From: Gammaproteobacteria bacterium
GTDB taxonomy: Bacteria; Pseudomonadota; Gammaproteobacteria; Natronospirales; REEB76
Length of the DNA: 64,000 nucleotides
Direction: 5' to 3'
NCBI GenBank assembly: GCA_049591455.1
Contig: JBAWFA010000004.1
Location: 287,135 to 351,134, forward strand
This document shows positions 1-64,000 of the stretch, in pieces. The stretch's first letter is position 1. The number at the start of each line of letters is the position of its first letter. The notes beneath the pieces were generated by a model. The model was not told the DNA's origin. It saw only the letters and a list, made by a program, of their open reading frames with translations, and ran no database searches. Both the position numbers and the translations under genes were made by a program.

Positions 1-468
1 TCCACCGAAGCGACACCCTCGATCACTTCGCCGTCGCCAGGGAGAAAATCGCCTGCTTCCGCCAGCACCACGTCGCCCCGGCGCAGCGTGGCTGCCGGCA
101 CTGCCGTGAAAGTGGCGCCATGGCGTGGCTCGCGGAGCTTTTTGGCAGTGATGTCACGCCGAGAGCTGCGCAGTGCGGCCGCCTGGGCACGGTTGCGGCT
201 TTCGCTTAAGCCCTCCGCAAAATTGGCGAACAACACCGTAAACCACAACCACAGACTGACGCCGAGAATGAAGCCGGCAGGTGCTTCACCACGTCCGACC
301 AATGCCTGCACAAACAGCAAGGTGGTGAGAATGCTGCCGACATACACCACGAACATCACCGGATTGCGCAACTGATCCAACGGGTTGAGCTTGCGCAGGG
401 ACGCGACAAGCGCCTCCAGCAGCAGCCGCCGGTCAAACAGGAATACGGAAAGAGTTTGCGTGGTCATG
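1..468 (-). CDS. kdpB: K+-transporting P-type ATPase subunit B, N-terminal 156 codons (runs off window)
   Basis: My translation of the minus strand from the ATG at 468..466 gives MTTQTLSVFLFDRRLL..LRNPVMFVVYVGSILTT..LWFTVLFANFAEGLSE..GDGEVIEGVASV. This is colinear with the KdpB N-terminus. It lies 12 nt downstream of the kdpA stop. It is absent from the ORF track because there is no stop in the window. Confidence 0.85.
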
Positions 469-480
469 CGGGCCCCGTGA

Positions 481-2289
481 TCAGTGCAAACCGCTCATGC
501 TCAACTGCTCGGCAATCGGCCCAAGCGCCAGCGCCGGCAAGTAGGTCAATGCGCTCACCAGCAGCACCGTGCCTATCAGCAGCACGATGAACAGCGGCGT
601 GTGAGTCGGCAAGGTGCCGAGCCCGGCGGGAACGCGCTTTTTGGCCGCCAGGGCGCCGGCGATGGCGAGCGTGGCCACCGCCGGCCAGAAGCGGCCGATC
701 TGCATGCTGACGCCGAGAATGACGTTGTAGAACAGCGTGCCGGCATTGATGCCCGCGAAGGCGCTGCCGTTGTTATTGGGTGCGGAGGAGAAGGCGTAGA
801 GAATCTCGCTAAACCCATGTGGGCCGGGGTTGGACACGCCAGCCCTGCCGGCGTCGGTCATGACGGCGATGGCAGTGCCCACCAGCACCAGCAACGGCGT
901 GATCAGGATCACCATGGACACCATCTTCATCTCGAAGGATTCGATTTTCTTGCCCAGGTATTCGGGCGTGCGGCCCACCATCAATCCGGCCACGAACACC
1001 GCCAGCATGGCGAACACGAGCATGGTGTAGATGCCGGAGCCTACACCGCCATACACCACTTCGCCGAGCTGGATAAGCCACATGGGCACCAGCCCGCCCA
1101 GCGGCGTGAAGGAATCGTGCATGGAATTCACCGCACCGCAGGAGGTGGCGGTAGTCACCGTGGCAAACAATACCGAGCCCACTATCCCGAAACGGGTTTC
1201 CTTGCCTTCCATGTTGCCGCCGGCCTGCGTCTGCGATGCGGCTTGATCTATTCCCAGTCGGGTGAAAGCCGGATTGCCATGTTGTTCCGCATGCACCGCC
1301 ACGGCCAGGAATGCCACCAACAGCACCGTCATGGCAATCAGGATCGCCCAACCCTGCCGGCGATCACCGATCATTTCCCCAAAAGTGAAACAGATGGCGC
1401 CCGGCAATAGCAGAATTGCCAGCATCTCCAGGAAATTGCTCAAAGGCGTCGGATTCTCGAAGGGATGGGCCGAATTGGCATTGAAGAAGCCGCCACCATT
1501 CGTGCCCAGTTCCTTGATGGCCTCTTGGGAGGCTACCGGCCCCATCGGCAGCAATTGATCCTTCTGCGTCACAGGCCGAGTGAGCAGATTGCCATTCGCA
1601 CCCCCGACCGGATTGCCGTTCGCGTCGGTGGCCGGATTCTGATAAGTCACCGCATTGACCAGCGGCACCGTCTGGTAATGTTTGAAATTCTGGATCACGC
1701 CCTGGCTCACCAGCGCCACCGCCAGCAGCAGTGCTAACGGCAGCAGGATATAGAGCGTGCTGCGCGTCAAATCCACCCAAAAGTTACCGATAGTCTGCAT
1801 CGTATACCGTGCGAAACCGCGGATCAGCGCAATGGCAATGCAAAGACCTGTGGCAGCAGACAGGAAGTTCTGCACCGCCAGACCAAGCATCTGGGTGAGG
1901 TAACTCATGGTGGTCTCGCCGGAGTAATCCTGCCAGTTGGTATTGGTGACGAAACTGATGGCGGTGTTGAAGGAAGAATCCGGCGCAACGGCGGTAAAGT
2001 GTTGCGGGTTGAGAGGCAGATGGGCCTGGAATCGTTGCAGAGCATATACCGCCAAAAAACCCAGGAAATTGAACACCAGCAAGGCCACGGCATACTGTGT
2101 CCAGCGCATTTCGGTATCAGCGCGCACGCCGCAAATCCTGTAAATCAACCGCTCCAGCGGAATGCCAAAGCGGTTGATGAATGTCAGCCGTCCCTCATAC
2201 ACGCGGGCCATATACCAACCGAGCGGCTTGACCAATGCCAGCAGCACCAGCAAATAGATCCCGATTTGCAGCCAGCCACTCAATGTCAT
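481..2289 (-). CDS. kdpA: K+-transporting ATPase subunit A
   Basis: 602-aa polytopic membrane protein starting [33 protein letters not shown], the typical KdpA N-terminus. It is flanked by kdpF and kdpB. Confidence 0.95.
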
Positions 2290-2384
2290 GAGAAAAATTC
2301 GGGCTTGAGCAAAGCGACGACGAGGTACGCCAGCACCGCCAGAGTGACCGCCAAGCCGACCAGGTACAGCCAGGCCATGATCAT
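2286..2384 (-). CDS. kdpF: K+-transporting ATPase small subunit F
   Basis: My translation gives the 32-aa hydrophobic peptide [32 protein letters not shown]. Its TGA overlaps the kdpA ATG (ATGA). Confidence 0.7.
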
Positions 2385-2485
2385 TTCCTCAGATGTTCAA
2401 AACCGAAGATGATCGCGAAGGTAGCCGCGAACAAAGCGGCCATCAGCAGCAGAAAGACGATGTCCACGGACGCGCCCCGGTTCAT
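2381..2485 (-). CDS. 34-aa hydrophobic peptide upstream of kdpF (hypothetical)
   Basis: My translation gives [34 protein letters not shown]. Its TGA overlaps the kdpF ATG (ATGA), which suggests translational coupling. It is too short for the ORF track. Confidence 0.35.
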
Positions 2486-2625
2486 TGGAAGGCGCAAACT
2501 TTAGATGCATCGGTATAAAGACGGTATAAAAATAAGCCTGCTGTATGTAAAAACGCTGCAAGGGAATACGCGATTGCGCAGCTGATGTTCATGACCGTGC
2601 ACGGCGAATCCCGGGAAAGCCCCCC

Positions 2626-2661
2626 AGAAAAAGACGCCCCGGAGCGGAGTTCCCCGGGGCG
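2626..2661 (-). terminator. Rho-independent terminator after the TonB-dependent receptor gene
   Basis: The minus strand reads CGCCCCGG-GGAACUCCGCU-CCGGGGCG followed by UCUUUUUCU, about 50 nt past the stop at 2711. Confidence 0.65.
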
Positions 2662-2710
2662 CCCAAGCCCCATCTTTTGCAGGTCAGAGCCGGCTCATGC
2701 GGCCGGCAAA

Positions 2711-4951
2711 TCAGAACGCCTTGGTCAGACCGATAAAGAAGCCGCGCCGCGGGCCGTACTGTGGTGCGCCTACGCCGATACCGGTGCCGTTGCGGATTTC
2801 GTAGACACGGTCAAACAGATTGACGATGGCGAAACGCACGCCGATGTCACCGATACCAGGCGCGGTGAATTGCCGCGAGGCAGCGATATCAAATTGCGCA
2901 TAGGACGGCAGGCTCTGGGTGTTGGCGAACCCGCTGCGCAGGCCACTGCCGAAAACACCATCGAGACTGTAGCGCGTGCCCAGCCAGTTGTAGGCCACGC
3001 CGCCCGAAGAAGTCCAGGTCTGGTCGTGGTCCAGGTGCACGTAGTGATCGGCAATGTAGTCCAGCTCCGCCGGAGAGAAATTGTACTGTCCGGATTCGAC
3101 TTCATTGCCCAACGCTTTCGAATAGGCCACGTTGAAATAGGATGAGAAGTCCTGTACCTGGTAACTGGTGGTGAACTCGATACCCCAGACTCGACCGTGG
3201 ACATAGTTGAATGGCGAGAACACCAGGGCCTGACCGAACTGGCCTTCATCCAGCAGGTTGGTCGCGTTTTTATAATAACTATCCAGGCCCGCTTGCCATG
3301 CCGGTGTGAACACGTGGGTGATACCCAGGTCGTAATAATCATCACGTTCCGCGTTCACGTTGGTGTTGGAATCAGAGGGCAGAGCATTGGTGGTGCCCTG
3401 GAACAGGGCGATGTCCCGGGGGGCGATCAGCTCCAGCTCCGGCGGCGTGAAGTAACGCGAGTAACCGCCGTGAATCGTGGTGGTGTCACTCAGGGTGTAC
3501 ACCGCATTCAGGCGCGGGCTCAACTGGTCTTCACGGTCGAAACCATTGGATATGTCATAGCGCAGACCGTAATTAAGCGTCAGCGCCTTGGTCACCAGCC
3601 ACTCGTCCTGCAGATAGGCGCCGTAGAGTTCGCCGGTTTTGCCGCTGTTATCCACGATGGTAAACGGCACGTCGCTCGTCTGTTGGCCGCCGGAGTTGGC
3701 GGGAAACACCGTAGAGGTGTTGTTGCTGGTGGTGTTCTCCTGATCAGCAAACAGGCCCCAGCGGAGTGTGTGGATGGGGGTCAGCGTATAGCTGGCATCC
3801 GCCTGAATACCTGTCGCGATATTGCGCTGGAACACCTGGGCCGCCACGCCGTTGTAGATCAGATCGCCGATGGAATCGGGGCTGAAATTGGTGCTCGAAT
3901 AACGACTGAACAAGGCCACCGAGTAGTTCAACTGATCCTTGATCCCCTGTAAATCGAGAATGCCATAGTCATTCAATTCCCGCTGGGTCTCGTTGAGATC
4001 GGCCGAGGGATAGCTGGGCACACCGTTCAGCTGGTAGTTCGGCGTCAGCCCCGGATTGTTGGGAATCTGAAAATTGCCCAGCGAGTGCCCGATGATGGCC
4101 CCGAGGCGCATATTGTCATTGAGCAGATAGGACATATACCCAAAGGCCCTGTTCTGCTCGGTGTCGTCGTGGAGCGGGCTGCCTGGAGTCGGCGATTCAA
4201 TCCCGAGGTTGCTCTGCAGGTAGGTGCCCGTGAAGTAGTAATCCATCCGGCCCTGGGTGCCGCCATACTCCAGACTCGGTTCGATTGTGCCATTACTACC
4301 GCCGTACAGATCCACGCTGCCGCCATTGGCAAAATCCAGGCCCTCGTTGGTGGTGATGTTCACCACCCCGGCCGTGCGATAGCCGTATTGCGCCGGCAGC
4401 GCGCCGGTCAGAAAGTCAATCTTGCTGATGAAGCGCGTGCCGAGCGTATCCCCGAAGCCGCTGATGAACTCCGGAATGATGATGCCGTTGATACGGTACT
4501 GGATATCGGCGTGGTCGCCGCGCACATGTAATTGGCCGAAGGAATCCTGGGCCACCCCCGGCGCCTGAAGCAGCACATCCTGCAGGGGCGCGTTATAGCC
4601 CTCCGGCAGCGCGGCGATCGCCTGGGTATCGAAGTGATAGCTGCTGGTGCCGGTCTCCACATTGAGTGTGGCACGCGCCCGGTTCAACCGTTCGCCCTGC
4701 ACCTTGATGCTGCCAAGCTGCACTGTATCGCTGGAATTGGTTGTGGCGGAGCCCTCGGTGCTGGCAGCAGAAGCCGCAGCTGCGGTCGAAGCAGCCGGTG
4801 CTGAAATTGAAGTGGGCGGTACAGCACTGGCGGCGTTGGGTGGGTTATCGGGCGCATGCGCAAAAACCGCCCGGGTTTGACCGATGACCATAAGAGCGCT
4901 GGCCAGCAATGGCAGCGCCGAAATACGGCGATTCATGATCTGTTCCTTCAA
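2711..4951 (-). CDS. TonB-dependent outer-membrane receptor
   Basis: 746 aa with a signal peptide, a plug-like segment (GQLHVRGDHADIQYRINGIIIPE), a long beta-barrel-like body and a C-terminal ..FFIGLTKAF ending in Phe. Confidence 0.9.
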   Translation of the reverse strand: MKEQIMNRRISALPLLASALMVIGQTRAVFAHAPDNPPNAASAVPPTSISAPAASTAAAASAASTEGSATTNSSDTVQLGSIKVQGERLNRARATLNVETGTSSYHFDTQAIAALPEGYNAPLQDVLLQAPGVAQDSFGQLHVRGDHADIQYRINGIIIPEFISGFGDTLGTRFISKIDFLTGALPAQYGYRTAGVVNITTNEGLDFANGGSVDLYGGSNGTIEPSLEYGGTQGRMDYYFTGTYLQSNLGIESPTPGSPLHDDTEQNRAFGYMSYLLNDNMRLGAIIGHSLGNFQIPNNPGLTPNYQLNGVPSYPSADLNETQRELNDYGILDLQGIKDQLNYSVALFSRYSSTNFSPDSIGDLIYNGVAAQVFQRNIATGIQADASYTLTPIHTLRWGLFADQENTTSNNTSTVFPANSGGQQTSDVPFTIVDNSGKTGELYGAYLQDEWLVTKALTLNYGLRYDISNGFDREDQLSPRLNAVYTLSDTTTIHGGYSRYFTPPELELIAPRDIALFQGTTNALPSDSNTNVNAERDDYYDLGITHVFTPAWQAGLDSYYKNATNLLDEGQFGQALVFSPFNYVHGRVWGIEFTTSYQVQDFSSYFNVAYSKALGNEVESGQYNFSPAELDYIADHYVHLDHDQTWTSSGGVAYNWLGTRYSLDGVFGSGLRSGFANTQSLPSYAQFDIAASRQFTAPGIGDIGVRFAIVNLFDRVYEIRNGTGIGVGAPQYGPRRGFFIGLTKAF

Positions 4952-5049
4952 TGCGAGGCGGCTGCCTGAATTGCGCGGCGCCTGACTACGTCATGTGTTG
5001 CACGACGCACGTGTCGCGCGGGGATGTGCCGGTGCGAACCCGGCCCTGT

Positions 5050-5397
5050 TCAGACGAAGGAAGGGACAGAGATGGGCGGGGCCCGAGGTTGGGGTAGTAG
5101 GTTGAGGGTGCTGCGAACCACGGTGAAATCAGCCCGGGGCAGCACGTGCCGGTACCAACCCGCAAAACTGACGGCGGGGCTGAGGGCCGGCTTGAGTATA
5201 TTGGGCGCGCCGTGCGCCATAACGTGGCAGACCGGGCAGGCCAGTTCGCTCGCTTCAGTCTTGTGGTGGTGGGTAACCTCGATGGAATAGATGCCCACCA
5301 TGCAGACCAGGGCCACGGCCACCAGCCACTTGCGCCAGCCAGCCTGCCGCAGAACCGGCAAAGCATCACGTTTGAATATCGACGGTGTTGCGGTCAT
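5050..5397 (-). CDS. DUF2946-like small membrane/periplasmic protein
   Basis: Internal ATG giving MTATPSIFKRD.., one TM segment (WLVAVALVCMVGIY), then HHH and the ACPVCHVMAHG motif. It sits immediately upstream of the TonB receptor, the usual DUF2946 context. The track ORF start at 5472 is probably too long. Confidence 0.55.
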   Translation of the reverse strand: MTATPSIFKRDALPVLRQAGWRKWLVAVALVCMVGIYSIEVTHHHKTEASELACPVCHVMAHGAPNILKPALSPAVSFAGWYRHVLPRADFTVVRSTLNLLPQPRAPPISVPSFV

Positions 5398-5538
5398 TCC
5401 GGTCTGCTTCAATTCCACATCGAGCTGGTATCGAGGTATGCGGAGTCTAACGTAATGGCTAGTGACAGCCAAGCGCTGGAAAGGTTCCGGTTAGTAGCTC
5501 GCATACAGGCGTCTTACACCTCACTTCTCGCTCATAGA

Positions 5539-8268
5539 TCAATTCAAACCAAACCGCCGCACGAGCCGGCTCTTGGCCCACTGTGTGAGCGCAACGTAGG
5601 CCACCATAATGAATGGCATGATCAACAGGAACTTCAGCGGCACCGGCACCATGCTGAAACCATGTGCCAACCAGCTAAATGGCAGCCATATACCGATGAT
5701 GCTGATCAGGATGGTAGTACCCAGCAACGACCAGCTCGGCCAGCTCTGGATGAATGGCACCTTGGCGGTGCGTATCACGTGCACGATCAACGTCTGCGTA
5801 AGGATGGACTCCACGAACCAGCCCGTCTGGAACAGCGGCGCGTTGTGCCAGCCGTGGAAAAACAAAATCAGGATGCCGAAGGTGATGTAGTCGAACACCG
5901 AGCTGAGCGAGCCGATAATCACCATGTACCAGCCGATGTTGCGCAAATCCCATTTGCGCGGCTTTTCTAGGTATTCCACATCCACGTTGTCGGTGGGAAT
6001 CGCCGTCTGGGAAAAGTCGTACAAAAGGTTGTTCACCAGAATCTGGATCGGCGCCATGGGCAGGAACGGCAGGAAGATGCTGGCGCCCAGCACGCTGAAC
6101 ATGTTGCCGAAGTTCGAGCTCGCGCCCATCTTGATGTACTTGATGATGTTGCCGAACACCTTGCGGCCCTCGATGACGCCCTCCTCCAGCACCATCAGGC
6201 TCTTCTCCAGCAGGATGATGTCGGCGGACTCCTTGGCGATGTCCACGGCCGTATCCACCGATATGCCCACGTCCGCGGCCTTGAGCGCCGGACCGTCGTT
6301 GATACCGTCACCGAGGAATCCCACCACATGGTGGCGGGCGTGCAGCGCGCGAATTACGCGCGCTTTCTGTTCGGGTGAAAGTTTGGCGAACACCGCCACC
6401 GCCTCCGTCACATCCGATAGCGCTTCGTCGCTCATCTTCTCGATGTCGCTGCCGAGAACGATGTGCTCCACTTCCAGGCCCACCTGCGAGCATATCTTGC
6501 GGGTAACTGCGTCGTTGTCGCCGGTGAGCACCTTGACCTTAACGCCGTGCTGTTTCAGCCTGGTGATGGCCTGACCCGCGGTCTCCTTGGGCGGGTCCAG
6601 GAAGGCTATGTACCCGATGAGCACCATGTCGCATTCATCCACCACGCTGTATATGCGCTTCGGCTCGATGATTTCCTTGTAGGCCACCGCGATCACCCGA
6701 AAACCATCCTGGTTGAGCGCCAGCGTGACCTCCTGCAGGCGTGCCAGGTCCTCTGGCACCAGCGGCTTGCGGTGGCCATCCACCTCGGCGTGCGAGCAAA
6801 TGCTAAAGATTTCCTCCACCGCACCCTTGCATATCAGCAGGTGGCGCTCATGCTCCTCCTCAACCACCACCGACATGCGACGGCGCTGAAAATCGAAGGG
6901 AATTTCATCCACTTTGCGGTAATTGCGCTCAGGGTGAAGATCGGCATACATCTCCACCTTTTCCAGTACCGCCACGTCCAGCAGGTTGCGCAGCCCGGAC
7001 TGGTAGTAGCTGTTGAGGAACGCCAGCTCCAGTACCCGCTCGCTGTCATTGCCGTTGATGTCCACATGCTTTTCCAGAAACACCTTATCCTGGGTGAGCG
7101 TGCCGGTTTTGTCGGTACACAGCACGTCAATGGCGCCGAAGTTCTGGATGGAGTTGAGACGCTTGACGATGACCTTCTTGCGTGACATGGCGAGCGCACC
7201 CTTGGCCAGGTTCATGGTGACGATCACCGGCAGCATTTCCGGCGTCAAACCCACAGCCACCGACAGCGCGAACATCAGCGCCTCGAACCAGTCGCCCTTG
7301 GTCAGCCCGTTGACCAGGAACACCAGCGGCACCATCACCAGCATGAAACGGATCATCAGCCAGGTGAACCGGTGCACACCCTTGTCGAAACTGGTCTGCA
7401 CGCGTGCGCTCACCATGGTGTTGGCGAGGGAGCCGAAATAGGTATCGGCGCCGGTCATCACCACCAGGGCGATAGCGGTTCCACTCAGCACGTTGGTGCC
7501 CATGAAACAGAGATTGGCGGTATCCAGCGGATTACCGCTTTCGCCTTCGGCGGCGGCCGCCAATTTCTCCACCGGCAACGACTCGCCGGTCAGTGAAGAC
7601 TGGTTGATAAACAGATCCTTGGCGGAGAGCAGGCGCACGTCGGCGGGAATCATGTCGCCGGCGGAAAGCTGCACCAGATCGCCCTGCACCAGTTCGTCGA
7701 TGGGAACTTGTTTACGCACCGCCTTGAATACCGGCTGTGGCCCTTTGTCCGCCCCCTCCCCCTCTCTGCGCTCCGCGGGTTCGGCATTTTCAATCTCTTC
7801 CTGGCGCAGCACCGTGGCCGTGGTCTTGACCATGGCGTGGAGCTTCTCGGCGGCGTGGTTGGAACGGGCTTCCTGAACCCAGGCCAACGTGATCGCCACT
7901 ACAACCATGATGAAAATGATGCCGGCGCCGGTCACATCCCCGGTGACCACGGACATTATGGACAGGATGATGAGCAACAGATTGAGGGGGTTGGCCAGCC
8001 GTGAAAGCAATTGCCGTAGCCAGCTCTTCTTCTTTTCCCGCGCCACGGTGTTAGGGCCGTGCTCGGTCAGGCGTTCCTCGGCCTCAGGCGCAGTCAGACC
8101 CTGGATGCTGGTACGGAAATCGTCGAGGGCATCCTGGGCGCCCATGCGGCTGACTTCCAGCAAGCGCGCATGCACCCGGCTTGACTGACCCCCGCCGTTG
8201 GTTTTGGCGCCCCGCCCGAGGCTGGCGGCACGCAAAAAATAATTCGTTACCTTGCGTTCCACGGTCAC
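5539..8268 (-). CDS. mgtA: Mg2+-importing P-type ATPase (start uncertain, 8145-8388)
   Basis: Contains LCTDKTGTLT (the DKTGT phosphorylation site), TGDN, GDGINDGPALK and the MgtA-like N-terminus ..GLTAPEAEERLTEHGPNTV. The first ~40 codons of the track ORF are Cys/Pro/Arg-rich and unlikely to be coding. GTG at 8268 or ATG at 8145 are plausible starts. Confidence 0.9.
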   Translation of the reverse strand: MTVERKVTNYFLRAASLGRGAKTNGGGQSSRVHARLLEVSRMGAQDALDDFRTSIQGLTAPEAEERLTEHGPNTVAREKKKSWLRQLLSRLANPLNLLLIILSIMSVVTGDVTGAGIIFIMVVVAITLAWVQEARSNHAAEKLHAMVKTTATVLRQEEIENAEPAERREGEGADKGPQPVFKAVRKQVPIDELVQGDLVQLSAGDMIPADVRLLSAKDLFINQSSLTGESLPVEKLAAAAEGESGNPLDTANLCFMGTNVLSGTAIALVVMTGADTYFGSLANTMVSARVQTSFDKGVHRFTWLMIRFMLVMVPLVFLVNGLTKGDWFEALMFALSVAVGLTPEMLPVIVTMNLAKGALAMSRKKVIVKRLNSIQNFGAIDVLCTDKTGTLTQDKVFLEKHVDINGNDSERVLELAFLNSYYQSGLRNLLDVAVLEKVEMYADLHPERNYRKVDEIPFDFQRRRMSVVVEEEHERHLLICKGAVEEIFSICSHAEVDGHRKPLVPEDLARLQEVTLALNQDGFRVIAVAYKEIIEPKRIYSVVDECDMVLIGYIAFLDPPKETAGQAITRLKQHGVKVKVLTGDNDAVTRKICSQVGLEVEHIVLGSDIEKMSDEALSDVTEAVAVFAKLSPEQKARVIRALHARHHVVGFLGDGINDGPALKAADVGISVDTAVDIAKESADIILLEKSLMVLEEGVIEGRKVFGNIIKYIKMGASSNFGNMFSVLGASIFLPFLPMAPIQILVNNLLYDFSQTAIPTDNVDVEYLEKPRKWDLRNIGWYMVIIGSLSSVFDYITFGILILFFHGWHNAPLFQTGWFVESILTQTLIVHVIRTAKVPFIQSWPSWSLLGTTILISIIGIWLPFSWLAHGFSMVPVPLKFLLIMPFIMVAYVALTQWAKSRLVRRFGLN

Positions 8269-8820
8269 ACCTGTACTGGGTTCAGGCGCACCGGCACGGG
8301 CGAAGCCCGGTTTAGCCGGTACGCAAACACAAAACCCCAGCGGGCATGCAGGAAAGCAATGGCTTTTTGAACGTGGGAGCTGTCTCAAAAAGTCCGTGAG
8401 TATGATGCAACGTCAAAAACGTCAAGCCAGGTGCAGGGGTTCTTGAGGCAGCTTCTTGTTCCGGCATGGCCGCGTTGATGTCCTAAGTGCCTGGCGGCAG
8501 GACGACCCACGCGCAAAGGAAGGAATCAGGCGAGGGAGGTCGTACCCGTCAAGCGGGTTTTTCGATTACAGTGATTACTGCAACTGCCCATTAGGGCTCC
8601 TCCAATTACCGAGTCGGCGCGCATCCTAGCCCTCGACTTTTACGGAGTCAACGTATTTGCACGCACTTTCTGAAAAAAATTCACACAGATGGCGGAGTTG
8701 ATTTCGAAAAGAAGAAGACCGGCGTCTGCCGCCGATTTAAATGCTCACGCAGCGTGCGCAAGCGCACCCTGCGTTGGCCCCTGTCCATTTCCTCACACCT
8801 CACCTCTCACCTCCTTGCCC

Positions 8821-11505
8821 TTATTGCGGATTCGGTCCCTTCACTATCTCCACCATGTCCGCAGGACGGATCCACTTCTTGTAGGCGGCCTGCACCTCGG
8901 GTGCCGTGAGCTGCATATAGTGCCGGGCCGCTACGACCGGCTCGTTCAGCGGCAAACCGTCGGTAGCATAGGTCAGCAGGCCATCGGCGATACTGTCGAC
9001 ACTGGACTGCTTGAGCGGGATGCCCCGCAGCACCAGCGCCTTGGCGCGGTGCAGTTCCACCGCCGTCACCGGAGTTGTCTGCATCTCAGTCAGATCGCGC
9101 ACGATCAGTGCCCGGGCCTGCTCGACCTTGCCCGGATCGCTGCCGTATTCCACCCCGAAAATGCCGCGGGTGGGCGTGAGTGTGAACGTCGAACTGACGG
9201 TATAGACGAGGCCAGCCTTCTCACGCAGATCCCGGTACAGCCGCGAAGCGTAGAAACCCTGGCCCAGCACCTGATTACCCAGTTGCAGCGCGTACCGGTC
9301 CGGGCTGAACAGGTTCACGCCCAGAGTCTGCATCAGCGAGACCGTGTCCTGCACGCTGGTCTTGTCCGGCACCACGGCTGCGGATGGCGCGTTTAGCGGA
9401 ATAGATGGCAGATTCGTGACCGGCTTGGATCCTTGCGCTTTCCAGCTGCCGAAGTATTTCTCGACGACCGACTCGGCCTCAGCCGGCGTGACATTTCCGA
9501 TCACCACAATGCTGGTCAGGTCCGGACGGAACGCTTGCTGATAATATTTCTGCACATCCGCAAGCTTCAGGCCCAGGATGGTTTGCGGTGTGGCTTCCCT
9601 CAGGGTCGGATCATGGGCTGGCACCAGCGCCTTGATACCGGCTCGTTCAAACAGGTAATCGGGACTCTGCAATTGACCCGCGACGAGACGCGCGGTCTGC
9701 ATCTGCACGACCTGAAACGCCCGGGGCGGCAGCGCCGGGTGCAATTCGTTATCCGCCAGCAGTTGCACCGCTCGCTCGAAATCCGCAACTGGCGCTTGCA
9801 CGGAGAAATCCGTGCCGGCAGATTCTTGGGCGGCGATATTATCCAGCGCCGTCTGAAAGGCGATACGATCGAGACTGGTGGTGCCATAGCTGAATAATCC
9901 ATCCAGCACCTGATTGACGCCGTCTAGGCCGGCTGGTTGTTGCAACTCTGGCTGGTTCTTGATGCGGCCATACACGCTGACGGTATTGCTCACATCCACC
10001 GGCTGCACGATAAGCTTGAGCCCGTTAGGCAGCGTGCTCACCACCGGATTCACCGTGGACCTCGGCATATCGAGACGCGCGAGGGCCGTTTCGGCCCATT
10101 TTGGCAAGGGCACGGCTTTCTCGGGTGCGGCGGAGAACGACTCGGCGCCGCCATAACCTTTGCTCAAAACCGGTTTGCCGGAGGATTCAGGCGTCAGGAT
10201 TGCGGTGAAAGCATGGTCCTGGTCGAGATACTCGCGCGCTACCCGGTCCACATCAGCGACCGTCACCTTATCGAAGGCCGCGATCATGTCGTCGGGAGAC
10301 TCGAGTCCCTGCTGCGCGAGTGTGTTGGACCAGGCATTGGCCAGACCCTCGACGGAATTTTTCTGAAAGTCCAGTTGTGTGATCTCCTGGTGCTTGGCCG
10401 CGGCCACGAGGTCCGCCTGAACGCCGCCGTTTACGGTCTTCGTCAGCACCGTGCGGATTTCCGCGGTCAACGCGGTTGAATCACCCCCACTGGGGAAAAC
10501 ACCGTATGCAAAACCGAGGCCCACGGCAGGCATCGCAAAACTGCCAAAGCCTGCATACAGTGCCTTGCCTTCCGGCACCAGGGCATACAGAGTGCCGCGC
10601 TGGCTCGCAAGCACATCGCTCAGAATCACGCCAGCGGCATAATCGGAGCCGTGATAGCCAGGCAGACGAAAACTAATGACTGACAAACCATACGGCGTAT
10701 CCGTGGGCAGTCGAATGGTTTGCGGTTGCACCGGCGCGAACTTGACCGCCGATCGCACCGGTAGTTTCTTTGCTGGAATATCGCTGAACAGTTTTTCGAC
10801 CCTGGCCAGAGTCACTTTTGGCTGTACGTCGCCTACGATCACGAAAATCGCATTGTTGGGCGCATACCAGGTATCGTAAAAGTTCTTGAGCATTTTCCCG
10901 CTGGTCTTGTCAAAGGACGGACGTGTTCCCAGAGCATCATGTTCGTAAGTCGTGCCTTTGAACATGACAGCTTGCAACTGTTTGAACATCAGATACTGTG
11001 GATTGGACAGATCCCTCGCCACTTCCTGTTCGATGGCGCCGCGCTCCTTCTCCCATTCTTCCTGGCTTATATCCAGCCCGCGCATGCGGATGGCGGCGAT
11101 GTGCAATGCCACACCCAGGTCTTCAGCCGGTACCGTAAAGAAATATTGGGTCACGGTATTCTGAGTGTCGGCGTCAAAGTTGCCGCCCATGGCCGCACTG
11201 ATTTCGGCCAGCTGGTCCTTGGACAGGCCGGGACTGCCACGGAACATCATGTGTTCCAGTGCATGCGCGGTACCCGGAAAGCCGGCCGGTGCTTCGTTGG
11301 AGCCCACCAAGTAATTCATTTCGGTAGTCACCACCGGCGCGAGGGTATTGCGCACGATCACAACCCTTAAGCCATTCTTGAGCGTGGCGCGCAACACCTC
11401 CGGATTGTCAGCCGCATTCGTGGTAGTCGGAACAAAAAATGCCGGCAACAGGGCCAGCAATATCAAAAGTTCTTTGCGCCATATATATGACATGGACAGT
11501 TCCAT
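8821..11505 (-). CDS. M16-family (pitrilysin/insulinase-like) zinc peptidase, secreted, two-lobed
   Basis: 894 aa with a signal peptide and the inverted zinc motif HALEHMMFRG (HxxEH). The length is consistent with a fused M16 active plus inactive half. Confidence 0.9.
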   Translation of the reverse strand: MELSMSYIWRKELLILLALLPAFFVPTTTNAADNPEVLRATLKNGLRVVIVRNTLAPVVTTEMNYLVGSNEAPAGFPGTAHALEHMMFRGSPGLSKDQLAEISAAMGGNFDADTQNTVTQYFFTVPAEDLGVALHIAAIRMRGLDISQEEWEKERGAIEQEVARDLSNPQYLMFKQLQAVMFKGTTYEHDALGTRPSFDKTSGKMLKNFYDTWYAPNNAIFVIVGDVQPKVTLARVEKLFSDIPAKKLPVRSAVKFAPVQPQTIRLPTDTPYGLSVISFRLPGYHGSDYAAGVILSDVLASQRGTLYALVPEGKALYAGFGSFAMPAVGLGFAYGVFPSGGDSTALTAEIRTVLTKTVNGGVQADLVAAAKHQEITQLDFQKNSVEGLANAWSNTLAQQGLESPDDMIAAFDKVTVADVDRVAREYLDQDHAFTAILTPESSGKPVLSKGYGGAESFSAAPEKAVPLPKWAETALARLDMPRSTVNPVVSTLPNGLKLIVQPVDVSNTVSVYGRIKNQPELQQPAGLDGVNQVLDGLFSYGTTSLDRIAFQTALDNIAAQESAGTDFSVQAPVADFERAVQLLADNELHPALPPRAFQVVQMQTARLVAGQLQSPDYLFERAGIKALVPAHDPTLREATPQTILGLKLADVQKYYQQAFRPDLTSIVVIGNVTPAEAESVVEKYFGSWKAQGSKPVTNLPSIPLNAPSAAVVPDKTSVQDTVSLMQTLGVNLFSPDRYALQLGNQVLGQGFYASRLYRDLREKAGLVYTVSSTFTLTPTRGIFGVEYGSDPGKVEQARALIVRDLTEMQTTPVTAVELHRAKALVLRGIPLKQSSVDSIADGLLTYATDGLPLNEPVVAARHYMQLTAPEVQAAYKKWIRPADMVEIVKGPNPQ

Positions 11506-11558
11506 TCTGAAATTTTGTTTGACGTACGCTTGTGCACCATTTTACAGCGCCTTTGGCA

Positions 11559-12797
11559 TCAGGCGCGCAATAGAGTGGAAAGGTCCGTGGTTGTGCCCAT
11601 GCCGTCTGGAAATATCTTATCCAGTATTCCCTCTGGCAACCGCAAGTGGCGGGTCAATACCGTGCCGATGACCTGGCGGAAATCGGTGGTTATGGCCAGG
11701 TCGCGGCTCTGGTAAAGCTGATCGTCGGCCAGACCTGGCCATTCGCCATAAACCTTGCCACCGTCCACCTTGCCGCCCAAAACCCACATGACGTTGCCGT
11801 GACCGTGGTCGGTGCCGGCATTGCCGTTCTCGCGGAAGGTGCGGCCGAATTCCGACATGATGAGAATGGCGGTGTCATTGTAGGTGTTACCCAGACCTTG
11901 TACCAAAGCAGCGAGACCCTCGCCCAAGGCTTGCAGATGATTGGCGAGCTGGCCTTTATCGGCACCCTCGCCCACATGCGTGTCCCATCCGCCCACGGAC
12001 AAAAACGAGAGTTGGATGCTGGCGTCGCCGGCCATCAGTCGTGCGAGCCGCTGCGTGTCATTGGAAAAACCTATGACCGACGGCGCACCGTTGTAGGAAT
12101 CATTCATGTCCTTCTGTAAATCCGCCATCAGTTCGCCGCGCGCTTCCCGGCCTTCTGTGAAGGCCTTGTCCACCGCGCTGCTACCTTGATATAGAGACGC
12201 GAAGGCATCGGCGATGCGCGGCCGGTCCAGCGGCATGGAATGGGCGGCACTGCGGCCCAGAGGCAGGTTCGAAACCGCGTTGGGTCCGGAAAAAATCCGC
12301 GGTACCGTGGGACCCAAACTCAAGGCTTCGGTTGGTGAATGCGGACCGGGGAGCGCGCCCAGCAGGCGGTTCATCCAGCCGTCCGGCGCATTCACACCCG
12401 GTGTGCCAGTCTCCATATACGCCTGAGCTTCAAAATGCGAGCGGTTGGGATCGGGCGAGCCGCTGGCATGCACGAAGGCCAGAGTGTTGTTCCGCCACAA
12501 TGACAGCATGGACTCAAGTGCCGGGTGCAGGCCGAAATAGCCATTCAGGTCCAGTGCGCCGTTGTCCTGCCCGGATTTGAGAACGGCGATGGTGGGACGC
12601 GCTTCGTAGTAGCGGTCGTCGCCCCAGGGCACCACCACATTCAGGCCGTCCACGGCACCGCGCAGGAACACCACGATGAGCCGACGGTTACCGCCGACAG
12701 TATCGGAAAGCCGCGCAGCCCAACCGCGGCTACCGACCGTCAGCAGTGTGGCCCCCGAAGCCAGCAGCGCATTACGCAGAAATTCACGGCGGTTCAT
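11559..12797 (-). CDS. DUF1501 family protein (Tat-signal, sulfatase-like fold)
   Basis: Twin-arginine N-terminus MNRREFLRNALLASGA and a C-terminal ..SEFGRTFRENGNAGTDHGHGN.. motif typical of DUF1501. It is paired with DUF1800 upstream. Confidence 0.85.
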   Translation of the reverse strand: MNRREFLRNALLASGATLLTVGSRGWAARLSDTVGGNRRLIVVFLRGAVDGLNVVVPWGDDRYYEARPTIAVLKSGQDNGALDLNGYFGLHPALESMLSLWRNNTLAFVHASGSPDPNRSHFEAQAYMETGTPGVNAPDGWMNRLLGALPGPHSPTEALSLGPTVPRIFSGPNAVSNLPLGRSAAHSMPLDRPRIADAFASLYQGSSAVDKAFTEGREARGELMADLQKDMNDSYNGAPSVIGFSNDTQRLARLMAGDASIQLSFLSVGGWDTHVGEGADKGQLANHLQALGEGLAALVQGLGNTYNDTAILIMSEFGRTFRENGNAGTDHGHGNVMWVLGGKVDGGKVYGEWPGLADDQLYQSRDLAITTDFRQVIGTVLTRHLRLPEGILDKIFPDGMGTTTDLSTLLRA

Positions 12798-12807
12798 ACT
12801 GCACCTC

Positions 12808-14313
12808 CTAGCGATATTGGAACTGTGGACTGCCGAGAATCAATCCGGCTCGCAGTGGTTCCGGTTGTGAATCAATCGTCACAATCTGTTGCGGCGTGAA
12901 CAATCCTTGCAGCGTGTCCAGCAATTGCTCCGCGCGCTGTTCGGGGATTTGCGGATCACCCACACTGGGGTCGAGACGCACATTTCCGTAGCCCAGGGCG
13001 GTGGCGAAGCTCAGCCGCATCATCATGGCATCGGGGTCGAGCCAGGCATCCGCAGTGTTCTTGTAACCATCTGGCGTCAGGTAGCCATACAGCGGCATGC
13101 CAAGCTGATTCATCATGCCCAGCAGCGGTTTGACATTGGTCACAGGTTCGCCGGTGGCGCGCAGCATGGAAATCACGTATTCATAAGGCGTTTTGAACTT
13201 GTTGCCGATGTTTCCAGCTGACCAGAACTGTGGACTGTGGAACAACGTGTCCAGAACCGCGGCGATGTCGCCGTCGCTCTGCATCCATTTCTTTGTGAGT
13301 GCGTCCACCAGCACAGGATCGGGATTGTCGGCGGTAAAATACTGCGCCAACTCGTAACTGATGTGGTGCGCGGTGGCGGGGCTGGATGCCAGCATGTCCA
13401 GTGCCTGTGTGATTTCCGCCTCGCCACCGCCCGGAATAGTACGGCCGAGAAATACCTGATCACTGAAATCATGCCGCTGCGGATCGAAACAGAACGTGCC
13501 GGGTTGTGCGAAGCGGCCGCGCAAAGGACACAAGCCCCAGCCGGTGAGGACGTGAGCGAGTGTAGTGACATCAGTCTGGGTGTAACCGCCGTTCACGCCC
13601 AAGGTATGCAGTTCCATCAATTCACGGGCGTAGTTCTCGTTGATGCCCTGAAAACGGCCCTTGGCATGAGGCGTTCCGGGCTGGGTATCCAGCCAGTTGT
13701 CCAGATAGAACAACATGGCTGGATGTTTCGCGGTGGCGAACAGCAGATCACGAAAATGCCCGAGGGCATAGGGACGGATCGCTTGTTCCTCGTAGCTGCC
13801 CACCCACAGCCGGTCCAGTCCCTTGCCTCGGAATACGTTGAAATGGTTGAACCAGAAATTCACCATCACTTCCTGCAACTGGCGTGGGCTTTCGACGGCG
13901 CGCAGCACACGCGCCTGCATGGCTTGCTGCACGATGACATTGGCGTGTTGATTCAGTTGTTTGCGTTCCTGAGGGGTGAGTTTCTGGCCGCGCGAAAGCG
14001 GTGGCGGACCGTATTCCTCGAACAGCTCCGTGGGCGTGAGCGTAAGCGTCTCGAGGGAATCCAGTTGCTGCTGCGACTCAGCCGGCAGCGGGATGGAGTC
14101 AGGATGCAATTGTTGCCGGATATAGCGATCCACACCCAGGGCGGCGACGCGCCGCACGTCGCCGGGCGCGGGACCGAAGGCAAGACGATTCAGGACATGC
14201 AGCGCCTGAGCATCGGTGGACGCCAGCACGCTGCCCGAGAGCAGAAACAAAACCGCCGGCACCAGACCCCGCATCAAGCTGCGTTGAATGCGAGGTCCAA
14301 TGCCGGCGGTCAT
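12808..14313 (-). CDS. DUF1800 family protein
   Basis: 501 aa with a signal peptide and LHVLNRLAFGPAPGD near the N-terminus. It shows the canonical DUF1800-DUF1501 gene pairing. Confidence 0.85.
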   Translation of the reverse strand: MTAGIGPRIQRSLMRGLVPAVLFLLSGSVLASTDAQALHVLNRLAFGPAPGDVRRVAALGVDRYIRQQLHPDSIPLPAESQQQLDSLETLTLTPTELFEEYGPPPLSRGQKLTPQERKQLNQHANVIVQQAMQARVLRAVESPRQLQEVMVNFWFNHFNVFRGKGLDRLWVGSYEEQAIRPYALGHFRDLLFATAKHPAMLFYLDNWLDTQPGTPHAKGRFQGINENYARELMELHTLGVNGGYTQTDVTTLAHVLTGWGLCPLRGRFAQPGTFCFDPQRHDFSDQVFLGRTIPGGGEAEITQALDMLASSPATAHHISYELAQYFTADNPDPVLVDALTKKWMQSDGDIAAVLDTLFHSPQFWSAGNIGNKFKTPYEYVISMLRATGEPVTNVKPLLGMMNQLGMPLYGYLTPDGYKNTADAWLDPDAMMMRLSFATALGYGNVRLDPSVGDPQIPEQRAEQLLDTLQGLFTPQQIVTIDSQPEPLRAGLILGSPQFQYR

Positions 14314-14337
14314 GGCCGTCAGTCTGTGGCCGTCAAA

Positions 14338-14670
14338 TCAAGCGCGGCCGTTCGCGCCATTGGCCTGTTGCTTGCGTACCTGCTTGCGGTTTACCTTGGC
14401 CTTGCGAACGTTGTGCTTGGCCTTTTGCATGTTTTTTTCCTGAGCCCGAGCCTTCTTGAGCTTGCCCTGGCGCACGTCCTTGTTGACCTTGCGTTGATCC
14501 TGGCGTGCGGTTTCCTTATTCTGACGGATAGTGCGGTTATCCTTGTGGATCTCATGGGTTTCCTTCTGTTGCGGCGTTGCGGCGGGTGCCGGCGTCTGCT
14601 GGGCAAATACCAGCGGAGTGGCAGACAGGGCAAGCAAGGCGCCCGCAACGAGTGCGGCGATGCGTTTCAT
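14338..14670 (-). CDS. Secreted, highly basic Lys/Arg/Gln-rich protein (hypothetical)
   Basis: Signal peptide MKRIAALVAGALLALSATPLVFA followed by a low-complexity KxxxK/R-rich sequence. Confidence 0.5.
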   Translation of the reverse strand: MKRIAALVAGALLALSATPLVFAQQTPAPAATPQQKETHEIHKDNRTIRQNKETARQDQRKVNKDVRQGKLKKARAQEKNMQKAKHNVRKAKVNRKQVRKQQANGANGRA

Positions 14671-14797
14671 GGTCTCTATCTCCTGAGGGGTTGAACAATC
14701 AACCGGGTTTCCCCGGCCTTAAGCGCCAACAACGGGCCTGCCCGAGAGGGGTTGACGGTTGGAACATGAAAAAGCCGTAAGGAATTTCGCTCCCACC

Positions 14798-18475
<3,678 letters not shown>

Positions 18476-18480
18476 GGTAT

Positions 18481-19416
18481 TCAGGCGCGGGCTGCAGCGC
18501 CGGGCGCAGCGAGTGTTTCGCTGGCTTCCCGGCCGGCGCGGATGCCCAACAGATGGCAGATGGCGCGGGTAAGTTCCGCGCGGTTCAAGGTGTAAAAATG
18601 GAATTCGTGCACGCCTTCCGCCTGCAGGCGCCGGCACTGCTCGCCCGCCACGTGGGCCGCCACCAGCGTGCGGGTTTCCGCGTCGTCATCCAGACCGTCG
18701 AAGAACTTTGCCAGCGACGCAGGTACGCTGGCGCCGCAGCGCGCGGCGAATTTCCGTACCTGCCTAAAATTCGTGACTGGCAGAATGCCCGGCACCAGCG
18801 GCATGCGCACGCCGGCTTTAGCCGCTGCGTCGCGGAAACGCAGGAACACCTCCACATCGAAAAAGAACTGGGTGATGCCGCGGGCCGCGCCAGCATCCTG
18901 TTTGCGTTTGAGGTTTATCAGATCCGCCTCGGACGAAGCCGCGTCGGGGTGCACTTCTGGATGTGCCGCCACGCTGATCTCGAAATCCGCCACGCGTTTG
19001 AGGCCTGCGACCAGTTCCGCCGCGCAGGCGTATCCGCGCGGATGTGGCGTGAATTTCCCCTGCCCTTCCGGCGGATCACCGCGCAGCGCTACCACGTGGC
19101 GGATGCCCGCCTGCCAGTAGCGGTGTGCGATGGACTCGATCTCGGTCTTGCTGGCGCCCACGCAAGTGAGGTGTGCAGCGGGCCGCAGACCAAGGTTTTT
19201 CTGGATGGCCACTACCGTATCGTGGGTGCGCTCGCGGGTGGAACCGCCGGCGCCGTAAGTCACAGATACGAAACGCGGCGCCAACGACGCCAAACGCTCC
19301 AGCGTCTGCCACAACCGCTGTTGCAGTTCCGGTGTAGCGGGCGGAAAGAATTCGAAGGATACCGCGGGATGACTTGGAAATGCCTGCCGGTCCCAGGATG
19401 TGGAAAGCGGATTCAT
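18481..19416 (-). CDS. metF: 5,10-methylenetetrahydrofolate reductase
   Basis: Starts at ATG 19416 ([32 protein letters not shown]). Typical MetF motifs. Lies upstream of metH. Confidence 0.95.
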
Positions 19417-19433
19417 GCTCTGCCTGTCAATAT

Positions 19434-19544
19434 AAAAAAACCCGCTCAGCTTTTCCCTCACGGGTTGCTAGAGCAGGTTCTTTCGGACCCCGCTTTAGCC
19501 GTATTTTTAAAGCGCCCGCAAGCTGAGTATCAAATCGGCGCTGC
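19434..19544 (-). ncRNA. Structured metF leader: SAM-II-like H-type pseudoknot candidate plus terminator-like hairpin
   Basis: The minus strand reads AGCGCC-GAUUUGAUACUCA-GCUUGC-GGGCGCU-UUAAAAAUACGGCU-AAAGC, i.e. P1 5', a U-rich loop, P2 5', P1 3', an A-rich loop and P2 3'. This is followed by CCCG..CGGG and U7 (19434..19466), 17 nt before the metF ATG. Confidence 0.35.
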
Positions 19545-19574
19545 AGAGAATTATTCACCCATCGGGAAAGCCTG

Positions 19575-20207
19575 TCAACCCGACGCTGGCGGCCGGCGCA
19601 GGCTACGTAGGTGCCGCCAGAGATACCAGATAAAGCCCAGCACCACCAAAATCACGATGACGGTATCGAAACGGTGGAACCAGGGCCCGAGCGTATCCCA
19701 GTGCTCGCCGAGACGCAGACCGATCCAGGCCAGCGCCCAGCACCAGATGAAAGAACCGATGAAGGTGTAGAGAGTGAACTTGGCCAGCGCCATGCGCGCC
19801 ACGCCCGCCGGAAAGGCAATGAAGGTGCGCACTAGGGGCAGCAGGCGGCCAATGAGGATGATGATTTCGCCGTGGCGATTGAACCAGCGGTCCGCGACAT
19901 CCAGGTCGTGGTGAGACACCAATATATAGCGCCCGTATTTTTCCACCAGCGGGCGCCCGCCCCGAGCCCCCACCCAGTACGCAAGCAGCGAACCCAGCAC
20001 GCAACCCACCGCGCCAGTCAGCCCCACCAGCCACAACTGCATTTCACCCCGGTATACCAGATATCCGGAGAACGGCATGATGAGTTCCGAAGGCAGCGGA
20101 ATGCAGGCGCTCTCGATGGCCATGAGCAGCACGATGCCACCATAACCCAGAACCGAGATGGTCGAAATGATGAAGCCGGCAACCAGCGCGATCAGTTTGG
20201 CGAGCAT
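19575..20207 (-). CDS. DedA/SNARE-associated family membrane protein
   Basis: Starts at internal ATG 20207 (MLAKLIALVAGF..). Motifs ESACIPLPSE and GRLLPLVRTFIAFPAG are typical of DedA. The upstream part of the track ORF overlaps the kup end. Confidence 0.85.
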   Translation of the reverse strand: MLAKLIALVAGFIISTISVLGYGGIVLLMAIESACIPLPSELIMPFSGYLVYRGEMQLWLVGLTGAVGCVLGSLLAYWVGARGGRPLVEKYGRYILVSHHDLDVADRWFNRHGEIIILIGRLLPLVRTFIAFPAGVARMALAKFTLYTFIGSFIWCWALAWIGLRLGEHWDTLGPWFHRFDTVIVILVVLGFIWYLWRHLRSLRRPPASG

Positions 20208-20214
20208 CCGGCCA

Positions 20215-22170
20215 TCACAACCTGGAAGACGGCGGCGGAGGTGCCGGCGGTGCCGTACGCGGGGTACGGATTTCCGCGAAGCGCAGGCGCAGACCCAGTT
20301 CCACGGTGCGGTCTGGCGGAATCTGGTAGAAATCGGTGGCGCGGATGGCATTGCGCGACATGAAGGTAAATAATTTTTCACGCCAGGCCATCATGGTGGG
20401 CATGTTCTTCGTGGGCACAAGTGTTTCACGCCCGATGTAGTACGTGGTGGTTTCAGGATCAATCACCAAACCGCAATCCTTGGCGCGCCGCAGCGCTTGC
20501 GGCACGTTGGGTATCTGCATGAAACCGTAGTGAGCTAGCACACGGTAGAAACCCTGATCCAGTTTTTCCACTTCCAAACGACGCTGGGGATGTACGAACG
20601 GCACGTCTTCCGTGAGCACAGTGAGCAGCACGACCTGCTCGTGCAGCACCTGGTTGTGCTCCAGATGATGCTGCAACATGGGTGGCGTGCCAAGATTGGG
20701 CGCGGTCATGAAAATAGCGGTGCCGTGCACGCGCACGGGTTGCAGAAGTCTGATGTGATTCAGGAATTCATGCAGTGGTTCGGTACTGGCCCGCAGACGG
20801 TCAATTAGATTCTGCCGTCCGGTCGCCCATGTGGTCATAATGGTGAAACCCACCAATCCCACCAATAGCGGCAGCCAGCCGCCGTCCCATATCTTGAAGA
20901 TGTTGGCCAGGAAATAAACGAAATCCACGATAAAAAAGCATGAGATGATGGGCGCCACAATGGCGATGTTCCAATGCCAGCGTTCGCGCATGGCCAGGAA
21001 CAGCAGCATGGTGGTAATGAGCATGGTGGAACTCACCGCCACACCGTAAGCGGCGGCGAGATTGTCGGAAGTCTTGAATCCCAACACGATAAGGATGGTA
21101 GCAATGGCCAGAATCCAATTGAGGGAAGGAATATAGATCTGGCCTTCCTTGTCAGGCGAGGTACGCACGATGGTCAGCCGTGGACTCTGGCCGAACTGGA
21201 TAGCTTGGCTCATGAGCGAAAAGGCACCTGAAATGATCGCCTGCGAAGCGATCACCGTGGCGGCAGTAGCCAGGGCCACAAGTGGATAGAGCATCCACGA
21301 CGGCGCCAGGCTGTAAAACAACTGAGTAACGGGCTTATTCGGATTGGCAAGGATGGCCGCACCCTGACCGAAATAATTGAGCAGCAACGCCGGAAAAACG
21401 TACACAAACCACGACAGACGGATGGGGGCCTTGCCAAAATGGCCGATATCAGCATACAACGCTTCGGCGCCGGTCACGCACAGAAACACCGCGCCCAAAA
21501 CCACGATGTCAGCAAAACCGTGGTGAAAGATGAAATGCAGGGCATACGCCGGATTGACGGCTGCCAGCACCGCCGGATAACGCAGAACAGCCACCAACCC
21601 GAGCCAAGCGATGACGAGGAACCACAGCATCATGATGGGGCCGAACACGAAGCCCACCCTTTTGGTGCCGTTTTTCTGAAACACAAAGAGCAAAAACAGC
21701 ACAATGATTGTGATGAAGATGATCACAGAGCGATCCAGGGACGGTGTGGCCACCTGCAGCCCTTCCACGGCGCTCAACACCGAAATGGCCGGCGTGATCA
21801 TGCCGTCGCCGTAGAGCAGCGCCGCGCCGAATATCCCCAGGGAAATGAGGATGCGGGAACGCTTGCTGCGGCGCATGCGCCAAGGATCCAGCAGGGACAG
21901 CAGCGCCAGAATGCCACCTTCGCCCTTGTTGTCCGCACGCAGCACGAACAACTGGTACTTCACACAGACGATGATAATCAGCGACCAGAAAACCAGGGAA
22001 ATCACGCCGAGCACGTTTTCCGGAGTCGGTGTTAGACCATAAGCTGAAGAAAACGGGCTGCTGATGGCGTAAAGAGGACTGGTGCCGATATCGCCGAACA
22101 CCACGCCAAGCGCGCCGAGGCTTAGAGCCAGCATGCGTTTCCGGCCCACCGGCCCTGCCTCACCGTTCAT
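20215..22170 (-). CDS. kup: KUP/HAK/KT-family K+ uptake transporter (start 22170-22257)
   Basis: LGALGVVFGDIGTSPLY near the N-terminus, 12 TM-like segments and a cytoplasmic C-domain. Confidence 0.95.
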   Translation of the reverse strand: MNGEAGPVGRKRMLALSLGALGVVFGDIGTSPLYAISSPFSSAYGLTPTPENVLGVISLVFWSLIIIVCVKYQLFVLRADNKGEGGILALLSLLDPWRMRRSKRSRILISLGIFGAALLYGDGMITPAISVLSAVEGLQVATPSLDRSVIIFITIIVLFLLFVFQKNGTKRVGFVFGPIMMLWFLVIAWLGLVAVLRYPAVLAAVNPAYALHFIFHHGFADIVVLGAVFLCVTGAEALYADIGHFGKAPIRLSWFVYVFPALLLNYFGQGAAILANPNKPVTQLFYSLAPSWMLYPLVALATAATVIASQAIISGAFSLMSQAIQFGQSPRLTIVRTSPDKEGQIYIPSLNWILAIATILIVLGFKTSDNLAAAYGVAVSSTMLITTMLLFLAMRERWHWNIAIVAPIISCFFIVDFVYFLANIFKIWDGGWLPLLVGLVGFTIMTTWATGRQNLIDRLRASTEPLHEFLNHIRLLQPVRVHGTAIFMTAPNLGTPPMLQHHLEHNQVLHEQVVLLTVLTEDVPFVHPQRRLEVEKLDQGFYRVLAHYGFMQIPNVPQALRRAKDCGLVIDPETTTYYIGRETLVPTKNMPTMMAWREKLFTFMSRNAIRATDFYQIPPDRTVELGLRLRFAEIRTPRTAPPAPPPPSSRL

Positions 22171-22445
22171 GACGCGGGACCGCATGCTTTGTGTAGCGGT
22201 ACTTGTTTCCGGCTTGTTCACCCAACGTCTCCCCGCCCCAACACTCCCAAAACACAACCGGCCGGTCTCGTTCGAGCACCAGCCGGCATCGTGCTAATCC
22301 TGCATTTCTATTGGCGGGCGGTTATATGCCCTGCCCCGTTCAGGGCGCGCATTGTACCTCCAAAGCCAATATGCTTAAAACCATATGCTGCCGAGACTGA
22401 CCGGTGGCAAGTGCTTGTTTCGCAAAGATCACGGCACGTGAGCTG

Positions 22446-22459
22446 GATGGCGTCCCCAG
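22446..22459. repeat. attL-side copy of att core (displaced tRNA-Glu 3' end fragment)
   Basis: GATGGCGTCCCCAG is identical to 55044..55057. It equals the complement of the last 12 nt of tRNA-Glu (CTGGGGACGCCA) plus 2 nt. Confidence 0.6.
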
Positions 22460-22601
22460 GGATATTAGAGGCTACCCCTGCTGAGGTAGCGCAGCTCAGA
22501 ACCGAGGTCTCTTGCGGCATTTTAAGCGGCCGGAGGCGCCGGGTCGCCTAGCCGCGCCAGCTTCGTGTATATTTCTTCAGACAAAGCAAGGAGTTAGGAA
22601 C

Positions 22602-23123
22602 ATGAAACCGTTATTTGCATTGATCGTGTGCAGTTTGATGCTGGTAGGGTGTTCGACATTGAACAAAGAAGATACCGGTAACGGCGTAGTCTTTGCTCCG
22701 GATGTCGGTGTGAACATATACCAAGGCCCAGATGACAAGGGGATCCTGTTGACACGGCTCACTACGGCGTCAACTGGATATTGGAGTTATGTATCACCGG
22801 GGTTCGAAATGTTCACGGCTGAATATAGCAACGGACGCGGTGGCGATGCGACTGAATCAATAAATGTATCCGCTGGCAAAGTGTATTTCTTCACACTCAC
22901 TCAGATCCCTGGAATGAATACGCCGGACGTGAAGATCAGCCGGGTCGATGCCATTCCTGGGGTGGTTATTCCGCCAACCCATGCGGGGATGGCAAGTGTG
23001 TATTTCGTATATCCAGACAACATTGCATTGCAGTCGATAATTAAACGACAGAGAAGCGAGGATGCCCTGCGCCAACAGCTTGGCTGCACTGATGAGCAGA
23101 TGCGGATGGGAACCTGCCAATAG
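22602..23123 (+). CDS. Lipoprotein, prophage-end cargo (moron), possibly DUF2846-like
   Basis: An ATG after the GGAG-containing spacer gives MKPLFALIVCSLMLVGC|S with a lipobox. It is the only plus-strand gene at this end and is visibly more A/T-rich than its neighbours. Confidence 0.6.
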   Translation: MKPLFALIVCSLMLVGCSTLNKEDTGNGVVFAPDVGVNIYQGPDDKGILLTRLTTASTGYWSYVSPGFEMFTAEYSNGRGGDATESINVSAGKVYFFTLTQIPGMNTPDVKISRVDAIPGVVIPPTHAGMASVYFVYPDNIALQSIIKRQRSEDALRQQLGCTDEQMRMGTCQ

Positions 23124-23146
23124 CGCTTAATACGCACCAGTTACAA

Positions 23147-23488
23147 CTATTCTGAAGCGTCGGCCTCGGCGCGCAGCATAAGCTCAAGCCGCGCCAGTGC
23201 ATTCCATGCGACTTGGGCAGCATGCAGAAAATGGCTGTCTGCATCGACCGGGCCGTCTATCTCTGCCAAGTGTCGGCCGAGCGCATCCGTGTAACGCTGA
23301 ATCCCGTTCGGAACGCTCGACCATCCATGCCAGCTGTATTTGCGAGCGCCAAACTCCGTCACGCGCGCCACCTCCGCGCATGCCAGAGGGAAGTGCTGCA
23401 GCAATCCACTCACGATCGGGGATTTGCCCCCATCGAGCTTCGCGCCAGGCGTCGCCGGCGAGAGGCCGTGCGGATCCTGTTCTGTCAT
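23147..23488 (-). CDS. DUF5664 / dATP-dGTP diphosphohydrolase N-terminal-like domain protein
   Basis: Pattern KLDGGKSP..LACAEVARVTEFGARKY..W..RYTDALGRHL....D..SHFLHAAQVAWNALARLEL matches the phage DUF5664 signature as I recall it. Its ATG overlaps the o-spanin stop. Confidence 0.5.
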   Translation of the reverse strand: MTEQDPHGLSPATPGAKLDGGKSPIVSGLLQHFPLACAEVARVTEFGARKYSWHGWSSVPNGIQRYTDALGRHLAEIDGPVDADSHFLHAAQVAWNALARLELMLRAEADASE

Positions 23489-23805
23489 GACGCCGGCGGC
23501 GCGATCGAGCTGGCAGCGGTCGGTGCTTTTCCAGCCTCACTTCTTATTTTGTCGAGCTGCTGATTGCACGCCATCAAATCGGCGAGTGTCTCCTGCTGCA
23601 ATAGCAACAGATCGCCATTCGTAACCGGTGTGCCACGTGGAACCAGACACGGCGCGAGATCAGCAGCCGGTATCGGCTGGTACTGGATTAGTGTGGCTCG
23701 CACTATTTGGGGTGGCGCTGACACCGGCACAGAACTGCAGGCCTGCAAGAGCGCCAGCAGGAATACTGACGCCACTCCAAGCCGCCACGGTCGGATTCTC
23801 TTCAT
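23485..23805 (-). CDS. Outer-membrane spanin (Rz1-like lipoprotein), overlapped architecture
   Basis: The internal ATG at 23805 gives MKRIRPWRLGVASVFLLALLQAC|SS (lipobox) and a Pro-rich mature part. It starts inside the i-spanin gene in another frame and extends past its stop. Confidence 0.6.
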   Translation of the reverse strand: MKRIRPWRLGVASVFLLALLQACSSVPVSAPPQIVRATLIQYQPIPAADLAPCLVPRGTPVTNGDLLLLQQETLADLMACNQQLDKIRSEAGKAPTAASSIAPPAS

Positions 23806-24118
23806 TGGCTTTGATCCTCGCAGTGAGAGTTGAAACGGTTGTGGCAAGCGCCAGCTGGCGCGCCCTGGCATCGGCTACTGCCTGATTCGCGGCCGTGACA
23901 GCCGCTTGCAGCTGCACCTGCGTGGCCGCATCAGCCTGAGACTGCGCTTGAGCCGCGGCCTTCGTGGCCGTGACCATTGCTTGAGCTTCGGCCGCCATCA
24001 GCGCATTCACCTTCGCGGTGCCGGCGAGCTTGCCGGTGTGCACGCCATACAAAAATGCACCGATGACGATGAGAGCGATGACGCCGAGCCCAGCCAGGTA
24101 TTTGTAAACGGCGCTCAC
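23660..24118 (-). CDS. Inner-membrane spanin (Rz-like)
   Basis: GTG start, an N-terminal TM segment (YLAGLGVIALIVIGAFLYGV) and a long Ala/Gln-rich coiled-coil periplasmic domain. A lipoprotein gene is embedded in it. Confidence 0.65.
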   Translation of the reverse strand: MSAVYKYLAGLGVIALIVIGAFLYGVHTGKLAGTAKVNALMAAEAQAMVTATKAAAQAQSQADAATQVQLQAAVTAANQAVADARARQLALATTVSTLTARIKANEENPTVAAWSGVSIPAGALAGLQFCAGVSATPNSASHTNPVPADTGC

Positions 24119-24282
24119 TAAAACACTTCCTTCAGGAAGCTCTTGACCTTCGCGACGAAGGCAGCGGCACCAGTCACGGGCTGCCCGGTTGAACTAGTGG
24201 CAGGCGTGCTTGCCGCGGTGGTGCCGCTCTTGGCCACTTTGTAGGCGGCGTAGGCGACCAGGATGATGAGGGCGATTTTCAT
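24118..24282 (-). CDS. 54-aa single-TM protein (hypothetical, lysis-region)
   Basis: MKIALIILVAYAAYKVAKSG.. Only the C-terminal 54 codons of track ORF 24118..24663 look coding. Its stop overlaps the Rz GTG by 1 nt. Confidence 0.4.
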   Translation of the reverse strand: MKIALIILVAYAAYKVAKSGTTAASTPATSSTGQPVTGAAAFVAKVKSFLKEVF

Positions 24283-24293
24283 TTGCGATTCTC

Positions 24294-24590
24294 CTAGTGG
24301 GTTGCGAAGTTGTGGGCGAGGATGAGTGCGCCGGCGCCACCACAGACGGCCGAGAGGCCGCCTCCGAAAGCGCCGGCATCGAACGGCTGCTTGAGCACGA
24401 GGACTGCCCAGGTCTGGATAAACAGGTAAGTCAGGACCGCAAGCGCGCCGAGCACGCGGCTCAAATCCGTGGTGCCGTCCGCCTGGACGAACATCTGGCC
24501 GTGGGCAATACCCTTGAGTGGCGCGATCGTGAATCCCTTCACGATCCCGATAGCGCCGCTGCAGAGGACTTTGAGGCGATCGAACATCAC
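24294..24590 (-). CDS. 98-aa two-TM membrane protein, holin candidate
   Basis: Hydrophobic segments VLGALAVLTYLFIQTWAVLVL and GGGLSAVCGGAGALILA. Lies just upstream of the spanins. Its ATG overlaps the stop of the previous ORF. Confidence 0.4.
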   Translation of the reverse strand: MMFDRLKVLCSGAIGIVKGFTIAPLKGIAHGQMFVQADGTTDLSRVLGALAVLTYLFIQTWAVLVLKQPFDAGAFGGGLSAVCGGAGALILAHNFATH

Positions 24591-24871
24591 TGCGCCTGAG
24601 TCGCCGGCAATGTACGGACAGACACCCCAACTGAGCCACTCCCATCAGACTCGGCATGCCCATCCGCAGCCACTACCAGCACGTGGCCGCTCGGAACAGT
24701 GAGTGAGGCAGCGAGTGCCTGGGCAGCTGTGGCGGCCGCGGCTGTCTGCGCCGGGGTCGCCTGCGGACTCTTATCGGCGACGGTTGAATGATTGAACAGT
24801 TTCTCGATATCGGCCTTAATGGCTTCGATATCCTTTTCGATGACAATTTTGATGCTATGTGACCAACTCAT
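24587..24871 (-). CDS. Hypothetical protein (94 aa)
   Basis: ORF in the operon frame chain with an Ala/Thr-rich centre. No motif recognised. Confidence 0.35.
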   Translation of the reverse strand: MSWSHSIKIVIEKDIEAIKADIEKLFNHSTVADKSPQATPAQTAAAATAAQALAASLTVPSGHVLVVAADGHAESDGSGSVGVSVRTLPATQAQ

Positions 24872-24905
24872 GACTGTTTGCTCCTGTGGTTGAAATAAAT
24901 TCTGT

Positions 24906-25136
24906 CTATTGCTTGCACGGCTGCTGCATCAGCCAGTCCACGTTGCGCCTGAGATCCACGATCTGCTCGCGTGTGACCGCACTCGCGGCGACGTAGGCTG
25001 AGTGGTTCGCCGCCTGCGCCTCTTTCTGCGATTCGTAGCCTGAATAGAGTGGATACAGCGCACCAAGGATCCCGAGCGCGCCCGCGATCGCCGCCATGCT
25101 TGGCCAGTGGCTCATGAAGGTCCGGCGCTTTTTCAT
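24906..25136 (-). CDS. Hypothetical single-TM protein (76 aa)
   Basis: MKKRRTF.. followed by a TM segment MAAIAGALGILGALYPLY. Confidence 0.4.
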   Translation of the reverse strand: MKKRRTFMSHWPSMAAIAGALGILGALYPLYSGYESQKEAQAANHSAYVAASAVTREQIVDLRRNVDWLMQQPCKQ

Positions 25137-25151
25137 CTTGCATGGACCGGG

Positions 25152-25688
25152 TTAAAGCACGAGCCAGCTGAATAGAGCGATCCCGGTGATTCGAACCAGC
25201 GACGCCGTCACGCACAGTGCATAGCTCTTTTCCTCAAGCGCCGTCTGTTGAGGCGCAAAGCGGTTCCAGAGCACGGCACTGATGGGCGCGGCCAGCGCGA
25301 GCCAGAGCCAGGGCGAATGCAGGAAATAGTCTGTCTCGGCCAGGGTTGCGCAAACGAATGCCAGGCCGGCCGAAATCACATGGATCCGTTCAAGCGTGGC
25401 GGCTTCGGATGGCTGCGACAGCATGAGCCACTTTGTGGCCACCACCACGATGATCGACGCCGCACACACGATCAGTGAGATCAGCCAGGGCAGCCCGGCG
25501 TGTAGTGGGATCAGCAGCAGCATGCACAAGGCGAGGCCTAGGAAGGATGCACTCTGCAGTTTCCCGTAGGGACCGGTCAGGTAACTCGACATCGGCGCGC
25601 TGATCGGGTTCAGGGTCTTGTTCATCGCCTCCGCGTAGACGTTCCCGAAGATGAAAAACAGCACAAGTGCGAATCGCAGGATGTTCAT
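25152..25688 (-). CDS. Polytopic membrane protein (178 aa, hypothetical)
   Basis: Internal ATG 25688 gives MNILRFALVLFFIFGNVYA.. plus about 4 further hydrophobic helices. The upstream track extension is Arg/Ser/Cys-rich and unlikely to be coding. Confidence 0.5.
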   Translation of the reverse strand: MNILRFALVLFFIFGNVYAEAMNKTLNPISAPMSSYLTGPYGKLQSASFLGLALCMLLLIPLHAGLPWLISLIVCAASIIVVVATKWLMLSQPSEAATLERIHVISAGLAFVCATLAETDYFLHSPWLWLALAAPISAVLWNRFAPQQTALEEKSYALCVTASLVRITGIALFSWLVL

Positions 25689-25698
25689 GGATGGATCC

Positions 25699-26178
25699 TC
25701 ATTGGTTGGAAATGGTGAGTGTGTGGCCCGTGGCGTTTTCGATATCGCCGTCAGTGGCCAGTACCTGGACGATGGCCGTGAGCGCGTCGTCCGATGACAG
25801 CACTGATGCCAGCAGCCCTTTGCCGATATCGAGCAGTCCGCGCGCGAGGCCTGGCGCGATACAGCCTTCGAGCTGCCATGCCTGGTTGGCCGAGTGGATC
25901 TCGCAGCAGCTGCGCGCTGTGACGCCGGTGGGCACCAGTGACGGATAGGCATAGATGCCGAGCGCCGGATTGTGCAGGCACCAGGTCCAGCGCCCGTGCC
26001 TGGGTGAGTAGTAAGGCATCAGAACGTAGACGCCCACGGGCACGCAGGACTGATCGGGTTCGTTATCGGCCCATGGCAGTTCCATGGTGTATATCGGCGG
26101 CAGCGGTGCATCGGTGATGCTGAATTTGCCCTGGGCGCAGTCGATGCTCCGTAGATCCCGGATGAGCTGTGCTTGCAT
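25699..26178 (-). CDS. DUF5675-like protein (candidate non-canonical cell-wall hydrolase)
   Basis: MELPWADNEPDQSCVPVGVY...CCEIHSANQAWQLEGCIAPG matches the DUF5675 pattern (LPW.dN....SCIP.G.Y ... IH.gN....eGCI..G) as I recall it. The His..GC dyad resembles the YkuD fold. Confidence 0.45.
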   Translation of the reverse strand: MQAQLIRDLRSIDCAQGKFSITDAPLPPIYTMELPWADNEPDQSCVPVGVYVLMPYYSPRHGRWTWCLHNPALGIYAYPSLVPTGVTARSCCEIHSANQAWQLEGCIAPGLARGLLDIGKGLLASVLSSDDALTAIVQVLATDGDIENATGHTLTISNQ

Positions 26179-26188
26179 GGATATCTCC

Positions 26189-26611
26189 CTAGGGGTGGAT
26201 GATGCCTTCGCGGACGAAGAGCAGCGTGGTTACCACGATCCAGATCAGGGTCAGCGCTGACCAGAAGCCGATCCCGCGATTCACCCACTTCTGCGCAAAT
26301 TCCTTGGTCTTGACGATGCTGACTTCGATTTGTGCATGTGCCTGTTCATCGGCCTTTTCATGCTCATCGTGGCGACGGGTCAGTGCATCGATTGAAGCGA
26401 ACGCGCGCTGCAGGCCTTCGGACTGTGCCTTCTGCTCTCCCTGCAGCCTGATGATCTCGCCGAGCTGTCCACGCATGGCTTCCATCGTTCCTTCCTGTCG
26501 CTGCATGGTCATCACCAGTTGCTCATTGGTCTGACGAATGCTTTGCAGGGATAACTCACAGGCTTGCAGGCGTCCTTCCATATCGATTGCTCGAACGGTT
26601 TTGATGTTCAC
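26189..26611 (-). CDS. Coiled-coil protein with C-terminal TM anchor (hypothetical)
   Basis: GTG start, heptad-like Q/E/R-rich helix, and a C-terminal WSALTLIWIVVTTLLFV. Confidence 0.4.
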   Translation of the reverse strand: MNIKTVRAIDMEGRLQACELSLQSIRQTNEQLVMTMQRQEGTMEAMRGQLGEIIRLQGEQKAQSEGLQRAFASIDALTRRHDEHEKADEQAHAQIEVSIVKTKEFAQKWVNRGIGFWSALTLIWIVVTTLLFVREGIIHP

Positions 26612-26623
26612 CGTCGCCTCCTG

Positions 26624-26983
26624 TCAGGGTTGTGAAAGATACGCGCGCTCAGCCGCGCATTCCGCCGCCAGGCCGTCCTCATTCGTGAGGACCGCGTTGA
26701 GGGCTTCCTGTTTGATCGCGGCCGGGTTCGTAGAACCATCGATGAGACTCATCTTCGGGCAGCCCGCGTGTATATGCACCACGATGGGCTGCCCTTCGCT
26801 GTTCAGGATGGGCTTGCCGGCCGCATCCACGGCGCGCGCCGTGGCTTTCCACGAAAACATATGCGGTGCTGCGTGTTCGCCTTTCTTGAAGCGCACGGCT
26901 GCAAGATCACCGGTCGAGAGCTTATAGCCGGTCTCACCCGGGTTCATGTTGGGGATGGTGGCTGCTTCAAAAGTGATGCTCAT
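26624..26983 (-). CDS. Hypothetical protein downstream of tail fibre (119 aa)
   Basis: Internal ATG 26983 (MSITFEAATIPNMNPGE..), 8 nt after the fibre stop. No motif recognised. The position suggests a fibre accessory or chaperone role. Confidence 0.4.
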   Translation of the reverse strand: MSITFEAATIPNMNPGETGYKLSTGDLAAVRFKKGEHAAPHMFSWKATARAVDAAGKPILNSEGQPIVVHIHAGCPKMSLIDGSTNPAAIKQEALNAVLTNEDGLAAECAAERAYLSQP

Positions 26984-26990
26984 GGGGACC

Positions 26991-29900
26991 TCACGGTTTA
27001 CCTGCTCCATTGTGCAGAATCGCGCCGTCTCTATAGGCAAGGAAGGCATGCGGCTCCGCGACGTTCAGAATGATCTTCTCCGATTCATCTGTGAAAGGTT
27101 CGATGCTTTGTACGATGAGTCCGCGCGCGAGGGCATCGCCTGGCTTCAAATTGTGGGCGCGTATCCACTTCCCTTCTGCATCCAGGAAGGGCTGCGTTTC
27201 CGTCACGAAGTAGGCGTGACGATCTATCGTGATTTTGAGCCACGTGCTGCACGGCTCACGAGAGAGACTGAGGATTGGCGCGGTGCCATCGGGCGTCAAT
27301 ACTTCGTCACCAACAACCAGTTGGTCTGCAAGTTTGAATGGAGCCTCAACTGTGACAACGGGTTGGTAGGGATGCAGGCAGCCACCTGTACCGCCGCTGC
27401 CACCGGAACCGCTTGCCGGGGTTTCCCAAAACCCGAGATAAACCGTGTCCGGGCTGCCAGTCAGTGAACTGATCTTGCTGGTGCTGGCATTGAGCGTGGC
27501 TGAGCCGCCCTGGAATCCGGGATCAATGTAGTACAAATAATAGGTGGTGCTGGCGGTCAGGCCGGATACGCTGCTCGAGTTGTACGAAACATTCCCGGTG
27601 CCACTGCCCCCCATTTCAAGCGTGCAGGCGCTTGCTGTTATCTTATTGGGATTCGGTGAGGTAAGTGTCAGTCCTGAAATGTAGTACCCGACACCCGCGC
27701 TTGTAACCGCGCGAACGGTGGTCGCGGAACCAAGTTGCGCGCCTCCACCATCAATGACCGTCTGCGTTCCAGTTCTAAGCGTTGGGTTCTTCAGGGTCGC
27801 TGTGCCGCCGGAGGCGCCCCCATTCACAACGACGCGGAAGGCGCCGTAAGCGGTGCCACTCGGGCAATTGTATGAAACTATGGAAGTAACCCCGTCGGTG
27901 CTAGTAGCGGTTGGAAAAATGGAGGAGATGAATGTTTCCTTGTCAGCTTCGTAGAACAAAAGTTGAGGATAGACAGTCGCGGTGCCAGTTACCGCCGTCA
28001 AATTCACAGAGATGGAAACAGGCGTGTTTGGATTCATTGGGAAAAATGCCGTGTTTCCCTGGTCGTCAGTTGCAGTGAGAGTGGGGCTTCCGGATGCTGC
28101 GGCTGTAATGTCAATCTTGGGTGAAGTCAACGTGAAGGAGGCACTACAGGTCCAATAATCCATCGTTGCAAGCGTGGCGTTCTTGAGCAGGTTACTGTCC
28201 CAGGTGACCTGCGTGACCATGGTGATGTTTGTAACATCGGAGTTAGGGCTTGCCTGTGACCAGAAATTCGTGGCTGTGACGTAGTACCAATACTCGGTTT
28301 CGTACTCAGCTGAGCTGTCCAGATAGCTGTCGCCCACGACATTCGCGATCGCCGTGAAGCCGGAACTGCTGGAGGTGCTGCTGCGATAGACTGTCTGGTA
28401 ATCGAAGGTGTTCGGCGCCGGGCTTGTCCAATTAAGCAGGATGCCTTTGGCGGAACTGCTGGAAGTCAGACTGGAGGGTGCCCCCGGCGCGCTCGGGGTG
28501 ATGTCATAGAGCTCCTGGTAATCCGGTGTGTTGTAGGCCTGGTAAACGCCGTCGGGTGTTGACGGTAAGGTGTAGGTCCCGCTATTTTCCTGCACCAGCA
28601 TCATCTTGATGGTGTAATTGGTATTGTCGAGCCTGTATTGCATGATGCGGAACGGGGCATCCGAGAGATTCAGCTCACTGATATTCACCTCGATGACATC
28701 GCCGCCCTTGAAGTTGAGCGCTTTGAGGTTGCAGACCAGGTTCAGAACCTGCTTGTTGCGGGTCTTTTTAAGCGCGATGCGCTCAAGGATCTGGCACTGA
28801 AACTGGTTGTTGCAACCCGGGATCGTGTCGCTCACCCACAGCCGCACATTGCCATCATCCGCTTCGTAGGTTGAATTCGTCAGCGGCGCGCCCTGTGCCT
28901 GGTTGTAGTCCTGCTGCGGCTCCTGTCCATAGGTGAACTTCACGGCATTCCCCATTTGCGAGCGTTGGATCTGTGGCGAGTAGCCAGCGGATCCGGCCAG
29001 GAATGTCTCATCCAGCGTTCCGCTGGAGGTGGTCGTGGCGCCGGCATACATGTAGATCTGACCGCCGGAAACGACAATGAAGCCCGCCATGGTCTTCAAG
29101 ATATCGGCCACGTTTTGATCACAGTTCTGGTTCGTCTGCACCGCCATGTTGCACGAATAAGTGCTTACATCGACGGTGGTGGACCAGGCGCCATCAGAGA
29201 ACGTCGCGCCATAGGCCGGCACCGAAACTTCTTCATCACAGATGTTCGCGGCCGCGGCCACGCAAGCCCAGTTCACCTGGGAGTTGATGACGCTTGAACC
29301 TGAATAGGTGCCGGGGCTGTATCCACACCCACCATCATTCTTCAGCCGTGTCAGATAGTCGGCCAGGATCAGTGCGGGGTTGCTTGAGAAGGCCCACGTC
29401 GTCGTATCGGTCAACCGCTGTGAGCCGCTGCCACCGTTGTCCGAATCAAGCCGCGGGTCGTAGAGCAGCTGTCCGGCAATGACGACCTTGAGTGTGCCCG
29501 GCGTGTTCAGACCGTTCGGGAAGGCACCGGTGAAGGTCCCCTGGTCGGCCGACATGAACAGTACCCAGGTGCTGTAGGAGATCCCGTACCCGATGAAGGT
29601 ACTGGCGACATCAAGTTCGGAGGTAAGAATAGGATCAGCGGTCGTTTGTGAGCCATCGCTGAAACTCATCCACAAATTACCGGCTAGATTATTCCATGGT
29701 TCGTTGGAGCCGTCGTCCACGCCCTGTGTGATTGAACAGGCGCCCGTACCGCTCGCCTCCCCACGTCCCGCATTCCAGCCGCCGAATGAGTCATCTGTCA
29801 GCAGCGGGACAAACACATCGTTGATATAAAAGCCCTGGATGCCCTCCACCGGCATCCCAGCGGTGCCGGCTGAGTTCTGGCGCGTGAGGCTGTGGGCAAT

Positions 29901-30200
29901 CGTGACCGTGAGATAAGCGTTCGTGTTCGAACCGTTGCTGCCGTAGGGATTGCAATAGCACAGGACACCACCGGTGCAGATCTCCCCATACACGATCTGT
30001 TGATTGGCAACACTGCCGCGGACGATACCGTCTTGTCCCGACGTGACCGGGTTCGGCATCAGCAGCAGCGACAATTCTGTGAAGGCGCCGCTGAAGAACA
30101 TGGCAGCGCCCATTGAGGCCAGTTCTTCGCCACCGAACTCATAGAGGACGGCGCCCACTACCATTTCGATAGCGCCCATTGTTTTGCCGGAGGAGCTCAT
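26991..30200 (-). CDS. Host-specificity / central tail fibre protein with FN3 domain and C-terminal Hint (intein-like) domain
   Basis: 1069 aa located after the GTA-like gp12-14 analogues. It has an FN3-like segment (APSSLTSSSSAKGILLNWTSP..YQTVYRS..YWYYVTA) and a Gly/Ser linker. This is followed by C-LHPYQPVV..VGDEVL..TETQPFL..PHAFLAYRDGAILHN-GAGKP-stop. Confidence 0.85.
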   Translation of the reverse strand: MSSSGKTMGAIEMVVGAVLYEFGGEELASMGAAMFFSGAFTELSLLLMPNPVTSGQDGIVRGSVANQQIVYGEICTGGVLCYCNPYGSNGSNTNAYLTVTIAHSLTRQNSAGTAGMPVEGIQGFYINDVFVPLLTDDSFGGWNAGRGEASGTGACSITQGVDDGSNEPWNNLAGNLWMSFSDGSQTTADPILTSELDVASTFIGYGISYSTWVLFMSADQGTFTGAFPNGLNTPGTLKVVIAGQLLYDPRLDSDNGGSGSQRLTDTTTWAFSSNPALILADYLTRLKNDGGCGYSPGTYSGSSVINSQVNWACVAAAANICDEEVSVPAYGATFSDGAWSTTVDVSTYSCNMAVQTNQNCDQNVADILKTMAGFIVVSGGQIYMYAGATTTSSGTLDETFLAGSAGYSPQIQRSQMGNAVKFTYGQEPQQDYNQAQGAPLTNSTYEADDGNVRLWVSDTIPGCNNQFQCQILERIALKKTRNKQVLNLVCNLKALNFKGGDVIEVNISELNLSDAPFRIMQYRLDNTNYTIKMMLVQENSGTYTLPSTPDGVYQAYNTPDYQELYDITPSAPGAPSSLTSSSSAKGILLNWTSPAPNTFDYQTVYRSSTSSSSGFTAIANVVGDSYLDSSAEYETEYWYYVTATNFWSQASPNSDVTNITMVTQVTWDSNLLKNATLATMDYWTCSASFTLTSPKIDITAAASGSPTLTATDDQGNTAFFPMNPNTPVSISVNLTAVTGTATVYPQLLFYEADKETFISSIFPTATSTDGVTSIVSYNCPSGTAYGAFRVVVNGGASGGTATLKNPTLRTGTQTVIDGGGAQLGSATTVRAVTSAGVGYYISGLTLTSPNPNKITASACTLEMGGSGTGNVSYNSSSVSGLTASTTYYLYYIDPGFQGGSATLNASTSKISSLTGSPDTVYLGFWETPASGSGGSGGTGGCLHPYQPVVTVEAPFKLADQLVVGDEVLTPDGTAPILSLSREPCSTWLKITIDRHAYFVTETQPFLDAEGKWIRAHNLKPGDALARGLIVQSIEPFTDESEKIILNVAEPHAFLAYRDGAILHNGAGKP

Positions 30201-30601
30201 TCAACCCTCCAGGACTGCTTCGCCAGCGAAATATCAAACACGTTAAGACGTTCATCGCCCGGGCACACGATGGTGGTTCCGGTGCAGACGCCTATGCAGT
30301 CCAGTCCATTAGGCGCTGTGAACAGAACGATGTCGCCGCGGCGCGCACACAACGGTCCCTTGGGCTCGCCCAGGAAATGCGTCAGCAGGCCAGCCAAACC
30401 GCCGTAGGTGGCAATGATCTTGTAGGCTTCTTCACGGTTGGAATAGGTGCCACGCAGCGCCGCGGCCTTGTCTTCGCCCGTCATGGCAAGCACGGCATCC
30501 GCCGCAAACAGGCAGCAGTCGTTCACCCCCCATTTGTGCGCAGTGCGCTTTCGCTCATCCACGAGCTTCAAGAGTTGTTCAAGCCACGCCTTCTTTCGCA
30601 T
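30197..30601 (-). CDS. Tail-associated NlpC/P60-like / DUF6950-like protein (GTA gp14 position)
   Basis: HKWGVNDCCLFAADAV (putative catalytic Cys context). Size and position between the gp13-like gene and the fibre. Its stop overlaps the fibre ATG (ATGA). Confidence 0.45.
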   Translation of the reverse strand: MRKKAWLEQLLKLVDERKRTAHKWGVNDCCLFAADAVLAMTGEDKAAALRGTYSNREEAYKIIATYGGLAGLLTHFLGEPKGPLCARRGDIVLFTAPNGLDCIGVCTGTTIVCPGDERLNVFDISLAKQSWRVE

Positions 30602-30603
30602 GT

Positions 30604-31311
30604 TCAATCCTGTTTGTAGAACCCAGCCTCGCCGGCACCATTCCCGGGTTTTGTATTCCCACCGCGAGCATTGATGGCAAACTGAGACGGTCCTTGCATG
30701 CCCCAGTAGGTATAGGTGTAGGTCAGCGACGCCACATATTCATAGAACGTGTCAGTGCTGAAGGTGGTATTGTCAGCGGCACCCCGTGCCTGTTGGTCTT
30801 GTACCGTTTGCAGCATCCCGCTTTGGCGGTTCTGCAGGTCTGCGAGAAGGTTCTCAGCGTTGATCGTGATCGTGCCGGTGTTCTTTCCGAGCGAGATCGT
30901 GCAATCGCCCAGGAACATCGGCGTGCTGAAGAATGGGGTACTGTTCACCAGGTCATGGTTGGAATCCAAGAACCCCAGCGACCAGACGATGTTGACCCAT
31001 TGCACGTTGTTCGTACCACTGAGATTGTCGATCACGGTCTGATCGCAACCCGAGAGCATGAGCGTCATTGGCCGTGGCACACCATCGGTGCCTTCGTTGT
31101 AGTTCGTAATGGAGCCGAAGGGCATGCCGGTGGAGGTCACGGGGTTATAGGTATTACCGCCCCACGTATAGGATTTATGCGCGTTCGTGAGATAAAGATT
31201 GCCAGTGGGCAGATCGATTTCGAGGAACTCGACGATGCCGACAACGGTGGCGGCAACTTCGGTTGCCGGGTCTACCGTGTAACCAGAGGCTGGCAGCAGC
31301 GCGCGTGTCAT
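30604..31311 (-). CDS. Distal tail protein, DUF2163/GTA gp13-like
   Basis: 235 aa, positioned in the conserved TMP-gp12-gp13-gp14-fibre order, with ATGA coupling to its upstream neighbour. Similarity is judged by pattern only. Confidence 0.45.
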   Translation of the reverse strand: MTRALLPASGYTVDPATEVAATVVGIVEFLEIDLPTGNLYLTNAHKSYTWGGNTYNPVTSTGMPFGSITNYNEGTDGVPRPMTLMLSGCDQTVIDNLSGTNNVQWVNIVWSLGFLDSNHDLVNSTPFFSTPMFLGDCTISLGKNTGTITINAENLLADLQNRQSGMLQTVQDQQARGAADNTTFSTDTFYEYVASLTYTYTYWGMQGPSQFAINARGGNTKPGNGAGEAGFYKQD

Positions 31312-32123
31312 AATGTCACATCCTCCATGAGCGACAAGGCCATGGCGGCGATCCGCGGCGGCGTATAGCTGATGCTGGCATCCGGCTTGCTGAACGCAAA
31401 CACCGCATTACACGGTGACAATACGATGGAATTGCCACTGACCGGACTGAATCTCAATGCAGGCTCGAAGTCGATCGTAGCTACGCCAGAGCCATTACTG
31501 GCGGCGCTCGCCGTCACCATCAGCAACTGATGCTGCATGGTGGTTGTGTAATCCGTGGTGTAGGTCTGCAGTACGGCATTCACATATACGTTGTAGCCTG
31601 TGAAGAATGCATTGGGGAGATTGAATGTTGTGGCGACTCCATTGCCGGTCCCGATTGCAATGGAATTACCATAGAAATCTTCGGCGGTGATGGCATAGGT
31701 GTTGGCAGGGGCGGTCAAGAAGGTGATGGTGCCCCCATAGACTTGGAACATATCGCCCGGCAGCAGGATCCCGGAGATTGAGTCTGTCCAACCTTCGGTG
31801 AGCAGGCTGTTCCCGGTCTGCGAGCCACCATCGACGGTGGGCGTTCCTGTTCCAACACCCTGAATCTCATAGGCGTAATTTGGCAGCGCGGTACGAAAGC
31901 CGGCGCGCGACATCTGCATGGACCAGGCCAGCAACAACTGCGAGTCCGCATAGCTCAGCACGTTCCAGCTAAGGTCACAGCTGAAATAGGCACCCGGCCG
32001 CGCGATGTCCTGGAATGTGCCTGAGAGCGGGGATGTATTGCGGGCATCGAACCTGTTGAGTTTCCAATCTGATTTGTTGGCGTATTTGGAGAGGCTTGGG
32101 AAGGTCAAGATCGTCGGGTTCAT
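31308..32123 (-). CDS. Distal tail protein, DUF2460/GTA gp12-like
   Basis: Immediately follows the tape measure. ATG 32123 overlaps the TMP stop (ATGA). Size is about 270 aa. Confidence 0.45.
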   Translation of the reverse strand: MNPTILTFPSLSKYANKSDWKLNRFDARNTSPLSGTFQDIARPGAYFSCDLSWNVLSYADSQLLLAWSMQMSRAGFRTALPNYAYEIQGVGTGTPTVDGGSQTGNSLLTEGWTDSISGILLPGDMFQVYGGTITFLTAPANTYAITAEDFYGNSIAIGTGNGVATTFNLPNAFFTGYNVYVNAVLQTYTTDYTTTMQHQLLMVTASAASNGSGVATIDFEPALRFSPVSGNSIVLSPCNAVFAFSKPDASISYTPPRIAAMALSLMEDVTL

Positions 32124-34192
32124 GTCGACATCCATGCATTCCGATTAAGCCGGTACTCAGTCTGGCCACGCATTTCAGATAGGATGCTTTGACGCATCGC
32201 GAGCAGCTTGGCGGTTTCATCCGGTCCGGCACCCCGGGCATCAATGTTCACGGTGTGGCTGCTGGAACCGCCAAGACCCGCGAGTTGATTGTTAGGGATG
32301 ATGGTCCCGCTACTGTGCGGCATGAAGAGTTCCGGACCGGATTCGCCTACGAGCGAGACCTTGCCACCGGGCGCGATACCGCCGGCGGCATGCGAGCCAC
32401 CCGCCATGGCGCCAAACATGGAGGCGAAGAAGCCCCCTATTCCACTCTTCGCAGTACCGCCGCTGGAGAGCGATCCAAAAAGGCTGCTTAACAACTTCTG
32501 CGCTAGCATATTGGCCGCCATCTTTTGCATGGTCTTTGCGAAATCTTCACCCATGCCCCGTAGCCCCTCGTGGGTGTTCTCAAAGAACTTCGCAAAGGCA
32601 TTCTGCATGTTGCGGGCCGCCTGTTTGGCGAACTCGGACATGTCATTCGCTGTCTTCTTGATTTCCTGTTCCAACGGCGCGAGCGGCTTCAGCTTCGTCA
32701 TGCTCGCGAGCTCGTTGTTGGTATCGAGGATCCCTTGATTCAGTAATAGCGCCTCTTCAGTAGCGCTGCGCATGCCAGCTGGCAACGCCATCAAGGCCTT
32801 ATGCAGATCTCCGATATCGAGACGGTACTTCAGAATTGCTTCATCGGATTCCCCGTATGTGGCCACTTGCATCTGCAAACGCTGCTGCAGATCGGCAATG
32901 GAGTTCGTGAGCTTCTCGGTAGCTTTGGAGGCGGCCGTGGGCTGAGCACTTCCGAACACGGTGGGGGCGAGTGATTGAGGCGGTGTCGCCGTAGATGAAG
33001 AAGTGCTTCCAAATCCAACCTCATGGCCCTTGCCAGGAGTCTGTATGGTGACCAGGGCGTTATTCAGGTTTTTGAGAATCTGCTGCAGATGGTTGATCTT
33101 GCCCTGTAACAGATTCTGCGCGAAGCCGGTCTGGTTGGCCGGCATCATCATTTGGCCCTGCAATGACCCGATTTCATCCTTTATGCCTTTAATTTCATCC
33201 TTCAGCGACGCGATGCCTGGCGTGGCGGCATTGCTGCCTGTGGCGAGCTTCGCAAAGAACTCGCCCCAGTATTGTCCGGCTTCTCCGATGGCTGAAATGG
33301 CCTTGGCGGCCCATTCCGCCATCTTGGCAAGGCCGGTGATGACATTATCGAAGCCGGTCTTGATGGAGGGGTCTGTCAGCGTCTTCGCGAGGTCACTGAT
33401 GGCACCCGACATATCCCCGAGTGCCGGACTGTTGGCCTGATTCATCAGTCCGAAGATGGCGGTATGCAGACGGCCGGTGGCGGCCTGCAGAGAATCCTCG
33501 GCGCCAGCCAGAGCACCACTCATCGCCGGCGATTGCATCAGCTTCACGAAGGCATCCAGGAAATCGGAGCCGCTGATTGCGCCTTTGTGCATCTGCGCGA
33601 TGAATTTTTTCATGCCGTCGGCGCCGGCATACATGCTGTGTGAAATCAGCGGGCCCAAGCCCGCCCAGTCTCGGCCGAGTTGCTGGGTGAACTGGCGGCT
33701 CTGGACAGTCCCCATTGACATGATTTCGTTGAGCGCAAGCCACGAGCGGGTGCTCTGCTGGCTATTGAGGTGGAATACCCGCATCGCGCCGGAAACCGCG
33801 TAGAAGTCCTTGTCAATCTCAGACAGGGACATGCCGGAGCTGCGGCCGGTGAGCACAAAGCGGGCGAATGACTGCCCGACATCCTGGATTGAAAGGCCGA
33901 GCGTGTTGGCGGTTTGCTGGAGGAACTGGAGCTGTTTGGCTGTCTCCTGTGAACTCAGGCCGCCCGCTTCAAGCGTGTATTGCCAGCCCTGCCACTGCAC
34001 GGTGGCGTCATACACTTCGCGGGTGAGCCCTTCGAGCACGCGGATCGCGCCAAAGGCCACGAGTGCGCCTTTTACCTGGTTAACGGTCTGCCGCAGGCTG
34101 CTGAAATGCTGTTTAGATGCTTTGAGCTGTTCGTCGAGTTTGGCCGTATTGGCCTTCATATCGACGACCAGGGTGCCGATGGTAGCTGCCAT
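32120..34192 (-). CDS. Tail tape measure protein
   Basis: 690 aa, Ala/Gly/Gln-rich helical, with a conserved N-terminal tape-measure-domain-like region (..VSGAMRVFHLNSQQSTRSWLALNEIMSMGTVQSRQF..). Located after the G/GT chaperones. Confidence 0.9.
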   Translation of the reverse strand: MAATIGTLVVDMKANTAKLDEQLKASKQHFSSLRQTVNQVKGALVAFGAIRVLEGLTREVYDATVQWQGWQYTLEAGGLSSQETAKQLQFLQQTANTLGLSIQDVGQSFARFVLTGRSSGMSLSEIDKDFYAVSGAMRVFHLNSQQSTRSWLALNEIMSMGTVQSRQFTQQLGRDWAGLGPLISHSMYAGADGMKKFIAQMHKGAISGSDFLDAFVKLMQSPAMSGALAGAEDSLQAATGRLHTAIFGLMNQANSPALGDMSGAISDLAKTLTDPSIKTGFDNVITGLAKMAEWAAKAISAIGEAGQYWGEFFAKLATGSNAATPGIASLKDEIKGIKDEIGSLQGQMMMPANQTGFAQNLLQGKINHLQQILKNLNNALVTIQTPGKGHEVGFGSTSSSTATPPQSLAPTVFGSAQPTAASKATEKLTNSIADLQQRLQMQVATYGESDEAILKYRLDIGDLHKALMALPAGMRSATEEALLLNQGILDTNNELASMTKLKPLAPLEQEIKKTANDMSEFAKQAARNMQNAFAKFFENTHEGLRGMGEDFAKTMQKMAANMLAQKLLSSLFGSLSSGGTAKSGIGGFFASMFGAMAGGSHAAGGIAPGGKVSLVGESGPELFMPHSSGTIIPNNQLAGLGGSSSHTVNIDARGAGPDETAKLLAMRQSILSEMRGQTEYRLNRNAWMST

Positions 34193-34742
34193 TATCTATT
34201 CCGCCTCAAGTCAGCGATGGCCTCACGTTCGAGCATCGCTTCCTTCTGATGCAGGTCAGCGGTCTCGTATTCGATTTGGAAGAAAGCATCCCATTCAACG
34301 ATCTCGCGGGCATCGAGTTCCTTCAGGAGCCGATACCGCGTCATTCCCAGCTCGCGCGCTAGTCGGAAGGTGAACTGGCGCCCGGGCTGGGATCTGAGTT
34401 TTTTAGCAGTTCCTCACGCACCTCACGTGTGAGTGCATTGACCTTGAGTGCGACTTCGTACACACGCGTAAGTGCCGCGGCAGATTTCTTGCCGAGGGCA
34501 TCGATGTCGGCATCGGTGAAAAGCCGTTCGCCGGTCTCATTGCATGCGGTCTTTGCCACCAGGGTGGCACGCAGATTGTCGAACTTGTCCGATTGGGTCG
34601 CGTGCAGCAGCACACTTTCCCACTGGTCGCGCTCTAGACCTGACATCGTCCGGACAAAGACAGTGCCACCCCACTCTGGAACATGCACCGTTTCTTTCTT
34701 GAGATCGTCTGCGGCCAGGATGGCCTCTTTTGTCAAATTCAT
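34192..34742 (-). CDS. Tail assembly chaperone -1 frameshift product (gpGT analogue)
   Basis: After a -1 slip at A_AAA_AAC the frame reads ..LKKLRSQPGRQFTFRLARELGMTRYRLLKELDAREIVEWDAFFQIEYETADLHQKEAMLEREAIADLRRNR-stop. Its TAA overlaps the tape measure ATG (TAATG). Confidence 0.6.
34359..34742 (-). CDS. Tail assembly chaperone (gpG analogue)
   Basis: 127 aa between the tube and tape measure genes. It contains an in-frame slippery heptamer near its 3' end. Confidence 0.75.
   Translation of the reverse strand: MNLTKEAILAADDLKKETVHVPEWGGTVFVRTMSGLERDQWESVLLHATQSDKFDNLRATLVAKTACNETGERLFTDADIDALGKKSAAALTRVYEVALKVNALTREVREELLKNSDPSPGASSPSD
34398..34404 (-). promoter_or_regulatory. Programmed -1 ribosomal frameshift slippery site A_AAA_AAC
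   Basis: The plus strand GTTTTTT at 34398..34404 equals AAAAAAC on the minus strand, phased X_XXY_YYZ in the gpG frame (codons CTA AAA AAC). Confidence 0.6.
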
Positions 34743-34773
34743 TTGTACTCTCCGATCGGTTCAATGGAACTTG

Positions 34774-35181
34774 TTATGAGGTGGCGCGTGATAGATCGCC
34801 GGCGGCGACCAGCGACAGCTTGGTCATGGCCTCCTGGCCGACACTGCCGGATAGCGGCTCGTAGCTCTCGACCAGACATGTCCCTGTGAAGGATGGATTC
34901 GTCGCTGAACGTGCACCACTGACGGCTTTCACATCGATGGTGGTAGTGGTGCCGATGAGCGGGAACAGCGTCGCATCTACCGTCTCGCTGCCGAAATCCT
35001 GGAAGAAGTCGATGCTCATGCTCCAGTCTAATAGACCGCCCATGGAGCTTTTGGTGGTGTCGCCCATCGCGGTGTTGTCGAGTGCCCCCGCTTTGTAGCT
35101 GATCGATACCTGTTTCACATAGGCGGACAGATCAACGCTGTCGATGAGCACTTGTGCATTGTCAAGAACAATACCTGGCAT
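34774..35181 (-). CDS. Tail tube-like protein (short paralogue, 135 aa)
   Basis: Position directly upstream of the chaperones. Its N-terminus is homologous to the neighbouring 235-aa protein (L.NA.V...LS....SYKA.ALD.T..GD.T...GGL.D). Confidence 0.55.
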   Translation of the reverse strand: MPGIVLDNAQVLIDSVDLSAYVKQVSISYKAGALDNTAMGDTTKSSMGGLLDWSMSIDFFQDFGSETVDATLFPLIGTTTTIDVKAVSGARSATNPSFTGTCLVESYEPLSGSVGQEAMTKLSLVAAGDLSRATS

Positions 35182-35220
35182 GATGACTCTCCTGATGAAT
35201 GAATGCGGTCAAACCGCGGA

Positions 35221-35928
35221 CTACTGGACTCCCATCGCGAGGATGAAGGCGAAAACTGGATCTGTACCGGTGATGGTCCAAATCGGCTGATACCAGGTCT
35301 CCGCGAGCGCACCCTCTACCGACATGAATTGCGCGCCGATTCCGGTGGCGGCATCGAATGTCAGGACCGTGGTCGGCTCTGCGAAGGCATCGCTGCTGTC
35401 GCCCTGGATGGCCATCGTCATGGATGGTGTGGTGCCAGCCACGCTCAGCACGTGCAAGGATGCCCACAAAGACTGCCCGGCACCCACCGCACCCAGATTG
35501 AAACCCGTACCATTGCCAGAAGCGGTGATGCCGCTCTTGTTGGCGCCCAACAAACCGCGGATCAGATTGCTCTGCGCATCCGCGGTGAGTGAAAACGGCA
35601 TGTTGTCGCCGACAGTGGTGCCGATCTGATATTCGATATCCAACACTTTGAGAAAGAAAGCGACTGTGCCTTCGGCCGGTAGGGACGCCATCGTCATGAT
35701 GTCGCCCTGGCCAACATCATTGAAAAGCTCGGCGTCCGTTCCGGTATCCCAGAAACCCTTGCAGCTGATGGCGATGTCCTTGAGGCCACCGATCTTCTGG
35801 TTTGTGTTGTCACCGAAGCGTGTATCGTCCAGGGCAGCAGCCTTGTAGGACAGCGCCAGTGAATTCATGTCGCCGGACAGGTTGTAGCCGCCGAGGACGA
35901 CTAATGCATTTTTAAGCAGTAAGCCCAT
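35221..35928 (-). CDS. Major tail tube-like protein (long paralogue, 235 aa)
   Basis: Internal ATG 35928 (MGLLLKNALVVLGGYNLSGD..). It follows the DUF3168-like gene, the usual major tail protein slot. Confidence 0.55.
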   Translation of the reverse strand: MGLLLKNALVVLGGYNLSGDMNSLALSYKAAALDDTRFGDNTNQKIGGLKDIAISCKGFWDTGTDAELFNDVGQGDIMTMASLPAEGTVAFFLKVLDIEYQIGTTVGDNMPFSLTADAQSNLIRGLLGANKSGITASGNGTGFNLGAVGAGQSLWASLHVLSVAGTTPSMTMAIQGDSSDAFAEPTTVLTFDAATGIGAQFMSVEGALAETWYQPIWTITGTDPVFAFILAMGVQ

Positions 35929-35932
35929 GGCT

Positions 35933-36331
35933 TTACTCCTGGTAGATGACCTCGAAATCAACGGCACGCTGGAACTTGCGCGCCTGTTCATCAAAGAGAT
36001 CGTGAACACCCATGCGATAGACATCCTCGATTGTCATGCTGCCCCAGTCGCCTGTGACCGTGCCCATATAGCGTGATAATGCCGTGGTGACTGCATCGGC
36101 GACGCCCTGCGCGCCTGTCATGGACACAGCCCAACAAGAGACCTGCAGACGCCGGCGTACGATGCCAATATCGGCGCCCATCGCCGGCGACGGCGTTTCG
36201 GATATGAATGTGTATGTCAGCGCTGGATAGGTTGGCTCCTGTGGCAAAAGCGCCGGGTAAATCCTCCCATCGATGAGGGCGCTAACGCCGTCATTGGTAT
36301 TCAGCACTGTGAAAATGGCATCTTCAATCAT
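35933..36331 (-). CDS. Tail completion/terminator protein (DUF3168-like)
   Basis: 132 aa, MIEDAIFTVLNTNDGVSALIDGRIYPALLPQEPTYPALTY.. pattern, positioned between the gp10-like and tube genes. Confidence 0.6.
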   Translation of the reverse strand: MIEDAIFTVLNTNDGVSALIDGRIYPALLPQEPTYPALTYTFISETPSPAMGADIGIVRRRLQVSCWAVSMTGAQGVADAVTTALSRYMGTVTGDWGSMTIEDVYRMGVHDLFDEQARKFQRAVDFEVIYQE

Positions 36332-36750
36332 GGCTTCACGGCACGGTCAAAGCGGTTGCGGCAATAGCCGGCCAGCGTGTCAACAATTCCATACTTGATC
36401 GAGTCCCAGGCTGGTCTCACGAAGGCCTGGGCGCTCATCTTCACGGTGCCGTATTCCAGGAAGAACCAGTAAAATGCGTTTCGGCCGATACGTACGCCGG
36501 CCTCGACGCTGCCATACTGGCCACGCAGGCGTGCGGCCGTGATGGCATCACGCAGCGCACCGGCTTTCCTGTGATGCGGATTAAGCGTCTCTGGCTTCAG
36601 TACGGGCGCACCTTCACGAATCTTGTCGCGTACGTCCTTGGCCATCGCATAGACACCGCCGCGGATGATGTTCTTCGCGATGCGGGGTCCAAGCGTTTCC
36701 AGATTTGCATACAGCTCGCTCAGCCCAGGGATATCGATCTCCTCACTCAT
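36328..36750 (-). CDS. HK97 gp10-family head-tail joining protein
   Basis: 140 aa with ..AFYWFFLEYGTVKMSAQAFVRPAWD.. (the FlEfGT....a.PF.rPA signature). Confidence 0.7.
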   Translation of the reverse strand: MSEEIDIPGLSELYANLETLGPRIAKNIIRGGVYAMAKDVRDKIREGAPVLKPETLNPHHRKAGALRDAITAARLRGQYGSVEAGVRIGRNAFYWFFLEYGTVKMSAQAFVRPAWDSIKYGIVDTLAGYCRNRFDRAVKP

Positions 36751-37094
36751 TGCTCGGCCACCCGCTCGGTACAGAGGAGCGACATCTGGCGATCCTCTTC
36801 ATTGATGTTGATAACCTGGTTAATGTCGAAATAGCGGCCGTTGTAGACGATGCGCATCGTCGGATCGAGACCGGCCAGATAGCGGATCGTGATCGTGTGC
36901 GTAAGGGTCGCTTCGACCTGTTGTGCGGCCAGGAACTCACGGCCCGAAAGAGGCACGATCTTTGCCCACACGCATGCAAACGTGGTCCAGGTCGGGATCT
37001 CCTCGCCACGTGCGTTCTGGCTGGAGGCCGTTTGTTGGACCGTGATCCAGCGCTTCATTTCGCCGGACATCGCAAAGAGGGCGAGATTGGACAT
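36747..37094 (-). CDS. Head-tail adaptor / head closure protein
   Basis: 115 aa with ..WAKIVPLSGREFLAAQQVEATLTHTITIRY.....RIVYNGRYFDINQVIN, the SPP1 gp16/HK97 gp9-like signature. Confidence 0.75.
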   Translation of the reverse strand: MSNLALFAMSGEMKRWITVQQTASSQNARGEEIPTWTTFACVWAKIVPLSGREFLAAQQVEATLTHTITIRYLAGLDPTMRIVYNGRYFDINQVININEEDRQMSLLCTERVAEQ

Positions 37095-37933
37095 TAGAAG
37101 CTGTACAGCTTGTAGGCAGCGAGCAGGTATTCCACGCCCATGTCTATCTCGATGCTCACCACGCGCGCACCGGTGATAAAGGCTTCGCGGTTCTCGTAGA
37201 GCGCCCCCACCATCAGCAGGATCGCCTGCAGTATCGAGCGCGGCACCATGCCGAGATACGATGTGCCGGAGCCCACCGCGCTGGGCACGATCGCATCCCC
37301 ATCGGCGGTAGCAGATAGGCTCAAACTGCCGCCATCAACACTCACCACGTAATAGTCGATGTTGGGCGTGAAGCCAGTTGGGAGCGCGCCACCACTGTTG
37401 TACATCCTGACCGTCTGGCCAACTGTCAGGTTATGGCTCGGCGCCAACAGCGCCGCGCTTTCTGCCGTGGCCGTGAATGCCGTCGCATACCCGGAAGCGT
37501 ATTGCACCTGGATGGCATCCGGCACGTACAGGATCGGCGGGAATACCTGCTGATACGCCGGCATCAGGCGCCCAGGTTCTGTCTGATTATCCACGCTATA
37601 GAGCTCTGGATCCCACGTCTGCGTGTCCTGGTTGACATCCACATACGTCACGCTGTCCACGCACTGCAACGGCGCGAACGGCAGATCCATGACATCGCTG
37701 CGCGGGAAGCGGTCGAGAATGATCGGCCACTGATCGATCGTCATCAGCCAGGTCTGGGTAATGAGCGCACGGCTGAGATACGATTCCACGCGCTCACGCG
37801 CGGCCGTAATCAGCGCCGAGATCAGAGAATCATCATTCGTGATGGTGACACGGAGGTGGTTCTTGACCTCAGCGAGATCCAGTGGCTCGGCGAGCGGCGC
37901 CTCTACGAGCCGAAGTGCCCGATTGTGGTACAC
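37094..37933 (-). CDS. Head-tail connector, gp6-like / phiE125 gp8-like family with internal insertion
   Basis: N-terminus EPLDLAEVKNHLRVTITNDDSLISALITAARERVESYLSRALITQTW and C-terminal ..AILLMVGALYENRE. The GTG start is uncertain. Confidence 0.6.
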   Translation of the reverse strand: MYHNRALRLVEAPLAEPLDLAEVKNHLRVTITNDDSLISALITAARERVESYLSRALITQTWLMTIDQWPIILDRFPRSDVMDLPFAPLQCVDSVTYVDVNQDTQTWDPELYSVDNQTEPGRLMPAYQQVFPPILYVPDAIQVQYASGYATAFTATAESAALLAPSHNLTVGQTVRMYNSGGALPTGFTPNIDYYVVSVDGGSLSLSATADGDAIVPSAVGSGTSYLGMVPRSILQAILLMVGALYENREAFITGARVVSIEIDMGVEYLLAAYKLYSF

Positions 37934-37941
37934 GGGTCAGG

Positions 37942-38169
37942 TTACTTCGCCAATTTCTTCGGATTTTTAGACGCCGTTTCATTGCCACCCTCAGCCTCGT
38001 CAGCAGTCTCCATGACCGGCGCGCGCGCGACGCGTGTGCTGCCGGCGACGGCTTGTGCGTGACCTGCCTTAATGAGCGTCTGTGCCTCGGCATCCTGAAC
38101 TTCGTAGACTTTGCCGGCCTTGCGTACATGTTTCGGGCTGGCGGACGGTGTCAACATCTTGATCTTCAT
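37942..38169 (-). CDS. Hypothetical protein (75 aa)
   Basis: Internal ATG 38169 preceded by AGGAGA. MKIKMLTPSASPKHVRKAGKVYEV.. with a charged tail. Confidence 0.4.
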   Translation of the reverse strand: MKIKMLTPSASPKHVRKAGKVYEVQDAEAQTLIKAGHAQAVAGSTRVARAPVMETADEAEGGNETASKNPKKLAK

Positions 38170-38260
38170 GATTATCTCCTGGGTGAATGAAAGTGGGGCT
38201 TGGCAGAAGCACATCCGGTTAGGAGCCCCACGGAGCTCACCGGGTAACCCTATAGATGGA

Positions 38261-38650
38261 TTAGCTGACGGGCTGCGCCTGGCCGTGGCCCAGAACAACG
38301 CTCGCGCCGTACACGCCACCATCCGTTGCGCCTGCAACGGTTGTTACAGCACGCACGTATTGATTGCCACCGAGGTAGCCGACTTCCTGCACAGCCGAAC
38401 CACCGCTGGAAGATGTAACGGCCGCCAGCGTACCTTCCAGGAAGTCAGATGCGACCGGTGTCCAGGTGCTGCCATCGGGCGAATCCTCCACCGACGGCGT
38501 ATGGGTGCCATCGGTGATGACGCCGAAGTTGAACACGATGGTCGCCGCATCAAAGCCGGCAGTGTCAACGCTTGCGCCATTGGTCGTCGCAATGATGGCA
38601 GCAGGCATGATGGACTGCTCTACGAGCAGCTTTTGTGATTGGTCACGCAT
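38261..38650 (-). CDS. Hypothetical head-module protein (possible decoration/accessory)
   Basis: 129 aa directly after the capsid gene terminator. Gly/Thr/Ala-rich and beta-like. No motif recognised. Confidence 0.4.
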   Translation of the reverse strand: MRDQSQKLLVEQSIMPAAIIATTNGASVDTAGFDAATIVFNFGVITDGTHTPSVEDSPDGSTWTPVASDFLEGTLAAVTSSSGGSAVQEVGYLGGNQYVRAVTTVAGATDGGVYGASVVLGHGQAQPVS

Positions 38651-38661
38651 GATATTTCTCC

Positions 38662-38691
38662 AAGAAAAAGGGCGCGCCGCAGCGCGCCCTT
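38662..38691 (-). terminator. Rho-independent terminator after major capsid gene
   Basis: The minus strand reads AAGGGCGCGC-UGCG-GCGCGCCCUU followed by UUUUCUU, about 20 nt after the capsid stop. Confidence 0.7.
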
Positions 38692-38712
38692 ATGGGGTTG
38701 AAAGTCCTGTGA

Positions 38713-39942
38713 TTACGAGCTCGCGAGCTGCACGCGCACGAAGGCCTCGGCGAGCACGGGCATCGCGTCGGTTTCCTTGCGCATGATGAAGCCCACCTGG
38801 TTGCTGGCTGCATACAGCTCATTCAGCTGTTGCATCTCCATGTCCAGGGCATCCGCGATCCAGTAGTACTTCAGGTTGCCGAGCAACCCGACGTACTCAT
38901 TTGCCGTGAATGTCGCCGGCACATACTCGGATTCCAGTACCGGGATGCCGAGCAGCAGATCGGGCTGCCCCGATTGCTGGCTCTGGTTCCACAGATACCG
39001 GCCATAGTTGTCCTTCAAGGTGGACACCTGGTTGATCGCCGAGCGGCTGAACAGCCACTGGCAAGCTGCCCGGTATTGCTGCTTCAGCCCGTACTTCGCA
39101 TTGAACAGGCCATCGAACCCGATGCTGGTATCGGTATTGCCGCTGCTCACATCACGGCTGGTATCGATGCCATTTGCCGAGGCCGTGAACAGGCCGAGCG
39201 GTTGCTGAGCGCCTGAACCCGTCAGGAACGCCTGCTCTTCGGTGATGCCGAAGATGTAGCTGAACCGGTCGCTGATGAGACCATCGATCGGGACTGCGGA
39301 GATCCGAGTCAGTTTCTTGCTGACCTTGATCTGCTTCGCGATGGGATGCGGCGACAGCTCGCGCAGACCAAAGTCCATCTGCGTGTCATCGCTGCCGGTG
39401 GACAGTTCGGTCGTCCAGTCTGCATCGGACGGCTCATCGTTCAAGGTAGGAACGCCCAGTGACTGGGAGTTCGTGACCGGATGCACGGTGCCGTATTTGC
39501 GCACCCACACCAGATCCTTGAGCTTGAGGATGATCTGGTTGACGAATTCCATCGGAGGCACCAGGAAGCCGCCGGTCGAACCGATGTCGGCCTGGAAGTC
39601 TCTGAATTCTGCAACACCTTCCATGTCGCGCGCTTCGTTTCCATAGCGCAGCCAGTTCCGGAAGCCCAGCATGCGCAGCTCATCCGGCGTCCTGGTCTGT
39701 GTGCCACGGTTCTCGTTGGCGGTCTCAGCTGCTATACGCGTGGCAAGTTCCCTATCCAGAGCCTCTTGATGCTCGCGACTTTCGATCTCTGCCTTGATCT
39801 CGGCCTGTTTGGCCATGAGTTCTGTATGTTTCGCACGTTCCTCGTTGCTGAGGTTGCGCTTTTCCGACTCGGCTTTTTCAATCAACCCGCGCGCCTGATT
39901 GATGACGCGGGTGCGTTCCTCGATAAGTTCTCTGATTTTCAT
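38713..39942 (-). CDS. HK97-family major capsid protein
   Basis: 409 aa with an N-terminal coiled-coil delta-like region (..AKHTELMAKQAEIKAEIESRE..), then ..GSTGGFLVPPEF-like (STGGFLVPPMEF) and the HK97-fold body. Follows the protease gene. Confidence 0.95.
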   Translation of the reverse strand: MKIRELIEERTRVINQARGLIEKAESEKRNLSNEERAKHTELMAKQAEIKAEIESREHQEALDRELATRIAAETANENRGTQTRTPDELRMLGFRNWLRYGNEARDMEGVAEFRDFQADIGSTGGFLVPPMEFVNQIILKLKDLVWVRKYGTVHPVTNSQSLGVPTLNDEPSDADWTTELSTGSDDTQMDFGLRELSPHPIAKQIKVSKKLTRISAVPIDGLISDRFSYIFGITEEQAFLTGSGAQQPLGLFTASANGIDTSRDVSSGNTDTSIGFDGLFNAKYGLKQQYRAACQWLFSRSAINQVSTLKDNYGRYLWNQSQQSGQPDLLLGIPVLESEYVPATFTANEYVGLLGNLKYYWIADALDMEMQQLNELYAASNQVGFIMRKETDAMPVLAEAFVRVQLASS

Positions 39943-40034
39943 TGCAGTCTCCTCGGTTGACCGGCCTTAACCGGTGCGGGGAATAAAAAAACCGCCTTCC
40001 GGCGGTCGTATCTGGGAAGGCATCCTCCGATGCC

Positions 40035-41066
40035 TTAATCCAAAGTCTCCAATTCTGTCTTGAGCTTCACGATCTCAAGCGGCACTTCGTCCTCGACGGT
40101 GGCCGATGCGACATTGAGCGCCCGGTATTCCTCCAGGGCGCGAACGGCGACATGGGTTTTCTGGTATGCCGCCGACGTGACCGGTGACACGTCCAGGAGC
40201 TTGACGCTCTTGAGCGTGCGCACCATGGACTTGTCCGGCTGTTCATCCCAGCTCTGGCCACCAGGGTTGGTCCTGAAGCCGAAGCTCATCTTGTTGATAT
40301 CGCCACGCTTGATCAGATGTGTCACGTCGCGGCCAGCCTGTGTATCTGGCGGATCGATCTCCATGTGCAGCCCTAGGTCATCTTCCTTCAGCCGTAATGT
40401 GCCGGCGGATTTGCGGCCGAGCACATGATCCGGGTTGTGATTGAAGAGCGCGACCGGGTCATTCTCGTTATCGTTCAACGTGTCCTTGAACGCGCCTGGC
40501 GCGATCTTCTCGCGGAAGCCGCCCAGGTCCTGGCTCAGACTGCTGAAGACGGCGGCATGTCCGATGATTTTAGGTTTTGCATCGTCGCCGGCGCGGACCT
40601 CAATATCGTCCACGATGAAGGTACGGGTTTCATAATCCTCGCTGCTCGAACGTTGCCAGGGGACCTTGATTTCCTCATCGTCGAACGCCTTCGCCATTTT
40701 GGCGTAGTAGCGCTTGATATCAGCTTTGACGGCATCGCGATCCGCGACGGGGATCTGCACACCGCCGCGCGCGCCCTGAATAGCGGCGGCGGCGCCGTAA
40801 ATGCCTTTTGGAACTGCTGTAAGGCTCCCACCGATCACATCGGCGAACGGCAACTTGTAATCTCCGAAACGGTCTGGAACACCGTCCTTGTCAGGATCGG
40901 GTGCTGAACCGTCGAACCAGAAAAACGCCTGCGCATATTTTGGGTTTGGCGCTTTGTCGGCCTTGGCCCAGTTGCGCACGCGTTTGTCCGCTGCAGCGGC
41001 ATCCCATACGGTGTCTTTCGGAGCGAGCGGAAGATCGTGAAACTTAGGCGTGCTCATGTTGTTCAC
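40035..41066 (-). CDS. HK97-family prohead protease with ~150-aa N-terminal extension
   Basis: The C-terminal two thirds read ..IIGHAAVFSSLSQDLGGFREKIAPGAFKDTL..VALFNHNPDHVLG..MSFGF.. (S78-like). It ends in a coiled-coil tail. Confidence 0.9.
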   Translation of the reverse strand: MNNMSTPKFHDLPLAPKDTVWDAAAADKRVRNWAKADKAPNPKYAQAFFWFDGSAPDPDKDGVPDRFGDYKLPFADVIGGSLTAVPKGIYGAAAAIQGARGGVQIPVADRDAVKADIKRYYAKMAKAFDDEEIKVPWQRSSSEDYETRTFIVDDIEVRAGDDAKPKIIGHAAVFSSLSQDLGGFREKIAPGAFKDTLNDNENDPVALFNHNPDHVLGRKSAGTLRLKEDDLGLHMEIDPPDTQAGRDVTHLIKRGDINKMSFGFRTNPGGQSWDEQPDKSMVRTLKSVKLLDVSPVTSAAYQKTHVAVRALEEYRALNVASATVEDEVPLEIVKLKTELETLD

Positions 41067-42732
41067 CTGCTGTGTAACGGGAAGCGAGCTTGATCTCGCG
41101 CGTCACGATGTCGCTCGTGCGCTCGCATTCCCAAAGGGTTAAGAGCCGTTCGATGCCAGGTAAGCCCTCCGTCAGAAGTGCATCCCGGACCTGCGAGACC
41201 GACTCATTCATGTGGGTATCGACAAAACTCGACACATAAAGCGTCATGTCCTTGCGCTCTCCCTGCGCATCGGCGGCTACAGTACCAGCGATGGTGGCGG
41301 CTACCGGCCGTATCTGGCGCTCCACAAAGGGGCGATGCGTTGCATAGAAATCTGCGGCACTGCGTTCGAAGGTGTAGGCATTCCCACTGGCACCATTGAG
41401 CGCGCGTCGCAAGGCTTTCACCTCTGCCGTGACAATCTTGTCAATGGCTTGGCGCAGGTTGGGGAACTGCGCATCTACCAGACGCATGAGGCGTTTGCGC
41501 TGATCAGCCGGGTCTGGATCAGGCGCGAGCGGATCGGTTTTCTGGGCTGATGCCAGGTTCACCATCACGTAGTACTGATCACCGCCCTCGATGGGGTTGA
41601 GTCCTTCGCTGTCGCGGATCTCATTCGGACACATCGCCGCCATGTTGAACATGGCCTGGTAATAGGCTGTGCGCATGGCCGAATCGCCGCGCATCAGGTG
41701 CGAGACATCGAACTCGATGAAATATGCCGCGCGTCCCTTGGCGCTCAGCAGATCTGCATTTAGGCGCTGTTCCCAGCGCACCAGCCACGGCCGCAGCGTG
41801 TCACGCACAAACTCCATGGACTGCTGCTCGATGTTGCTGAACGTCGCACGTTCCAGGTCGGCGAGCATGTGCGGCGGGATCCGGAACATGCGTGCGATCT
41901 CGGAGATCTGGAACTTGCGCGTTTCCAGGAATTGCGCCTGCTCTGGTGATACGCCGATCGCCTGCCATTTGAGGCCGTCCTCCAGGATTGCCGGCTTGTT
42001 CGCGTTATAAGGCCCTTGGTGCCTCTCGTTCCAGCTGTCTTTCAGCCGCTTGTAGGCCACCTCGCTGAGCGGCTTATCGGACTGAAGTACGCCGCCGACA
42101 ACTGTGTTGTTGCCAAAGAAGGTGGCACCGAACTTCTCGGCCGCCTGGGCAAGTCCGATGGCTTCCTTGTTGTGCTCGATGACCGACTCGCCCTTGATGC
42201 CGTCCTCGCTGAAACAGCGGATATGCAGGATATCGTCGGGCGAATAGATGGTCACCGGTTTGTCCGGTGGCCGGTAAATGTAGCTCAGAGAACCGTTCGG
42301 GCGCCGAATCACCCGCATGAAATCAGGATGCAGCGGGCGCAGGCACGAGACCGCATTGTTCTGTGTCCCAATGATCTCCGCATAGGCATTCCCACGCAGT
42401 GTGAGGTGCCCGGTCAGCATCTCGCGCCATTCGAAGCTTGTCAGCTGCGGCGTCGGCGCATTGTGGAGCACCGAATACAAGGGATGATCGCCAGCGACTT
42501 CACGTCCACCACCAGGCAATCGCCGATAGATGTTCAGCGGAAGCGATGCAACTGACTCCGAGATGATGCGCACCGCCGTATAGACGGCTGCCAGCCGCTT
42601 TGCCGTCTGGGGAGTGACCGGAACACCGGCGGCGGTATTCGACAGTATCCCGAACCACTTCGCGATGACCGGATCCATCGGGTTGACGATGGATACGGAT
42701 GCACGTTTTTCGAACGCGCGCTCAAGAAGCAC
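41044..42732 (-). CDS. HK97-family portal protein (start 42678-42816 uncertain)
   Basis: ..AAVYTAVRIISESVASLPLNIYRR..HPLYSVLHNAPTPQLTSFEWREMLTGHLTLRGNAYAEI.. is the typical portal N-region. It has a long C-terminal extension. Confidence 0.9.
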   Translation of the reverse strand: MLLERAFEKRASVSIVNPMDPVIAKWFGILSNTAAGVPVTPQTAKRLAAVYTAVRIISESVASLPLNIYRRLPGGGREVAGDHPLYSVLHNAPTPQLTSFEWREMLTGHLTLRGNAYAEIIGTQNNAVSCLRPLHPDFMRVIRRPNGSLSYIYRPPDKPVTIYSPDDILHIRCFSEDGIKGESVIEHNKEAIGLAQAAEKFGATFFGNNTVVGGVLQSDKPLSEVAYKRLKDSWNERHQGPYNANKPAILEDGLKWQAIGVSPEQAQFLETRKFQISEIARMFRIPPHMLADLERATFSNIEQQSMEFVRDTLRPWLVRWEQRLNADLLSAKGRAAYFIEFDVSHLMRGDSAMRTAYYQAMFNMAAMCPNEIRDSEGLNPIEGGDQYYVMVNLASAQKTDPLAPDPDPADQRKRLMRLVDAQFPNLRQAIDKIVTAEVKALRRALNGASGNAYTFERSAADFYATHRPFVERQIRPVAATIAGTVAADAQGERKDMTLYVSSFVDTHMNESVSQVRDALLTEGLPGIERLLTLWECERTSDIVTREIKLASRYTAGEQHEHA

Positions 42733-42895
42733 TGGTTTCGTCCTTCGGCGCACGTGCCGTCCATGCAATGAGGGCCGCAAATGCCAGCATGAAGGCGCCG
42801 GCGACGGCGCATCCAAGCGCCATATTGACCAGCGCCGCGGCTACCGTACAGGCGAGCGCGCCGCAGATGGCGAGTATGTCGGACAGATACTTCAC
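42722..42895 (-). CDS. 57-aa two-TM peptide between terminase and portal (hypothetical)
   Basis: My translation from a GTG overlapping the terL TGA (GTGA) gives VKYLSDILAICGALACTVAAALVNMALGCAVAGAFMLAFAALIAWTARAPKDETSAS. It is below the track length cut-off. Confidence 0.3.
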   Translation of the reverse strand: MKYLSDILAICGALACTVAAALVNMALGCAVAGAFMLAFAALIAWTARAPKDETSAS

Positions 42896-44670
42896 AGGGT
42901 TCGTATGCCTCGCTCATCGTAGACTGACTTCGATACGGCGGGTTCATGCATGACGGTCGCACGTCCCAGCGCCATCAGCATCGCTACCATGGGATCAATT
43001 TTTTCGAGTGAGTTCTTCTTGTCCGGCGCCATGTTCTCGTTCTGATCGCGCCGCGCCACGATGTTCGACGCCGACCAGGTCAGTACCGGGCTGCCGTCAT
43101 GATCGACCTTCGCGCCCTTGAGCAGCCGTTCGAACTCTTTCATCGCCGGGTGGTAGCTCTTGGCGCCCTGGCGGAATTCCACCATCGGCGCGCCATTCTC
43201 CTGCAGCCGGTTCACGACGCTGGTCGCGTTCCAGGGATCGAAGGCGATTTCCTTGATCTTGAAGCGCCGCATGGCCGCTTCGATGTCGCGCTGCACAAAG
43301 GCGTCGTCGAACACGTTGCCCGGCGTCAGCGTCAGGAACTTCTGTACAGCCCACACCTGGTACGGCACGTTGCCGCGCTCGGATCTGGGCGCAACCGTCT
43401 CTTCCGGCAGGTAACACCGCGCATGGATCTTGAGACGCCCGTCCACCAGCCAGACCAGCACGAAGGCCGTGATGTCTGAGGTGGCCGCGAGATCGAGACC
43501 GCCAAAACCCTCCACCTCCTGAAGTGCATCGAGGTCAATCGTTTTGCCGCAGCGCTTCCACTGCTCCATGTTGAGCCAGCCCTTATGCGCCGTCGTCCAT
43601 CGGTTGAGGCGCTTCGTCAGGAACTCGCCGCGACTGTCGGGCGATTGCTTGGCTTCCTTGGCATAGCTGCGCATGGATTCGAGGCTAGGCGTGATCCCCA
43701 GCATCGGGTTGGCCTTGATCCAGACCTTCTCGTCATATTCGTCATCGCCCTCATCAAGAGTGAAGATGACACCGAAATAGTGGTCGGCGCTGAAAATGCC
43801 GTCCAGGATGTTCTCTACCAGGCGATGCTGCTCATAGCACACGCCGATGCTGTTATAACCGGCCGTCGTGATGCGCCACATCAACGGATTCTTGCGCGAA
43901 CCGAATGACGATTTGATCACGTCATGTAGCCCACGATCCTTGTGGGCATGCAGCTCGTCCAGAATCCCGACATGCGGATTCCAGCCATCCTGCGTCGAGG
44001 ACTTGGCATTGATCGGCTGGATGAAGCCGTCGTTAATCCCGCAGCTGATCGAATGCGCCCAGGCCTTCACATCGAAGGCTTCGCGCAGTTCGCGCGTTCT
44101 CTGCACCATGCGCAGCGCTGGGTTGAACACCTTGAGCGCCTGGCTGCCAGTGGTGGCGCCTATCACCACCTGGGGTCCGGGTTCATGTTCGGACGTCAGG
44201 CAATACAAACCGATGCCGGCGGTGAGGGTGGATTTAGCTCCCTTGCGCGCCATCTCGATGTAAACGTCCGTGAAACGCCTGGCGCGCGTATCGCGCCGGC
44301 GAAACCCGAACACGTTCACCAGAATGAATATCTGCGGCGGTTCAAGCCGGATCGTTTTGGTTGCCCAGCTCCCCTCGATATGCGGCAGCTTTTCTATGAA
44401 GTCGCAGACGTTGTTGCCTTCCCAGGCATCGAAACTGAAATAGCAGCCAGCGGTCTTGGCGCGCTTCAGATCATCCAGAAATCGGCGCGCAGCCTTCTGC
44501 AGCCACCTGCAGTGAGTGAGATGCCTGCGATCCGCGATGGCCGCAGCGGCAAAATCATAGGCCAACTGGCAGTAATTACTTGCGTGGCCGGTCTCTGCGA
44601 ATACTGGCTTGCTCGATTTCTTAGGCCGGCGCCCGGAGATTGCGCGTGAACGGGTTTTCCGTTTTTTCAT
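42892..44670 (-). CDS. terL: Terminase large subunit
   Basis: 592 aa with a Walker-A-like MARKGAKST, an ATPase and nuclease two-domain layout, and the Terminase_1-type pattern. Confidence 0.95.
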   Translation of the reverse strand: MKKRKTRSRAISGRRPKKSSKPVFAETGHASNYCQLAYDFAAAAIADRRHLTHCRWLQKAARRFLDDLKRAKTAGCYFSFDAWEGNNVCDFIEKLPHIEGSWATKTIRLEPPQIFILVNVFGFRRRDTRARRFTDVYIEMARKGAKSTLTAGIGLYCLTSEHEPGPQVVIGATTGSQALKVFNPALRMVQRTRELREAFDVKAWAHSISCGINDGFIQPINAKSSTQDGWNPHVGILDELHAHKDRGLHDVIKSSFGSRKNPLMWRITTAGYNSIGVCYEQHRLVENILDGIFSADHYFGVIFTLDEGDDEYDEKVWIKANPMLGITPSLESMRSYAKEAKQSPDSRGEFLTKRLNRWTTAHKGWLNMEQWKRCGKTIDLDALQEVEGFGGLDLAATSDITAFVLVWLVDGRLKIHARCYLPEETVAPRSERGNVPYQVWAVQKFLTLTPGNVFDDAFVQRDIEAAMRRFKIKEIAFDPWNATSVVNRLQENGAPMVEFRQGAKSYHPAMKEFERLLKGAKVDHDGSPVLTWSASNIVARRDQNENMAPDKKNSLEKIDPMVAMLMALGRATVMHEPAVSKSVYDERGIRTL

Positions 44671-45034
44671 CTTTGCCTTTGGGTACGCGACTGCGACTTG
44701 CCGGCGTCACACCGAATTCAGCCTGATACAGACGCAGCTGCGCCACCAAACTGGCATTGACACTTTCGCCGGCGACGACAGACTGCACCATCTTGCCGTA
44801 AAGCATGCACATCGTGGCCAATGCAGGTAGATCCGGCTCTGATAGCACACCCTTCGACTGCAATATGGGCACGATCCGGCGCCATTCTTTCTGAGCGTGT
44901 ACATTCAACCAATCAGGCGCAGCTACTTCACCGGTCAGTGGTTCGAACTGCAGCTCATTCGGGTTCATGCGCCGCGGCGCTGCGGTGCCCTGAACAATCT
45001 TCAGATGGTTGGATGTTTTGCGTCTGCCTGGCAT
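44621..45034 (-). CDS. terS: Terminase small subunit, P27 family
   Basis: 137 aa, MPGRRKTSNHLKIVQGT..P..A..EW..I...L...GVL...D...L...C..Y......... matches the P27-family pattern. Overlaps terL. Confidence 0.8.
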   Translation of the reverse strand: MPGRRKTSNHLKIVQGTAAPRRMNPNELQFEPLTGEVAAPDWLNVHAQKEWRRIVPILQSKGVLSEPDLPALATMCMLYGKMVQSVVAGESVNASLVAQLRLYQAEFGVTPASRSRVPKGKDEKTENPFTRNLRAPA

Positions 45035-45140
45035 TTTTGAAAACCCGAAAGTTTAAATTCGACTATGCGAAAATTTGGCTGCGGGCGCGGTCTGGAATGG
45101 AAAAGCTTCCAGAAATATATCCCCCTACCCGTGACATATC

Positions 45141-45506
45141 TCAACGAGAATTATGCTGGGCGAAGCGGCTGTCTTGGGTCGCCGTCTTTCGATTGTGGCA
45201 CCGGCGGCATAAGGACTGCCAGTTGGTGCGGTCCCAGAAGATCGTGGTATTGCCGCGGTGTGGGACGATGTGGTCAACCACAGATGCCAGCATTGTTTTA
45301 CCGTTCTTCTCACACTCCACACAGAGTGGATGACGCTTTAAATATCCTGCACGTGCTCGTTGCCATGCTCCGGAGTAGCCTCGCTGCGCACTGGTGCCAC
45401 GTTCTTGCGATGTTTCGCGCGGCCGGTGTGCATCGCAGTAGGCACTATTTGTTGTCAGTGCAGCACATCCTGACTGAGCACATGGGCGCTTTGCACGGTG
45501 TGGCAA
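45141..45506 (-). CDS. HNH endonuclease (packaging-associated)
   Basis: ..HPLCVECEKNGK....VVDHIVPH.....FWDRTNWQSLCRRCHNRKT. HNH motif. Classic position upstream of terS in HK97-like cos phages. Confidence 0.85.
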   Translation of the reverse strand: MPHRAKRPCAQSGCAALTTNSAYCDAHRPRETSQERGTSAQRGYSGAWQRARAGYLKRHPLCVECEKNGKTMLASVVDHIVPHRGNTTIFWDRTNWQSLCRRCHNRKTATQDSRFAQHNSR

Positions 45507-45533
45507 TGCTGCAACTCGGTAGATTCCCTGGGC

Positions 45534-45558
45534 AATAAAAAACGCGCCGAAGCGCGTC
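45534..45558 (-). terminator. Rho-independent terminator of the membrane zinc-ribbon gene
   Basis: The minus strand reads ACGCGC-UUCG-GCGCGU followed by UUUUUUAUU, about 20 nt after the stop at 45580. Confidence 0.6.
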
Positions 45559-45579
45559 CTGAAGAAATCAATTACTGTA

Positions 45580-45855
45580 TTACTTCAATGTGACCTTGCA
45601 TGTCGGGCACATCTTGACCCTGCGATCCGCGACAGGGTTACCACAGGCACCACATCTCCATTTAAGCGACATTCTCGAACCTATCATGAAAAGAAGCAGC
45701 GCGAGAATAATACCAACTGGAATACCGATGATGCCAAACATAAAAGAGGCCAGGAAAACGATGATCGCAACCACCTGAATCAGCGCACCAACACCAACAA
45801 ATTCATGCTTGCGACGAACACGCGCTGTTTGCTGGTCTGATGCGGCTTCGATCAT
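45580..45855 (-). CDS. Membrane protein with C-terminal zinc ribbon (moron candidate)
   Basis: 91 aa with two TM segments (GALIQVVAIIVFLASFMFGIIGIPVGIILALLLFMIG), then CGACG..(10)..CPTC. A/T-rich relative to flanks and has its own terminator. Confidence 0.5.
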   Translation of the reverse strand: MIEAASDQQTARVRRKHEFVGVGALIQVVAIIVFLASFMFGIIGIPVGIILALLLFMIGSRMSLKWRCGACGNPVADRRVKMCPTCKVTLK

Positions 45856-45925
45856 GCGGGTGGGAGCTCGTCCAACTTACCAGCTAACCTAGCATAAACT
45901 GTCCGGAAATTAAAGGATGGAAGCG

Positions 45926-46396
45926 TCACGCTGCTTTCGCTTTCTCGGCTATCAACCATCGCCGCATCGCGGCATATCCTGTGATGCAGTCTGCGGCCAG
46001 CCTGGCATGGCTCTGTGAGCGCTTGAGGCCATACAGTTGCTCAGCAATCCACCATTCCGGTCTTAACCGGATGAGCTGACCGTACACCATGCGTCGGTGG
46101 CGCGCGATGAGGGCGGCATAAGCGGCCGGCAGGATGATCGAGAGCGCTGCCATAAAGTTATCGATAGCGGGGCTGATGTAGTCCGGAGCTGGTGCTGATT
46201 CTCTTGCATAGCCCGTAGCCTCATCGGCTGTGGCCGCACCGCGGTCATAAATCTCATCCATAATTGCCGGTGGACTGCCGGCCCACGTTAATCCGCAAGT
46301 ATGCATCACCGCTCTGGAATCGGCGTGCAGACACCAATTTGCCCATCTTTTCATTAGCTTGCGTTCAGATTCCCAGTCTTCTCGATTCTGACTCAT
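45926..46396 (-). CDS. Hypothetical protein, possible late-gene regulator (Q-like position)
   Basis: Internal ATG 46396 (MSQNREDWESERKLMKRWANW..). It sits at the early/late boundary. Any resemblance to antiterminator Q families is weak. Confidence 0.3.
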   Translation of the reverse strand: MSQNREDWESERKLMKRWANWCLHADSRAVMHTCGLTWAGSPPAIMDEIYDRGAATADEATGYARESAPAPDYISPAIDNFMAALSIILPAAYAALIARHRRMVYGQLIRLRPEWWIAEQLYGLKRSQSHARLAADCITGYAAMRRWLIAEKAKAA

Positions 46397-46400
46397 GGGT

Positions 46401-46781
46401 TCAATGCATCCTGTAAGCGCTACTGTGGGCGCGTGTGCGAAGTACTGCTCTGCCGTTTGTACCGAAAACCATGGCCTCCAGCTGGTTGAGATCATTGACG
46501 GTGCCGATGAAGTCGCCATACAGCTGCGGATTCTGCAACCAGCGGTCGCACATCATCGGGATCATGGCGATGTAGTGGCCCGAGGGATCCTGACCGACGC
46601 CAGCGAAGGGACTGCCTCTCAAAATGTCCAGAACGGCGGCTTTCAACCGTGACACAATCTGGCTCCGCGTTTCGACTTTCCAGTGCTCCAACCAGTCGGC
46701 TTTGCCGCAATGCGGACATCCCCAGGGCGGATTCTCGTTTGGCGGGTAGGATTCCCCACAATGGCGGCACAAGTTGATCAT
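46401..46781 (-). CDS. Zinc-ribbon protein (hypothetical)
   Basis: N-terminal CRHCG..(13)..CPHCG. Confidence 0.45.
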   Translation of the reverse strand: MINLCRHCGESYPPNENPPWGCPHCGKADWLEHWKVETRSQIVSRLKAAVLDILRGSPFAGVGQDPSGHYIAMIPMMCDRWLQNPQLYGDFIGTVNDLNQLEAMVFGTNGRAVLRTRAHSSAYRMH

Positions 46782-47275
46782 GCGCGCTTCAACCTCCGGA
46801 TATCTTCAAACCGGAGCCGTAATGTGAGACAGTGCAGGTTGAACAGACCGAAGCTGCTGACGCCTTCGGCTAGATACTCCTCCAGGAGCGTTCTCGCCTC
46901 ATCCCACCCGTAACAGGGGGCGGCCGCATGACCTGCTTTCTCCATCTTGCATATCCAGCTTTCCTGCTCATCCGTAACGGCATCTCTAGCCGCTGAGCGC
47001 GACGGGAATGCGTGTATAGGCTTTTTCATCTCGATCCAGAGGCCGTGAAATCCATGGCGCGCGAGCGGTAGAAACAGATCCACCACCCCTTTCTTGACGC
47101 CGAGGCCGGCCATGCGTGCGGCTTCGGTGTAAAGCCGTTTCCCGCCATTCGGATAGGCGATGAGGTAATCCGAGAGCGTTGCATGCGCGATGACATCACT
47201 GCCGCGCAAAGGCGTAATGCGCGCCCAGCCCATCAAGGCCTTCTGTTCGGCGTCTTCAAGGTGTTGCATGGTCAA
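46778..47275 (-). CDS. VRR-NUC domain nuclease
   Basis: ..GVVDLFLPLARHGFHGLWIEMKK.. (the D...E.K PD-(D/E)xK core of VRR-NUC). Confidence 0.75.
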   Translation of the reverse strand: MTMQHLEDAEQKALMGWARITPLRGSDVIAHATLSDYLIAYPNGGKRLYTEAARMAGLGVKKGVVDLFLPLARHGFHGLWIEMKKPIHAFPSRSAARDAVTDEQESWICKMEKAGHAAAPCYGWDEARTLLEEYLAEGVSSFGLFNLHCLTLRLRFEDIRRLKRA

Positions 47276-53592: not shown

Positions 53593-55086
53593 ATGATCAG
53601 AGCCGCCCTATACCTGCGCAGTTCGAAGGATCGTAGTGACGTCTCCATCGATGCGCAGCGCCGGGAGTTGCGCGCCTTAGCCGATGCCAAGGGCTTCATT
53701 ATCGTCAAGGAATTTTCTGATGTGGTGGAATCGGCAAAGACCGAGAACCGCCCTGCCTTCCAGTTGCTCCTGTCAGACCTCAAAAACGATGCCAGAGGCT
53801 GGGATCATCTCCTACTGACAGATACCTCTCGCCTGTCGCGCCGCCAATACATGGCCCACGTGTTCGATCATGAATGCGCCAAACGCCGTGTGACGGTGAT
53901 CTATTCAAAGCTGCCGAACGTGGATGAACTGACGAACATGGTGGTAAAGAGCGTGCTGCGCGTGTTCGATGAATTCCACAGCCACATGAGCCGTGCCAAA
54001 GGCCTCGCCGGCATGGCTGAGAACGTGCGTCGCGGATACCGCGCCGGCGGCCGTGCTCCACGCGGATACCGGCTCGAGCACATCGCTACCGGCGCGATCA
54101 GGGATGGCATTCCCGTGATGAAGTCGCACCTGGTGCTGAGCATGGAGGCTTCGAACGTGCGCGCCTATTTGAATGCGCGCGTGATGGGGCGTCCAAGACG
54201 GGCAGCGGCGCTGGCTGCCACGATGCCAGGTACTGGTTTGGTGGATCTCGAATGGAATGCACTGACCTATGCTGGGTGCACCGTGTGGAATATGCGCAGC
54301 CCCTATCTGGAAGGGGTGCGCCAGGGACGGAAACGGCGCCCACGCAGTGAATGGGTGATACAGGAGGGTACACATGAGGCGCTGATCGGGCGCGACGATG
54401 CGGAGCGATTGCTCAGCAGACTTGAAAACCGGTCAGAGCATAATTACCGCTGTCGAGAATCCGCACACGTGCTCGCCGGTGTGCTGCGCACGCCTGCCGG
54501 GATTCCATGGAATGGGTGGGGACGTCGCCGGTATCAGACGATCGTCGGTGGGCGCCGGCGTTCCATCAAGGCCTCAACCGTCGACACCGCGGTCCTTGCG
54601 CGCATCCGCGAAGATCTCCTGGCACCGGCGTTCATCAGCGCGCTGGTGGTGGAAGCGCAGAACACCATCAAACGCCCCGGTTCCGATGCCATCCAGACGG
54701 CGCGGCGTGAGCTCCGCGAATTCACAAGACGCATCAGCGTCCTGGTGGATATGGCCACGGAGACTATGGAACGGGGGCCCATCATGCGGAAGATCGAGGA
54801 ATGCGAGGGGCGCAGGCAAGCAACGGAGGCAGAGATTGCGCGCCTGGAGCGCGAGGCCAGGGCACGCACGATCATGACCGGTGTGTCAGAAGACCAGGTG
54901 CGCCGGGCGCTTGAACACCAGCTTTCTGGCATTCAGAGGCAGGATGGGAGGGGAATCGTCGGCAGGATGGTGGAACGGGTCATCTTGGACCCGGAAACAC
55001 TGGAATGCCGGATACGGTACAGAATCGCTGTTGTGCGGGATAAGATGGCGTCCCCAGCGGGAGTCGAACCCGCGTTACCGCCGTGA
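53593..55086 (+). CDS. int: Large serine recombinase (phage integrase)
   Basis: 497 aa. N-terminal resolvase-type catalytic domain (AALYLRSSKDRSDVSIDAQRREL), a recombinase domain (RAGGRAPRGYRL), and a C-terminal coiled-coil region. The 3' end overlaps tRNA-Glu. Confidence 0.9.
   Translation: MIRAALYLRSSKDRSDVSIDAQRRELRALADAKGFIIVKEFSDVVESAKTENRPAFQLLLSDLKNDARGWDHLLLTDTSRLSRRQYMAHVFDHECAKRRVTVIYSKLPNVDELTNMVVKSVLRVFDEFHSHMSRAKGLAGMAENVRRGYRAGGRAPRGYRLEHIATGAIRDGIPVMKSHLVLSMEASNVRAYLNARVMGRPRRAAALAATMPGTGLVDLEWNALTYAGCTVWNMRSPYLEGVRQGRKRRPRSEWVIQEGTHEALIGRDDAERLLSRLENRSEHNYRCRESAHVLAGVLRTPAGIPWNGWGRRRYQTIVGGRRRSIKASTVDTAVLARIREDLLAPAFISALVVEAQNTIKRPGSDAIQTARRELREFTRRISVLVDMATETMERGPIMRKIEECEGRRQATEAEIARLEREARARTIMTGVSEDQVRRALEHQLSGIQRQDGRGIVGRMVERVILDPETLECRIRYRIAVVRDKMASPAGVEPALPP
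55044..55057. repeat. attR-side copy of att core
   Basis: GATGGCGTCCCCAG, identical to 22446..22459. It overlaps the tRNA-Glu 3' end and the int 3' end. Confidence 0.6.
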
Positions 55087-55121
55087 AAGGGCGATGTCCT
55101 GGGCCTCTAGACGATGGGGAC
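55046..55121 (-). tRNA. tRNA-Glu (UUC)
   Basis: The reverse complement GTCCCCATCGTCTAGAGGCCCAGGACATCGCCCTTTCACGGCGGTAACGCGGGTTCGACTCCCGCTGGGGACGCCA folds as a cloverleaf. Anticodon loop CUUUCAC. Encoded CCA. Confidence 0.95.
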
Positions 55122-55183
55122 GAGGCGGTAAGCGAAATGAGAAAGGGCGTCCCGCAACGACCTCATGTCATATATTAAGTATT

Positions 55184-55259
55184 TGGTGGAGCCAGCCGGG
55201 ATCGAACCGGCGACCTCCTGCATGCCATGCAGGCGCTCTCCCAGCTGAGCTATGGCCCC
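55184..55259 (-). tRNA. tRNA-Ala (GGC)
   Basis: The reverse complement GGGGCCATAGCTCAGCTGGGAGAGCGCCTGCATGGCATGCAGGAGGTCGCCGGTTCGATCCCGGCTGGCTCCACCA. G3:U70 context. Anticodon GGC. Confidence 0.95.
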
Positions 55260-55318
55260 ACGCGGGGCGCGTATTTTCGGGCTTGGTGTGAGGGCTGTCA
55301 ATCAAAACCCGCCGGAAA

Positions 55319-56731
55319 TCAGGTGCTTCGCGCTTCAATCCAGCGTATGGCCCGATCCAGGCGTGCCAATGTGGTGTCGCGGCCGAGGATTTCCACTGTG
55401 ATATCTATGGGCGGCGACACTCCGCCTCCCGAAACCGCCACGCGTAGAGGTTGTGCGACCTTGCCGAGCTTGAGGTTCAACGCAGCAATACTGGCCTCCA
55501 GTGCGGCATGGACGGCAGCCGTCGACCACTCAGCCATCCCGGCCAATCTCGCGCGCATATCCCGCAGCGCCGGCAAGGTCTCGTGCGTCAGATTCTTGTC
55601 CGCCGCCTTGGGATCGTAGTCGCCGAAGTCCTCAAAGAAGAAACGGCTGGCTACGGCCATTTCTTGCAGCGTCTTGGCACGTTCAGCCTGGGCGCGCACC
55701 ACGGCGGCGATTTTTGTTTCGTCAGCCGTGTGGATGCCAATGTGAGACAGGTGCCAGGCCAATTCAGCGGCCAGCCTCTTCGGATCACTGTTCTTGATGT
55801 AGTGCTGGTTGAGCCACAGAAGTTTGTCCGGGTTGATGGCAGACGCGGATTTATTGACATCCACGATGTCGAAAAACCGGATCATCTCCTCACGGCTGAA
55901 GATTTCCTGGTCGCCGAGCGACCAGCCCAGGCGCACCAGATAATTGATCACTGCGTTGGGAAGATATCCCTCCTCGCGGTATTGCATCACAGACACCGCG
56001 CCGTGGCGCTTGGACAGCTTGGCGCCATCCGGCCCGAGAATCATGGGCAGGTGTGCGTATTCCGGCGGTTTTGCGCCCAGGGCGCCAAAGATGTTGATCT
56101 GACGCGGCGTGTTGTTGAGATGGTCGTCACCACGGATTACATGCGTAATGCGCATGTCCATGTCGTCCACCACCACGGTGAAGTTGTAGGTGGGTGTGCC
56201 GTCGGAACGCGTGATGATGAGATCATCCAGCTCGCGGTTCTCGAATACCACCCGGCCGCGTACCAGATCGTTCACAACCGTCTCGCCGGTCTGCGGACTC
56301 TTGAAGCGGATCACCGGCTGCACGCCGGGTCGCGGCTCTGTGCGTGTGCGACAACGACTGTCGTAACGGGGCTTTTCCTTGCGTGCCAATTGCTCATTGC
56401 GCATCTGTTCCAATTCTTCTTTAGTGCAATAGCAATGATACGCATGGCCGTCCTTGAGTAGTTGCGTCGCCACTTCTGCGTAACGGCCAAACCGATGAGT
56501 CTGATAGAACGGTCCCTCGTCCGGTTTCAGATCCAGCCAGGCCATACCGTCGAGAATGGCCTGCACCGCCTCCTGCGTGGAACGCTCCCGGTCCGTATCC
56601 TCAATGCGCAGAATGAACTGCCCGCCACGATGCTGCGTATACAGCCAGCAGAACAGAGCGGTACGGGCACCGCCGATGTGTAAATAGCCGGTGGGACTGG
56701 GAGCAAACCGGGTGCGTACGGTCATGGACAT
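55319..56731 (-). CDS. gltX: Glutamyl-tRNA synthetase
   Basis: RTRFAPSPTGYLHIGGARTALF (HIGH motif) and KLSKRHG (KMSKS). Confidence 0.95.
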   Translation of the reverse strand: MSMTVRTRFAPSPTGYLHIGGARTALFCWLYTQHRGGQFILRIEDTDRERSTQEAVQAILDGMAWLDLKPDEGPFYQTHRFGRYAEVATQLLKDGHAYHCYCTKEELEQMRNEQLARKEKPRYDSRCRTRTEPRPGVQPVIRFKSPQTGETVVNDLVRGRVVFENRELDDLIITRSDGTPTYNFTVVVDDMDMRITHVIRGDDHLNNTPRQINIFGALGAKPPEYAHLPMILGPDGAKLSKRHGAVSVMQYREEGYLPNAVINYLVRLGWSLGDQEIFSREEMIRFFDIVDVNKSASAINPDKLLWLNQHYIKNSDPKRLAAELAWHLSHIGIHTADETKIAAVVRAQAERAKTLQEMAVASRFFFEDFGDYDPKAADKNLTHETLPALRDMRARLAGMAEWSTAAVHAALEASIAALNLKLGKVAQPLRVAVSGGGVSPPIDITVEILGRDTTLARLDRAIRWIEARST

Positions 56732-56786
56732 TTGAGCCCGATAATCCGAAGGCTGCGTATTCTACACGATGGTTTGCCGGGACCTT

Positions 56787-58028
56787 TTACGTACGGAAAT
56801 GCAGGAGCTGATTCAGCAATGTCTCCGTATTGACCTCCTCCCCGCTCAGCGCCATGGCCAGCAGTTCACCACCCAGGATTTGCGGCGAGATGATGAGGTC
56901 GGGATGTACGCGTTTGACGCTGGCGAGGTTGCGGGTGTCATGCACCACCACGACTGTTTTAATCGCCTCGGCAAGCTCGCGCATGGCCAGCACCACGAAG
57001 GCATTTCCCGAATCATCTTCGCTCAAGGCCAGAACGGCCTTGGCCCGCTGGGCACCCGCGAGGCGCAGCACGTCGAGATTGCTGGGATTGCCCACCACCA
57101 CGTCCAGACCCCGTTCGGCCTGCTCATCACCCGTCTTCTCGTATATAAAGGTGACGTGCTGCTGCCGAGCACGCAGTTCCTTAAACGTGTTATGCGCCAG
57201 AGGCGTATCACCCACAATCACATAATGATCGCTTCTTTCCATTTCCATCTCCCTCGGCCTCAAAAGACGCGTGATGCGCCTGTTTATAACCGGCACCAGA
57301 ATCGCGGTCAGGGACGCGGCGAATATGCTCACGCCCAACACAATGATGGACACCACGAACATTCTGGCTTCCGTGGTTCCGGGCACGATGTCCCCATACC
57401 CCACCGTGGTCATGGTCACGATGGAATAGTAGAGTGCCGTGGCCAGATCGGTAATGGGGGGCTTGAATTCCGCGCCCAGTTCATAACTTCCGAAAACCGC
57501 ATATGCCAGCAGCAGGATGATGCTGGTAATCGCGAACAAGGTGCCGGCCGCCAGACTGCTGCGCTGAAAACTACGGTAACCCAGCAGCATTGCCACCAGC
57601 AGAACGGCATTGCATACCAGCAGGAAAGTGGATGCCGTGGCATGATTGATGATTCCGAGCAGCAGATGCGCGGCTAGGATAAGCAACACGATAACCCAGG
57701 CCAGCTTCGAGCGCAGCACCAGGCCTGCGGCCATGACAACAAGAAATATGCCGATAACCACGGCGGGTATGCCGTGCAATGCGGAATGCATCAAAGCCGC
57801 GGATTGCGCCATCCGCGCATTCCTAAAAAAGTGCAGACCCAGGGCCCGGGGAATTTCCGGTGAAATCTTGAACAGGCCGAAGACCGCGATCGCCACTGCC
57901 AGCGGGATGTGCGGAAACCATCGGTCCAGGAACAGATCGCGGCGCAAACCTCCATAGATACGGCGGGCACGCTGCCGGAATCCCCTACCCGGCAACTTGG
58001 AAAAATCAGGATGGCGAGTCATTATCAA
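56787..58028 (-). CDS. K+ channel with C-terminal RCK/TrkA-N domain
   Basis: Selectivity filter TTVGYGD, six TM-like helices, then HYVIVGDTPLAHNTFKELR (Rossmann-like RCK). Confidence 0.85.
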   Translation of the reverse strand: MIMTRHPDFSKLPGRGFRQRARRIYGGLRRDLFLDRWFPHIPLAVAIAVFGLFKISPEIPRALGLHFFRNARMAQSAALMHSALHGIPAVVIGIFLVVMAAGLVLRSKLAWVIVLLILAAHLLLGIINHATASTFLLVCNAVLLVAMLLGYRSFQRSSLAAGTLFAITSIILLLAYAVFGSYELGAEFKPPITDLATALYYSIVTMTTVGYGDIVPGTTEARMFVVSIIVLGVSIFAASLTAILVPVINRRITRLLRPREMEMERSDHYVIVGDTPLAHNTFKELRARQQHVTFIYEKTGDEQAERGLDVVVGNPSNLDVLRLAGAQRAKAVLALSEDDSGNAFVVLAMRELAEAIKTVVVVHDTRNLASVKRVHPDLIISPQILGGELLAMALSGEEVNTETLLNQLLHFRT

Positions 58029-58076
58029 AACCCTCTCCCGGAGGGAGAAAAGTTACATTGCCGTTTTTGAGGCTAT

Positions 58077-58748
58077 TTAGTAATACCAGTTCAGGTCGGC
58101 TTCCATGCGATTGCCGTCGGCGGTGTGCTCTCCAAAAATCTCTAAAGCCACAATGCTGCCGCCGAAGCTCAAACCCAGATGTTCACCGAATGGCCGGCGG
58201 CCGAAATCGGTGTTGCGTTCGGTGAAAATAGCACCGCTCAAACTTATGAAACTGGATAGATGGCTCTGAAAGCCATAATCGACGCGCCAGTAATAATCTT
58301 TCGCTCCCCCTAGACTACCGCTCAACTGGTCGCGCAGGAAGCCCAAATCTATATAGAACGAAGTGGATTGACTGTAGGACTGGTGGGCGCCGACGCCAAT
58401 ACCAGTGAGATCGTGATGGCCGGGCAGCTTGTCGAAATCCAGCCGGTTCCACTGGCCAAACAGATATACGCCGCTGTCGAAACTGTAGGAAAATTTGAGT
58501 CCATTACCGGCGGAACGGTCTCCGAAGAAATCCGAATATTCCGAGAGACGGTTGATTTGGAGGTAACTGTAACTGAACACATCCTGGGATGTCTGACTCG
58601 TGGAGGCCGACACGGCCTGACCCGGCGTAGTTTGTACAGCCTGACTCTGCGAAGCTTGATTCTGCGAAGTCTGCACCTGCGGATCCGCATGCGCGAGCAA
58701 TGGAGCCAGCATGAACAATGTAGCCAACACTATCCCGGTCATTTTCAT
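58077..58748 (-). CDS. Outer-membrane beta-barrel-like protein (hypothetical)
   Basis: Internal ATG 58748 gives the signal peptide MKMTGIVLATLFMLAPLLAHA. It has a Gln/Ser/Thr-rich linker, alternating-pattern strands and a C-terminal ..DLNWYY. Confidence 0.5.
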   Translation of the reverse strand: MKMTGIVLATLFMLAPLLAHADPQVQTSQNQASQSQAVQTTPGQAVSASTSQTSQDVFSYSYLQINRLSEYSDFFGDRSAGNGLKFSYSFDSGVYLFGQWNRLDFDKLPGHHDLTGIGVGAHQSYSQSTSFYIDLGFLRDQLSGSLGGAKDYYWRVDYGFQSHLSSFISLSGAIFTERNTDFGRRPFGEHLGLSFGGSIVALEIFGEHTADGNRMEADLNWYY

Positions 58749-58841
58749 CGCTGATTCCCTCCTTAAATTCTTCGATGCGTGGATTAACGCCATGCCACAC
58801 CAAGAGGGGCATTGTCCACAAGTGTAGCCGATTCATACCTT

Positions 58842-60308
58842 TCAGACGAGAAACAATAAAGTCACCGCCCCCACGATCGTGAGCACGATGGTATAAGGCA
58901 GCGCCATCCAGACCATGCGCAGATAGGAAAGGCGGATCAGCGGCGCCACTCCGGAAGTCAGCAGAAACAGAAAGGCCGCCTGGCCGTTGGGCGTGGCTAC
59001 GCTGGGGATGTTGGTGCCGGTATTGATGGCCACGGCGAACAACTCGAACTGTGGGCGGCTAATGTGGTGTGCCAGAAAGGCCTCCTGCACCTGTTTAATA
59101 TATACCGTAGCCACGAACACATTGTCGCTGACGGAAGACAGCAGGCCGTTGGCGAAGTACAACAGTGCAAGCTGAGTACGCCCCTCGAATCCCAACACCC
59201 AGTGGATTACGGGCGTGAACAGATTGGCCTGTTGGATAACGGCCACCACGGCAAAGAACACCACCAACAAGGCGGCAAACGGCATGGCTTCGTGAAACGC
59301 CTTGCCGAGACGTTTTTCCTCGGTAACTCCGGTAAACGCGGTCACGGTCAACAACAAGGCGAGGCCGATGAGCCCGACTTCCGCCAGGTGCAGTGCCAGT
59401 GCCACAATCAGCAACAAGCCCGCGATGGCCTGAATCGTGATTACCACACGCTTGCGCAGCCCATCCTGACGGGCGCTGTTCCGTGCATGCGCTTGCAGCA
59501 CCTGACGCACGCCGCTCGGTAGCGGAGTGCCGTAGCCAAAGAGATGCAGTTTTTCCAGCAGTATCACCGCCAGTAAGCCGGCCACAATGACCGGCAGCGC
59601 CACCGGCGTCATGCGCTGCAAAAATTCGGGGAAATTCCACCCCATGGTCTCGCCTACCAGCAGATTCTGAGGCTGGCCCACGAGCGTGATGACGCCACCC
59701 AGGGTCGTACCCACGGCGGCGTGCATCATCAGGCTGCGCAGAAACGCGCGAAAGTCTTCGAGTTCGGCATCCCCTGGCGCGCCTGGTCTCTCCTCGGCGG
59801 TGCGGTGATACACCGCGTAGAACCCGCCTATCACGGTGATCACCACAGCGATGACGGTCAGGGCATCGAGAAACGCAGCCAGAAATGCTGACACCAGACA
59901 AAACAGCAGGCTCAACAGCCATTTGCGCTGGATGCCAAGCAACAGGCGCGTGAACACCGCCAGCAGCAAATCCTGCATGAAAAAAATGCCTGCCACCATG
60001 AACATGAGCAGCAGCAGCACCGGCAGGTTGTGGGCGACTTCCCGATATACGGACAGGGGCCCGGCCATGCCGATGAGGATGGCTTCCAGCGCCAGCAAGC
60101 CGCCGGATTGCAGCGGATAACAGCGCAGCGCCATGGCCAGGGTGAATATGAATTCCGCCACCAGCAACCAGCCCGCCATGAAGGCGCCGGCGCCGAAAAA
60201 TATCAGCGGGTTAATGATGATAAAGACGATGATGCAGAGTTTGTACCAGCCCGGCGCGGTGCCCAAAAAAAGTGTCCGGATGGTATCGAACAGATTACGG
60301 AAGGTCAT
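58842..60308 (-). CDS. nhaB: Na+/H+ antiporter NhaB
   Basis: ..[53 protein letters not shown].. is near-colinear with enterobacterial NhaB. Confidence 0.9.
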
Positions 60309-60332
60309 GAACGATCATCCATGATTATATTT

Positions 60333-61037
60333 CTAATCCTGCCACAGACATTTACCTCCGCTAGCCTTGTTTATGGTTTCAAGGCGGCTTTTATGTGCCT
60401 TGAGTTCCTCGTCCGAAGCGTGAATGACCTTGAGCTTGAGCCCTGTGCGATCCACGGGTTGCAGTCTGCCATTTCCAAGGCGGCCGGTTTCCGCCGTGGC
60501 ATCCAGCAGCAGCGCCGCCTGGCCGCCAGTCATGGCGAGATAGACATCGGCGAGTATCTGGGCATCCAGCAGGGCGCCGTGGAACTGTCGCGAGGAATTG
60601 TCCACGTTGTAGCGCTTGCAGAGCGCATCCAGACTGTTCTTCTGTCCTGGATGCAGTTTGCGCGCCAGCTCCAGGGTGTCGAGTACACCACAATGCTGCA
60701 TGATGTCGGCGTTCACATCACCAAGCAGGCGCAATTCATGATTGATGAACGTCACATCAAACGCCGCATTGTGGATCACCAGTTCTGCACCCTCGACAAA
60801 TTTCAGGAAGGCCGCAGCAATCTCCGCAAAGGGTGGTTTGCCAGCCAGAAATTGGTTGCTGATGTTGTGGATTTCGATGGCACCGGCTTCCACTTCCCGG
60901 CCTGGATTCACGTATTCGTGGAAGGTGTGGCCTGTTGGCCGCCGGTTCTGCAATTCAATGCAGCCGATCTCGATGATGCGGTGCCCCTCGGCAGGTTCGA
61001 GGCCCGTGGTTTCCGTATCCAACACAATTTGGCGCAT
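60333..61037 (-). CDS. dnaQ: DNA polymerase III epsilon subunit (3'-5' exonuclease)
   Basis: MRQIVLDTETTGL (Exo I), ..HNAAFD (Exo II), ..HGALLDAQILADVY (Exo III). The start is 61037 or 61061. Confidence 0.9.
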   Translation of the reverse strand: MRQIVLDTETTGLEPAEGHRIIEIGCIELQNRRPTGHTFHEYVNPGREVEAGAIEIHNISNQFLAGKPPFAEIAAAFLKFVEGAELVIHNAAFDVTFINHELRLLGDVNADIMQHCGVLDTLELARKLHPGQKNSLDALCKRYNVDNSSRQFHGALLDAQILADVYLAMTGGQAALLLDATAETGRLGNGRLQPVDRTGLKLKVIHASDEELKAHKSRLETINKASGGKCLWQD

Positions 61038-61089
61038 GTCCTTAATCCTTGTTTTATCCACTAAACCAGAAACTTTTACGAATTACGCC

Positions 61090-61551
61090 TTACGCCTCAC
61101 TCCTCACGCCTACCATTTCATCTATTGCCTGGTTGGCCAACCGGTCCACCCGTTCATTTCCGGAATTGCCGGCGTGTCCGCGCACCCACCGCCAATCCAC
61201 CCTGTGCCGGACCGCCGCTGCGTCCAGTTGCTGCCACAGGTCCTGGTTCTTGACTGGTTTCCTGCCCGCAGTTTTCCAGCCACGGGTCTTCCAGGCCGGC
61301 AGCCACTCGCTGATGCCTTTTTGCACATATTCGGAATCGGTATATAACGTCACTCGGCTGGGTTGTTTGAGTGCGTCCAAGGCACGCACCGCCGCCGTCA
61401 GTTCCATGCGGTTGTTGGTGGTTTCCATTTCAGCACCTTGCAGAACATTTTCCCGCCCTTCAACACGCACTACCGCCGCCCAGCCTCCGGGACCCGGATT
61501 GCCTCGACAAGCGCCATCTGTGTATATCTCAACGTCGTTCATCCGGATCAC
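61090..61551 (-). CDS. rnhA: Ribonuclease HI
   Basis: [54 protein letters not shown]. Confidence 0.95.
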
Positions 61552-62240
61552 CGTGCGGTTGGATTCGCCACGTCCGCGAAAGCGCGCTGCGGCTTGGCAT
61601 GTTTGAGCCGCAGCGGCGTCATGGCGAACACGCGCTTGCGCGCCACCAGCATATAGGCGCCGGCACTGATTCGCCAGCGCAAGCGATCCAGGAACGCGCT
61701 GCGCACAAGCAGGCGGCGCTGGAACGGTGGACGAAAAAGATAATGTCGCATACGCACGATCTCAAAACCAAGTACCGTGAGCCATTCCTGCATACGCCCC
61801 ACGCGCACATAATGACCTGCCCAGGGTGGCCTGCCGCCGAATTGCGGGTGCAAGGCCCATAACCCCCATGGATGAAACCCCAGAACAATGAGATGACCTT
61901 CGCCAGTGAGCACACGCTCGGCTTCGCGCAACACCTGGTGCGGATCCCCGCTCCGTTCCAGTGTATGAGGCAACAACACGGCATCCACGGAATCGCTGGC
62001 AAAGGGCAGATAGCCCGGATGACCACGCACCTGTACCCCCGCAACATCGCGGGAGTTGAGTACGAAGCATGCACGAATGGGGCTGGCCTGCAATAAGGTT
62101 CCTGCCGAACCCCAGAGACTGGCTTGCACCAGGAAATAACCGAAAATGGTAGGCAACGCTTCGGCAAGCACCGCGCGCTCCTGCCTCAGTAGGTAAGCAC
62201 CCAGGCGCGCATCAAACCAGGAATCCAGATCAGCCTGCAT
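61548..62240 (-). CDS. Class I SAM-dependent methyltransferase (YafS-like context)
   Basis: Position between gloB and rnhA as in enterobacteria. ..[29 protein letters not shown].. methyltransferase-fold motifs. Confidence 0.65.
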
Positions 62241-62340
62241 GCTGCACTCTAAAATAACATGCCACCACGCTTCGTCGCTGCCTGTTGCGGGACACTAGCA
62301 CAACCATGACTCGTCTGGCGCTCTCCGCTAACATGATTCC

Positions 62341-63111
62341 ATGGATTTCGAACTCCTGCCTCTGCCGGCGTTTCGCGACAACTACATCTGGCTGCTGGCC
62401 GGTGCCCGGGCAGCGGTGGTCGTGGATCCGGGCGACCCGGCGCCGGTGGTCCAGGCGCTCGCAGAGCGTCAACTGCACCTCGTGGCGGTGCTTATCACCC
62501 ACCATCATCCGGATCACATGGGCGGTGCGGCGGCGCTGGCCGGGCAATTCGACTGCCCGGTGTTCGGTCCCGCCGCGGAGGCCATTGCGGCCGTGACCCG
62601 GCCACTCCGGGATGGCCAGAAAGCGGAAATCGCCGCTCTGGACATGGGCTTTCGGGTACTGGAAATACCGGGGCATACGGCCGGACATATCGCTTACTAC
62701 GGCCACAATATAGTATTCTGCGGCGACACGCTGTTCAGCGCCGGCTGCGGGCGGCTGTTTGAGGGCACCGCGGCACAAATGAGCCGGTCGCTGACCAAGC
62801 TCGCTGCACTGCCGGACTCGACGGCAATATGCTGCGGACACGAATATACCGTGGCAAATTTACGGTTTGCCCGGATAGTGGAACCTGGAAACCGGGATAT
62901 CCTGAGCTATGCAGAGCAAGCCGCGGAGCGGCGCGGACGGAATCTGCCCACTCTGCCTTCCACACTGGAACGGGAGCGCAAGGTGAATCCCTTCCTGCGT
63001 TGCGGGGAGCAAACGGTAGTAGCCGCCGCCCGACATGAATGCGGACGCGAACCGCGTGATGCGATAGAGGTATTTGCTGTGATCAGAAGCTGGAAAGACC
63101 GTTTCACCTGA
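62341..63111 (+). CDS. gloB: Hydroxyacylglutathione hydrolase (glyoxalase II)
   Basis: AFRDNYIWLL, THHHPDHMGG (metallo-beta-lactamase HxHxDH) and NPFLR. Confidence 0.95.
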   Translation: MDFELLPLPAFRDNYIWLLAGARAAVVVDPGDPAPVVQALAERQLHLVAVLITHHHPDHMGGAAALAGQFDCPVFGPAAEAIAAVTRPLRDGQKAEIAALDMGFRVLEIPGHTAGHIAYYGHNIVFCGDTLFSAGCGRLFEGTAAQMSRSLTKLAALPDSTAICCGHEYTVANLRFARIVEPGNRDILSYAEQAAERRGRNLPTLPSTLERERKVNPFLRCGEQTVVAAARHECGREPRDAIEVFAVIRSWKDRFT

Positions 63112-63127
63112 ACGAGCCATTGCACAG

Positions 63128-64000
63128 ATGACCCGAAGCACCATCTTGTTCGCTCTTCTGTGCGCCTGCAGCCTCGGCGGCTGCGCGACGCTTGCTCACA
63201 AACTCCCGGCAAGCGCCGCGGCTGTCACGGCGCCATCGGCCACTTCCACCACTGCAGCTCCTGCCGCGGCCACCACCAGCACATCCGTCACTGCCGATAC
63301 TGCAACGCCCATCCCGGATCTGAACGACACCTCGCCGCAAATTCAGTGGGAAGACCTGACCATCGCACCGGCGGAAATAAAATACGACAATCTCTGGGAT
63401 TATCTCGGCCAGCATTTCACCCTCTCCACCACTGATGGCGACGGCCGCGTGCAGGGCGAACTCAACTGGTTCGCTGATCACGGAGCCTATCTGCAGCGCG
63501 TGGCCAACCGCGCACGTCCCTATCTTTATTACATCGTGCAGCAGGTACAGGCACGCAAAATGCCGCTGGATATTGCGCTGCTGCCGGTAGTCGAAAGCGC
63601 TTTTGATCCCTTCGCCTATTCCAACGGCCGTGCCGCCGGACTGTGGCAATTCATTTCAGGCACCGGCCGCCGCTGGGATCTGAAACAGGATTGGTGGTAC
63701 GACGGCCGCCGCGATATCGTCGCGTCCACGCGCGCGGCACTGGATTATCTGCAATACCTGCACGACCAGTTCAACGGCGACTGGCTGCTGGCGCTCGCCG
63801 CCTACAATGCGGGCGGCGGCACTGTAAGCCGCGCCATCGAGCGCAACCAGCGCCGCGGACTGCCCACGGATTTCTGGCATCTGGATCTGCCAGCGGAAAC
63901 CCGCGCCTATGTTCCGCGGCTGCTCGCCATCTGCCAGTTGGTGGCCACCCAGGGTCATTACGGTGTAGATTTGCCAGCCATCCCCAACAAGCCGTATCTT
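63128..64000 (+). CDS. mltD: Membrane-bound lytic murein transglycosylase D-like lipoprotein (partial, runs off window)
   Basis: My translation from ATG 63128 gives MTRSTILFALLCACSLGGC (lipobox) ...LLPVVESAFDPFAYSNGRAAGLWQF..AAYNAGGGTV (SLT motifs). The frame stays open to the window end, so it is absent from the track. Confidence 0.85.
   Translation, partial: MTRSTILFALLCACSLGGCATLAHKLPASAAAVTAPSATSTTAAPAAATTSTSVTADTATPIPDLNDTSPQIQWEDLTIAPAEIKYDNLWDYLGQHFTLSTTDGDGRVQGELNWFADHGAYLQRVANRARPYLYYIVQQVQARKMPLDIALLPVVESAFDPFAYSNGRAAGLWQFISGTGRRWDLKQDWWYDGRRDIVASTRAALDYLQYLHDQFNGDWLLALAAYNAGGGTVSRAIERNQRRGLPTDFWHLDLPAETRAYVPRLLAICQLVATQGHYGVDLPAIPNKPYL

What the first reader, a model, noticed from the sequence alone, without database searches (positions are those of the whole stretch)
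25699..26178. Lysis region lacks a canonical muramidase; a DUF5675-like His/Cys protein is the best endolysin candidate
Seen in the sequence: the block upstream of the spanin pair (23485..24118) holds several small membrane proteins. I see no glycoside-hydrolase, amidase or CHAP motif there. The only enzyme-like ORF is 25699..26178, with LPWADNEPDQSCVPVGVY and CCEIHSANQAWQLEGCIAPG.

Established knowledge: the H...GC arrangement resembles the catalytic His/Cys of YkuD-type L,D-transpeptidase folds. DUF5675 is a phage-associated family with no assigned function.

Inference: this protein may be a non-canonical peptidoglycan peptidase acting as the endolysin. The coiled-coil tail-anchored protein upstream (26189..26611) and the 2-TM protein (24294..24590) are holin candidates.
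Basis: partly seen in the sequence, partly recalled or inferred. Interest (0 to 1): 0.58.

Follow-up and report, generated by a model that had tools for sequence, protein, structure and literature searches.

The report
Phage lysis enzyme of unusual type
A prophage gene of "unknown function" (DUF5675) is most likely the enzyme the phage uses to cut the bacterial cell wall at lysis, using a Cys/His cell-wall peptidase design related to a bacterial toxin rather than a classical lysozyme, though no one has yet shown its activity.

Summary
ORF 25699..26178 (-) is a real 159-aa gene and a clear DUF5675 member (Pfam E=5e-15). It lies 1.6 kb from an Rz/Rz1-type spanin pair, among small membrane proteins. 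No lysozyme, amidase or CHAP domain is found in that block.

- **Family link.** DUF5675 is a remote relative of Tlde1, a type VI secretion toxin with an altered L,D-transpeptidase (YkuD-like) fold. R89, H95 and G105-C106 align with Tlde1a R115, H121 and G130-C131. The direct match to canonical YkuD fails, and Foldseek against the PDB finds nothing.
- **Position.** In unrelated phages the gene sits where an endolysin should be. It follows the late activator in Mu-like vibriophages and lies next to annotated holins. It is the only accessory gene in a 4.9-kb microvirus. In a jumbo-phage giant protein it is fused to an SLT domain.
- **Localisation.** The protein has no signal sequence, so it needs a holin.

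Main caveats: no biochemistry exists, the bond cleaved is unknown, and the prophage also encodes an exported, weakly SLT-like protein at 47272..47796. A 2026 preprint already calls DUF5675 "C82-like" from predicted structure. Moderately interesting: a large, untested candidate endolysin class.

The parts
25699..26178 (-). DUF5675 protein, 159 aa, soluble, net charge -7. It is the candidate holin-dependent endolysin, a Tlde1/L,D-transpeptidase-like Cys-His peptidase.
   Evidence: Pfam DUF5675 5.4e-15. AF2 model pLDDT 97.9. No TM or signal sequence. hhalign to Tlde1. Context evidence.
25849..25914 (-). Putative catalytic core, R89-x5-H95-x9-G105-C106-I-A-P-G110. R89, H95 and C106 are invariant in 144 family members.
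   Evidence: Alignment A2. The core aligns with Tlde1a R115/H121/G130-C131. Tlde1a residue roles come from PMC9638812.
26038..26082 (-). N-terminal conserved motif: E33 (invariant), W36, then S44-C45-V-P47-x-G-x-Y.
   Evidence: A2 conservation. hhalign aligns 'SCVPxGxY' to the Tlde1a-family consensus 'QCxPDxGPIPEGxY'.
26189..26611 (-). 140-aa coiled-coil protein with a C-terminal TM (residues 114-132). It is a holin, antiholin or lysis-regulator candidate.
   Evidence: TM scan. A 68%-identical homologue lies directly upstream of DUF5675 in L052, and proteins of the same architecture do so in L050 and L001. No family hit.
25152..25688 (-). 178-aa multi-TM protein directly downstream of DUF5675. 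It is the most conserved neighbour in the related cassettes examined and the best holin candidate.
   Evidence: 3 TM windows found here and up to 6 in homologues. Homologues of 30-41% identity lie adjacent to DUF5675 in L050, L051 and L052. No family hit.
24906..25136 (-). 76-aa basic protein with a weakly hydrophobic N-terminal segment and a C-terminal Cys. Role unknown.
   Evidence: Translation. By eye it resembles the 77-aa ORF downstream of DUF5675 in L001; this was not tested statistically.
24587..24871 (-). 94-aa soluble protein conserved in the cassette.
   Evidence: 45% identity to L052 2501..2803, the gene next to DUF5675 there. No TM.
24294..24590 (-). 98-aa protein with two TMs. It is a class-II-like holin candidate.
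   Evidence: TMs at residues 46-64 and 74-92. A 50%-identical homologue occupies the same place in L050.
24118..24282 (-). 54-aa basic protein with a hydrophobic N-terminus and a good SD sequence, just upstream of the i-spanin.
   Evidence: Translation and upstream sequence. Not further tested.
23660..24118 (-). i-spanin (Rz-like), with an N-terminal TM.
   Evidence: phrog_1327, phrog_1403 and phrog_312, all Rz-like spanin families. TM at residues 8-26. Homologues in L051 and L052.
23485..23805 (-). o-spanin (Rz1/LysC-like lipoprotein) overlapping the i-spanin gene.
   Evidence: Pfam LysC 4.5e-10. NCBIfam P2_Rz1 3e-8. phrog_456 2.5e-15. Lipobox LLQAC.
47272..47796 (-). Rival or second cell-wall enzyme: a 174-aa exported, weakly SLT-like protein in the replication/nin-like region.
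   Evidence: PF01464 E=0.013, below cut-off. E-S and G-x-x-Q-L..P.TA motifs seen by eye. N-terminal TM at residues 7-25 followed by AYA|QA. NCBI name. phrog_600, unknown function.
22446..22459 (+). Left prophage junction (att core GATGGCGTCCCCAG). It places the lysis cassette at the prophage end.
   Evidence: A 14-bp repeat also at 55044..55057, which is the 3' end of tRNA-Glu. Host genes lie to the left.

Best explanation
The window holds a ~32.6-kb prophage (about 22446..55057). Its late operon ends in a lysis cassette. Gene 25699..26178 encodes the cassette's endolysin, a soluble 159-aa single-domain DUF5675 protein.

**Proposed mechanism**
- The protein accumulates folded in the cytoplasm.
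- It reaches the periplasm when a holin opens the inner membrane. The holin is one or more of the adjacent membrane proteins: 25152..25688, 24294..24590 or 26189..26611.
- It then cuts peptide stems of mDAP-type peptidoglycan.
- The spanin pair (23485..24118) then disrupts the outer membrane.

**Proposed chemistry**
- Cys106 acts as the nucleophile and His95 as the general base.
- Arg89 holds a substrate carboxylate, as Arg115 is proposed to do in Tlde1a.
- The enzyme forms and hydrolyses a thioester at an L,D peptide bond.

**What is shown and what is inferred**
- Shown: family membership, conservation of R/H/GC, the remote profile similarity to Tlde1, the absence of an export signal, and lysis-cassette synteny.
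- Inferred: peptidoglycan as the substrate, the endolysin role, and which bond is cut. The bond would be mDAP-D-Ala, including within 4-3 cross-links, or L-Ala-D-Glu.
For: **Family and structure**
- DUF5675 membership.
- The family is large: 8008 clusters at E<=1e-3.
- The 159 best hits have a median length of 154 aa, and 153 of them lack any TM-like window.
- E33, S44, R89, H95, C106 and S129 are invariant in 144 diverse members.
- The AF2 model is confident: pLDDT 97.9, pTM 0.91.

**Link to Tlde1 and L,D-transpeptidases**
- 21 of 144 members weakly hit Pfam Tlde1_dom, best E=0.0015. No other family is hit by more than 2 members.
- hhalign of DUF5675 against 12 Tlde1 sequences scores 32.1, P=1.5e-4. 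It pairs R89/H95/G105-C106 with R115/H121/G130-C131.
- At a greedier setting the alignment is one collinear stretch of 123 columns. It includes the SCVPxGxY motif and the helix after the Cys strand.
- 200 column-shuffled controls gave mean 11.7, sd 2.6 and max 24.4. Tlde1 against the bona fide YkuD enzyme LdtB scores only 22-26.5 in the same test.
- Tlde1a is a proven peptidoglycan LD-carboxypeptidase/transpeptidase with catalytic H121/C131 (PMC9638812).
- BFVD Foldseek gives a hit to a crAss-like phage 'L,D-carboxypeptidase/transpeptidase' at E=3.8e-5, TM 0.64.
- crAss-like phage records annotate homologues as 'transpeptidase catalytic domain protein'.
- A preprint calls DUF5675 'C82-like'.

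**Lysis context**
- In the window the gene lies next to spanins and TM proteins.
- The same cassette is conserved in L050, L051, L052 and L001, down to 43% identity.
- In Mu-like Vibrio phages the gene lies in the block between the late activator and the terminase genes. It directly follows the activator in ZX4290 and is one gene further on in martha 12B12.
- Alteromonas phage XX1924 has a GTA_holin_3TM gene (1.4e-14) abutting it.
- Salinibacter phage M8CC-19 has an annotated holin three genes downstream.
- In 32 IMG/VR loci, small same-strand neighbours are enriched for TM proteins: 42/74 against 56/210, P=7.5e-6.
- The commonest neighbour PHROG is a holin family.

**By elimination**
- 81 unannotated CDS from 4 genomes carrying DUF5675 showed no peptidoglycan-hydrolase Pfam family among the 25 of 29 families listed.
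- A 4.9-kb microvirus has DUF5675 as its only gene besides Rep, VP5, capsid, pilot and scaffold. Several other microviruses carry the domain.

**Domain fusion**
- Xanthomonas phage Xoo-sp14 has a 2420-aa protein that carries DUF5675 next to an SLT domain.
Against: - No enzymatic or genetic test of any DUF5675 protein was found.
- Foldseek of the high-confidence model against the PDB, which should include Tlde1a and YkuD structures, gave no match better than E=0.66.
- Sequence profiles find nothing relevant in the PDB.
- hhalign probability is only 51.5%. With a Tlde1a-only profile the catalytic motif is not the top alignment.
- The known activity of the nearest characterised relative does not by itself dissolve a sacculus. 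That activity is trimming or exchanging D-Ala4.
- The prophage also encodes an exported SLT-like protein.
- Large phages carrying DUF5675 (for example pf16 and Xoo-sp14) are big enough to encode other lysins. DUF5675 is therefore not always the sole wall enzyme.
- None of the window's membrane proteins matched a known holin family.
Confidence: 0.65

Rival explanations
1. The exported SLT-like protein (47272..47796) is the real endolysin, of signal-peptide or SAR type. DUF5675 is then an accessory peptidoglycan-remodelling enzyme, such as an LD-carboxypeptidase like Tlde1, that only assists or modulates lysis.
For: - It gives a weak SLT match with E-S and G-x-x-Q-L motifs.
- NCBI names it a lytic transglycosylase.
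- Its N-terminal Ala/Cys-rich TM at residues 7-25 resembles a SAR domain or signal peptide.
- It lies between the replication genes and the terminase, where lambdoid phages keep their lysis genes.
- A 2-TM protein lies 1.4 kb away at 45580..45855.
- Tlde1a's known chemistry is carboxypeptidase and exchange activity, not endopeptidase activity.
Against: - It is 21 kb from the spanins and not in a cassette with them.
- The SLT score is below Pfam's cut-off.
- phrog_600 is not a lysis family.
- It has no detectable relatives, so context cannot be tested.
- DUF5675 occupies the endolysin slot in phages and microviruses that have no SLT-like gene.
Confidence: 0.15
2. DUF5675 is a peptidoglycan enzyme used at infection rather than at lysis. 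It would be a virion-associated or ejection-stage wall-opening enzyme encoded next to the tail genes.
For: - The gene lies just downstream of the tail-fibre gene here and in most IMG/VR loci.
- The domain is embedded in giant proteins of 868 to 2420 aa in jumbo phages and viral contigs.
- A Ralstonia phage RP12 homologue lies under a feature annotated 'tail fiber protein'.
Against: - Free-standing ~150-aa forms dominate the family.
- Cellulophaga phage phi39:1 gp30 carries no virion mass-spectrometry note, while its neighbouring structural proteins do.
- In Mu-like phages the gene is far from the tail genes, at the lys position.
- Microviruses have no tails.
- The gene is flanked by holin-type and spanin genes.
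Confidence: 0.08
3. DUF5675 is a Cys-His hydrolase with a non-peptidoglycan substrate, for example a processing protease or an anti-defence enzyme. Its place in lysis cassettes would then be incidental.
For: Foldseek found no PDB match. Homology to Tlde1 is remote. No biochemistry exists.
Against: - Fusion to an SLT domain.
- Recurrent adjacency to holins and spanins in unrelated phages.
- Presence as the only accessory gene in a microvirus.
- Conserved R/H/GC residues aligning with a proven peptidoglycan enzyme.
Confidence: 0.07
4. The 113-aa protein at 23147..23488 is the endolysin, as its best PHROG label suggests ('endolysin; inhibits RNA polymerase', phrog_5033, E=4.9e-33).
For: PHROG hit. 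The gene abuts the spanins, and a 64%-identical homologue ends the cassette in L050.
Against: Pfam assigns it confidently to dGTP_diPhyd_N, the N-terminal domain of a dATP/dGTP diphosphohydrolase: 68 bits against a cut-off of 27. No amidase family appears even at E<=1. Other PHROGs it hits are nucleotide-metabolism families. The PHROG label looks like an annotation artefact.
Confidence: 0.03

Closest known systems
Tlde1a (Salmonella Typhimurium T6SS effector; Pfam PF10908 Tlde1_dom/DUF2778; PDB 7UMA)
   Same: - Small single-domain Cys-His enzyme.
- R-x5-H ... G-C-hydrophobic core with the same R-to-H spacing and nearly the same H-to-C spacing (10 against 11).
- An upstream 'C-V-P ... G-x-Y' strand motif.
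- A helix and a final strand after the Cys strand.
- Acts, or is predicted to act, on peptide stems of mDAP-type peptidoglycan in the periplasm of Gram-negative bacteria.
   Different: - Similarity is only at the profile level: no Pfam hit for the window protein and weak hits for 21 of 144 relatives.
- The S-H pair before G-C in Tlde1a (S128, H129) is L-E here.
- The Tlde1a capping subdomain is absent, and DUF5675 instead has a beta-hairpin insert after the Cys strand.
- It has no T6SS or immunity-gene context and lies in a phage lysis cassette.
- Its activity is unknown.
YkuD-type L,D-transpeptidases and hydrolases (Pfam PF03734; MEROPS C82; e.g. E. coli LdtB, H. pylori Csd6)
   Same: Cys nucleophile in a G-C-hydrophobic strand, with an upstream His. 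The relationship is inferred transitively through Tlde1. Some of the Tlde1a homologues found carry both PF03734 and PF10908 hits.
   Different: - No PF03734 hit in any of 144 members, even at E<=10.
- hhalign against the LdtB catalytic domain is at noise level, score 13.4.
- The HXX14-17-(S/T)HGCh motif is not met.
- Foldseek did not retrieve YkuD structures.
- The protein is cytoplasmic with no signal peptide, unlike periplasmic Ldts.
Peptidase-type endolysins of Gram-negative phages and microviruses (e.g. M15 family), and the rare 'YkuD' class in the PhaLP lytic-protein database
   Same: - Small globular single-domain protein without a cell-wall-binding domain.
- Encoded in a cassette with a holin and spanins.
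- Peptidase rather than glycosidase chemistry.
- PhaLP already lists 10 phage lytic proteins with YkuD-class domains, one of them PF10908.
- M15 peptidases serve as endolysins in dsDNA viruses and some ssDNA viruses.
   Different: It has a different fold and catalytic type: thiol rather than zinc. DUF5675 is absent from PhaLP's domain list. No DUF5675 protein has been assayed.
LysPd160, a DUF5675 protein called 'C82-like' in bioRxiv 10.64898/2026.04.11.717860
   Same: Same Pfam family, and the same proposal that the domain is a YkuD/C82-like lysin.
   Different: That proposal rests on predicted-structure clustering of oral-phage proteins. The text I could read reports no activity assay or genomic-context analysis for LysPd160. 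The window protein comes from a different host group, and its identity to LysPd160 is unknown.

Membership tests
DUF5675 (Pfam PF18925) | Score above the Pfam gathering cut-off (26.7 bits) | tested here: met
   55.7 bits, E=5.4e-15, covering profile positions 2-109 of 114.
DUF5675 (Pfam PF18925) | Family-invariant residues present (E33, S44, R89, H95, C106, S129) | tested here: met
   All are present in the window protein and invariant in the 144-sequence alignment A2.
Tlde1 (Pfam PF10908) | Pfam HMM match | tested here: not met
   No hit for the window protein even at E<=10. 21 of 144 relatives give sub-threshold hits, best E=0.0015.
Tlde1 (Pfam PF10908) | Profile-profile homology covering the catalytic core | tested here: inconclusive
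   hhalign score 32.1, P=1.5e-4, probability 51.5%. 0 of 200 column-shuffled controls reached it, max 24.4. With a Tlde1a-only profile only the N-terminal motif aligns, P=0.005.
Tlde1 (Pfam PF10908) | Conserved Arg, catalytic His and Gly-Cys (R115, H121, G130, C131 in Tlde1a) | tested here: met
   R89, H95, G105 and C106 align to them. S128 and H129 of Tlde1a are not conserved; the window protein has L103 and E104.
Tlde1 (Pfam PF10908) | T6SS effector context with a cognate immunity gene | tested here: not met
   The gene lies in a prophage late operon between the tail-fibre and spanin genes, with no T6SS genes in the window regions scanned.
Tlde1 (Pfam PF10908) | LD-carboxypeptidase / D-amino-acid exchange activity on tetrapeptide stems | not testable with these tools
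   Needs muropeptide HPLC or mass spectrometry with purified protein.
YkuD L,D-transpeptidase (PF03734, MEROPS C82) | Pfam HMM match or profile similarity to a bona fide member | tested here: not met
   0 of 144 members hit PF03734 at E<=10. hhalign against the LdtB catalytic domain scores 13.4, P=0.17.
YkuD L,D-transpeptidase (PF03734, MEROPS C82) | Motif HXX14-17-(S/T)HGCh | tested here: not met
   H95 and C106 are 11 positions apart, and L-E precedes G-C instead of S/T-H.
YkuD L,D-transpeptidase (PF03734, MEROPS C82) | YkuD beta-sandwich fold with Cys and His juxtaposed | tested here: inconclusive
Canonical holin-dependent endolysin (functional class) | Encoded in a lysis cassette with holin and/or spanin genes | tested here: met
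   Spanins lie 1.6 kb away, with TM proteins between and beside the gene. The cassette is conserved. Holin families lie next to homologues elsewhere.
Canonical holin-dependent endolysin (functional class) | Soluble cytoplasmic protein without an export signal | tested here: met
   No hydrophobic window in the protein. 153 of 159 relatives likewise lack one.
Canonical holin-dependent endolysin (functional class) | Degrades peptidoglycan and is required for lysis | not testable with these tools
   Needs zymogram or turbidity assays and a gene knock-out.

The most novel reading that the evidence does not exclude
DUF5675 would be a very large, experimentally untouched class of thiol endolysins (about 8000 clusters at 50% identity). 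It would share ancestry with the T6SS toxin Tlde1. It would lyse cells as an L,D-endopeptidase, cutting the mDAP-D-Ala bond of the donor stem inside 4-3 cross-links (or L-Ala-D-Glu). To my knowledge no endolysin has that combination of bond specificity and catalytic type. Phage lysis enzymes and interbacterial toxins would then have exchanged the same catalytic module, and the domain would be a new cysteine-based scaffold for engineered lysins.
Probability: 0.25. Interest if true: 0.7.

Novelty: new variant of a known kind. Interest (0 to 1): 0.5.

Why it matters
- **Annotation.** If correct, a Pfam 'domain of unknown function' found in thousands of phage lineages becomes the missing endolysin of those viruses. 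These include Mu-like vibriophages, marine Bacteroidetes phages, crAss-like phages, jumbo phages and many microviruses. It would close an annotation gap: none of the phage records I inspected label it as a lysin, and four genomes that carry it have no annotated endolysin.
- **Enzyme class.** It would add a thiol L,D-peptidase to the small set of endolysin catalytic types.
- **Evolution.** It would link phage lysis enzymes with T6SS antibacterial effectors.
- **Annotation trap.** The neighbouring 113-aa gene carries a PHROG label of 'endolysin' that is probably wrong.
- **Testability.** One clone plus C106S and H95A mutants, with muropeptide analysis, would be enough.

Tried and rejected
- **Megablast.** Window 23000..30000 against the phage collection gave no match.
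- **PDB sequence searches.** Profiles A1 and A2 gave nothing relevant; the only hits were chance matches to Vpx.
- **Foldseek against the PDB.** No significant match.
- **Locus search with A2.** A1 worked.
- **Direct comparison with LdtB.** hhalign of DUF5675 against LdtB gave noise. The 'YkuD member' filing is therefore rejected in favour of 'Tlde1-like, remotely'.
- **HMM-to-sequence searches.** Tlde1 HMMs against DUF5675 sequences gave only 10-14 bits.
- **SLT-like protein.** The homologue search returned only the protein itself. Single-sequence AF2 gave pLDDT 40, which is unusable. The PDB sequence search was empty.
- **Holin identification.** Pfam, PHROG and NCBIfam gave no hits for the window's membrane proteins.
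- **phrog_5033 'endolysin' label.** Considered for 23147..23488 and rejected on Pfam evidence.
- **Tail-fibre C-terminus.** It was checked as a Hint/intein-like module against PDB sequences, with no support.
- **Literature.** Searches for an assayed DUF5675, YkuD or LD-carboxypeptidase endolysin found none.
Full report
**1. What is at the coordinates.** ORF 25699..26178 on the minus strand starts at ATG and encodes 159 aa. A GGGAG ribosome-binding site lies upstream. An identical protein is in NCBI as 'DUF5675 family protein' from a 443-kb Gammaproteobacteria MAG contig. Pfam assigns it to PF18925 DUF5675 (E=5.4e-15, 55.7 bits, cut-off 26.7). PHROGs assigns it to phrog_1501, which has no known function. 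The protein has no hydrophobic segment and a net charge of -7.

**2. The setting is a prophage.**
- Positions 1..22257 encode host genes: KdpA, a TonB-dependent receptor, a P-type ATPase, MetH, MetF and Kup.
- A 14-bp repeat, GATGGCGTCCCCAG, occurs at 22446 and at 55044. The second copy is the 3' end of a tRNA-Glu gene. This bounds a ~32.6-kb prophage.
- Reading the minus strand, the order is: replication genes, an exported SLT-like protein, a VRR-NUC nuclease, terminase, head and tail genes, tape measure, DUF6950, and a 1069-aa tail fibre.
- The block in question follows: a ~120-aa protein, a coiled-coil protein with a C-terminal TM (26189..26611), and DUF5675. After it come a multi-TM protein (25152..25688), three small proteins, a two-TM protein (24294..24590) and a 54-aa protein.
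- The block ends with an overlapping i-spanin/o-spanin pair (23660..24118 and 23485..23805) and a dGTP_diPhyd_N protein.
- None of these proteins hits a lysozyme, amidase, M15, M23 or CHAP family; the 54-aa ORF 24118..24282 was not scanned.

**3. What the protein is.**
- The family is large. A profile of 12 relatives finds 8008 clusters (50% identity) at E<=1e-3, and the 150 best are almost all single-domain proteins of about 150 aa.
- In 144 diverse members, E33, S44, R89, H95, C106 and S129 are invariant. C45, P47, G49, Y51, N98, G105 and G110 are nearly so.
- AlphaFold2 with this alignment gives a very confident all-beta plus one-helix model, pLDDT 97.9.

Three lines nonetheless connect the family to L,D-transpeptidase-like enzymes.
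- **(a) Pfam scan of the family.** Scanning all 144 members at a permissive threshold, 21 hit PF10908 Tlde1_dom (best E=0.0015). No other family is hit by more than two members.
- **(b) Profile-profile comparison.** I compared the family with Tlde1 sequences taken from the alignment published with the Tlde1a structure paper.
  - The score is 32.1, P=1.5e-4. It places R89, H95 and G105-C106 on Tlde1a R115, H121 and G130-C131.
  - At a greedier setting the alignment becomes one collinear stretch of 123 columns. It also pairs 'SCVPxGxY' with Tlde1's 'IPxGxY' strand, and pairs the helix that follows the Cys strand.
  - Two hundred column-shuffled controls averaged 11.7 (sd 2.6, max 24.4). The accepted pair Tlde1/LdtB scores only 22-26.5 in the same test.
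- **(c) Independent annotation.**
  - Foldseek against BFVD retrieves DUF5675 proteins and a crAss-like phage protein named 'L,D-carboxypeptidase/transpeptidase' (E=3.8e-5, TM 0.64).
  - crAss-like phage records annotate homologues as 'transpeptidase catalytic domain protein'.
  - A 2026 preprint calls DUF5675 'C82-like' on predicted structure.

Tlde1a itself is a proven peptidoglycan LD-carboxypeptidase and D-amino-acid exchanger with catalytic H121/C131 and a conserved R115 (PMC9638812).

The direct link to canonical YkuD fails. There are no PF03734 hits, and hhalign against LdtB is at noise level. The H-to-C spacing and the residues before G-C do not fit the YkuD motif. I therefore file the protein as DUF5675, remotely Tlde1-like, and not as a YkuD member.

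**4. Why an endolysin.**

*Conserved cassette.* In four related loci (43-73% identity) the gene keeps the same neighbours: the coiled-coil/TM protein, homologues of the multi-TM protein (30-41% identity), the two-TM protein (50%), i-spanin homologues and the terminal dGTP_diPhyd_N gene.

*Endolysin position in unrelated phages.*
- In Mu-like Vibrio phages vB-Vv-ZX4290 and martha 12B12 the gene lies between the late transcriptional activator and the small proteins and terminase. It directly follows the activator in ZX4290 and is one gene further on in martha 12B12. From my own knowledge of Mu, that is where Mu keeps lys.
- In Alteromonas phage XX1924 the abutting downstream gene is a GTA_holin_3TM holin, E=1.4e-14.
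- In Salinibacter phage M8CC-19 it follows the tail protein and lies three genes upstream of an annotated holin.
- In Cellulophaga phage phi39:1 it follows the tail and pectate-lyase genes. It lacks the virion mass-spectrometry note that its structural neighbours carry.
- In crAss-like cr50_1 a 'putative pholin' lies in the same block.

*Statistics.* In 32 non-redundant IMG/VR loci, small same-strand neighbours carry TM segments in 42/74 cases against 56/210 for more distant ORFs (Fisher P=7.5e-6; crude ORF calls). The most frequent PHROG among 149 neighbours is a holin family. Spanin and late-activator families also occur, and no endolysin family is among the 25 of 58 families listed.

*Elimination.*
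- I scanned 81 unannotated CDS from martha 12B12, phi39:1, XX1924 and a microvirus. They gave 29 Pfam families, and none of the 25 listed is a wall hydrolase.
- Apis mellifera-associated microvirus 8 (4.9 kb) has six genes: Rep, VP5, capsid, pilot, scaffold and DUF5675.
- Several other microviruses of 4.8-7.2 kb carry the domain.

*Fusion.* A 2420-aa protein of jumbo phage Xoo-sp14 carries DUF5675 (residues 1767-1889) next to an SLT domain (2030-2118). By my own knowledge this peptidase-plus-glycosidase pairing is typical of virion-associated wall hydrolases.

*Hosts.* Every host named in the records listed in the two phage-collection searches is Gram-negative. That fits a globular enzyme without a wall-binding domain.

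**5. Mechanism proposed.**
- *Shown:* a soluble protein without an export signal, in a cassette with membrane proteins and spanins.
- *Inferred:* it accumulates in the cytoplasm and crosses the inner membrane through holin lesions. Cys106 and His95 then attack an L,D peptide bond of the stem peptide through a thioester, with Arg89 binding a carboxylate. The spanins then finish the outer membrane.

Tlde1a's known reaction is removal or exchange of D-Ala4, which would not dissolve a sacculus. The endolysin reading therefore predicts endopeptidase behaviour. The enzyme could cleave the same mDAP-D-Ala bond when D-Ala4 is engaged in a 4-3 cross-link, or it could cleave L-Ala-D-Glu. This step is speculative and is the main open question.

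**6. Rivals.**
- **The exported SLT-like protein (47272..47796).** It is a real alternative or a second enzyme. It has a weak SLT hit below the Pfam cut-off and an N-terminal Ala/Cys-rich TM followed by AYA|QA, and NCBI names it a lytic transglycosylase. It is 21 kb from the spanins, has no detectable relatives, and could not be modelled.
- **A virion-associated role.** The jumbo-phage fusions suggest it, but the Mu-like, microvirus and phi39:1 evidence argues against it.
- **The 'endolysin' PHROG label on 23147..23488.** This is almost certainly an annotation artefact, because the protein is a dGTP_diPhyd_N domain.

**7. Novelty and verdict.**
- Peptidase endolysins are well known.
- PhaLP already lists a rare 'YkuD' class of ten proteins, one of them PF10908.
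- A 2026 preprint proposes DUF5675 as a C82-like lysin domain from predicted structure, without reporting an assay in the text I could read.
- What this analysis adds is the specific Tlde1 link with aligned catalytic residues, broad lysis-cassette synteny, the microvirus and SLT-fusion evidence, and a clear statement of what fails (YkuD membership, Foldseek against the PDB).

I rate it a new variant of a known kind. My confidence in the endolysin reading is about 0.65, and the interest is moderate.

Noticed in passing
window 22446..22459 and 55044..55057; tRNA-Glu 55046..55121(-), tRNA-Ala 55184..55259(-): A 14-bp direct repeat, GATGGCGTCCCCAG, coincides with the 3' end of tRNA-Glu. It marks a ~32.6-kb prophage integrated at that tRNA. 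Host genes (KdpA, MetH, Kup and others) lie to the left. A 497-aa ORF at 53593..55086(+), probably the integrase, abuts the tRNA but was not scanned.
   Followed up: partly
window 23147..23488 (-): The 113-aa protein's best PHROG (phrog_5033, E=4.9e-33) is labelled 'endolysin; inhibits RNA polymerase'. Pfam places it confidently in dGTP_diPhyd_N. This is an annotation trap that would make pipelines call the wrong gene the endolysin. A 64%-identical homologue ends the same cassette in L050.
   Followed up: partly
window 47272..47796 (-): An exported protein that is weakly SLT-like (below the Pfam cut-off). Its Ala/Cys-rich N-terminal TM resembles either a SAR domain or a signal peptide (AYA|QA). 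It lies in the replication/nin-like region next to a VRR-NUC nuclease. It had no relatives in the 5.8-billion-protein search.
   Followed up: partly
window 26991..30200 (-), C-terminal ~140 aa; also L052 3..617: The tail fibre ends in a Gly/Ser linker, then 'GGCLHP...', and finally '...AILHNGAGKP'. By eye this looks like a Hint/intein-like autoprocessing module. A relative in L052 has the same 'GCLHP' junction. Pfam and PDB sequence searches gave no support.
   Followed up: partly
window 25152..25688 (-) and homologues L050 5474..5995, L051 1248..1808, L052 1003..1551: A ~180-aa multi-TM protein with no family assignment lies adjacent to DUF5675 in all four of these loci. It could be an unusually large holin or another partner of the enzyme.
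   Followed up: partly
L049 715..7977 (Xanthomonas phage Xoo-sp14, MT939492.1): A 2420-aa 'hypothetical protein' combines DUF5675 (residues 1767-1889) and SLT (residues 2030-2118). It is probably a giant virion-associated wall-degrading protein. BFVD shows DUF5675 inside viral proteins of 868, 1210 and 1251 aa, the last from Ralstonia phage RP31.
   Followed up: partly
L004 7..384; L056 3009..3419; several other records: DUF5675 recurs in Microviridae-type ssDNA genomes of 4.8-7.2 kb, in one case as the only gene beyond the core set. This suggests a lysis enzyme for microviruses. By my own knowledge these lack a phiX174 E-type lysis gene.
   Followed up: partly
protein P0025 (251 aa): A DUF5675 domain is fused to a C-terminal region with two hydrophobic segments. 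This may be an enzyme-membrane anchor or enzyme-holin fusion. It is a single example.
   Followed up: no
window 45580..45855 (-): A 91-aa protein with a strongly hydrophobic stretch (residues ~21-60; by eye two TM helices, though the scan called one window) and a C-terminal zinc ribbon. It lies just upstream of an HNH-like ORF and the small terminase gene. Role unknown.
   Followed up: no
window 22602..23123 (+): A lipoprotein (lipobox LVGC) on the opposite strand at the prophage end. It gives a weak hit to Cor superinfection-exclusion proteins (phrog_1119, E=0.004) and is a likely moron.
   Followed up: no
L053 4066..4362 (Rheinheimera phage Barba8S gp130); L005 7413..7712; L006 21774..22076: A DUF2730 protein (N-terminal TM plus coiled coil) recurs a few genes downstream of DUF5675 in unrelated phages. 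Its architecture mirrors the window's 26189..26611 protein, which has a coiled coil plus a C-terminal TM.
   Followed up: no

Follow-up and report, generated by a model that had tools for sequence, protein, structure and literature searches.

The described systems that lie closest to the module analysed here include the type A bacterial-intein-like (BIL) domains, which were reportedly described by Amitai in 2003 and by Dassa in 2004. Such domains are defined by the presence of a C-terminal His-Asn together with a non-nucleophilic +1 residue, and without a +1 nucleophile they can ligate their flanks through a freed alpha-amine, with cleavage as the dominant outcome (PMC4031507). The BUBL BIL2 domain of Tetrahymena thermophila forms a K(epsilon-NH2)-C-terminus isopeptide and conjugates its upstream domain to lysines of different substrates without ATP (PMC8616854). 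PT-HINT domains adjoin, on the upstream side, a C-terminal toxin domain that they release, and they are sometimes found on stalks of tail-fibre repeats (PMC3482391). The structure 8w20 is that of the Streptomyces umbrella toxin UmbC (PMC11062931).

Phage receptor-binding proteins set host range, and the maturation of fibre tips is known for few chemistries, such as the chaperone autocleavage of S74 domains. The original prediction from the DNA studied here was that a Hint domain ends a phage tail fibre, and that no Hint-processed siphovirus fibre was known to have been characterised. We likewise found no published characterisation of one, and no description of a Hint-capped tail-fibre architecture in the literature, while the NCBI name of the fibre protein is already "Hint domain-containing". 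The family described below, which we found only at fibre tips, is apparently undescribed.

The fibre gene and its terminal module

The window is a stretch of 64,000 nucleotides from a gammaproteobacterial assembly (GCA_049591455.1, contig JBAWFA010000004.1, positions 287,135 to 351,134). Three lines of evidence bear on the protein that carries the module. PHROG 5616 ("tail fiber protein") hits the 1069-aa protein over residues 45-635 (E=6.6e-58); its relatives carry PF13550 Phage-tail_3, Rcc01698_C and FNIII-A_GpJ; and the gene order at the window locus, with tape measure, distal tail, tail and DUF6950 preceding the fibre gene, is also found at four related loci (L001-L004). The host protein of the module is therefore a prophage-borne, siphovirus-type central tail fibre (gpJ-like), and the predicted position of the module at the extreme C-terminus of a phage tail fibre was borne out. 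The open reading frame, linker, Cys941, TETQ, His-Asn, GAGKP and 124-residue module were all found where they had been placed from the letters alone (Table 1).

Table 1. Features of the fibre gene and of its C-terminal module; positions are those of the window.
Feature	Position	Strand	Basis
Central tail-fibre/tip (host-specificity) gene, gpJ-like, 1069 aa, with terminal Hint module	26991..30200	-	ORF; PHROG 5616; gene order
N-terminal tail-tip region, conserved, residues 45-635	28296..30068	-	PHROG 5616 match
Beta-rich tip domain just upstream of the linker, residues 801-925, functional N-extein	27426..27800	-	homology; AF2
Gly/Ser-rich linker ETPASGSGGSGGTGG, last residue Gly940 (-1)	27381..27425	-	sequence
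Mini Hint domain, type-A-BIL-like, Cys941 to Asn1064, 124 aa	27009..27380	-	family profile; AF2; Foldseek
Cys941 codon, module residue 1	27378..27380	-	invariant A1 column; 46/46 complete junctions
Block B position T-E-T-Q, Gln1003 replacing the canonical His	27192..27203	-	A1 column
Lys1042 (module Lys102, block F), candidate compensating residue	27075..27077	-	invariant in Gln-type sub-clade
His1051 (module His111, block F "PH.F/Y" motif)	27048..27050	-	His in 40/47 of A1; aligns with gp41-1 "NHLFY"
His1063-Asn1064, block G; Asn predicted to cyclise, cleaving the C-terminal junction	27009..27014 (Asn codon 27009-27011)	-	conservation
Five-residue tail GAGKP (mini C-extein), Lys1068 and terminal Pro1069	26994..27008	-	family tails
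Stop codon of the fibre gene	26991-26993	-	ORF

The fibre is conserved and divergent in different parts of its length. Compared with its relatives, the N-terminal 61% is conserved and the C-terminal part divergent; two of these relatives (P0002 and P0004) share 65-73% identity with the window fibre in the N-terminal tip region and have unlike C-terminal parts, and GC3 is lower in the C-terminal third of the gene. Module and tail together make up the last 129 residues. The tip domain ahead of the linker was modelled by AF2 with a core pLDDT of about 85 and a disordered stretch of 37 residues at its start; a fold search with this domain returned no significant match (best E=0.2), and it is not Ubl-like. 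Downstream of the fibre gene, the window and the related loci have no partner gene in common; only L003 and L004 share one. We also considered whether the Lys-Pro codons of the tail are constrained by the ribosome-binding site of the downstream gene. We rejected this in the window, where it is the stop codon, rather than the tail, that the likely SD (GAGG) overlaps; the spacing between genes also varies from locus to locus.

When searched alone, the module fell below every Pfam gathering threshold, with PT-HINT matching at E=0.007 and 17.1-17.5 bits against a gathering threshold of 27.7. NCBIfam returned just a chance-level match to an intein-bearing aIF2 model, PHROGs returned no match, and phmmer against the PDB returned linker artefacts only. 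In a word-indexed homologue search there were no matches to the module alone, and only three to the profile of A1, our alignment of 47 module sequences. The 47-member family profile, in contrast, matched the gp41-1 intein in the PDB from end to end (E=3.7e-15), and also matched the BIL structure 2lwy, that of CthBIL4 (E=7e-10), as well as 8w20 (1.8e-6) and BUBL BIL2 (2e-5). Individual family members matched PT-HINT (17 of 47), Hint_2 (12 of 47) and Intein_splicing (7 of 47), with Vint also among the matches. Because the single-sequence Pfam scores are sub-threshold, the Hint identity is resolved by the family profile only; the Pfam search that had been proposed as a check would, if run on the single module, have wrongly spoken against a Hint domain, while the family profile, with its matches to inteins and a BIL domain, spoke for one.

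Structure prediction, another proposed check, came out in favour. The Hint fold is a horseshoe of beta-strands with pseudo-twofold symmetry. AF2 modelled the module as an all-beta domain with a pLDDT of 95.7 and a pTM of 0.88, the tail that forms its last block having a pLDDT of 75. The top 50 Foldseek matches to this model in the PDB were all inteins, BILs or Hedgehog HhC domains (TM 0.79-0.84). 2lwy aligned at TM 0.79, and BUBL BIL2 was among the top structural matches (E about 2e-7, TM 0.76-0.79), while the Hedgehog structures 1at0 and 6tyy aligned at TM 0.71-0.74, a generic fold likeness. Based on the profile match, the predicted fold and the conservation of catalytic residues, we conclude that the module is, as predicted, a true bacterial-intein-like member of the Hint superfamily.

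A family of Hint modules at fibre tips

We compiled a set of 54 terminal modules, one for each independent cluster at 50% identity, such that the family comprises at least 54 clusters. Without exception these modules sit at the far C-terminal end of gpJ-like tip proteins of phages and are preceded by poly-Gly, with on average 7.2 Gly at positions -10 to -1 and Gly at -1 in 24 of the 46 complete N-junctions that we scored. The modules of A1 are only 20-43% identical to the window module, and just two columns of the alignment, those of Cys1 and the terminal Asn, are invariant. Cys1 is present in all 46 complete junctions and the terminal Asn in all 54 modules, 49 of which have His as the penultimate residue. 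The block-B TxxH column of A1 contains His in 39 sequences, Gln in 7 and Ser in 1. The family also has motifs of its own, namely a CLHP start, PHLYY and SHN-x-KP. Conservation of the Cys and Asn could in principle be structural.

The residues following the Asn are conserved in character as well. At +1 we counted G23, P9, K5, V4, L3, A2, I2, N2, Q1, S2 and T1 among the 54 modules; the residue is thus non-nucleophilic in 51, Ser or Thr in only 3 and never Cys, and in the window it is Gly1065. The tails are 3-7 aa long, and Lys is found in 53 of 54, where about 8 would be expected from composition. This Lys lies at +1 to +5 from the Asn, usually with a single residue after it before the protein ends, and 45 of the 54 tails end in "...KP". 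In related tandem-Hint proteins, a Lys directly follows the Asn ("HN-K-GGG-C"). For plain self-excision of a Hint domain, such a near-invariant lysine is superfluous and goes unexplained. The original view that there is no real C-extein did not survive the conservation of these short tails. Rather, the invariant Asn and the conserved tail speak for the view that the reaction at the C-terminal junction matters, and not N-terminal cleavage alone. The recurrence of the whole layout in 54 independent clusters is a pattern far beyond chance.

We also looked for the family in genome collections. A search of GTDB representative genomes and IMG/VR with a family alignment gave no validated relatives, and a back-translated DNA pattern for "HNGTVKP*" had no match in IMG/VR. 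Among 50,697 deposited phage genomes searched by tblastn, none matched the window module, and a His-type module had partial matches in Lak megaphages only. With no full match among deposited phage genomes, metagenome assemblies are the sole known source of the family, and a cultivable host was not found.

Some fibres lack the module altogether. Homologues of the window tip domain are found in Hint-bearing fibres (P0129, P0058, P0164 and P0009) and in Hint-less ones (P0007 and P0093), P0007 being the sole Hint-less allele that clusters with the window tip domain by BLAST. The Hint-less alleles, of which we found only three, are complete genes with the same synteny and a homologous tip domain. 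They end in poly-Gly and a Pro-terminated tail of 3-12 aa (NTEIP, DIEP, ...YEP) that, in these three alleles, contains Glu and no Lys. Among the Hint-bearing fibres, Hint subtypes and types of tip domain occur in shuffled combinations. Few as the Hint-less cases are, they suggest that the module is an exchangeable, insertion-like element rather than an essential folding aid.

Predicted chemistry and its alternatives

The window module differs from most of its family in block B. When aligned with gp41-1 through the family profile, Gln1003 falls at the position of the TxxH His, in agreement with the original reading. The Gln is invariant in the window's sub-clade, and Gln63 and Lys102 (module numbering) are both kept in modules that are 32-43% identical to the window module. 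Lys102 accompanies the Gln in 7 of 7 modules, compared with 4 of 39 His-type modules, counts that are not phylogenetically independent. The constancy of this pair would fit a variant active site that is functional, in which Lys1042 is a candidate for the residue that compensates for Gln1003. In Ssp DnaB, the block-B His is essential when the -1 residue is Gly, and natural inteins without this His stay active through compensation (PMC6333167). With Gln1003 and a Gly at -1, the window module may thus carry out the N-S acyl shift slowly or not at all, unless there is compensation. The substituted block B and its co-varying Lys provide a natural test of the way in which Hint domains activate the scissile bond.

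We think it probable that the module is a mini Hint domain of the type A BIL kind, placed between a poly-Gly fibre end and a Lys-Pro tail, for which single-turnover self-excision is the most likely activity and ligation of the tail a possible one. From the conserved residues we infer the following reactions, order and product. After translation or assembly, the domain would be removed from the fibre, with an N-S acyl shift at Cys941 converting the Gly940-Cys941 peptide bond into a thioester and cyclisation of Asn1064 breaking the bond to the GAGKP tail. The thioester would be resolved mainly by hydrolysis, leaving a fibre that ends in ...GGTGG-COOH. For a fraction, an amine of the tail, whether already released or still tethered, might resolve it instead, with ...GGTGG-GAGKP or a Lys-linked isopeptide as the product. 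The original statement that the module cannot splice was too strong, as type A BILs can ligate their flanks without a +1 nucleophile, cleavage being dominant (PMC4031507). The simplest explanation for selection on the catalytic residues would be that the Hint domain must be cleared from the receptor-binding tip.

Alternatively, the thioester could be intended for transfer: the Gly940 thioester would be caught by a lysine amine, most plausibly that of tail Lys1068 to give a BUBL-like isopeptide cap, or else that of a virion protein or the host surface. This would account for the poly-Gly before Cys1, the Lys soon after the Asn and the invariance of the Asn. It is favoured by the excess of tail lysines at varying distance from the Asn, by the tandem-Hint relatives with their Lys straight after it, and by the Gly at -1, which recalls ubiquitin-like Gly-Gly/Cys junctions. 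BUBL BIL2, which is among the best structural matches, is a reported isopeptide former (PMC8616854), and the Gly-thioester transfer originally suggested has there a real precedent. However, the tail Lys would have to reach the thioester, and the tail is modelled at lower confidence, the Hint-less alleles function without such chemistry, and there is no extra domain to place an external nucleophile, unlike the Hedgehog sterol-recognition region. The role of the Lys could instead lie in catalysis or folding, or in shielding the C-terminus. Altogether we consider such purposeful transfer unlikely. It is rather unlikely that the tip Hint is an acyl-transferase and not a mere self-removing insert, with the tail Lys or, more radically, an amine of a virion partner or the host surface as the acceptor, in which latter case the tip would become covalently attached. 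If true, it would provide the first description of Hint-driven isopeptide chemistry in a structural protein of a virus.

The Hint could also be catalytically dead and stay attached to the virion, where it would serve the tip in a structural or receptor-binding role. Its distal position is where receptor contact is expected, its single-sequence Pfam score is sub-threshold, and the window module, which has Gly at -1, carries Gln where inteins have their most conserved residue, the block-B His (PMC6333167). Yet the sole invariants of the family are the chemically required Cys1 and terminal Asn, neither of which a binding domain needs, while the surface varies. The Gln sub-clade moreover retains Cys1, His-Asn and its co-varying invariant Lys102, and the compensated natural inteins cited above are active, such that a dead domain appears quite improbable. 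We regard as very improbable indeed that the Hint is an obligatory intramolecular chaperone, required for trimerisation or folding of the tip and then released. The original prediction had likened it to the chaperones of tailspikes, and its extreme C-terminal position and predicted self-removal do parallel the Peptidase_S74 domains of tailspikes and L-shaped fibres. This analogy is weakened by the complete Hint-less alleles with the same tip domain, which argue against an obligatory role, as do the shuffling of Hint subtypes and the long poly-Gly linker that decouples the Hint from the tip domain. Neither the full protein nor the module has a Pfam S74 match at E<=10, and Hint domains, which are monomeric autoprocessors, are not known to have an oligomerisation role. 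That the module is a class 1 intein of the canonical type, or a PT-HINT domain releasing a C-terminal toxin, is barely conceivable, even if the best profile match of known structure is a true mini-intein, PT-HINT is the commonest Pfam match of the family and tail-fibre repeats can precede HINT in polymorphic toxins (PMC3482391). The scarcity of nucleophiles at +1, a whole module of 124 aa with no homing endonuclease, and a PT-HINT score below the gathering threshold all stand against it, and only five residues follow the Asn, leaving no toxin domain. Canonical splicing chemistry and toxin release are both refuted by the sequence (Gly at +1; only GAGKP after the Asn).

Self-excision, the reading that we prefer, would have consequences beyond this fibre. 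If the modules are active, intein-type thioester and asparagine-lyase chemistry at gpJ-like tips, in at least 54 clusters, would constitute a new route of fibre maturation. An active module would also be a compact, natural 124-aa C-terminal self-cleaving or thioester tag that follows a Gly linker and for which a tail of 3-5 residues is enough, and as such could be of interest to protein-ligation engineers. Together with the BUBL precedent, the tail Lys raises the question of Lys-directed isopeptide "splicing" by bacterial or viral Hint domains.

Comparison with known systems

Peptidase_S74 is comparable by functional analogy only, as a module that sits at the C-terminus of a phage fibre and removes itself; its fold and chemistry are unrelated to Hint. 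S74 uses a Ser-Lys dyad. Hedgehog HhC domains share the fold in a general way, but the fibre module has no following sterol-recognition or adduct-recruiting region, and its terminal Asn is invariant across the family, whereas HhC domains do not rely on one. PT-HINT (PF07591) is approached through the Pfam matches of the family and the profile match to UmbC, whereas the fibre module is followed by a mere five residues and a stop, and in the window it scores below the gathering value. Class 1 mini-inteins, as exemplified by the cyanophage-like gp41-1 (PDB 6qaz), share the size of about 125 aa, the fold, Cys1, the TxxH of the family consensus, the block F His and the terminal His-Asn. Unlike them, the fibre module has no Cys, Ser or Thr at +1, has a C-extein of 5 aa, is not located in a conserved active-site region of a housekeeping protein and, in the window, is devoid of the block-B His.

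BUBL BIL2 (PDB 6y75/6tmm) resembles the window module in that a Hint domain follows the Gly-rich C-terminus of an upstream domain. The fibre has a Gly-Gly/Cys junction, and its family a conserved Lys downstream. BIL2 differs in being eukaryotic, in having a ubiquitin-like fold upstream where the fibre has a tip beta-domain, and in having a second Ubl domain downstream where the fibre has a pentapeptide; transfer to Lys by the fibre module is hypothetical. Type A BIL domains share with the fibre module the Hint fold, Cys1, the C-terminal His-Asn, the absence of a +1 nucleophile and residence in hypervariable parts of surface or secreted proteins that are not conserved. The chemistry predicted for both is an N-terminal thioester with Asn cyclisation, in which cleavage would dominate and ligation would be possible via a free amine (PMC4031507). 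The fibre modules are set apart by an always extreme C-terminal position, the poly-Gly ahead of them, a Lys tail of 3-7 aa that usually ends in Pro, gpJ-like hosts and motifs of their own, and the window sub-clade by a Gln for the block-B His. With its His1063-Asn1064, a non-nucleophilic +1 residue and a location in the variable region of a non-conserved protein, the module is by its defining features type-A-BIL-like, its likeness to the A-type motifs being judged only through the 2lwy profile match, and it falls outside the canonical inteins, the PT-HINT toxin releasers and the Hedgehog-type domains.

A Hint module at the C-terminus of a prophage tail fibre

The 3' end of the fibre ORF reads exactly as the original prediction had it: linker, Cys941, TETQPFL, the ...AILHN ending and GAGKP before the stop are all in place (see table), and the module from Cys941 to Asn1064 spans 124 residues. 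Residues 45-635 match PHROG 5616 'tail fiber protein' (E=6.6e-58), and relatives carry Phage-tail_3, Rcc01698_C and FNIII-A_GpJ domains, which puts the product in the lambda J position, that of the central tail fibre or host-specificity protein.

We found that the module on its own is a poor query. PT-HINT was recovered from Pfam, but as a single sequence the module scored below the cut-off (E=0.007, 17.1 vs 27.7 bits, over ~30 residues), and a single-sequence search of the PDB gave no useful match. Searched exhaustively with phmmer, 1.84 billion cluster representatives yielded 68 proteins at E<=1e-3. When 47 C-terminal modules were aligned, exactly two columns were invariant, Cys1 and the terminal Asn, and the consensus showed canonical intein motifs in block B (VTxxHxF), block F (PHLYY) and block G (LSHN). 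The profile of this alignment matched the gp41-1 mini-intein end to end (E=3.7e-15) and the solved Clostridium thermocellum BIL domain 2lwy (7e-10), as well as other inteins, the PT-HINT of Streptomyces UmbC (8w20) and Tetrahymena BUBL BIL2. Scanned singly, its members matched PT-HINT (17/47), Hint_2 (12/47), Intein_splicing (7/47) and Vint (2/47). An AlphaFold2 model built from the alignment had pLDDT 95.7 and pTM 0.88, and its best 50 Foldseek matches in the PDB were exclusively inteins, BIL domains or Hedgehog HhC (TM 0.79-0.84). Profile matches, per-member Pfam matches and predicted fold agree and establish the module as a member of the Hint superfamily, bearing out the original assignment. 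Among viral structures (BFVD), the uncultured-phage proteins A0A8S5UY86, A0A8S5MW95, A0A6J5NYB8 and A0A218MKA3 are equal to terminase inteins in how well they match the model; their names say just 'Hint', 'Fibronectin type III' or 'gp62'.

The fibre gene lies within a siphovirus-type prophage of ~32 kb. Host genes border this element, MetH and Kup at one end, tRNA-Ala and GltX at the other. The attachment site is probably a tRNA gene within 53593-55259, and the other prophage end is near 22.5 kb. Downstream of the fibre gene are two small ORFs without family and then a DUF5675 protein; at this position related loci have a GH108 endolysin. The first small ORF likelier starts at ATG 26983, whose SD (GAGG) overlaps the fibre stop codon, and the resulting 119-aa product has no family match.

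Features of the fibre gene and its surroundings (window positions)
Feature	Position	Strand	Remark
Kup	20215-22257		host gene beside the prophage end
DUF5675	25699-26178		after the coiled-coil protein
Coiled-coil protein	26189-26611		140 aa, C-terminal transmembrane segment
Mechanically called ORF	26624-27049		overlaps fibre 3' end by 59 nt
Fibre gene	26991-30200	-	1069 aa
Stop codon	26991-26993	-	follows GAGKP tail after Asn1064
Asn1064	27009-27011	-	end of ...AILHN, last module residue
Gln1003	27192-27194	-	in TETQPFL, block B position
His943	27372-27374		column 3 of the module alignment
Cys941	27378-27380	-	first module residue
Linker ETPASGSGGSGGTGG	27381-27425	-	5' of Cys941 codon
DUF6950	30197-30607		tail gene, then fibre gene
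Tail protein	30604-31311		tail gene
Distal tail protein	31308-32135		tail gene
Tape measure	32120-34192		tail gene
Major head protein	38713-39942		head gene
Portal	41044-42816		head/packaging gene
Large terminase	42892-44670		head/packaging gene
Serine recombinase	53593-55086	+	3' end overlaps tRNA-Glu
tRNA-Glu	55046-55121	-	overlapped by recombinase 3' end
tRNA-Ala	55184-55259		adjoins tRNA-Glu, GltX beside

Family anatomy and the Gln variant

A local profile search across all fetched proteins gave 58 terminal modules, 54 of them fibre-terminal and the basis of our statistics, a census that is a lower bound because it stems from one single-sequence exhaustive search. Where the host protein is long, it is a phage tip protein, and the gene order around it is conserved: tape measure, two tail genes, DUF6950, fibre and a lysis cassette. 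Cys1 is present at all 46 complete N-terminal junctions and the terminal Asn in 54/54 modules, preceded by His (49), Lys (4) or Val (1). The +1 residue is Gly in 23, Pro in 9, Lys in 5, Val in 4, Leu in 3 and others in 10; it is never Cys and just three times Ser/Thr. Tails of 3-7 residues contain Lys in 53/54 cases (~8 expected from module composition) and end in Lys-Pro in 45/54. Upstream, Gly occupies -1 in 24/46 and a mean of 7.2 of positions -10 to -1. Searches of 50,697 deposited phage genomes, of IMG/VR and of GTDB representative genomes turned up no member; the fibre-terminal family is so far purely metagenomic.

Two further features stand beside these. His at position 3 (>=90%) gives a family-specific 'C-L-H-P' start, to our knowledge no standard feature of intein block A; BUBL BIL2 is reported to be zinc-regulated via a histidine (PMC8616854). 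The fibre-terminal modules of five fetched homologues (P0148, P0156, P0164, P0180, P0187) end 'SHN-K-(V/L)-(L/Y)-C', with Lys at +1 and Cys last, two potential nucleophiles.

Among the 47 aligned modules, block B holds His 39 times, Gln 7 times and Ser once. No intein residue is more conserved than this His, which Ssp DnaB cannot do without when Gly is at -1 (PMC6333167), so Gln1003 is a real caveat for activity; a dead Hint retained on the fibre is, to our minds, improbable. The window protein belongs to a Gln sub-clade, 32-43% identical to it across the module, with Gln63, block-F Lys102 (Lys1042), Cys1, His-Asn-Gly and Lys-Pro invariant. Lys102 accompanies Gln in 7/7 modules vs 4/39 of the His type, counts that are not phylogenetically independent. 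The pattern looks like a co-adapted active site, not decay. The orthologues of Tko CDC21-1 form a small natural group that also lacks the block-B His and compensates via another residue (PMC6333167).

Hint-less alleles and other architectures

The tip domain, a beta-domain of ~120 aa directly preceding the linker, is homologous in Hint-bearing fibres (P0129, P0058, P0164, P0009) and in fibres ending without a Hint (P0007 and P0093, with P0028 a weaker case). Two of the latter, P0007 and P0028, are complete genes with the synteny of Hint-bearing loci. The Hint-less proteins end ...GGGDTGGDG-NTEIP (P0007), ...GGSGSGGTGD-IEP (P0028) and ...GGGGTSGGGATPPGWQPGDYYEP (P0093); the poly-Gly therefore belongs to the fibre with or without a Hint, and judged from this small set of three alleles, the Hint resembles an insert placed between that poly-Gly and a short tail ending in Pro. 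Both tip-domain clusters carry mixed Hint subtypes (Gln or His type; ...KP or K(V/L)LC tails), and GC3 drops from 0.73 (residues 1-640) to 0.61 (641-940) and 0.59 (Hint). This drop suggests that the tip-plus-Hint cassette differs in origin from the conserved N-terminal part, and together with the subtype spread it fits cassette exchange. Along with the Hint-less alleles, these observations argue against the proposed analogy with intramolecular chaperones as an obligatory role, which we regard as very improbable.

Related modules occur elsewhere. Head-to-tail arrays of 2-4 Hint modules (P0128, P0144, P0163, P0169, P0176, P0179, P0183; fetched proteins outside the window) are joined by '...VHN-K-G(1-4)-C(F/L)...', with 'RGGGG' before the array and a Tim44-like domain after it (PF04280 in P0144). 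Their flanks follow the fibre-family logic, poly-Gly before Cys1 and Lys directly after Asn; KGGG spacers alone would remain if every module excised itself. Another protein, P0130 (1304 aa), carries modules of this Hint family internally, at residues 804-932 and 970-1100, both beginning 'TCPAPEMR' and followed by 'HNK(S/T)PLPPT', a non-terminal context with Lys at +1.

Likely reaction and comparison with known systems

Type A BILs have the intein-like His-Asn without a +1 nucleophile, form an N-terminal thioester and cleave their C-terminus by Asn cyclisation; the products are mostly cleavage, with ligation possible if the freed alpha-amine attacks the thioester (PMC4031507). Each sequence-level feature named in that definition is present in the window module. 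We lean towards single-turnover self-excision as the best-supported reading: Cys941 would form a thioester at Gly940, Asn1064 would cyclise, and the fibre would be left ending in poly-Gly, possibly with some tail ligation. An invariant Asn and a conserved tail point to a reaction at the C-terminal junction that matters; N-cleavage alone would be enough to take off a C-terminal domain. Hedgehog and type-B BIL domains manage without a terminal Asn. A canonical intein and a toxin-releasing PT-HINT, both excluded by sequence, carry practically no weight.

The domain kind, a type-A BIL of the Hint fold, is already known, and automated annotation flags a Hint here (NCBI names the identical sequence 'MAG: Hint domain-containing protein [Gammaproteobacteria bacterium]'). 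In a search of mostly open-access literature, we found no description of a coherent family that closes the C-terminal end of phage gpJ-like fibres, of its constant flanks (poly-Gly ahead of Cys1; behind the module, 3-7 residues bearing Lys and usually ending in Pro) or of the Gln/Lys active-site variant.

Plain excision leaves the near-invariant tail Lys unexplained. The main rival to self-excision, or an extension of it, is Lys-directed acyl transfer, which we consider rather unlikely, transfer to an external nucleophile being a small part of it. A documented precedent for it exists in a top structural match: BUBL BIL2 is reported to pass the domain ahead of it to Lys residues with no need of ATP, forming a K(epsilon-NH2)-C-terminus isopeptide (PMC8616854).

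Follow-up and report, generated by a model that had tools for sequence, protein, structure and literature searches.

The prophage described here carries its attachment site within its own integrase gene. Comparison with a related phage contig shows that the 3' end of int, which encodes a large serine recombinase, contains the att core, and places the crossover within the 14 bp of this core. The first-pass annotation had claimed that the integrated form of the protein ends in a 9-aa tail templated by the host tRNA gene and the excised form in a basic tail of 30 aa for which phage DNA is the template, and the reconstructed sequences bear this out. On our account, which we consider probable as a whole, this recombinase uses the 3' part of tRNA-Glu(UUC) as attB and an attP embedded in its own coding sequence, and its excised-form tail, selected as a peptide, would act as a degron that is lost on integration. 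More tentatively, and with rather less than even confidence, we propose a single-gene integration-state switch, clade-wide among tRNA-Glu-targeting serine integrases of uncultured Proteobacteria, in which the free-phage isoform would carry a ClpX-type degron and a stable prophage isoform would serve RDF-dependent excision. The features are listed in Table 1 for the window, i.e. the whole 64-kb stretch of DNA that was analysed.

Table 1. Features of the prophage, its attachment sites and the host flanks in the window. L001 is a related phage contig.
Feature	Position	Strand	Remarks and basis
Host left flank, kup K+ transporter (start near 22185) and leader	20215..22445	-	ORF list; Kup homology
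attL copy of the 14-bp core	22446..22459	.	Displaced tRNA-Glu 3' end plus 2 nt; left flank aligns to prophage-free spacer
attP P' arm (predicted)	22460..22480	.	First 7 codons of the phage-templated tail; CCC 17-19 nt from centre
Phage-templated tail of the excised isoform	22460..22551	+	(G)ILEATPAEVAQLRTEVSCGILSGRRRRVA-stop; stop at 22549..22551
Prophage body, siphovirus-like	22460..55043	.	32,598 bp including one core copy; PHROG matches; ends from L001 and left flank
int	53593..55086	+	Large serine recombinase, integrated isoform, 497 aa, ends ...KMASP-AGVEPALPP-stop; ORF list, Pfam, PHROG, AF2/Foldseek
attP P arm (predicted)	55035..55055	.	Within int codons (...VVRDKMASP); CCC 17-19 nt from centre, read outward
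attR copy of the 14-bp core, GATGGCGTCCCCAG	55044..55057	.	Encodes (K)-M-A-S-P; 55046..55057 is the 3'-terminal 12 nt of tRNA-Glu; L001 junction here
Predicted crossover dinucleotide AG	55056..55057 (attL equivalent 22458..22459)	.	tRNA positions 65/66, T stem/acceptor stem junction
tRNA-Glu(UUC), intact at attR, attB target	55046..55121	-	B' arm 55058..55078; ARAGORN (ttc); Rfam 57.9 bits
Host-templated tail of the integrated isoform	55058..55086	+	(A)GVEPALPP-stop; antisense to tRNA-Glu T arm, variable loop, anticodon stem/loop
tRNA-Ala(GGC), upstream partner of tRNA-Glu in host tRNA operon	55184..55259	-	ARAGORN, Rfam
Promoter-like site TTGACA-17-GAAAAT upstream of tRNA-Ala	55273..55301	-	Consensus match only
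Reconstructed circle junction			...GGATAAGATGGCGTCCCCAGGGATATTAG...; predicted
Reconstructed empty site			...GAGCTGGATGGCGTCCCCAGCGGGAGTCG...; predicted

When the two prophage ends are joined at the core, the reading frame stays open and continues as ...MASP followed by GILEATPAEVAQLRTEVSCGILSGRRRRVA-stop (22460..22551), giving a reconstructed product of 518 aa. Both this open frame across the circular join and its identity with the tail of the ORF at 22189..22551 had been predicted, and the ORF list agrees with the latter. An unintegrated form is documented in L001, whose integrase is 64% identical and which is joined exactly at the core: it aligns to window positions 54973..55057 and then runs straight into positions 22448..22540. 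The tails of L001 and the window share 68% nucleotide identity over 93 nt as well as length and stop position, and identity drops to 23% just past the stop. The documented excised form is thus that of a 64%-identical relative (L001/L002) and not of the source phage; exact searches found neither the latter's own attP junction (viral_contigs, metagenome_contigs) nor the 518-aa isoform, and the reconstructed empty attB of the source species, searched as an exact pattern, had no match in genome_contigs or metagenome_contigs.

Empty sites were found in relatives by a scan anchored at Kup, homologues of which are 73-89% identical and occur in gammaproteobacterial MAGs. In 15 of the 31 closest loci, all in other genomes, the kup match has a tRNA-Glu gene 214-508 bp upstream of it, preceded by tRNA-Ala in 14 cases, and none of these 15 related genomes carries a prophage at the tRNA-Glu/kup site. 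The comparison with prophage-free relatives that had been suggested as a check therefore finds tRNA-Ala, tRNA-Glu and kup adjoining without a prophage in 15 genomes. The left flank of the window aligns to the spacer between tRNA-Glu and kup in these relatives; together with the L001 junction, these alignments uphold the prophage ends as first placed. The conserved kup leader had no match in Rfam. Between the ends, PHROG matches identify genes for terminase, portal, protease, major head, tape measure, distal tail, tail fibre and replication initiator.

Since the int ORF ends at 55086, within the tRNA-Glu gene (55046..55121), the two genes overlap by 41 nt (55046..55086). Read on the opposite strand, the int stop codon TGA (55084..55086) corresponds to bases 2-3 of the tRNA anticodon and the A that follows. 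The last 41 nt of int had been described as antisense to the acceptor and T arms of the tRNA. The antisense relation stands, but its restriction to these arms does not, as the overlap reaches into the anticodon stem and loop. The end of int, ...RDKMASP followed by AGVEPALPP-stop, agrees with the ORF list, in which the C-terminus of the 497-aa protein reads ...RDKMASPAGVEPALPP-stop. The pair of tRNA-Ala and tRNA-Glu genes is also present in relatives and beside prophages of the same family.

The 14-bp repeat described as encoding K-MASP occurs at 22446 and at 55044 and nowhere else in the window. Exact repeats are not rare in this DNA (outside a tandem array, 30 maximal direct pairs match exactly over 14 bp or more), and a chance origin of the core was considered for this reason. 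The L001 junction and the sites found empty in relatives led us to reject it; for the core word at a pre-specified site, about 5e-4 further occurrences are expected.

In Pfam searches, residues 4-148 of the int product matched Resolvase (PF00239, E 6.8e-21), and Recombinase (PF07508) was a marginal hit at 21.9 bits with a cut-off of 21.1; precomputed PF07508 matches exist on many homologues. The best PHROG assignment is integrase (phrog_95, E 3.7e-44). Residues Y7, R9, S10 and S11 are invariant across 50 homologues, as expected of a resolvase-type catalytic domain. The AF2 model of homologue P0003 matched the full-length serine integrases 9dxh, 9rah and 9iu2 in Foldseek (E about 1e-14), top matches of this type being full-length integrase-att complexes, and also 4bqq and 4kis, in line with the presence of a Recombinase domain. 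For characterised large serine integrases, matches of the fold range from E 1e-14 to 1e-5 at a sequence identity of 13-18%. Long helices at residues 325-459 of the model correspond to the coiled coil and are flanked by the retained β-strands 305-324 and 460-476. phiC31, Bxb1, A118/LI and TP901-1 share the domain order, i.e. a catalytic domain, a recombinase domain and, as far as the model suggests for the present family, a zinc-ribbon-like domain with inserted coiled coil. Unlike in these characterised enzymes, no zinc-ribbon was detected by Pfam in int, and the family consensus YLLTGLLxTPDGxxWxG lacks the conserved Cys ligands. The model of P0003, which represents the unintegrated form, has a mean pLDDT of 85 with values below 50 at residues 480-502 and 505-518. 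These stretches span the core-encoded KLASP and the tail, which follows the last β-strand of the fold. A Pfam search for an RDF upstream of int gave nothing convincing in the 64-kb window; in L001, an HTH_17 gene lies directly upstream of int. This gene and the small ORFs at 52.0-53.5 kb of the window are candidate RDFs.

In silico, attP appears as an imperfect palindrome of ~44 bp, symmetric to about 21 bp on each side of a non-palindromic centre. Across 37 attP sites of the family, 59.5% of positions within ±24 bp of this dyad centre are complementary, compared to about 31-40% around other centres, and the central dinucleotides are AC (21), AA (7), AG (6) and TA (3), i.e. AC, AA or AG in 34 of 37 sites. 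From this arrangement we infer strand exchange at the AG at 55056..55057. Complementarity of the P and P' arms across the family reaches 0.86-0.97 at distances 17-19 from the centre and falls to background beyond 21. The CCC that occupies distances 12-14 in B' (CCA in B) is found at 17-19 in P and P', corresponding to an outward shift of 5 bp in attP. Short imperfect palindromes, a central dinucleotide and a 5-bp shift of the distal motif are also characteristic of the att sites of characterised serine integrases. To the left of the centre, the P arm duplicates the terminal 11-12 nt of the tRNA (the 3' strand of the acceptor stem with CCA), and this copy is read in the int frame as (K)MASP; since the P arm carries this copy of the 3' end, tRNA-Glu stays intact after integration. 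To the right, the block GTCTCYTGCGGCRTTTTAAGCGGCCGGARGCGCC is near-identical between the window and L001, and the tail recurrently contains a Pro codon (CCC at +17..+19), the mirror image of a GGG within the P arm. The DNA of the attP P' arm, not the peptide, accounts for the opening 7-8 codons of the tail, this Pro included.

The family comprises 1337 homologues at E<=1e-10 in a database clustered at 90% identity; at E<=1e-30, its members fall into 187 clusters when grouped at 50% identity. It represents a large, uncharacterised clade of large serine recombinases of uncultured Proteobacteria and their phages. Location of attP in int is a trait of this family, found in hundreds of related uncultured phages, and not an oddity of one prophage. 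At 15 family loci, tRNA-Glu(ttc) begins 40 nt before the int stop, often with tRNA-Ala next. Each of the 34 distinct tRNA-type tails in the initial homologue set extends exactly 9 aa past ASP (RGFEPLLPP-like), and in integrated members the stop codon is a TGA complementary to the anticodon region; the full set contains 48 distinct tails of the tRNA-Glu type. Among cultured phages (INPHARED) the best match is 23% identical, and plasmids (PLSDB) gave no match at E<=1e-20, so that no characterised relative lends a function to the family.

Tails of the unintegrated form are basic, predicted to be disordered and mostly 15-25 aa long (range 12 to 42 aa; 30 aa here). In 127 distinct tails of this type, R+K account for 21%, D+E for 6% and Ala for 9.7% of the tail body. 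The terminal residue is Ala in 76 of the 127, the end conforms to [AVIL]A in 63 and R/K occupies position -3 in 68. Representatives of different 50%-identity clusters serve as a partial control for shared ancestry in these counts; 24 of 39 such representatives end in Ala. All four Ala codons (GCC 12, GCG 7, GCA 7, GCT 6) and all three stop codons (TGA 16, TAG 16, TAA 11) are used at the tail ends. Together with the spread of tail lengths, this cannot stem from a fixed DNA element and argues for selection at the protein level. On these grounds, we infer that selection on the excised-form tail acts on the peptide. The end of the tail, [R/K][R/K]-[A/V]-A-COOH, is RRVA in the source prophage and appears to resemble the ClpX recognition motifs C-motif-1 (ssrA, LAA) and C-motif-2 (MuA) (PMC3983244).

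The conserved end, its conservation at the amino acid level and the predicted disorder lend support, short of proof, to the stability version of the isoform switch, one of several versions that the first-pass annotation had offered. The tag-like tail would probably render the integrase of the infecting phage short-lived. Integration would exchange the tag-like end for ...EPxLPP and thereby remove the predicted ssrA/MuA-like degron. The integrase encoded by the prophage would then lack the tag and would be the isoform that later performs RDF-dependent excision. With the tailed isoform integrating and the tag-free isoform excising, each direction of recombination would thus have an isoform of its own. 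By the same proposed switch, a degron on the free-phage form would cause the integrase level, and hence the lysogeny decision, to report the protease capacity of the host.

The tails could instead be neutral by-products. The need of the phage to keep the tRNA 3' end beside its integrase would by itself place attP in the 3'-terminal part of int, and both tails would be tolerated as disordered appendages without a regulatory role. Several data fit this explanation: the tail is predicted to be disordered and lies beyond the last β-strand, the integrated-form tail is dictated wholly by the tRNA, and the length of the excised-form tail is no greater than that of a chance open frame in DNA of 58% G+C. 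Moreover, about 40% of the unintegrated tails have no terminal Ala, among them that of the closest unintegrated relative (...RHIV), and purifying selection appears weak between the window and L001, whose tails show 9/8/13 differences by codon position, i.e. a weak third-position bias, and 13 non-synonymous versus 5 synonymous codons. However, the [R/K][R/K][A/V]A end recurs across the 127 distinct tails at a variable distance from the core, is met in 24 of 39 representatives of different clusters with all Ala and stop codons in use, and persists in sub-branches with a different tRNA-like core, e.g. in L058 (...NRRAA). We therefore regard a neutral origin as rather unlikely, albeit the most credible of the alternatives to a degron.

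The excised-form tail may also act in recombination and not in proteolysis, either as a basic arm on attP/attB or by modulating the coiled coil or the RDF, so that the swap would tune directionality. The basic composition of the tail bodies would suit such a role. Furthermore, the RDF-binding acidic patches of phiC31 integrase are formed in part by D590-D592 at its extreme C-terminus (bioRxiv 10.1101/2025.05.02.651858). The prophage encodes the tRNA-tailed isoform, which by this geometry should therefore be the one present at excision. On the other hand, the best-conserved features are the last two residues and the free C-terminus, which is typical of recognition by proteases or PDZ-type domains and not of DNA binding; in addition, AF2 predicts no structure for the tail, and no RDF was identified in the window. 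Together, this makes a function in recombination improbable. Finally, the idea that conservation past the core is purely a matter of DNA (attP P' arm, terminator or promoter) with an incidental open frame accommodates the recurrent Pro codon and the near-identical block, but is so improbable that it can be set aside, and for the terminal tail residues we reject it, given that dyad symmetry is at background beyond 21 bp, information content is low further out and the terminal motif occurs at varying distances of 36-126 nt from the core and in varied codons.

The first-pass annotation knew of no large serine recombinase with attP in its own gene, and our literature search concurs, as none was found in open-access papers; nor did the open-access literature yield a serine recombinase that targets tRNA-Glu. 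The closest precedents are IntP/IntX of Myxococcus phage Mx8 and the integration-dependent immunity of mycobacteriophages BPs, Brujita and relatives, both of which involve tyrosine integrases. Mx8 targets the 3' end of a tRNA gene (tRNA-Asp), and its integration replaces a long C-terminal segment, whereas the swap is limited here to a disordered tail after the last folded element. The present enzyme also differs from the tyrosine recombinase of Mx8 in being a large serine recombinase with simple ~44-bp sites. As in our case, attP of Mx8 lies within int and integration provides int with a new 3' end; the new C-terminus does not inactivate the Mx8 enzyme, but reportedly changes its properties (PMC6070905). 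In phage BPs, integration removes a degradation tag, and Int is C-terminally tagged (PMC3694055). BPs and Brujita have in common with the prophage studied here that attP lies inside an ORF and that the viral and prophage C-termini differ. In those phages the split gene is the repressor and the tyrosine integrase keeps its tag, while here the serine integrase gene itself is split. An ssrA-like tag of the viral form is present here as a sequence motif, from which degradation is predicted, whereas degradation was demonstrated experimentally for BPs. The switch works like that of BPs, but is not a member of the BPs system.

Integrases of the archaeal SSV1 type likewise have attP within the integrase gene and a tRNA gene as target. 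These are tyrosine recombinases and integration splits and disrupts their gene, whereas here a short tail is exchanged and the gene is not disrupted. To our knowledge, attP is intergenic in phiC31, Bxb1, A118 and TP901-1, their integrases are unaltered by integration and none of them targets a tRNA gene. In Tn4451, the circular joint creates the promoter of tnpX, which encodes a large serine recombinase, tying expression to the state of the element. This coupling is transcriptional, acts at the 5' end and leaves the protein unchanged, in contrast to the change of the protein tail in the present case.

Serine integrases are the main tools for insertion of large DNA and are usually described with intergenic att sites and one protein form. 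If our account is true, a large clade of 187 clusters at 50% identity, so far uncharacterised, follows a different design with the att site within the recombinase gene, a near-universal, naturally palindromic stretch of tRNA-Glu as target and two isoforms tied to the two directions. If the tail is a degron, the BPs-type integration switch would reach beyond tyrosine recombinases and Actinobacteria to serine recombinases and Proteobacteria, and nature would provide a compact scheme by which integrase expression limits itself. New orthogonal integrases can be tried directly with the att-site logos and the tRNA-Glu target.

Within int, the minus strand showed no terminator-like site. Transcription from the putative promoter upstream of tRNA-Ala would cross both tRNAs and enter int in antisense orientation.

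The int product matched the Resolvase catalytic domain of Pfam (E 6.8e-21) and, marginally, the Recombinase domain, and PHROGs assigned it to integrase. As tRNA-Glu lies on the minus strand, the final 41 nt of int are antisense to it, the overlap beginning at the CCA end, spanning the T arm and reaching into the anticodon loop. Anticodon bases 2-3 plus the next A, read as reverse complement, give the int stop TGA (55084..55086). The att core GATGGCGTCCCCAG has two exact occurrences in the window, starting at 22446 and 55044, and when the ends are joined there the frame stays open for 30 further codons, GILEATPAEVAQLRTEVSCGILSGRRRRVA, up to a stop at 22549..22551. The first-pass annotation had described this int end, the 41 antisense nt, the 14-bp repeat and the open joined frame, and re-reading confirmed its observation in every statement.

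Positions of the int gene, the tRNAs and further features in and near the prophage
Feature	Position	Strand	Source
SAM_alpha riboswitch match	19478..19551	-	Rfam
kup leader	22186..22445	-	
First prophage ORF past attL	22602..23123	+	
Gene at left prophage end	23147..23485	-	
ORF just upstream of int	52879..53451	+	
Seven 45-bp tandem repeats within this ORF	52927..53354		
int ORF, 497 aa, ending ...RDKMASPAGVEPALPP	53593..55086	+	ORF list
tRNA-Glu(ttc)	55046..55121	-	ARAGORN and Rfam
tRNA-Ala(ggc)	55184..55259	-	ARAGORN and Rfam
Promoter-like site of tRNA operon, pointing through both tRNAs into int antisense	55301..55273	-	

A 14-bp exact repeat alone is not rare, the window holding 30 further maximal pairs of 14 bp or longer; an occurrence of GATGGCGTCCCCAG elsewhere at a pre-specified site has an expectation of ~5e-4. 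A chance repeat was rejected by two independent comparisons, the junction in a related contig and the empty kup/tRNA-Glu sites. Metagenomic contig L001 (second copy, L002) encodes integrase P0003, which has 518 aa and is 64% identical to int. It aligns with window 54973..55057 and then continues unbroken into window 22448..22540. A related phage is seen here with attP in its unintegrated form, joined exactly at the core, and the circular junction predicted in the first pass is thereby seen in a relative. For the empty site, the host K+ transporter gene kup on the left flank served as anchor in the 31 closest loci of other genomes, from uncultured Gammaproteobacteria with Kup 73-89% identical. 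In 15/31 loci, tRNA-Glu was located upstream of the kup match at a distance of 214-508 bp, preceded by tRNA-Ala in 14 of the 15, and no prophage was found between tRNA-Glu and kup in those 15. Window 22180..22445 aligns to their tRNA-Glu-kup spacer. The 32.6 kb between the cores encode terminase, portal, protease, major head protein, tape measure, distal tail protein, tail fibre and replication initiator, and a related prophage (integrase 69% identical) occupies the same tRNA-Glu in the related MAG L003.

Homologues of int numbered 1337 at E<=1e-10 in a 90%-identity clustered database, and the family comprised 187 clusters at E<=1e-30 in a library of 50%-identity representatives. Their C-termini share an almost invariant A-S-P and form two classes by what follows it. 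In class 1, ASP is followed by exactly 9 residues, typically RGFEPLLPP (34/34 distinct tails of the first homologue set; the full set has 48 different tails of tRNA-Glu type). This tail is antisense tRNA-Glu translated in frame: tRNA-Glu(ttc) starts 40 nt before the int stop in 15/15 class 1 loci with continuing DNA, often with tRNA-Ala next. In class 2, ASP(RG) is followed by a tail that is mostly 15-25 aa long, with extremes of 12 and 42 aa (127 distinct tails), and the integrases sit within ~36-42-kb viral contigs; these are unintegrated forms. The structural interpretation, an att core within int and two isoforms, is supported for this large family too. In a few members, the frame at the 3' end differs and runs into another tRNA-like sequence (WRPHGDSNP...; loci L058 and L064, proteins P0188, P0202 and P0210). 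Integrated forms of this group end ...RERVLS, the unintegrated L058 ends ...NRRAA and L064 ...NRRARW, and these sequences suggest target switching with attP kept inside int.

Many provirus contigs of IMG/VR terminate precisely at the class 1 int stop codon, inside tRNA-Glu (L006, L008, L012, L022, L024, L028, L030, L034, L040, L042, L046, L047, L050); provirus trimming at gene ends therefore truncates the tRNA and masks the att site. A sub-branch (L009, L019 and L027, also L023 and L043) has the tail ...LRSNPRGDA(T/N)L..., and in the first three of these loci tRNA-Asp(gtc) begins 6-26 nt past the int stop on the same strand as int, a geometry unlike that of the tRNA-Glu group.

The symmetry of attP was computed on 37 distinct family sequences. 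A single clear dyad centre was found directly after the third base of the Pro codon (between window positions 55056 and 55057), with 59.5% complementarity over +-24 bp vs about 31-40% at other centres. Complementarity was 0.95-1.0 at distances 1-2, 0.86-0.97 at 17-19 and at background beyond 21. The central dinucleotide is AC, AA or AG in 34/37 sequences, AG in the window, and all three are non-palindromic. CCC stands 17-19 outward from the centre in both attP arms, P and P', whereas in attB it stands at 12-14 in B', with CCA at 12-14 in B, i.e. the distal motif is shifted by 5 bp. In the A118/LI model, such a shift is how large serine integrases tell attP from attB, and by sequence the family sites resemble the canonical sites of serine integrases. 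On the tRNA, the centre falls at positions 65/66; there the 3' strands of the T stem (CCCCN) and of the acceptor stem (NGGGGAC) adjoin and form a natural palindrome, and we infer cleavage at exactly this position. To rebuild the tRNA acceptor end and CCA, the phage has to bring the 12 identical bases on the left side of the centre, and this requirement in turn dictates the MASP peptide of the integrase.

The first 7-8 codons of the excised-form tail fall in the P' arm. DNA-level constraint accounts for these codons, because the features that recur in them, RG and the Pro of 'IP', have their mirror in the P arm. Past them DNA information is low, yet the extreme protein end is conserved. Ala is terminal in 76/127 distinct tails vs 9.7% Ala in tail bodies, a difference not fully corrected for shared ancestry, and in 24/39 representatives of different 50%-identity clusters. 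An [AVIL]A ending is present in 63/127 distinct tails, with R or K at position -3 in 68/127 and at -4 in 51/127. Among 43 distinct tails with DNA, both the terminal Ala codons (GCC 12, GCG 7, GCA 7, GCT 6) and the stop codons (TGA 16, TAG 16, TAA 11) are mixed, and the distance of the terminal motif to the core varies. A conserved end with mixed codons at variable distance points to selection on the peptide. The window tail, ...RRRRVA, fits the family consensus; ~40% of tails are without terminal Ala, ...RHIV of L001 among them, and tail length is not above chance for an open frame. The tails of the window and L001 (93 nt) are 68% identical and share length and stop, vs 23% identity just past the stop; codon-position bias is weak in this one close pair.

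For P0003, an AF2 model based on 56 homologues in the unintegrated form had a mean pLDDT of 85. Residues 480-502 and 505-518 fell below 50, so that the core-encoded peptide and the tail are predicted to be a disordered appendage after the last beta-strand. The remainder matched the full-length serine integrases 9dxh, phiC31 9rah and Bxb1 9iu2 (E about 1e-14). Integrase of phiC31 ends ...VAA, and its residues 590-605 are without cryo-EM density (bioRxiv 10.1101/2025.05.02.651858). A disordered C-terminus ending Ala-Ala may occur beyond the int family, among serine integrases more widely.

Along with the site and junction geometry, the two isoforms and their family-wide conservation, the analysis establishes conservation, at the level of the peptide, of a free C-terminus of basic residues followed by [A/V]-A, on a tail predicted to be disordered. 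ClpX recognises C-termini like LAA of ssrA (C-motif-1) and the basic-hydrophobic R/H-x-K/R-K-hydrophobic end of MuA (C-motif-2) (PMC3983244). Excised-form tails join features of both, and the terminal motif is a putative degradation signal. If so, integrase from an infecting or freshly excised genome would be short-lived. Integration would swap the signal for ...EPxLPP, the prophage would then encode a tag-free isoform, and by geometry this isoform would be the one at hand for excision dependent on the recombination directionality factor. We consider this functional interpretation of the isoform switch plausible, with sequence statistics in its favour. Less firmly, the promoter-like site of the tRNA operon is aimed at int and no terminator-like site was found on the minus strand inside int, so that int expression in the lysogen could be lowered by convergent transcription.

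SSV1-type archaeal integrases are split by integration. In Mx8, attP lies within int and integration supplies a new int 3' end (PMC6070905), while in mycobacteriophage BPs and relatives attP lies within the repressor gene, integration strips off a degradation tag at the C-terminus, and Int too carries a tag (PMC3694055). However, all these are tyrosine recombinases, whereas int is a serine recombinase, and therefore the window system falls outside the Mx8 and BPs types. It can be likened to a fusion of both ideas in a serine recombinase, with a presumed role of degradation. Those tests for a large serine recombinase that could be run found the expected features in int, except a recognisable Cys4 zinc ribbon. 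In the open-access literature, no serine integrase was found that targets tRNA-Glu or whose own gene contains attP, the latter in agreement with the first-pass remark that this was not known for a large serine recombinase; a large survey of these enzymes nowhere mentions tRNA (PMC10083194). No close int homologue was found in cultured phages or plasmids.

The repeats in the ORF just upstream of int encode 15-aa units, KDKLAGYQRQYRARN, flanked by Cys-rich, zinc-ribbon-like ends. With a weak DZR_2 match and matches to PHROG families of unknown function, its product could be a regulator or directionality factor. The SAM_alpha match scored 39 bits vs a gathering score of 36, and the nearest relatives of the genome bearing it are labelled Gammaproteobacteria. 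The kup leader carries a TACAAT-like box, then the hairpin CCGGCTGGTGCTCGAACGAGACCGGCCGG, then TTGTGTTTT, all conserved upstream of kup in related MAGs; it matched no Rfam family and may act as an attenuator or as a K+-related leader of unknown type. The gene at the left prophage end encodes the N-terminal domain of dATP/dGTP diphosphohydrolase (PF18909, E 6e-19), and enzymes of this type are linked to phage nucleotide-pool manipulation. The first ORF past attL, for which no Pfam or PHROG family was found, begins MKPLFALIVCSLMLVGCST, resembling a lipoprotein signal, and probably represents cargo carried at the end of the prophage.
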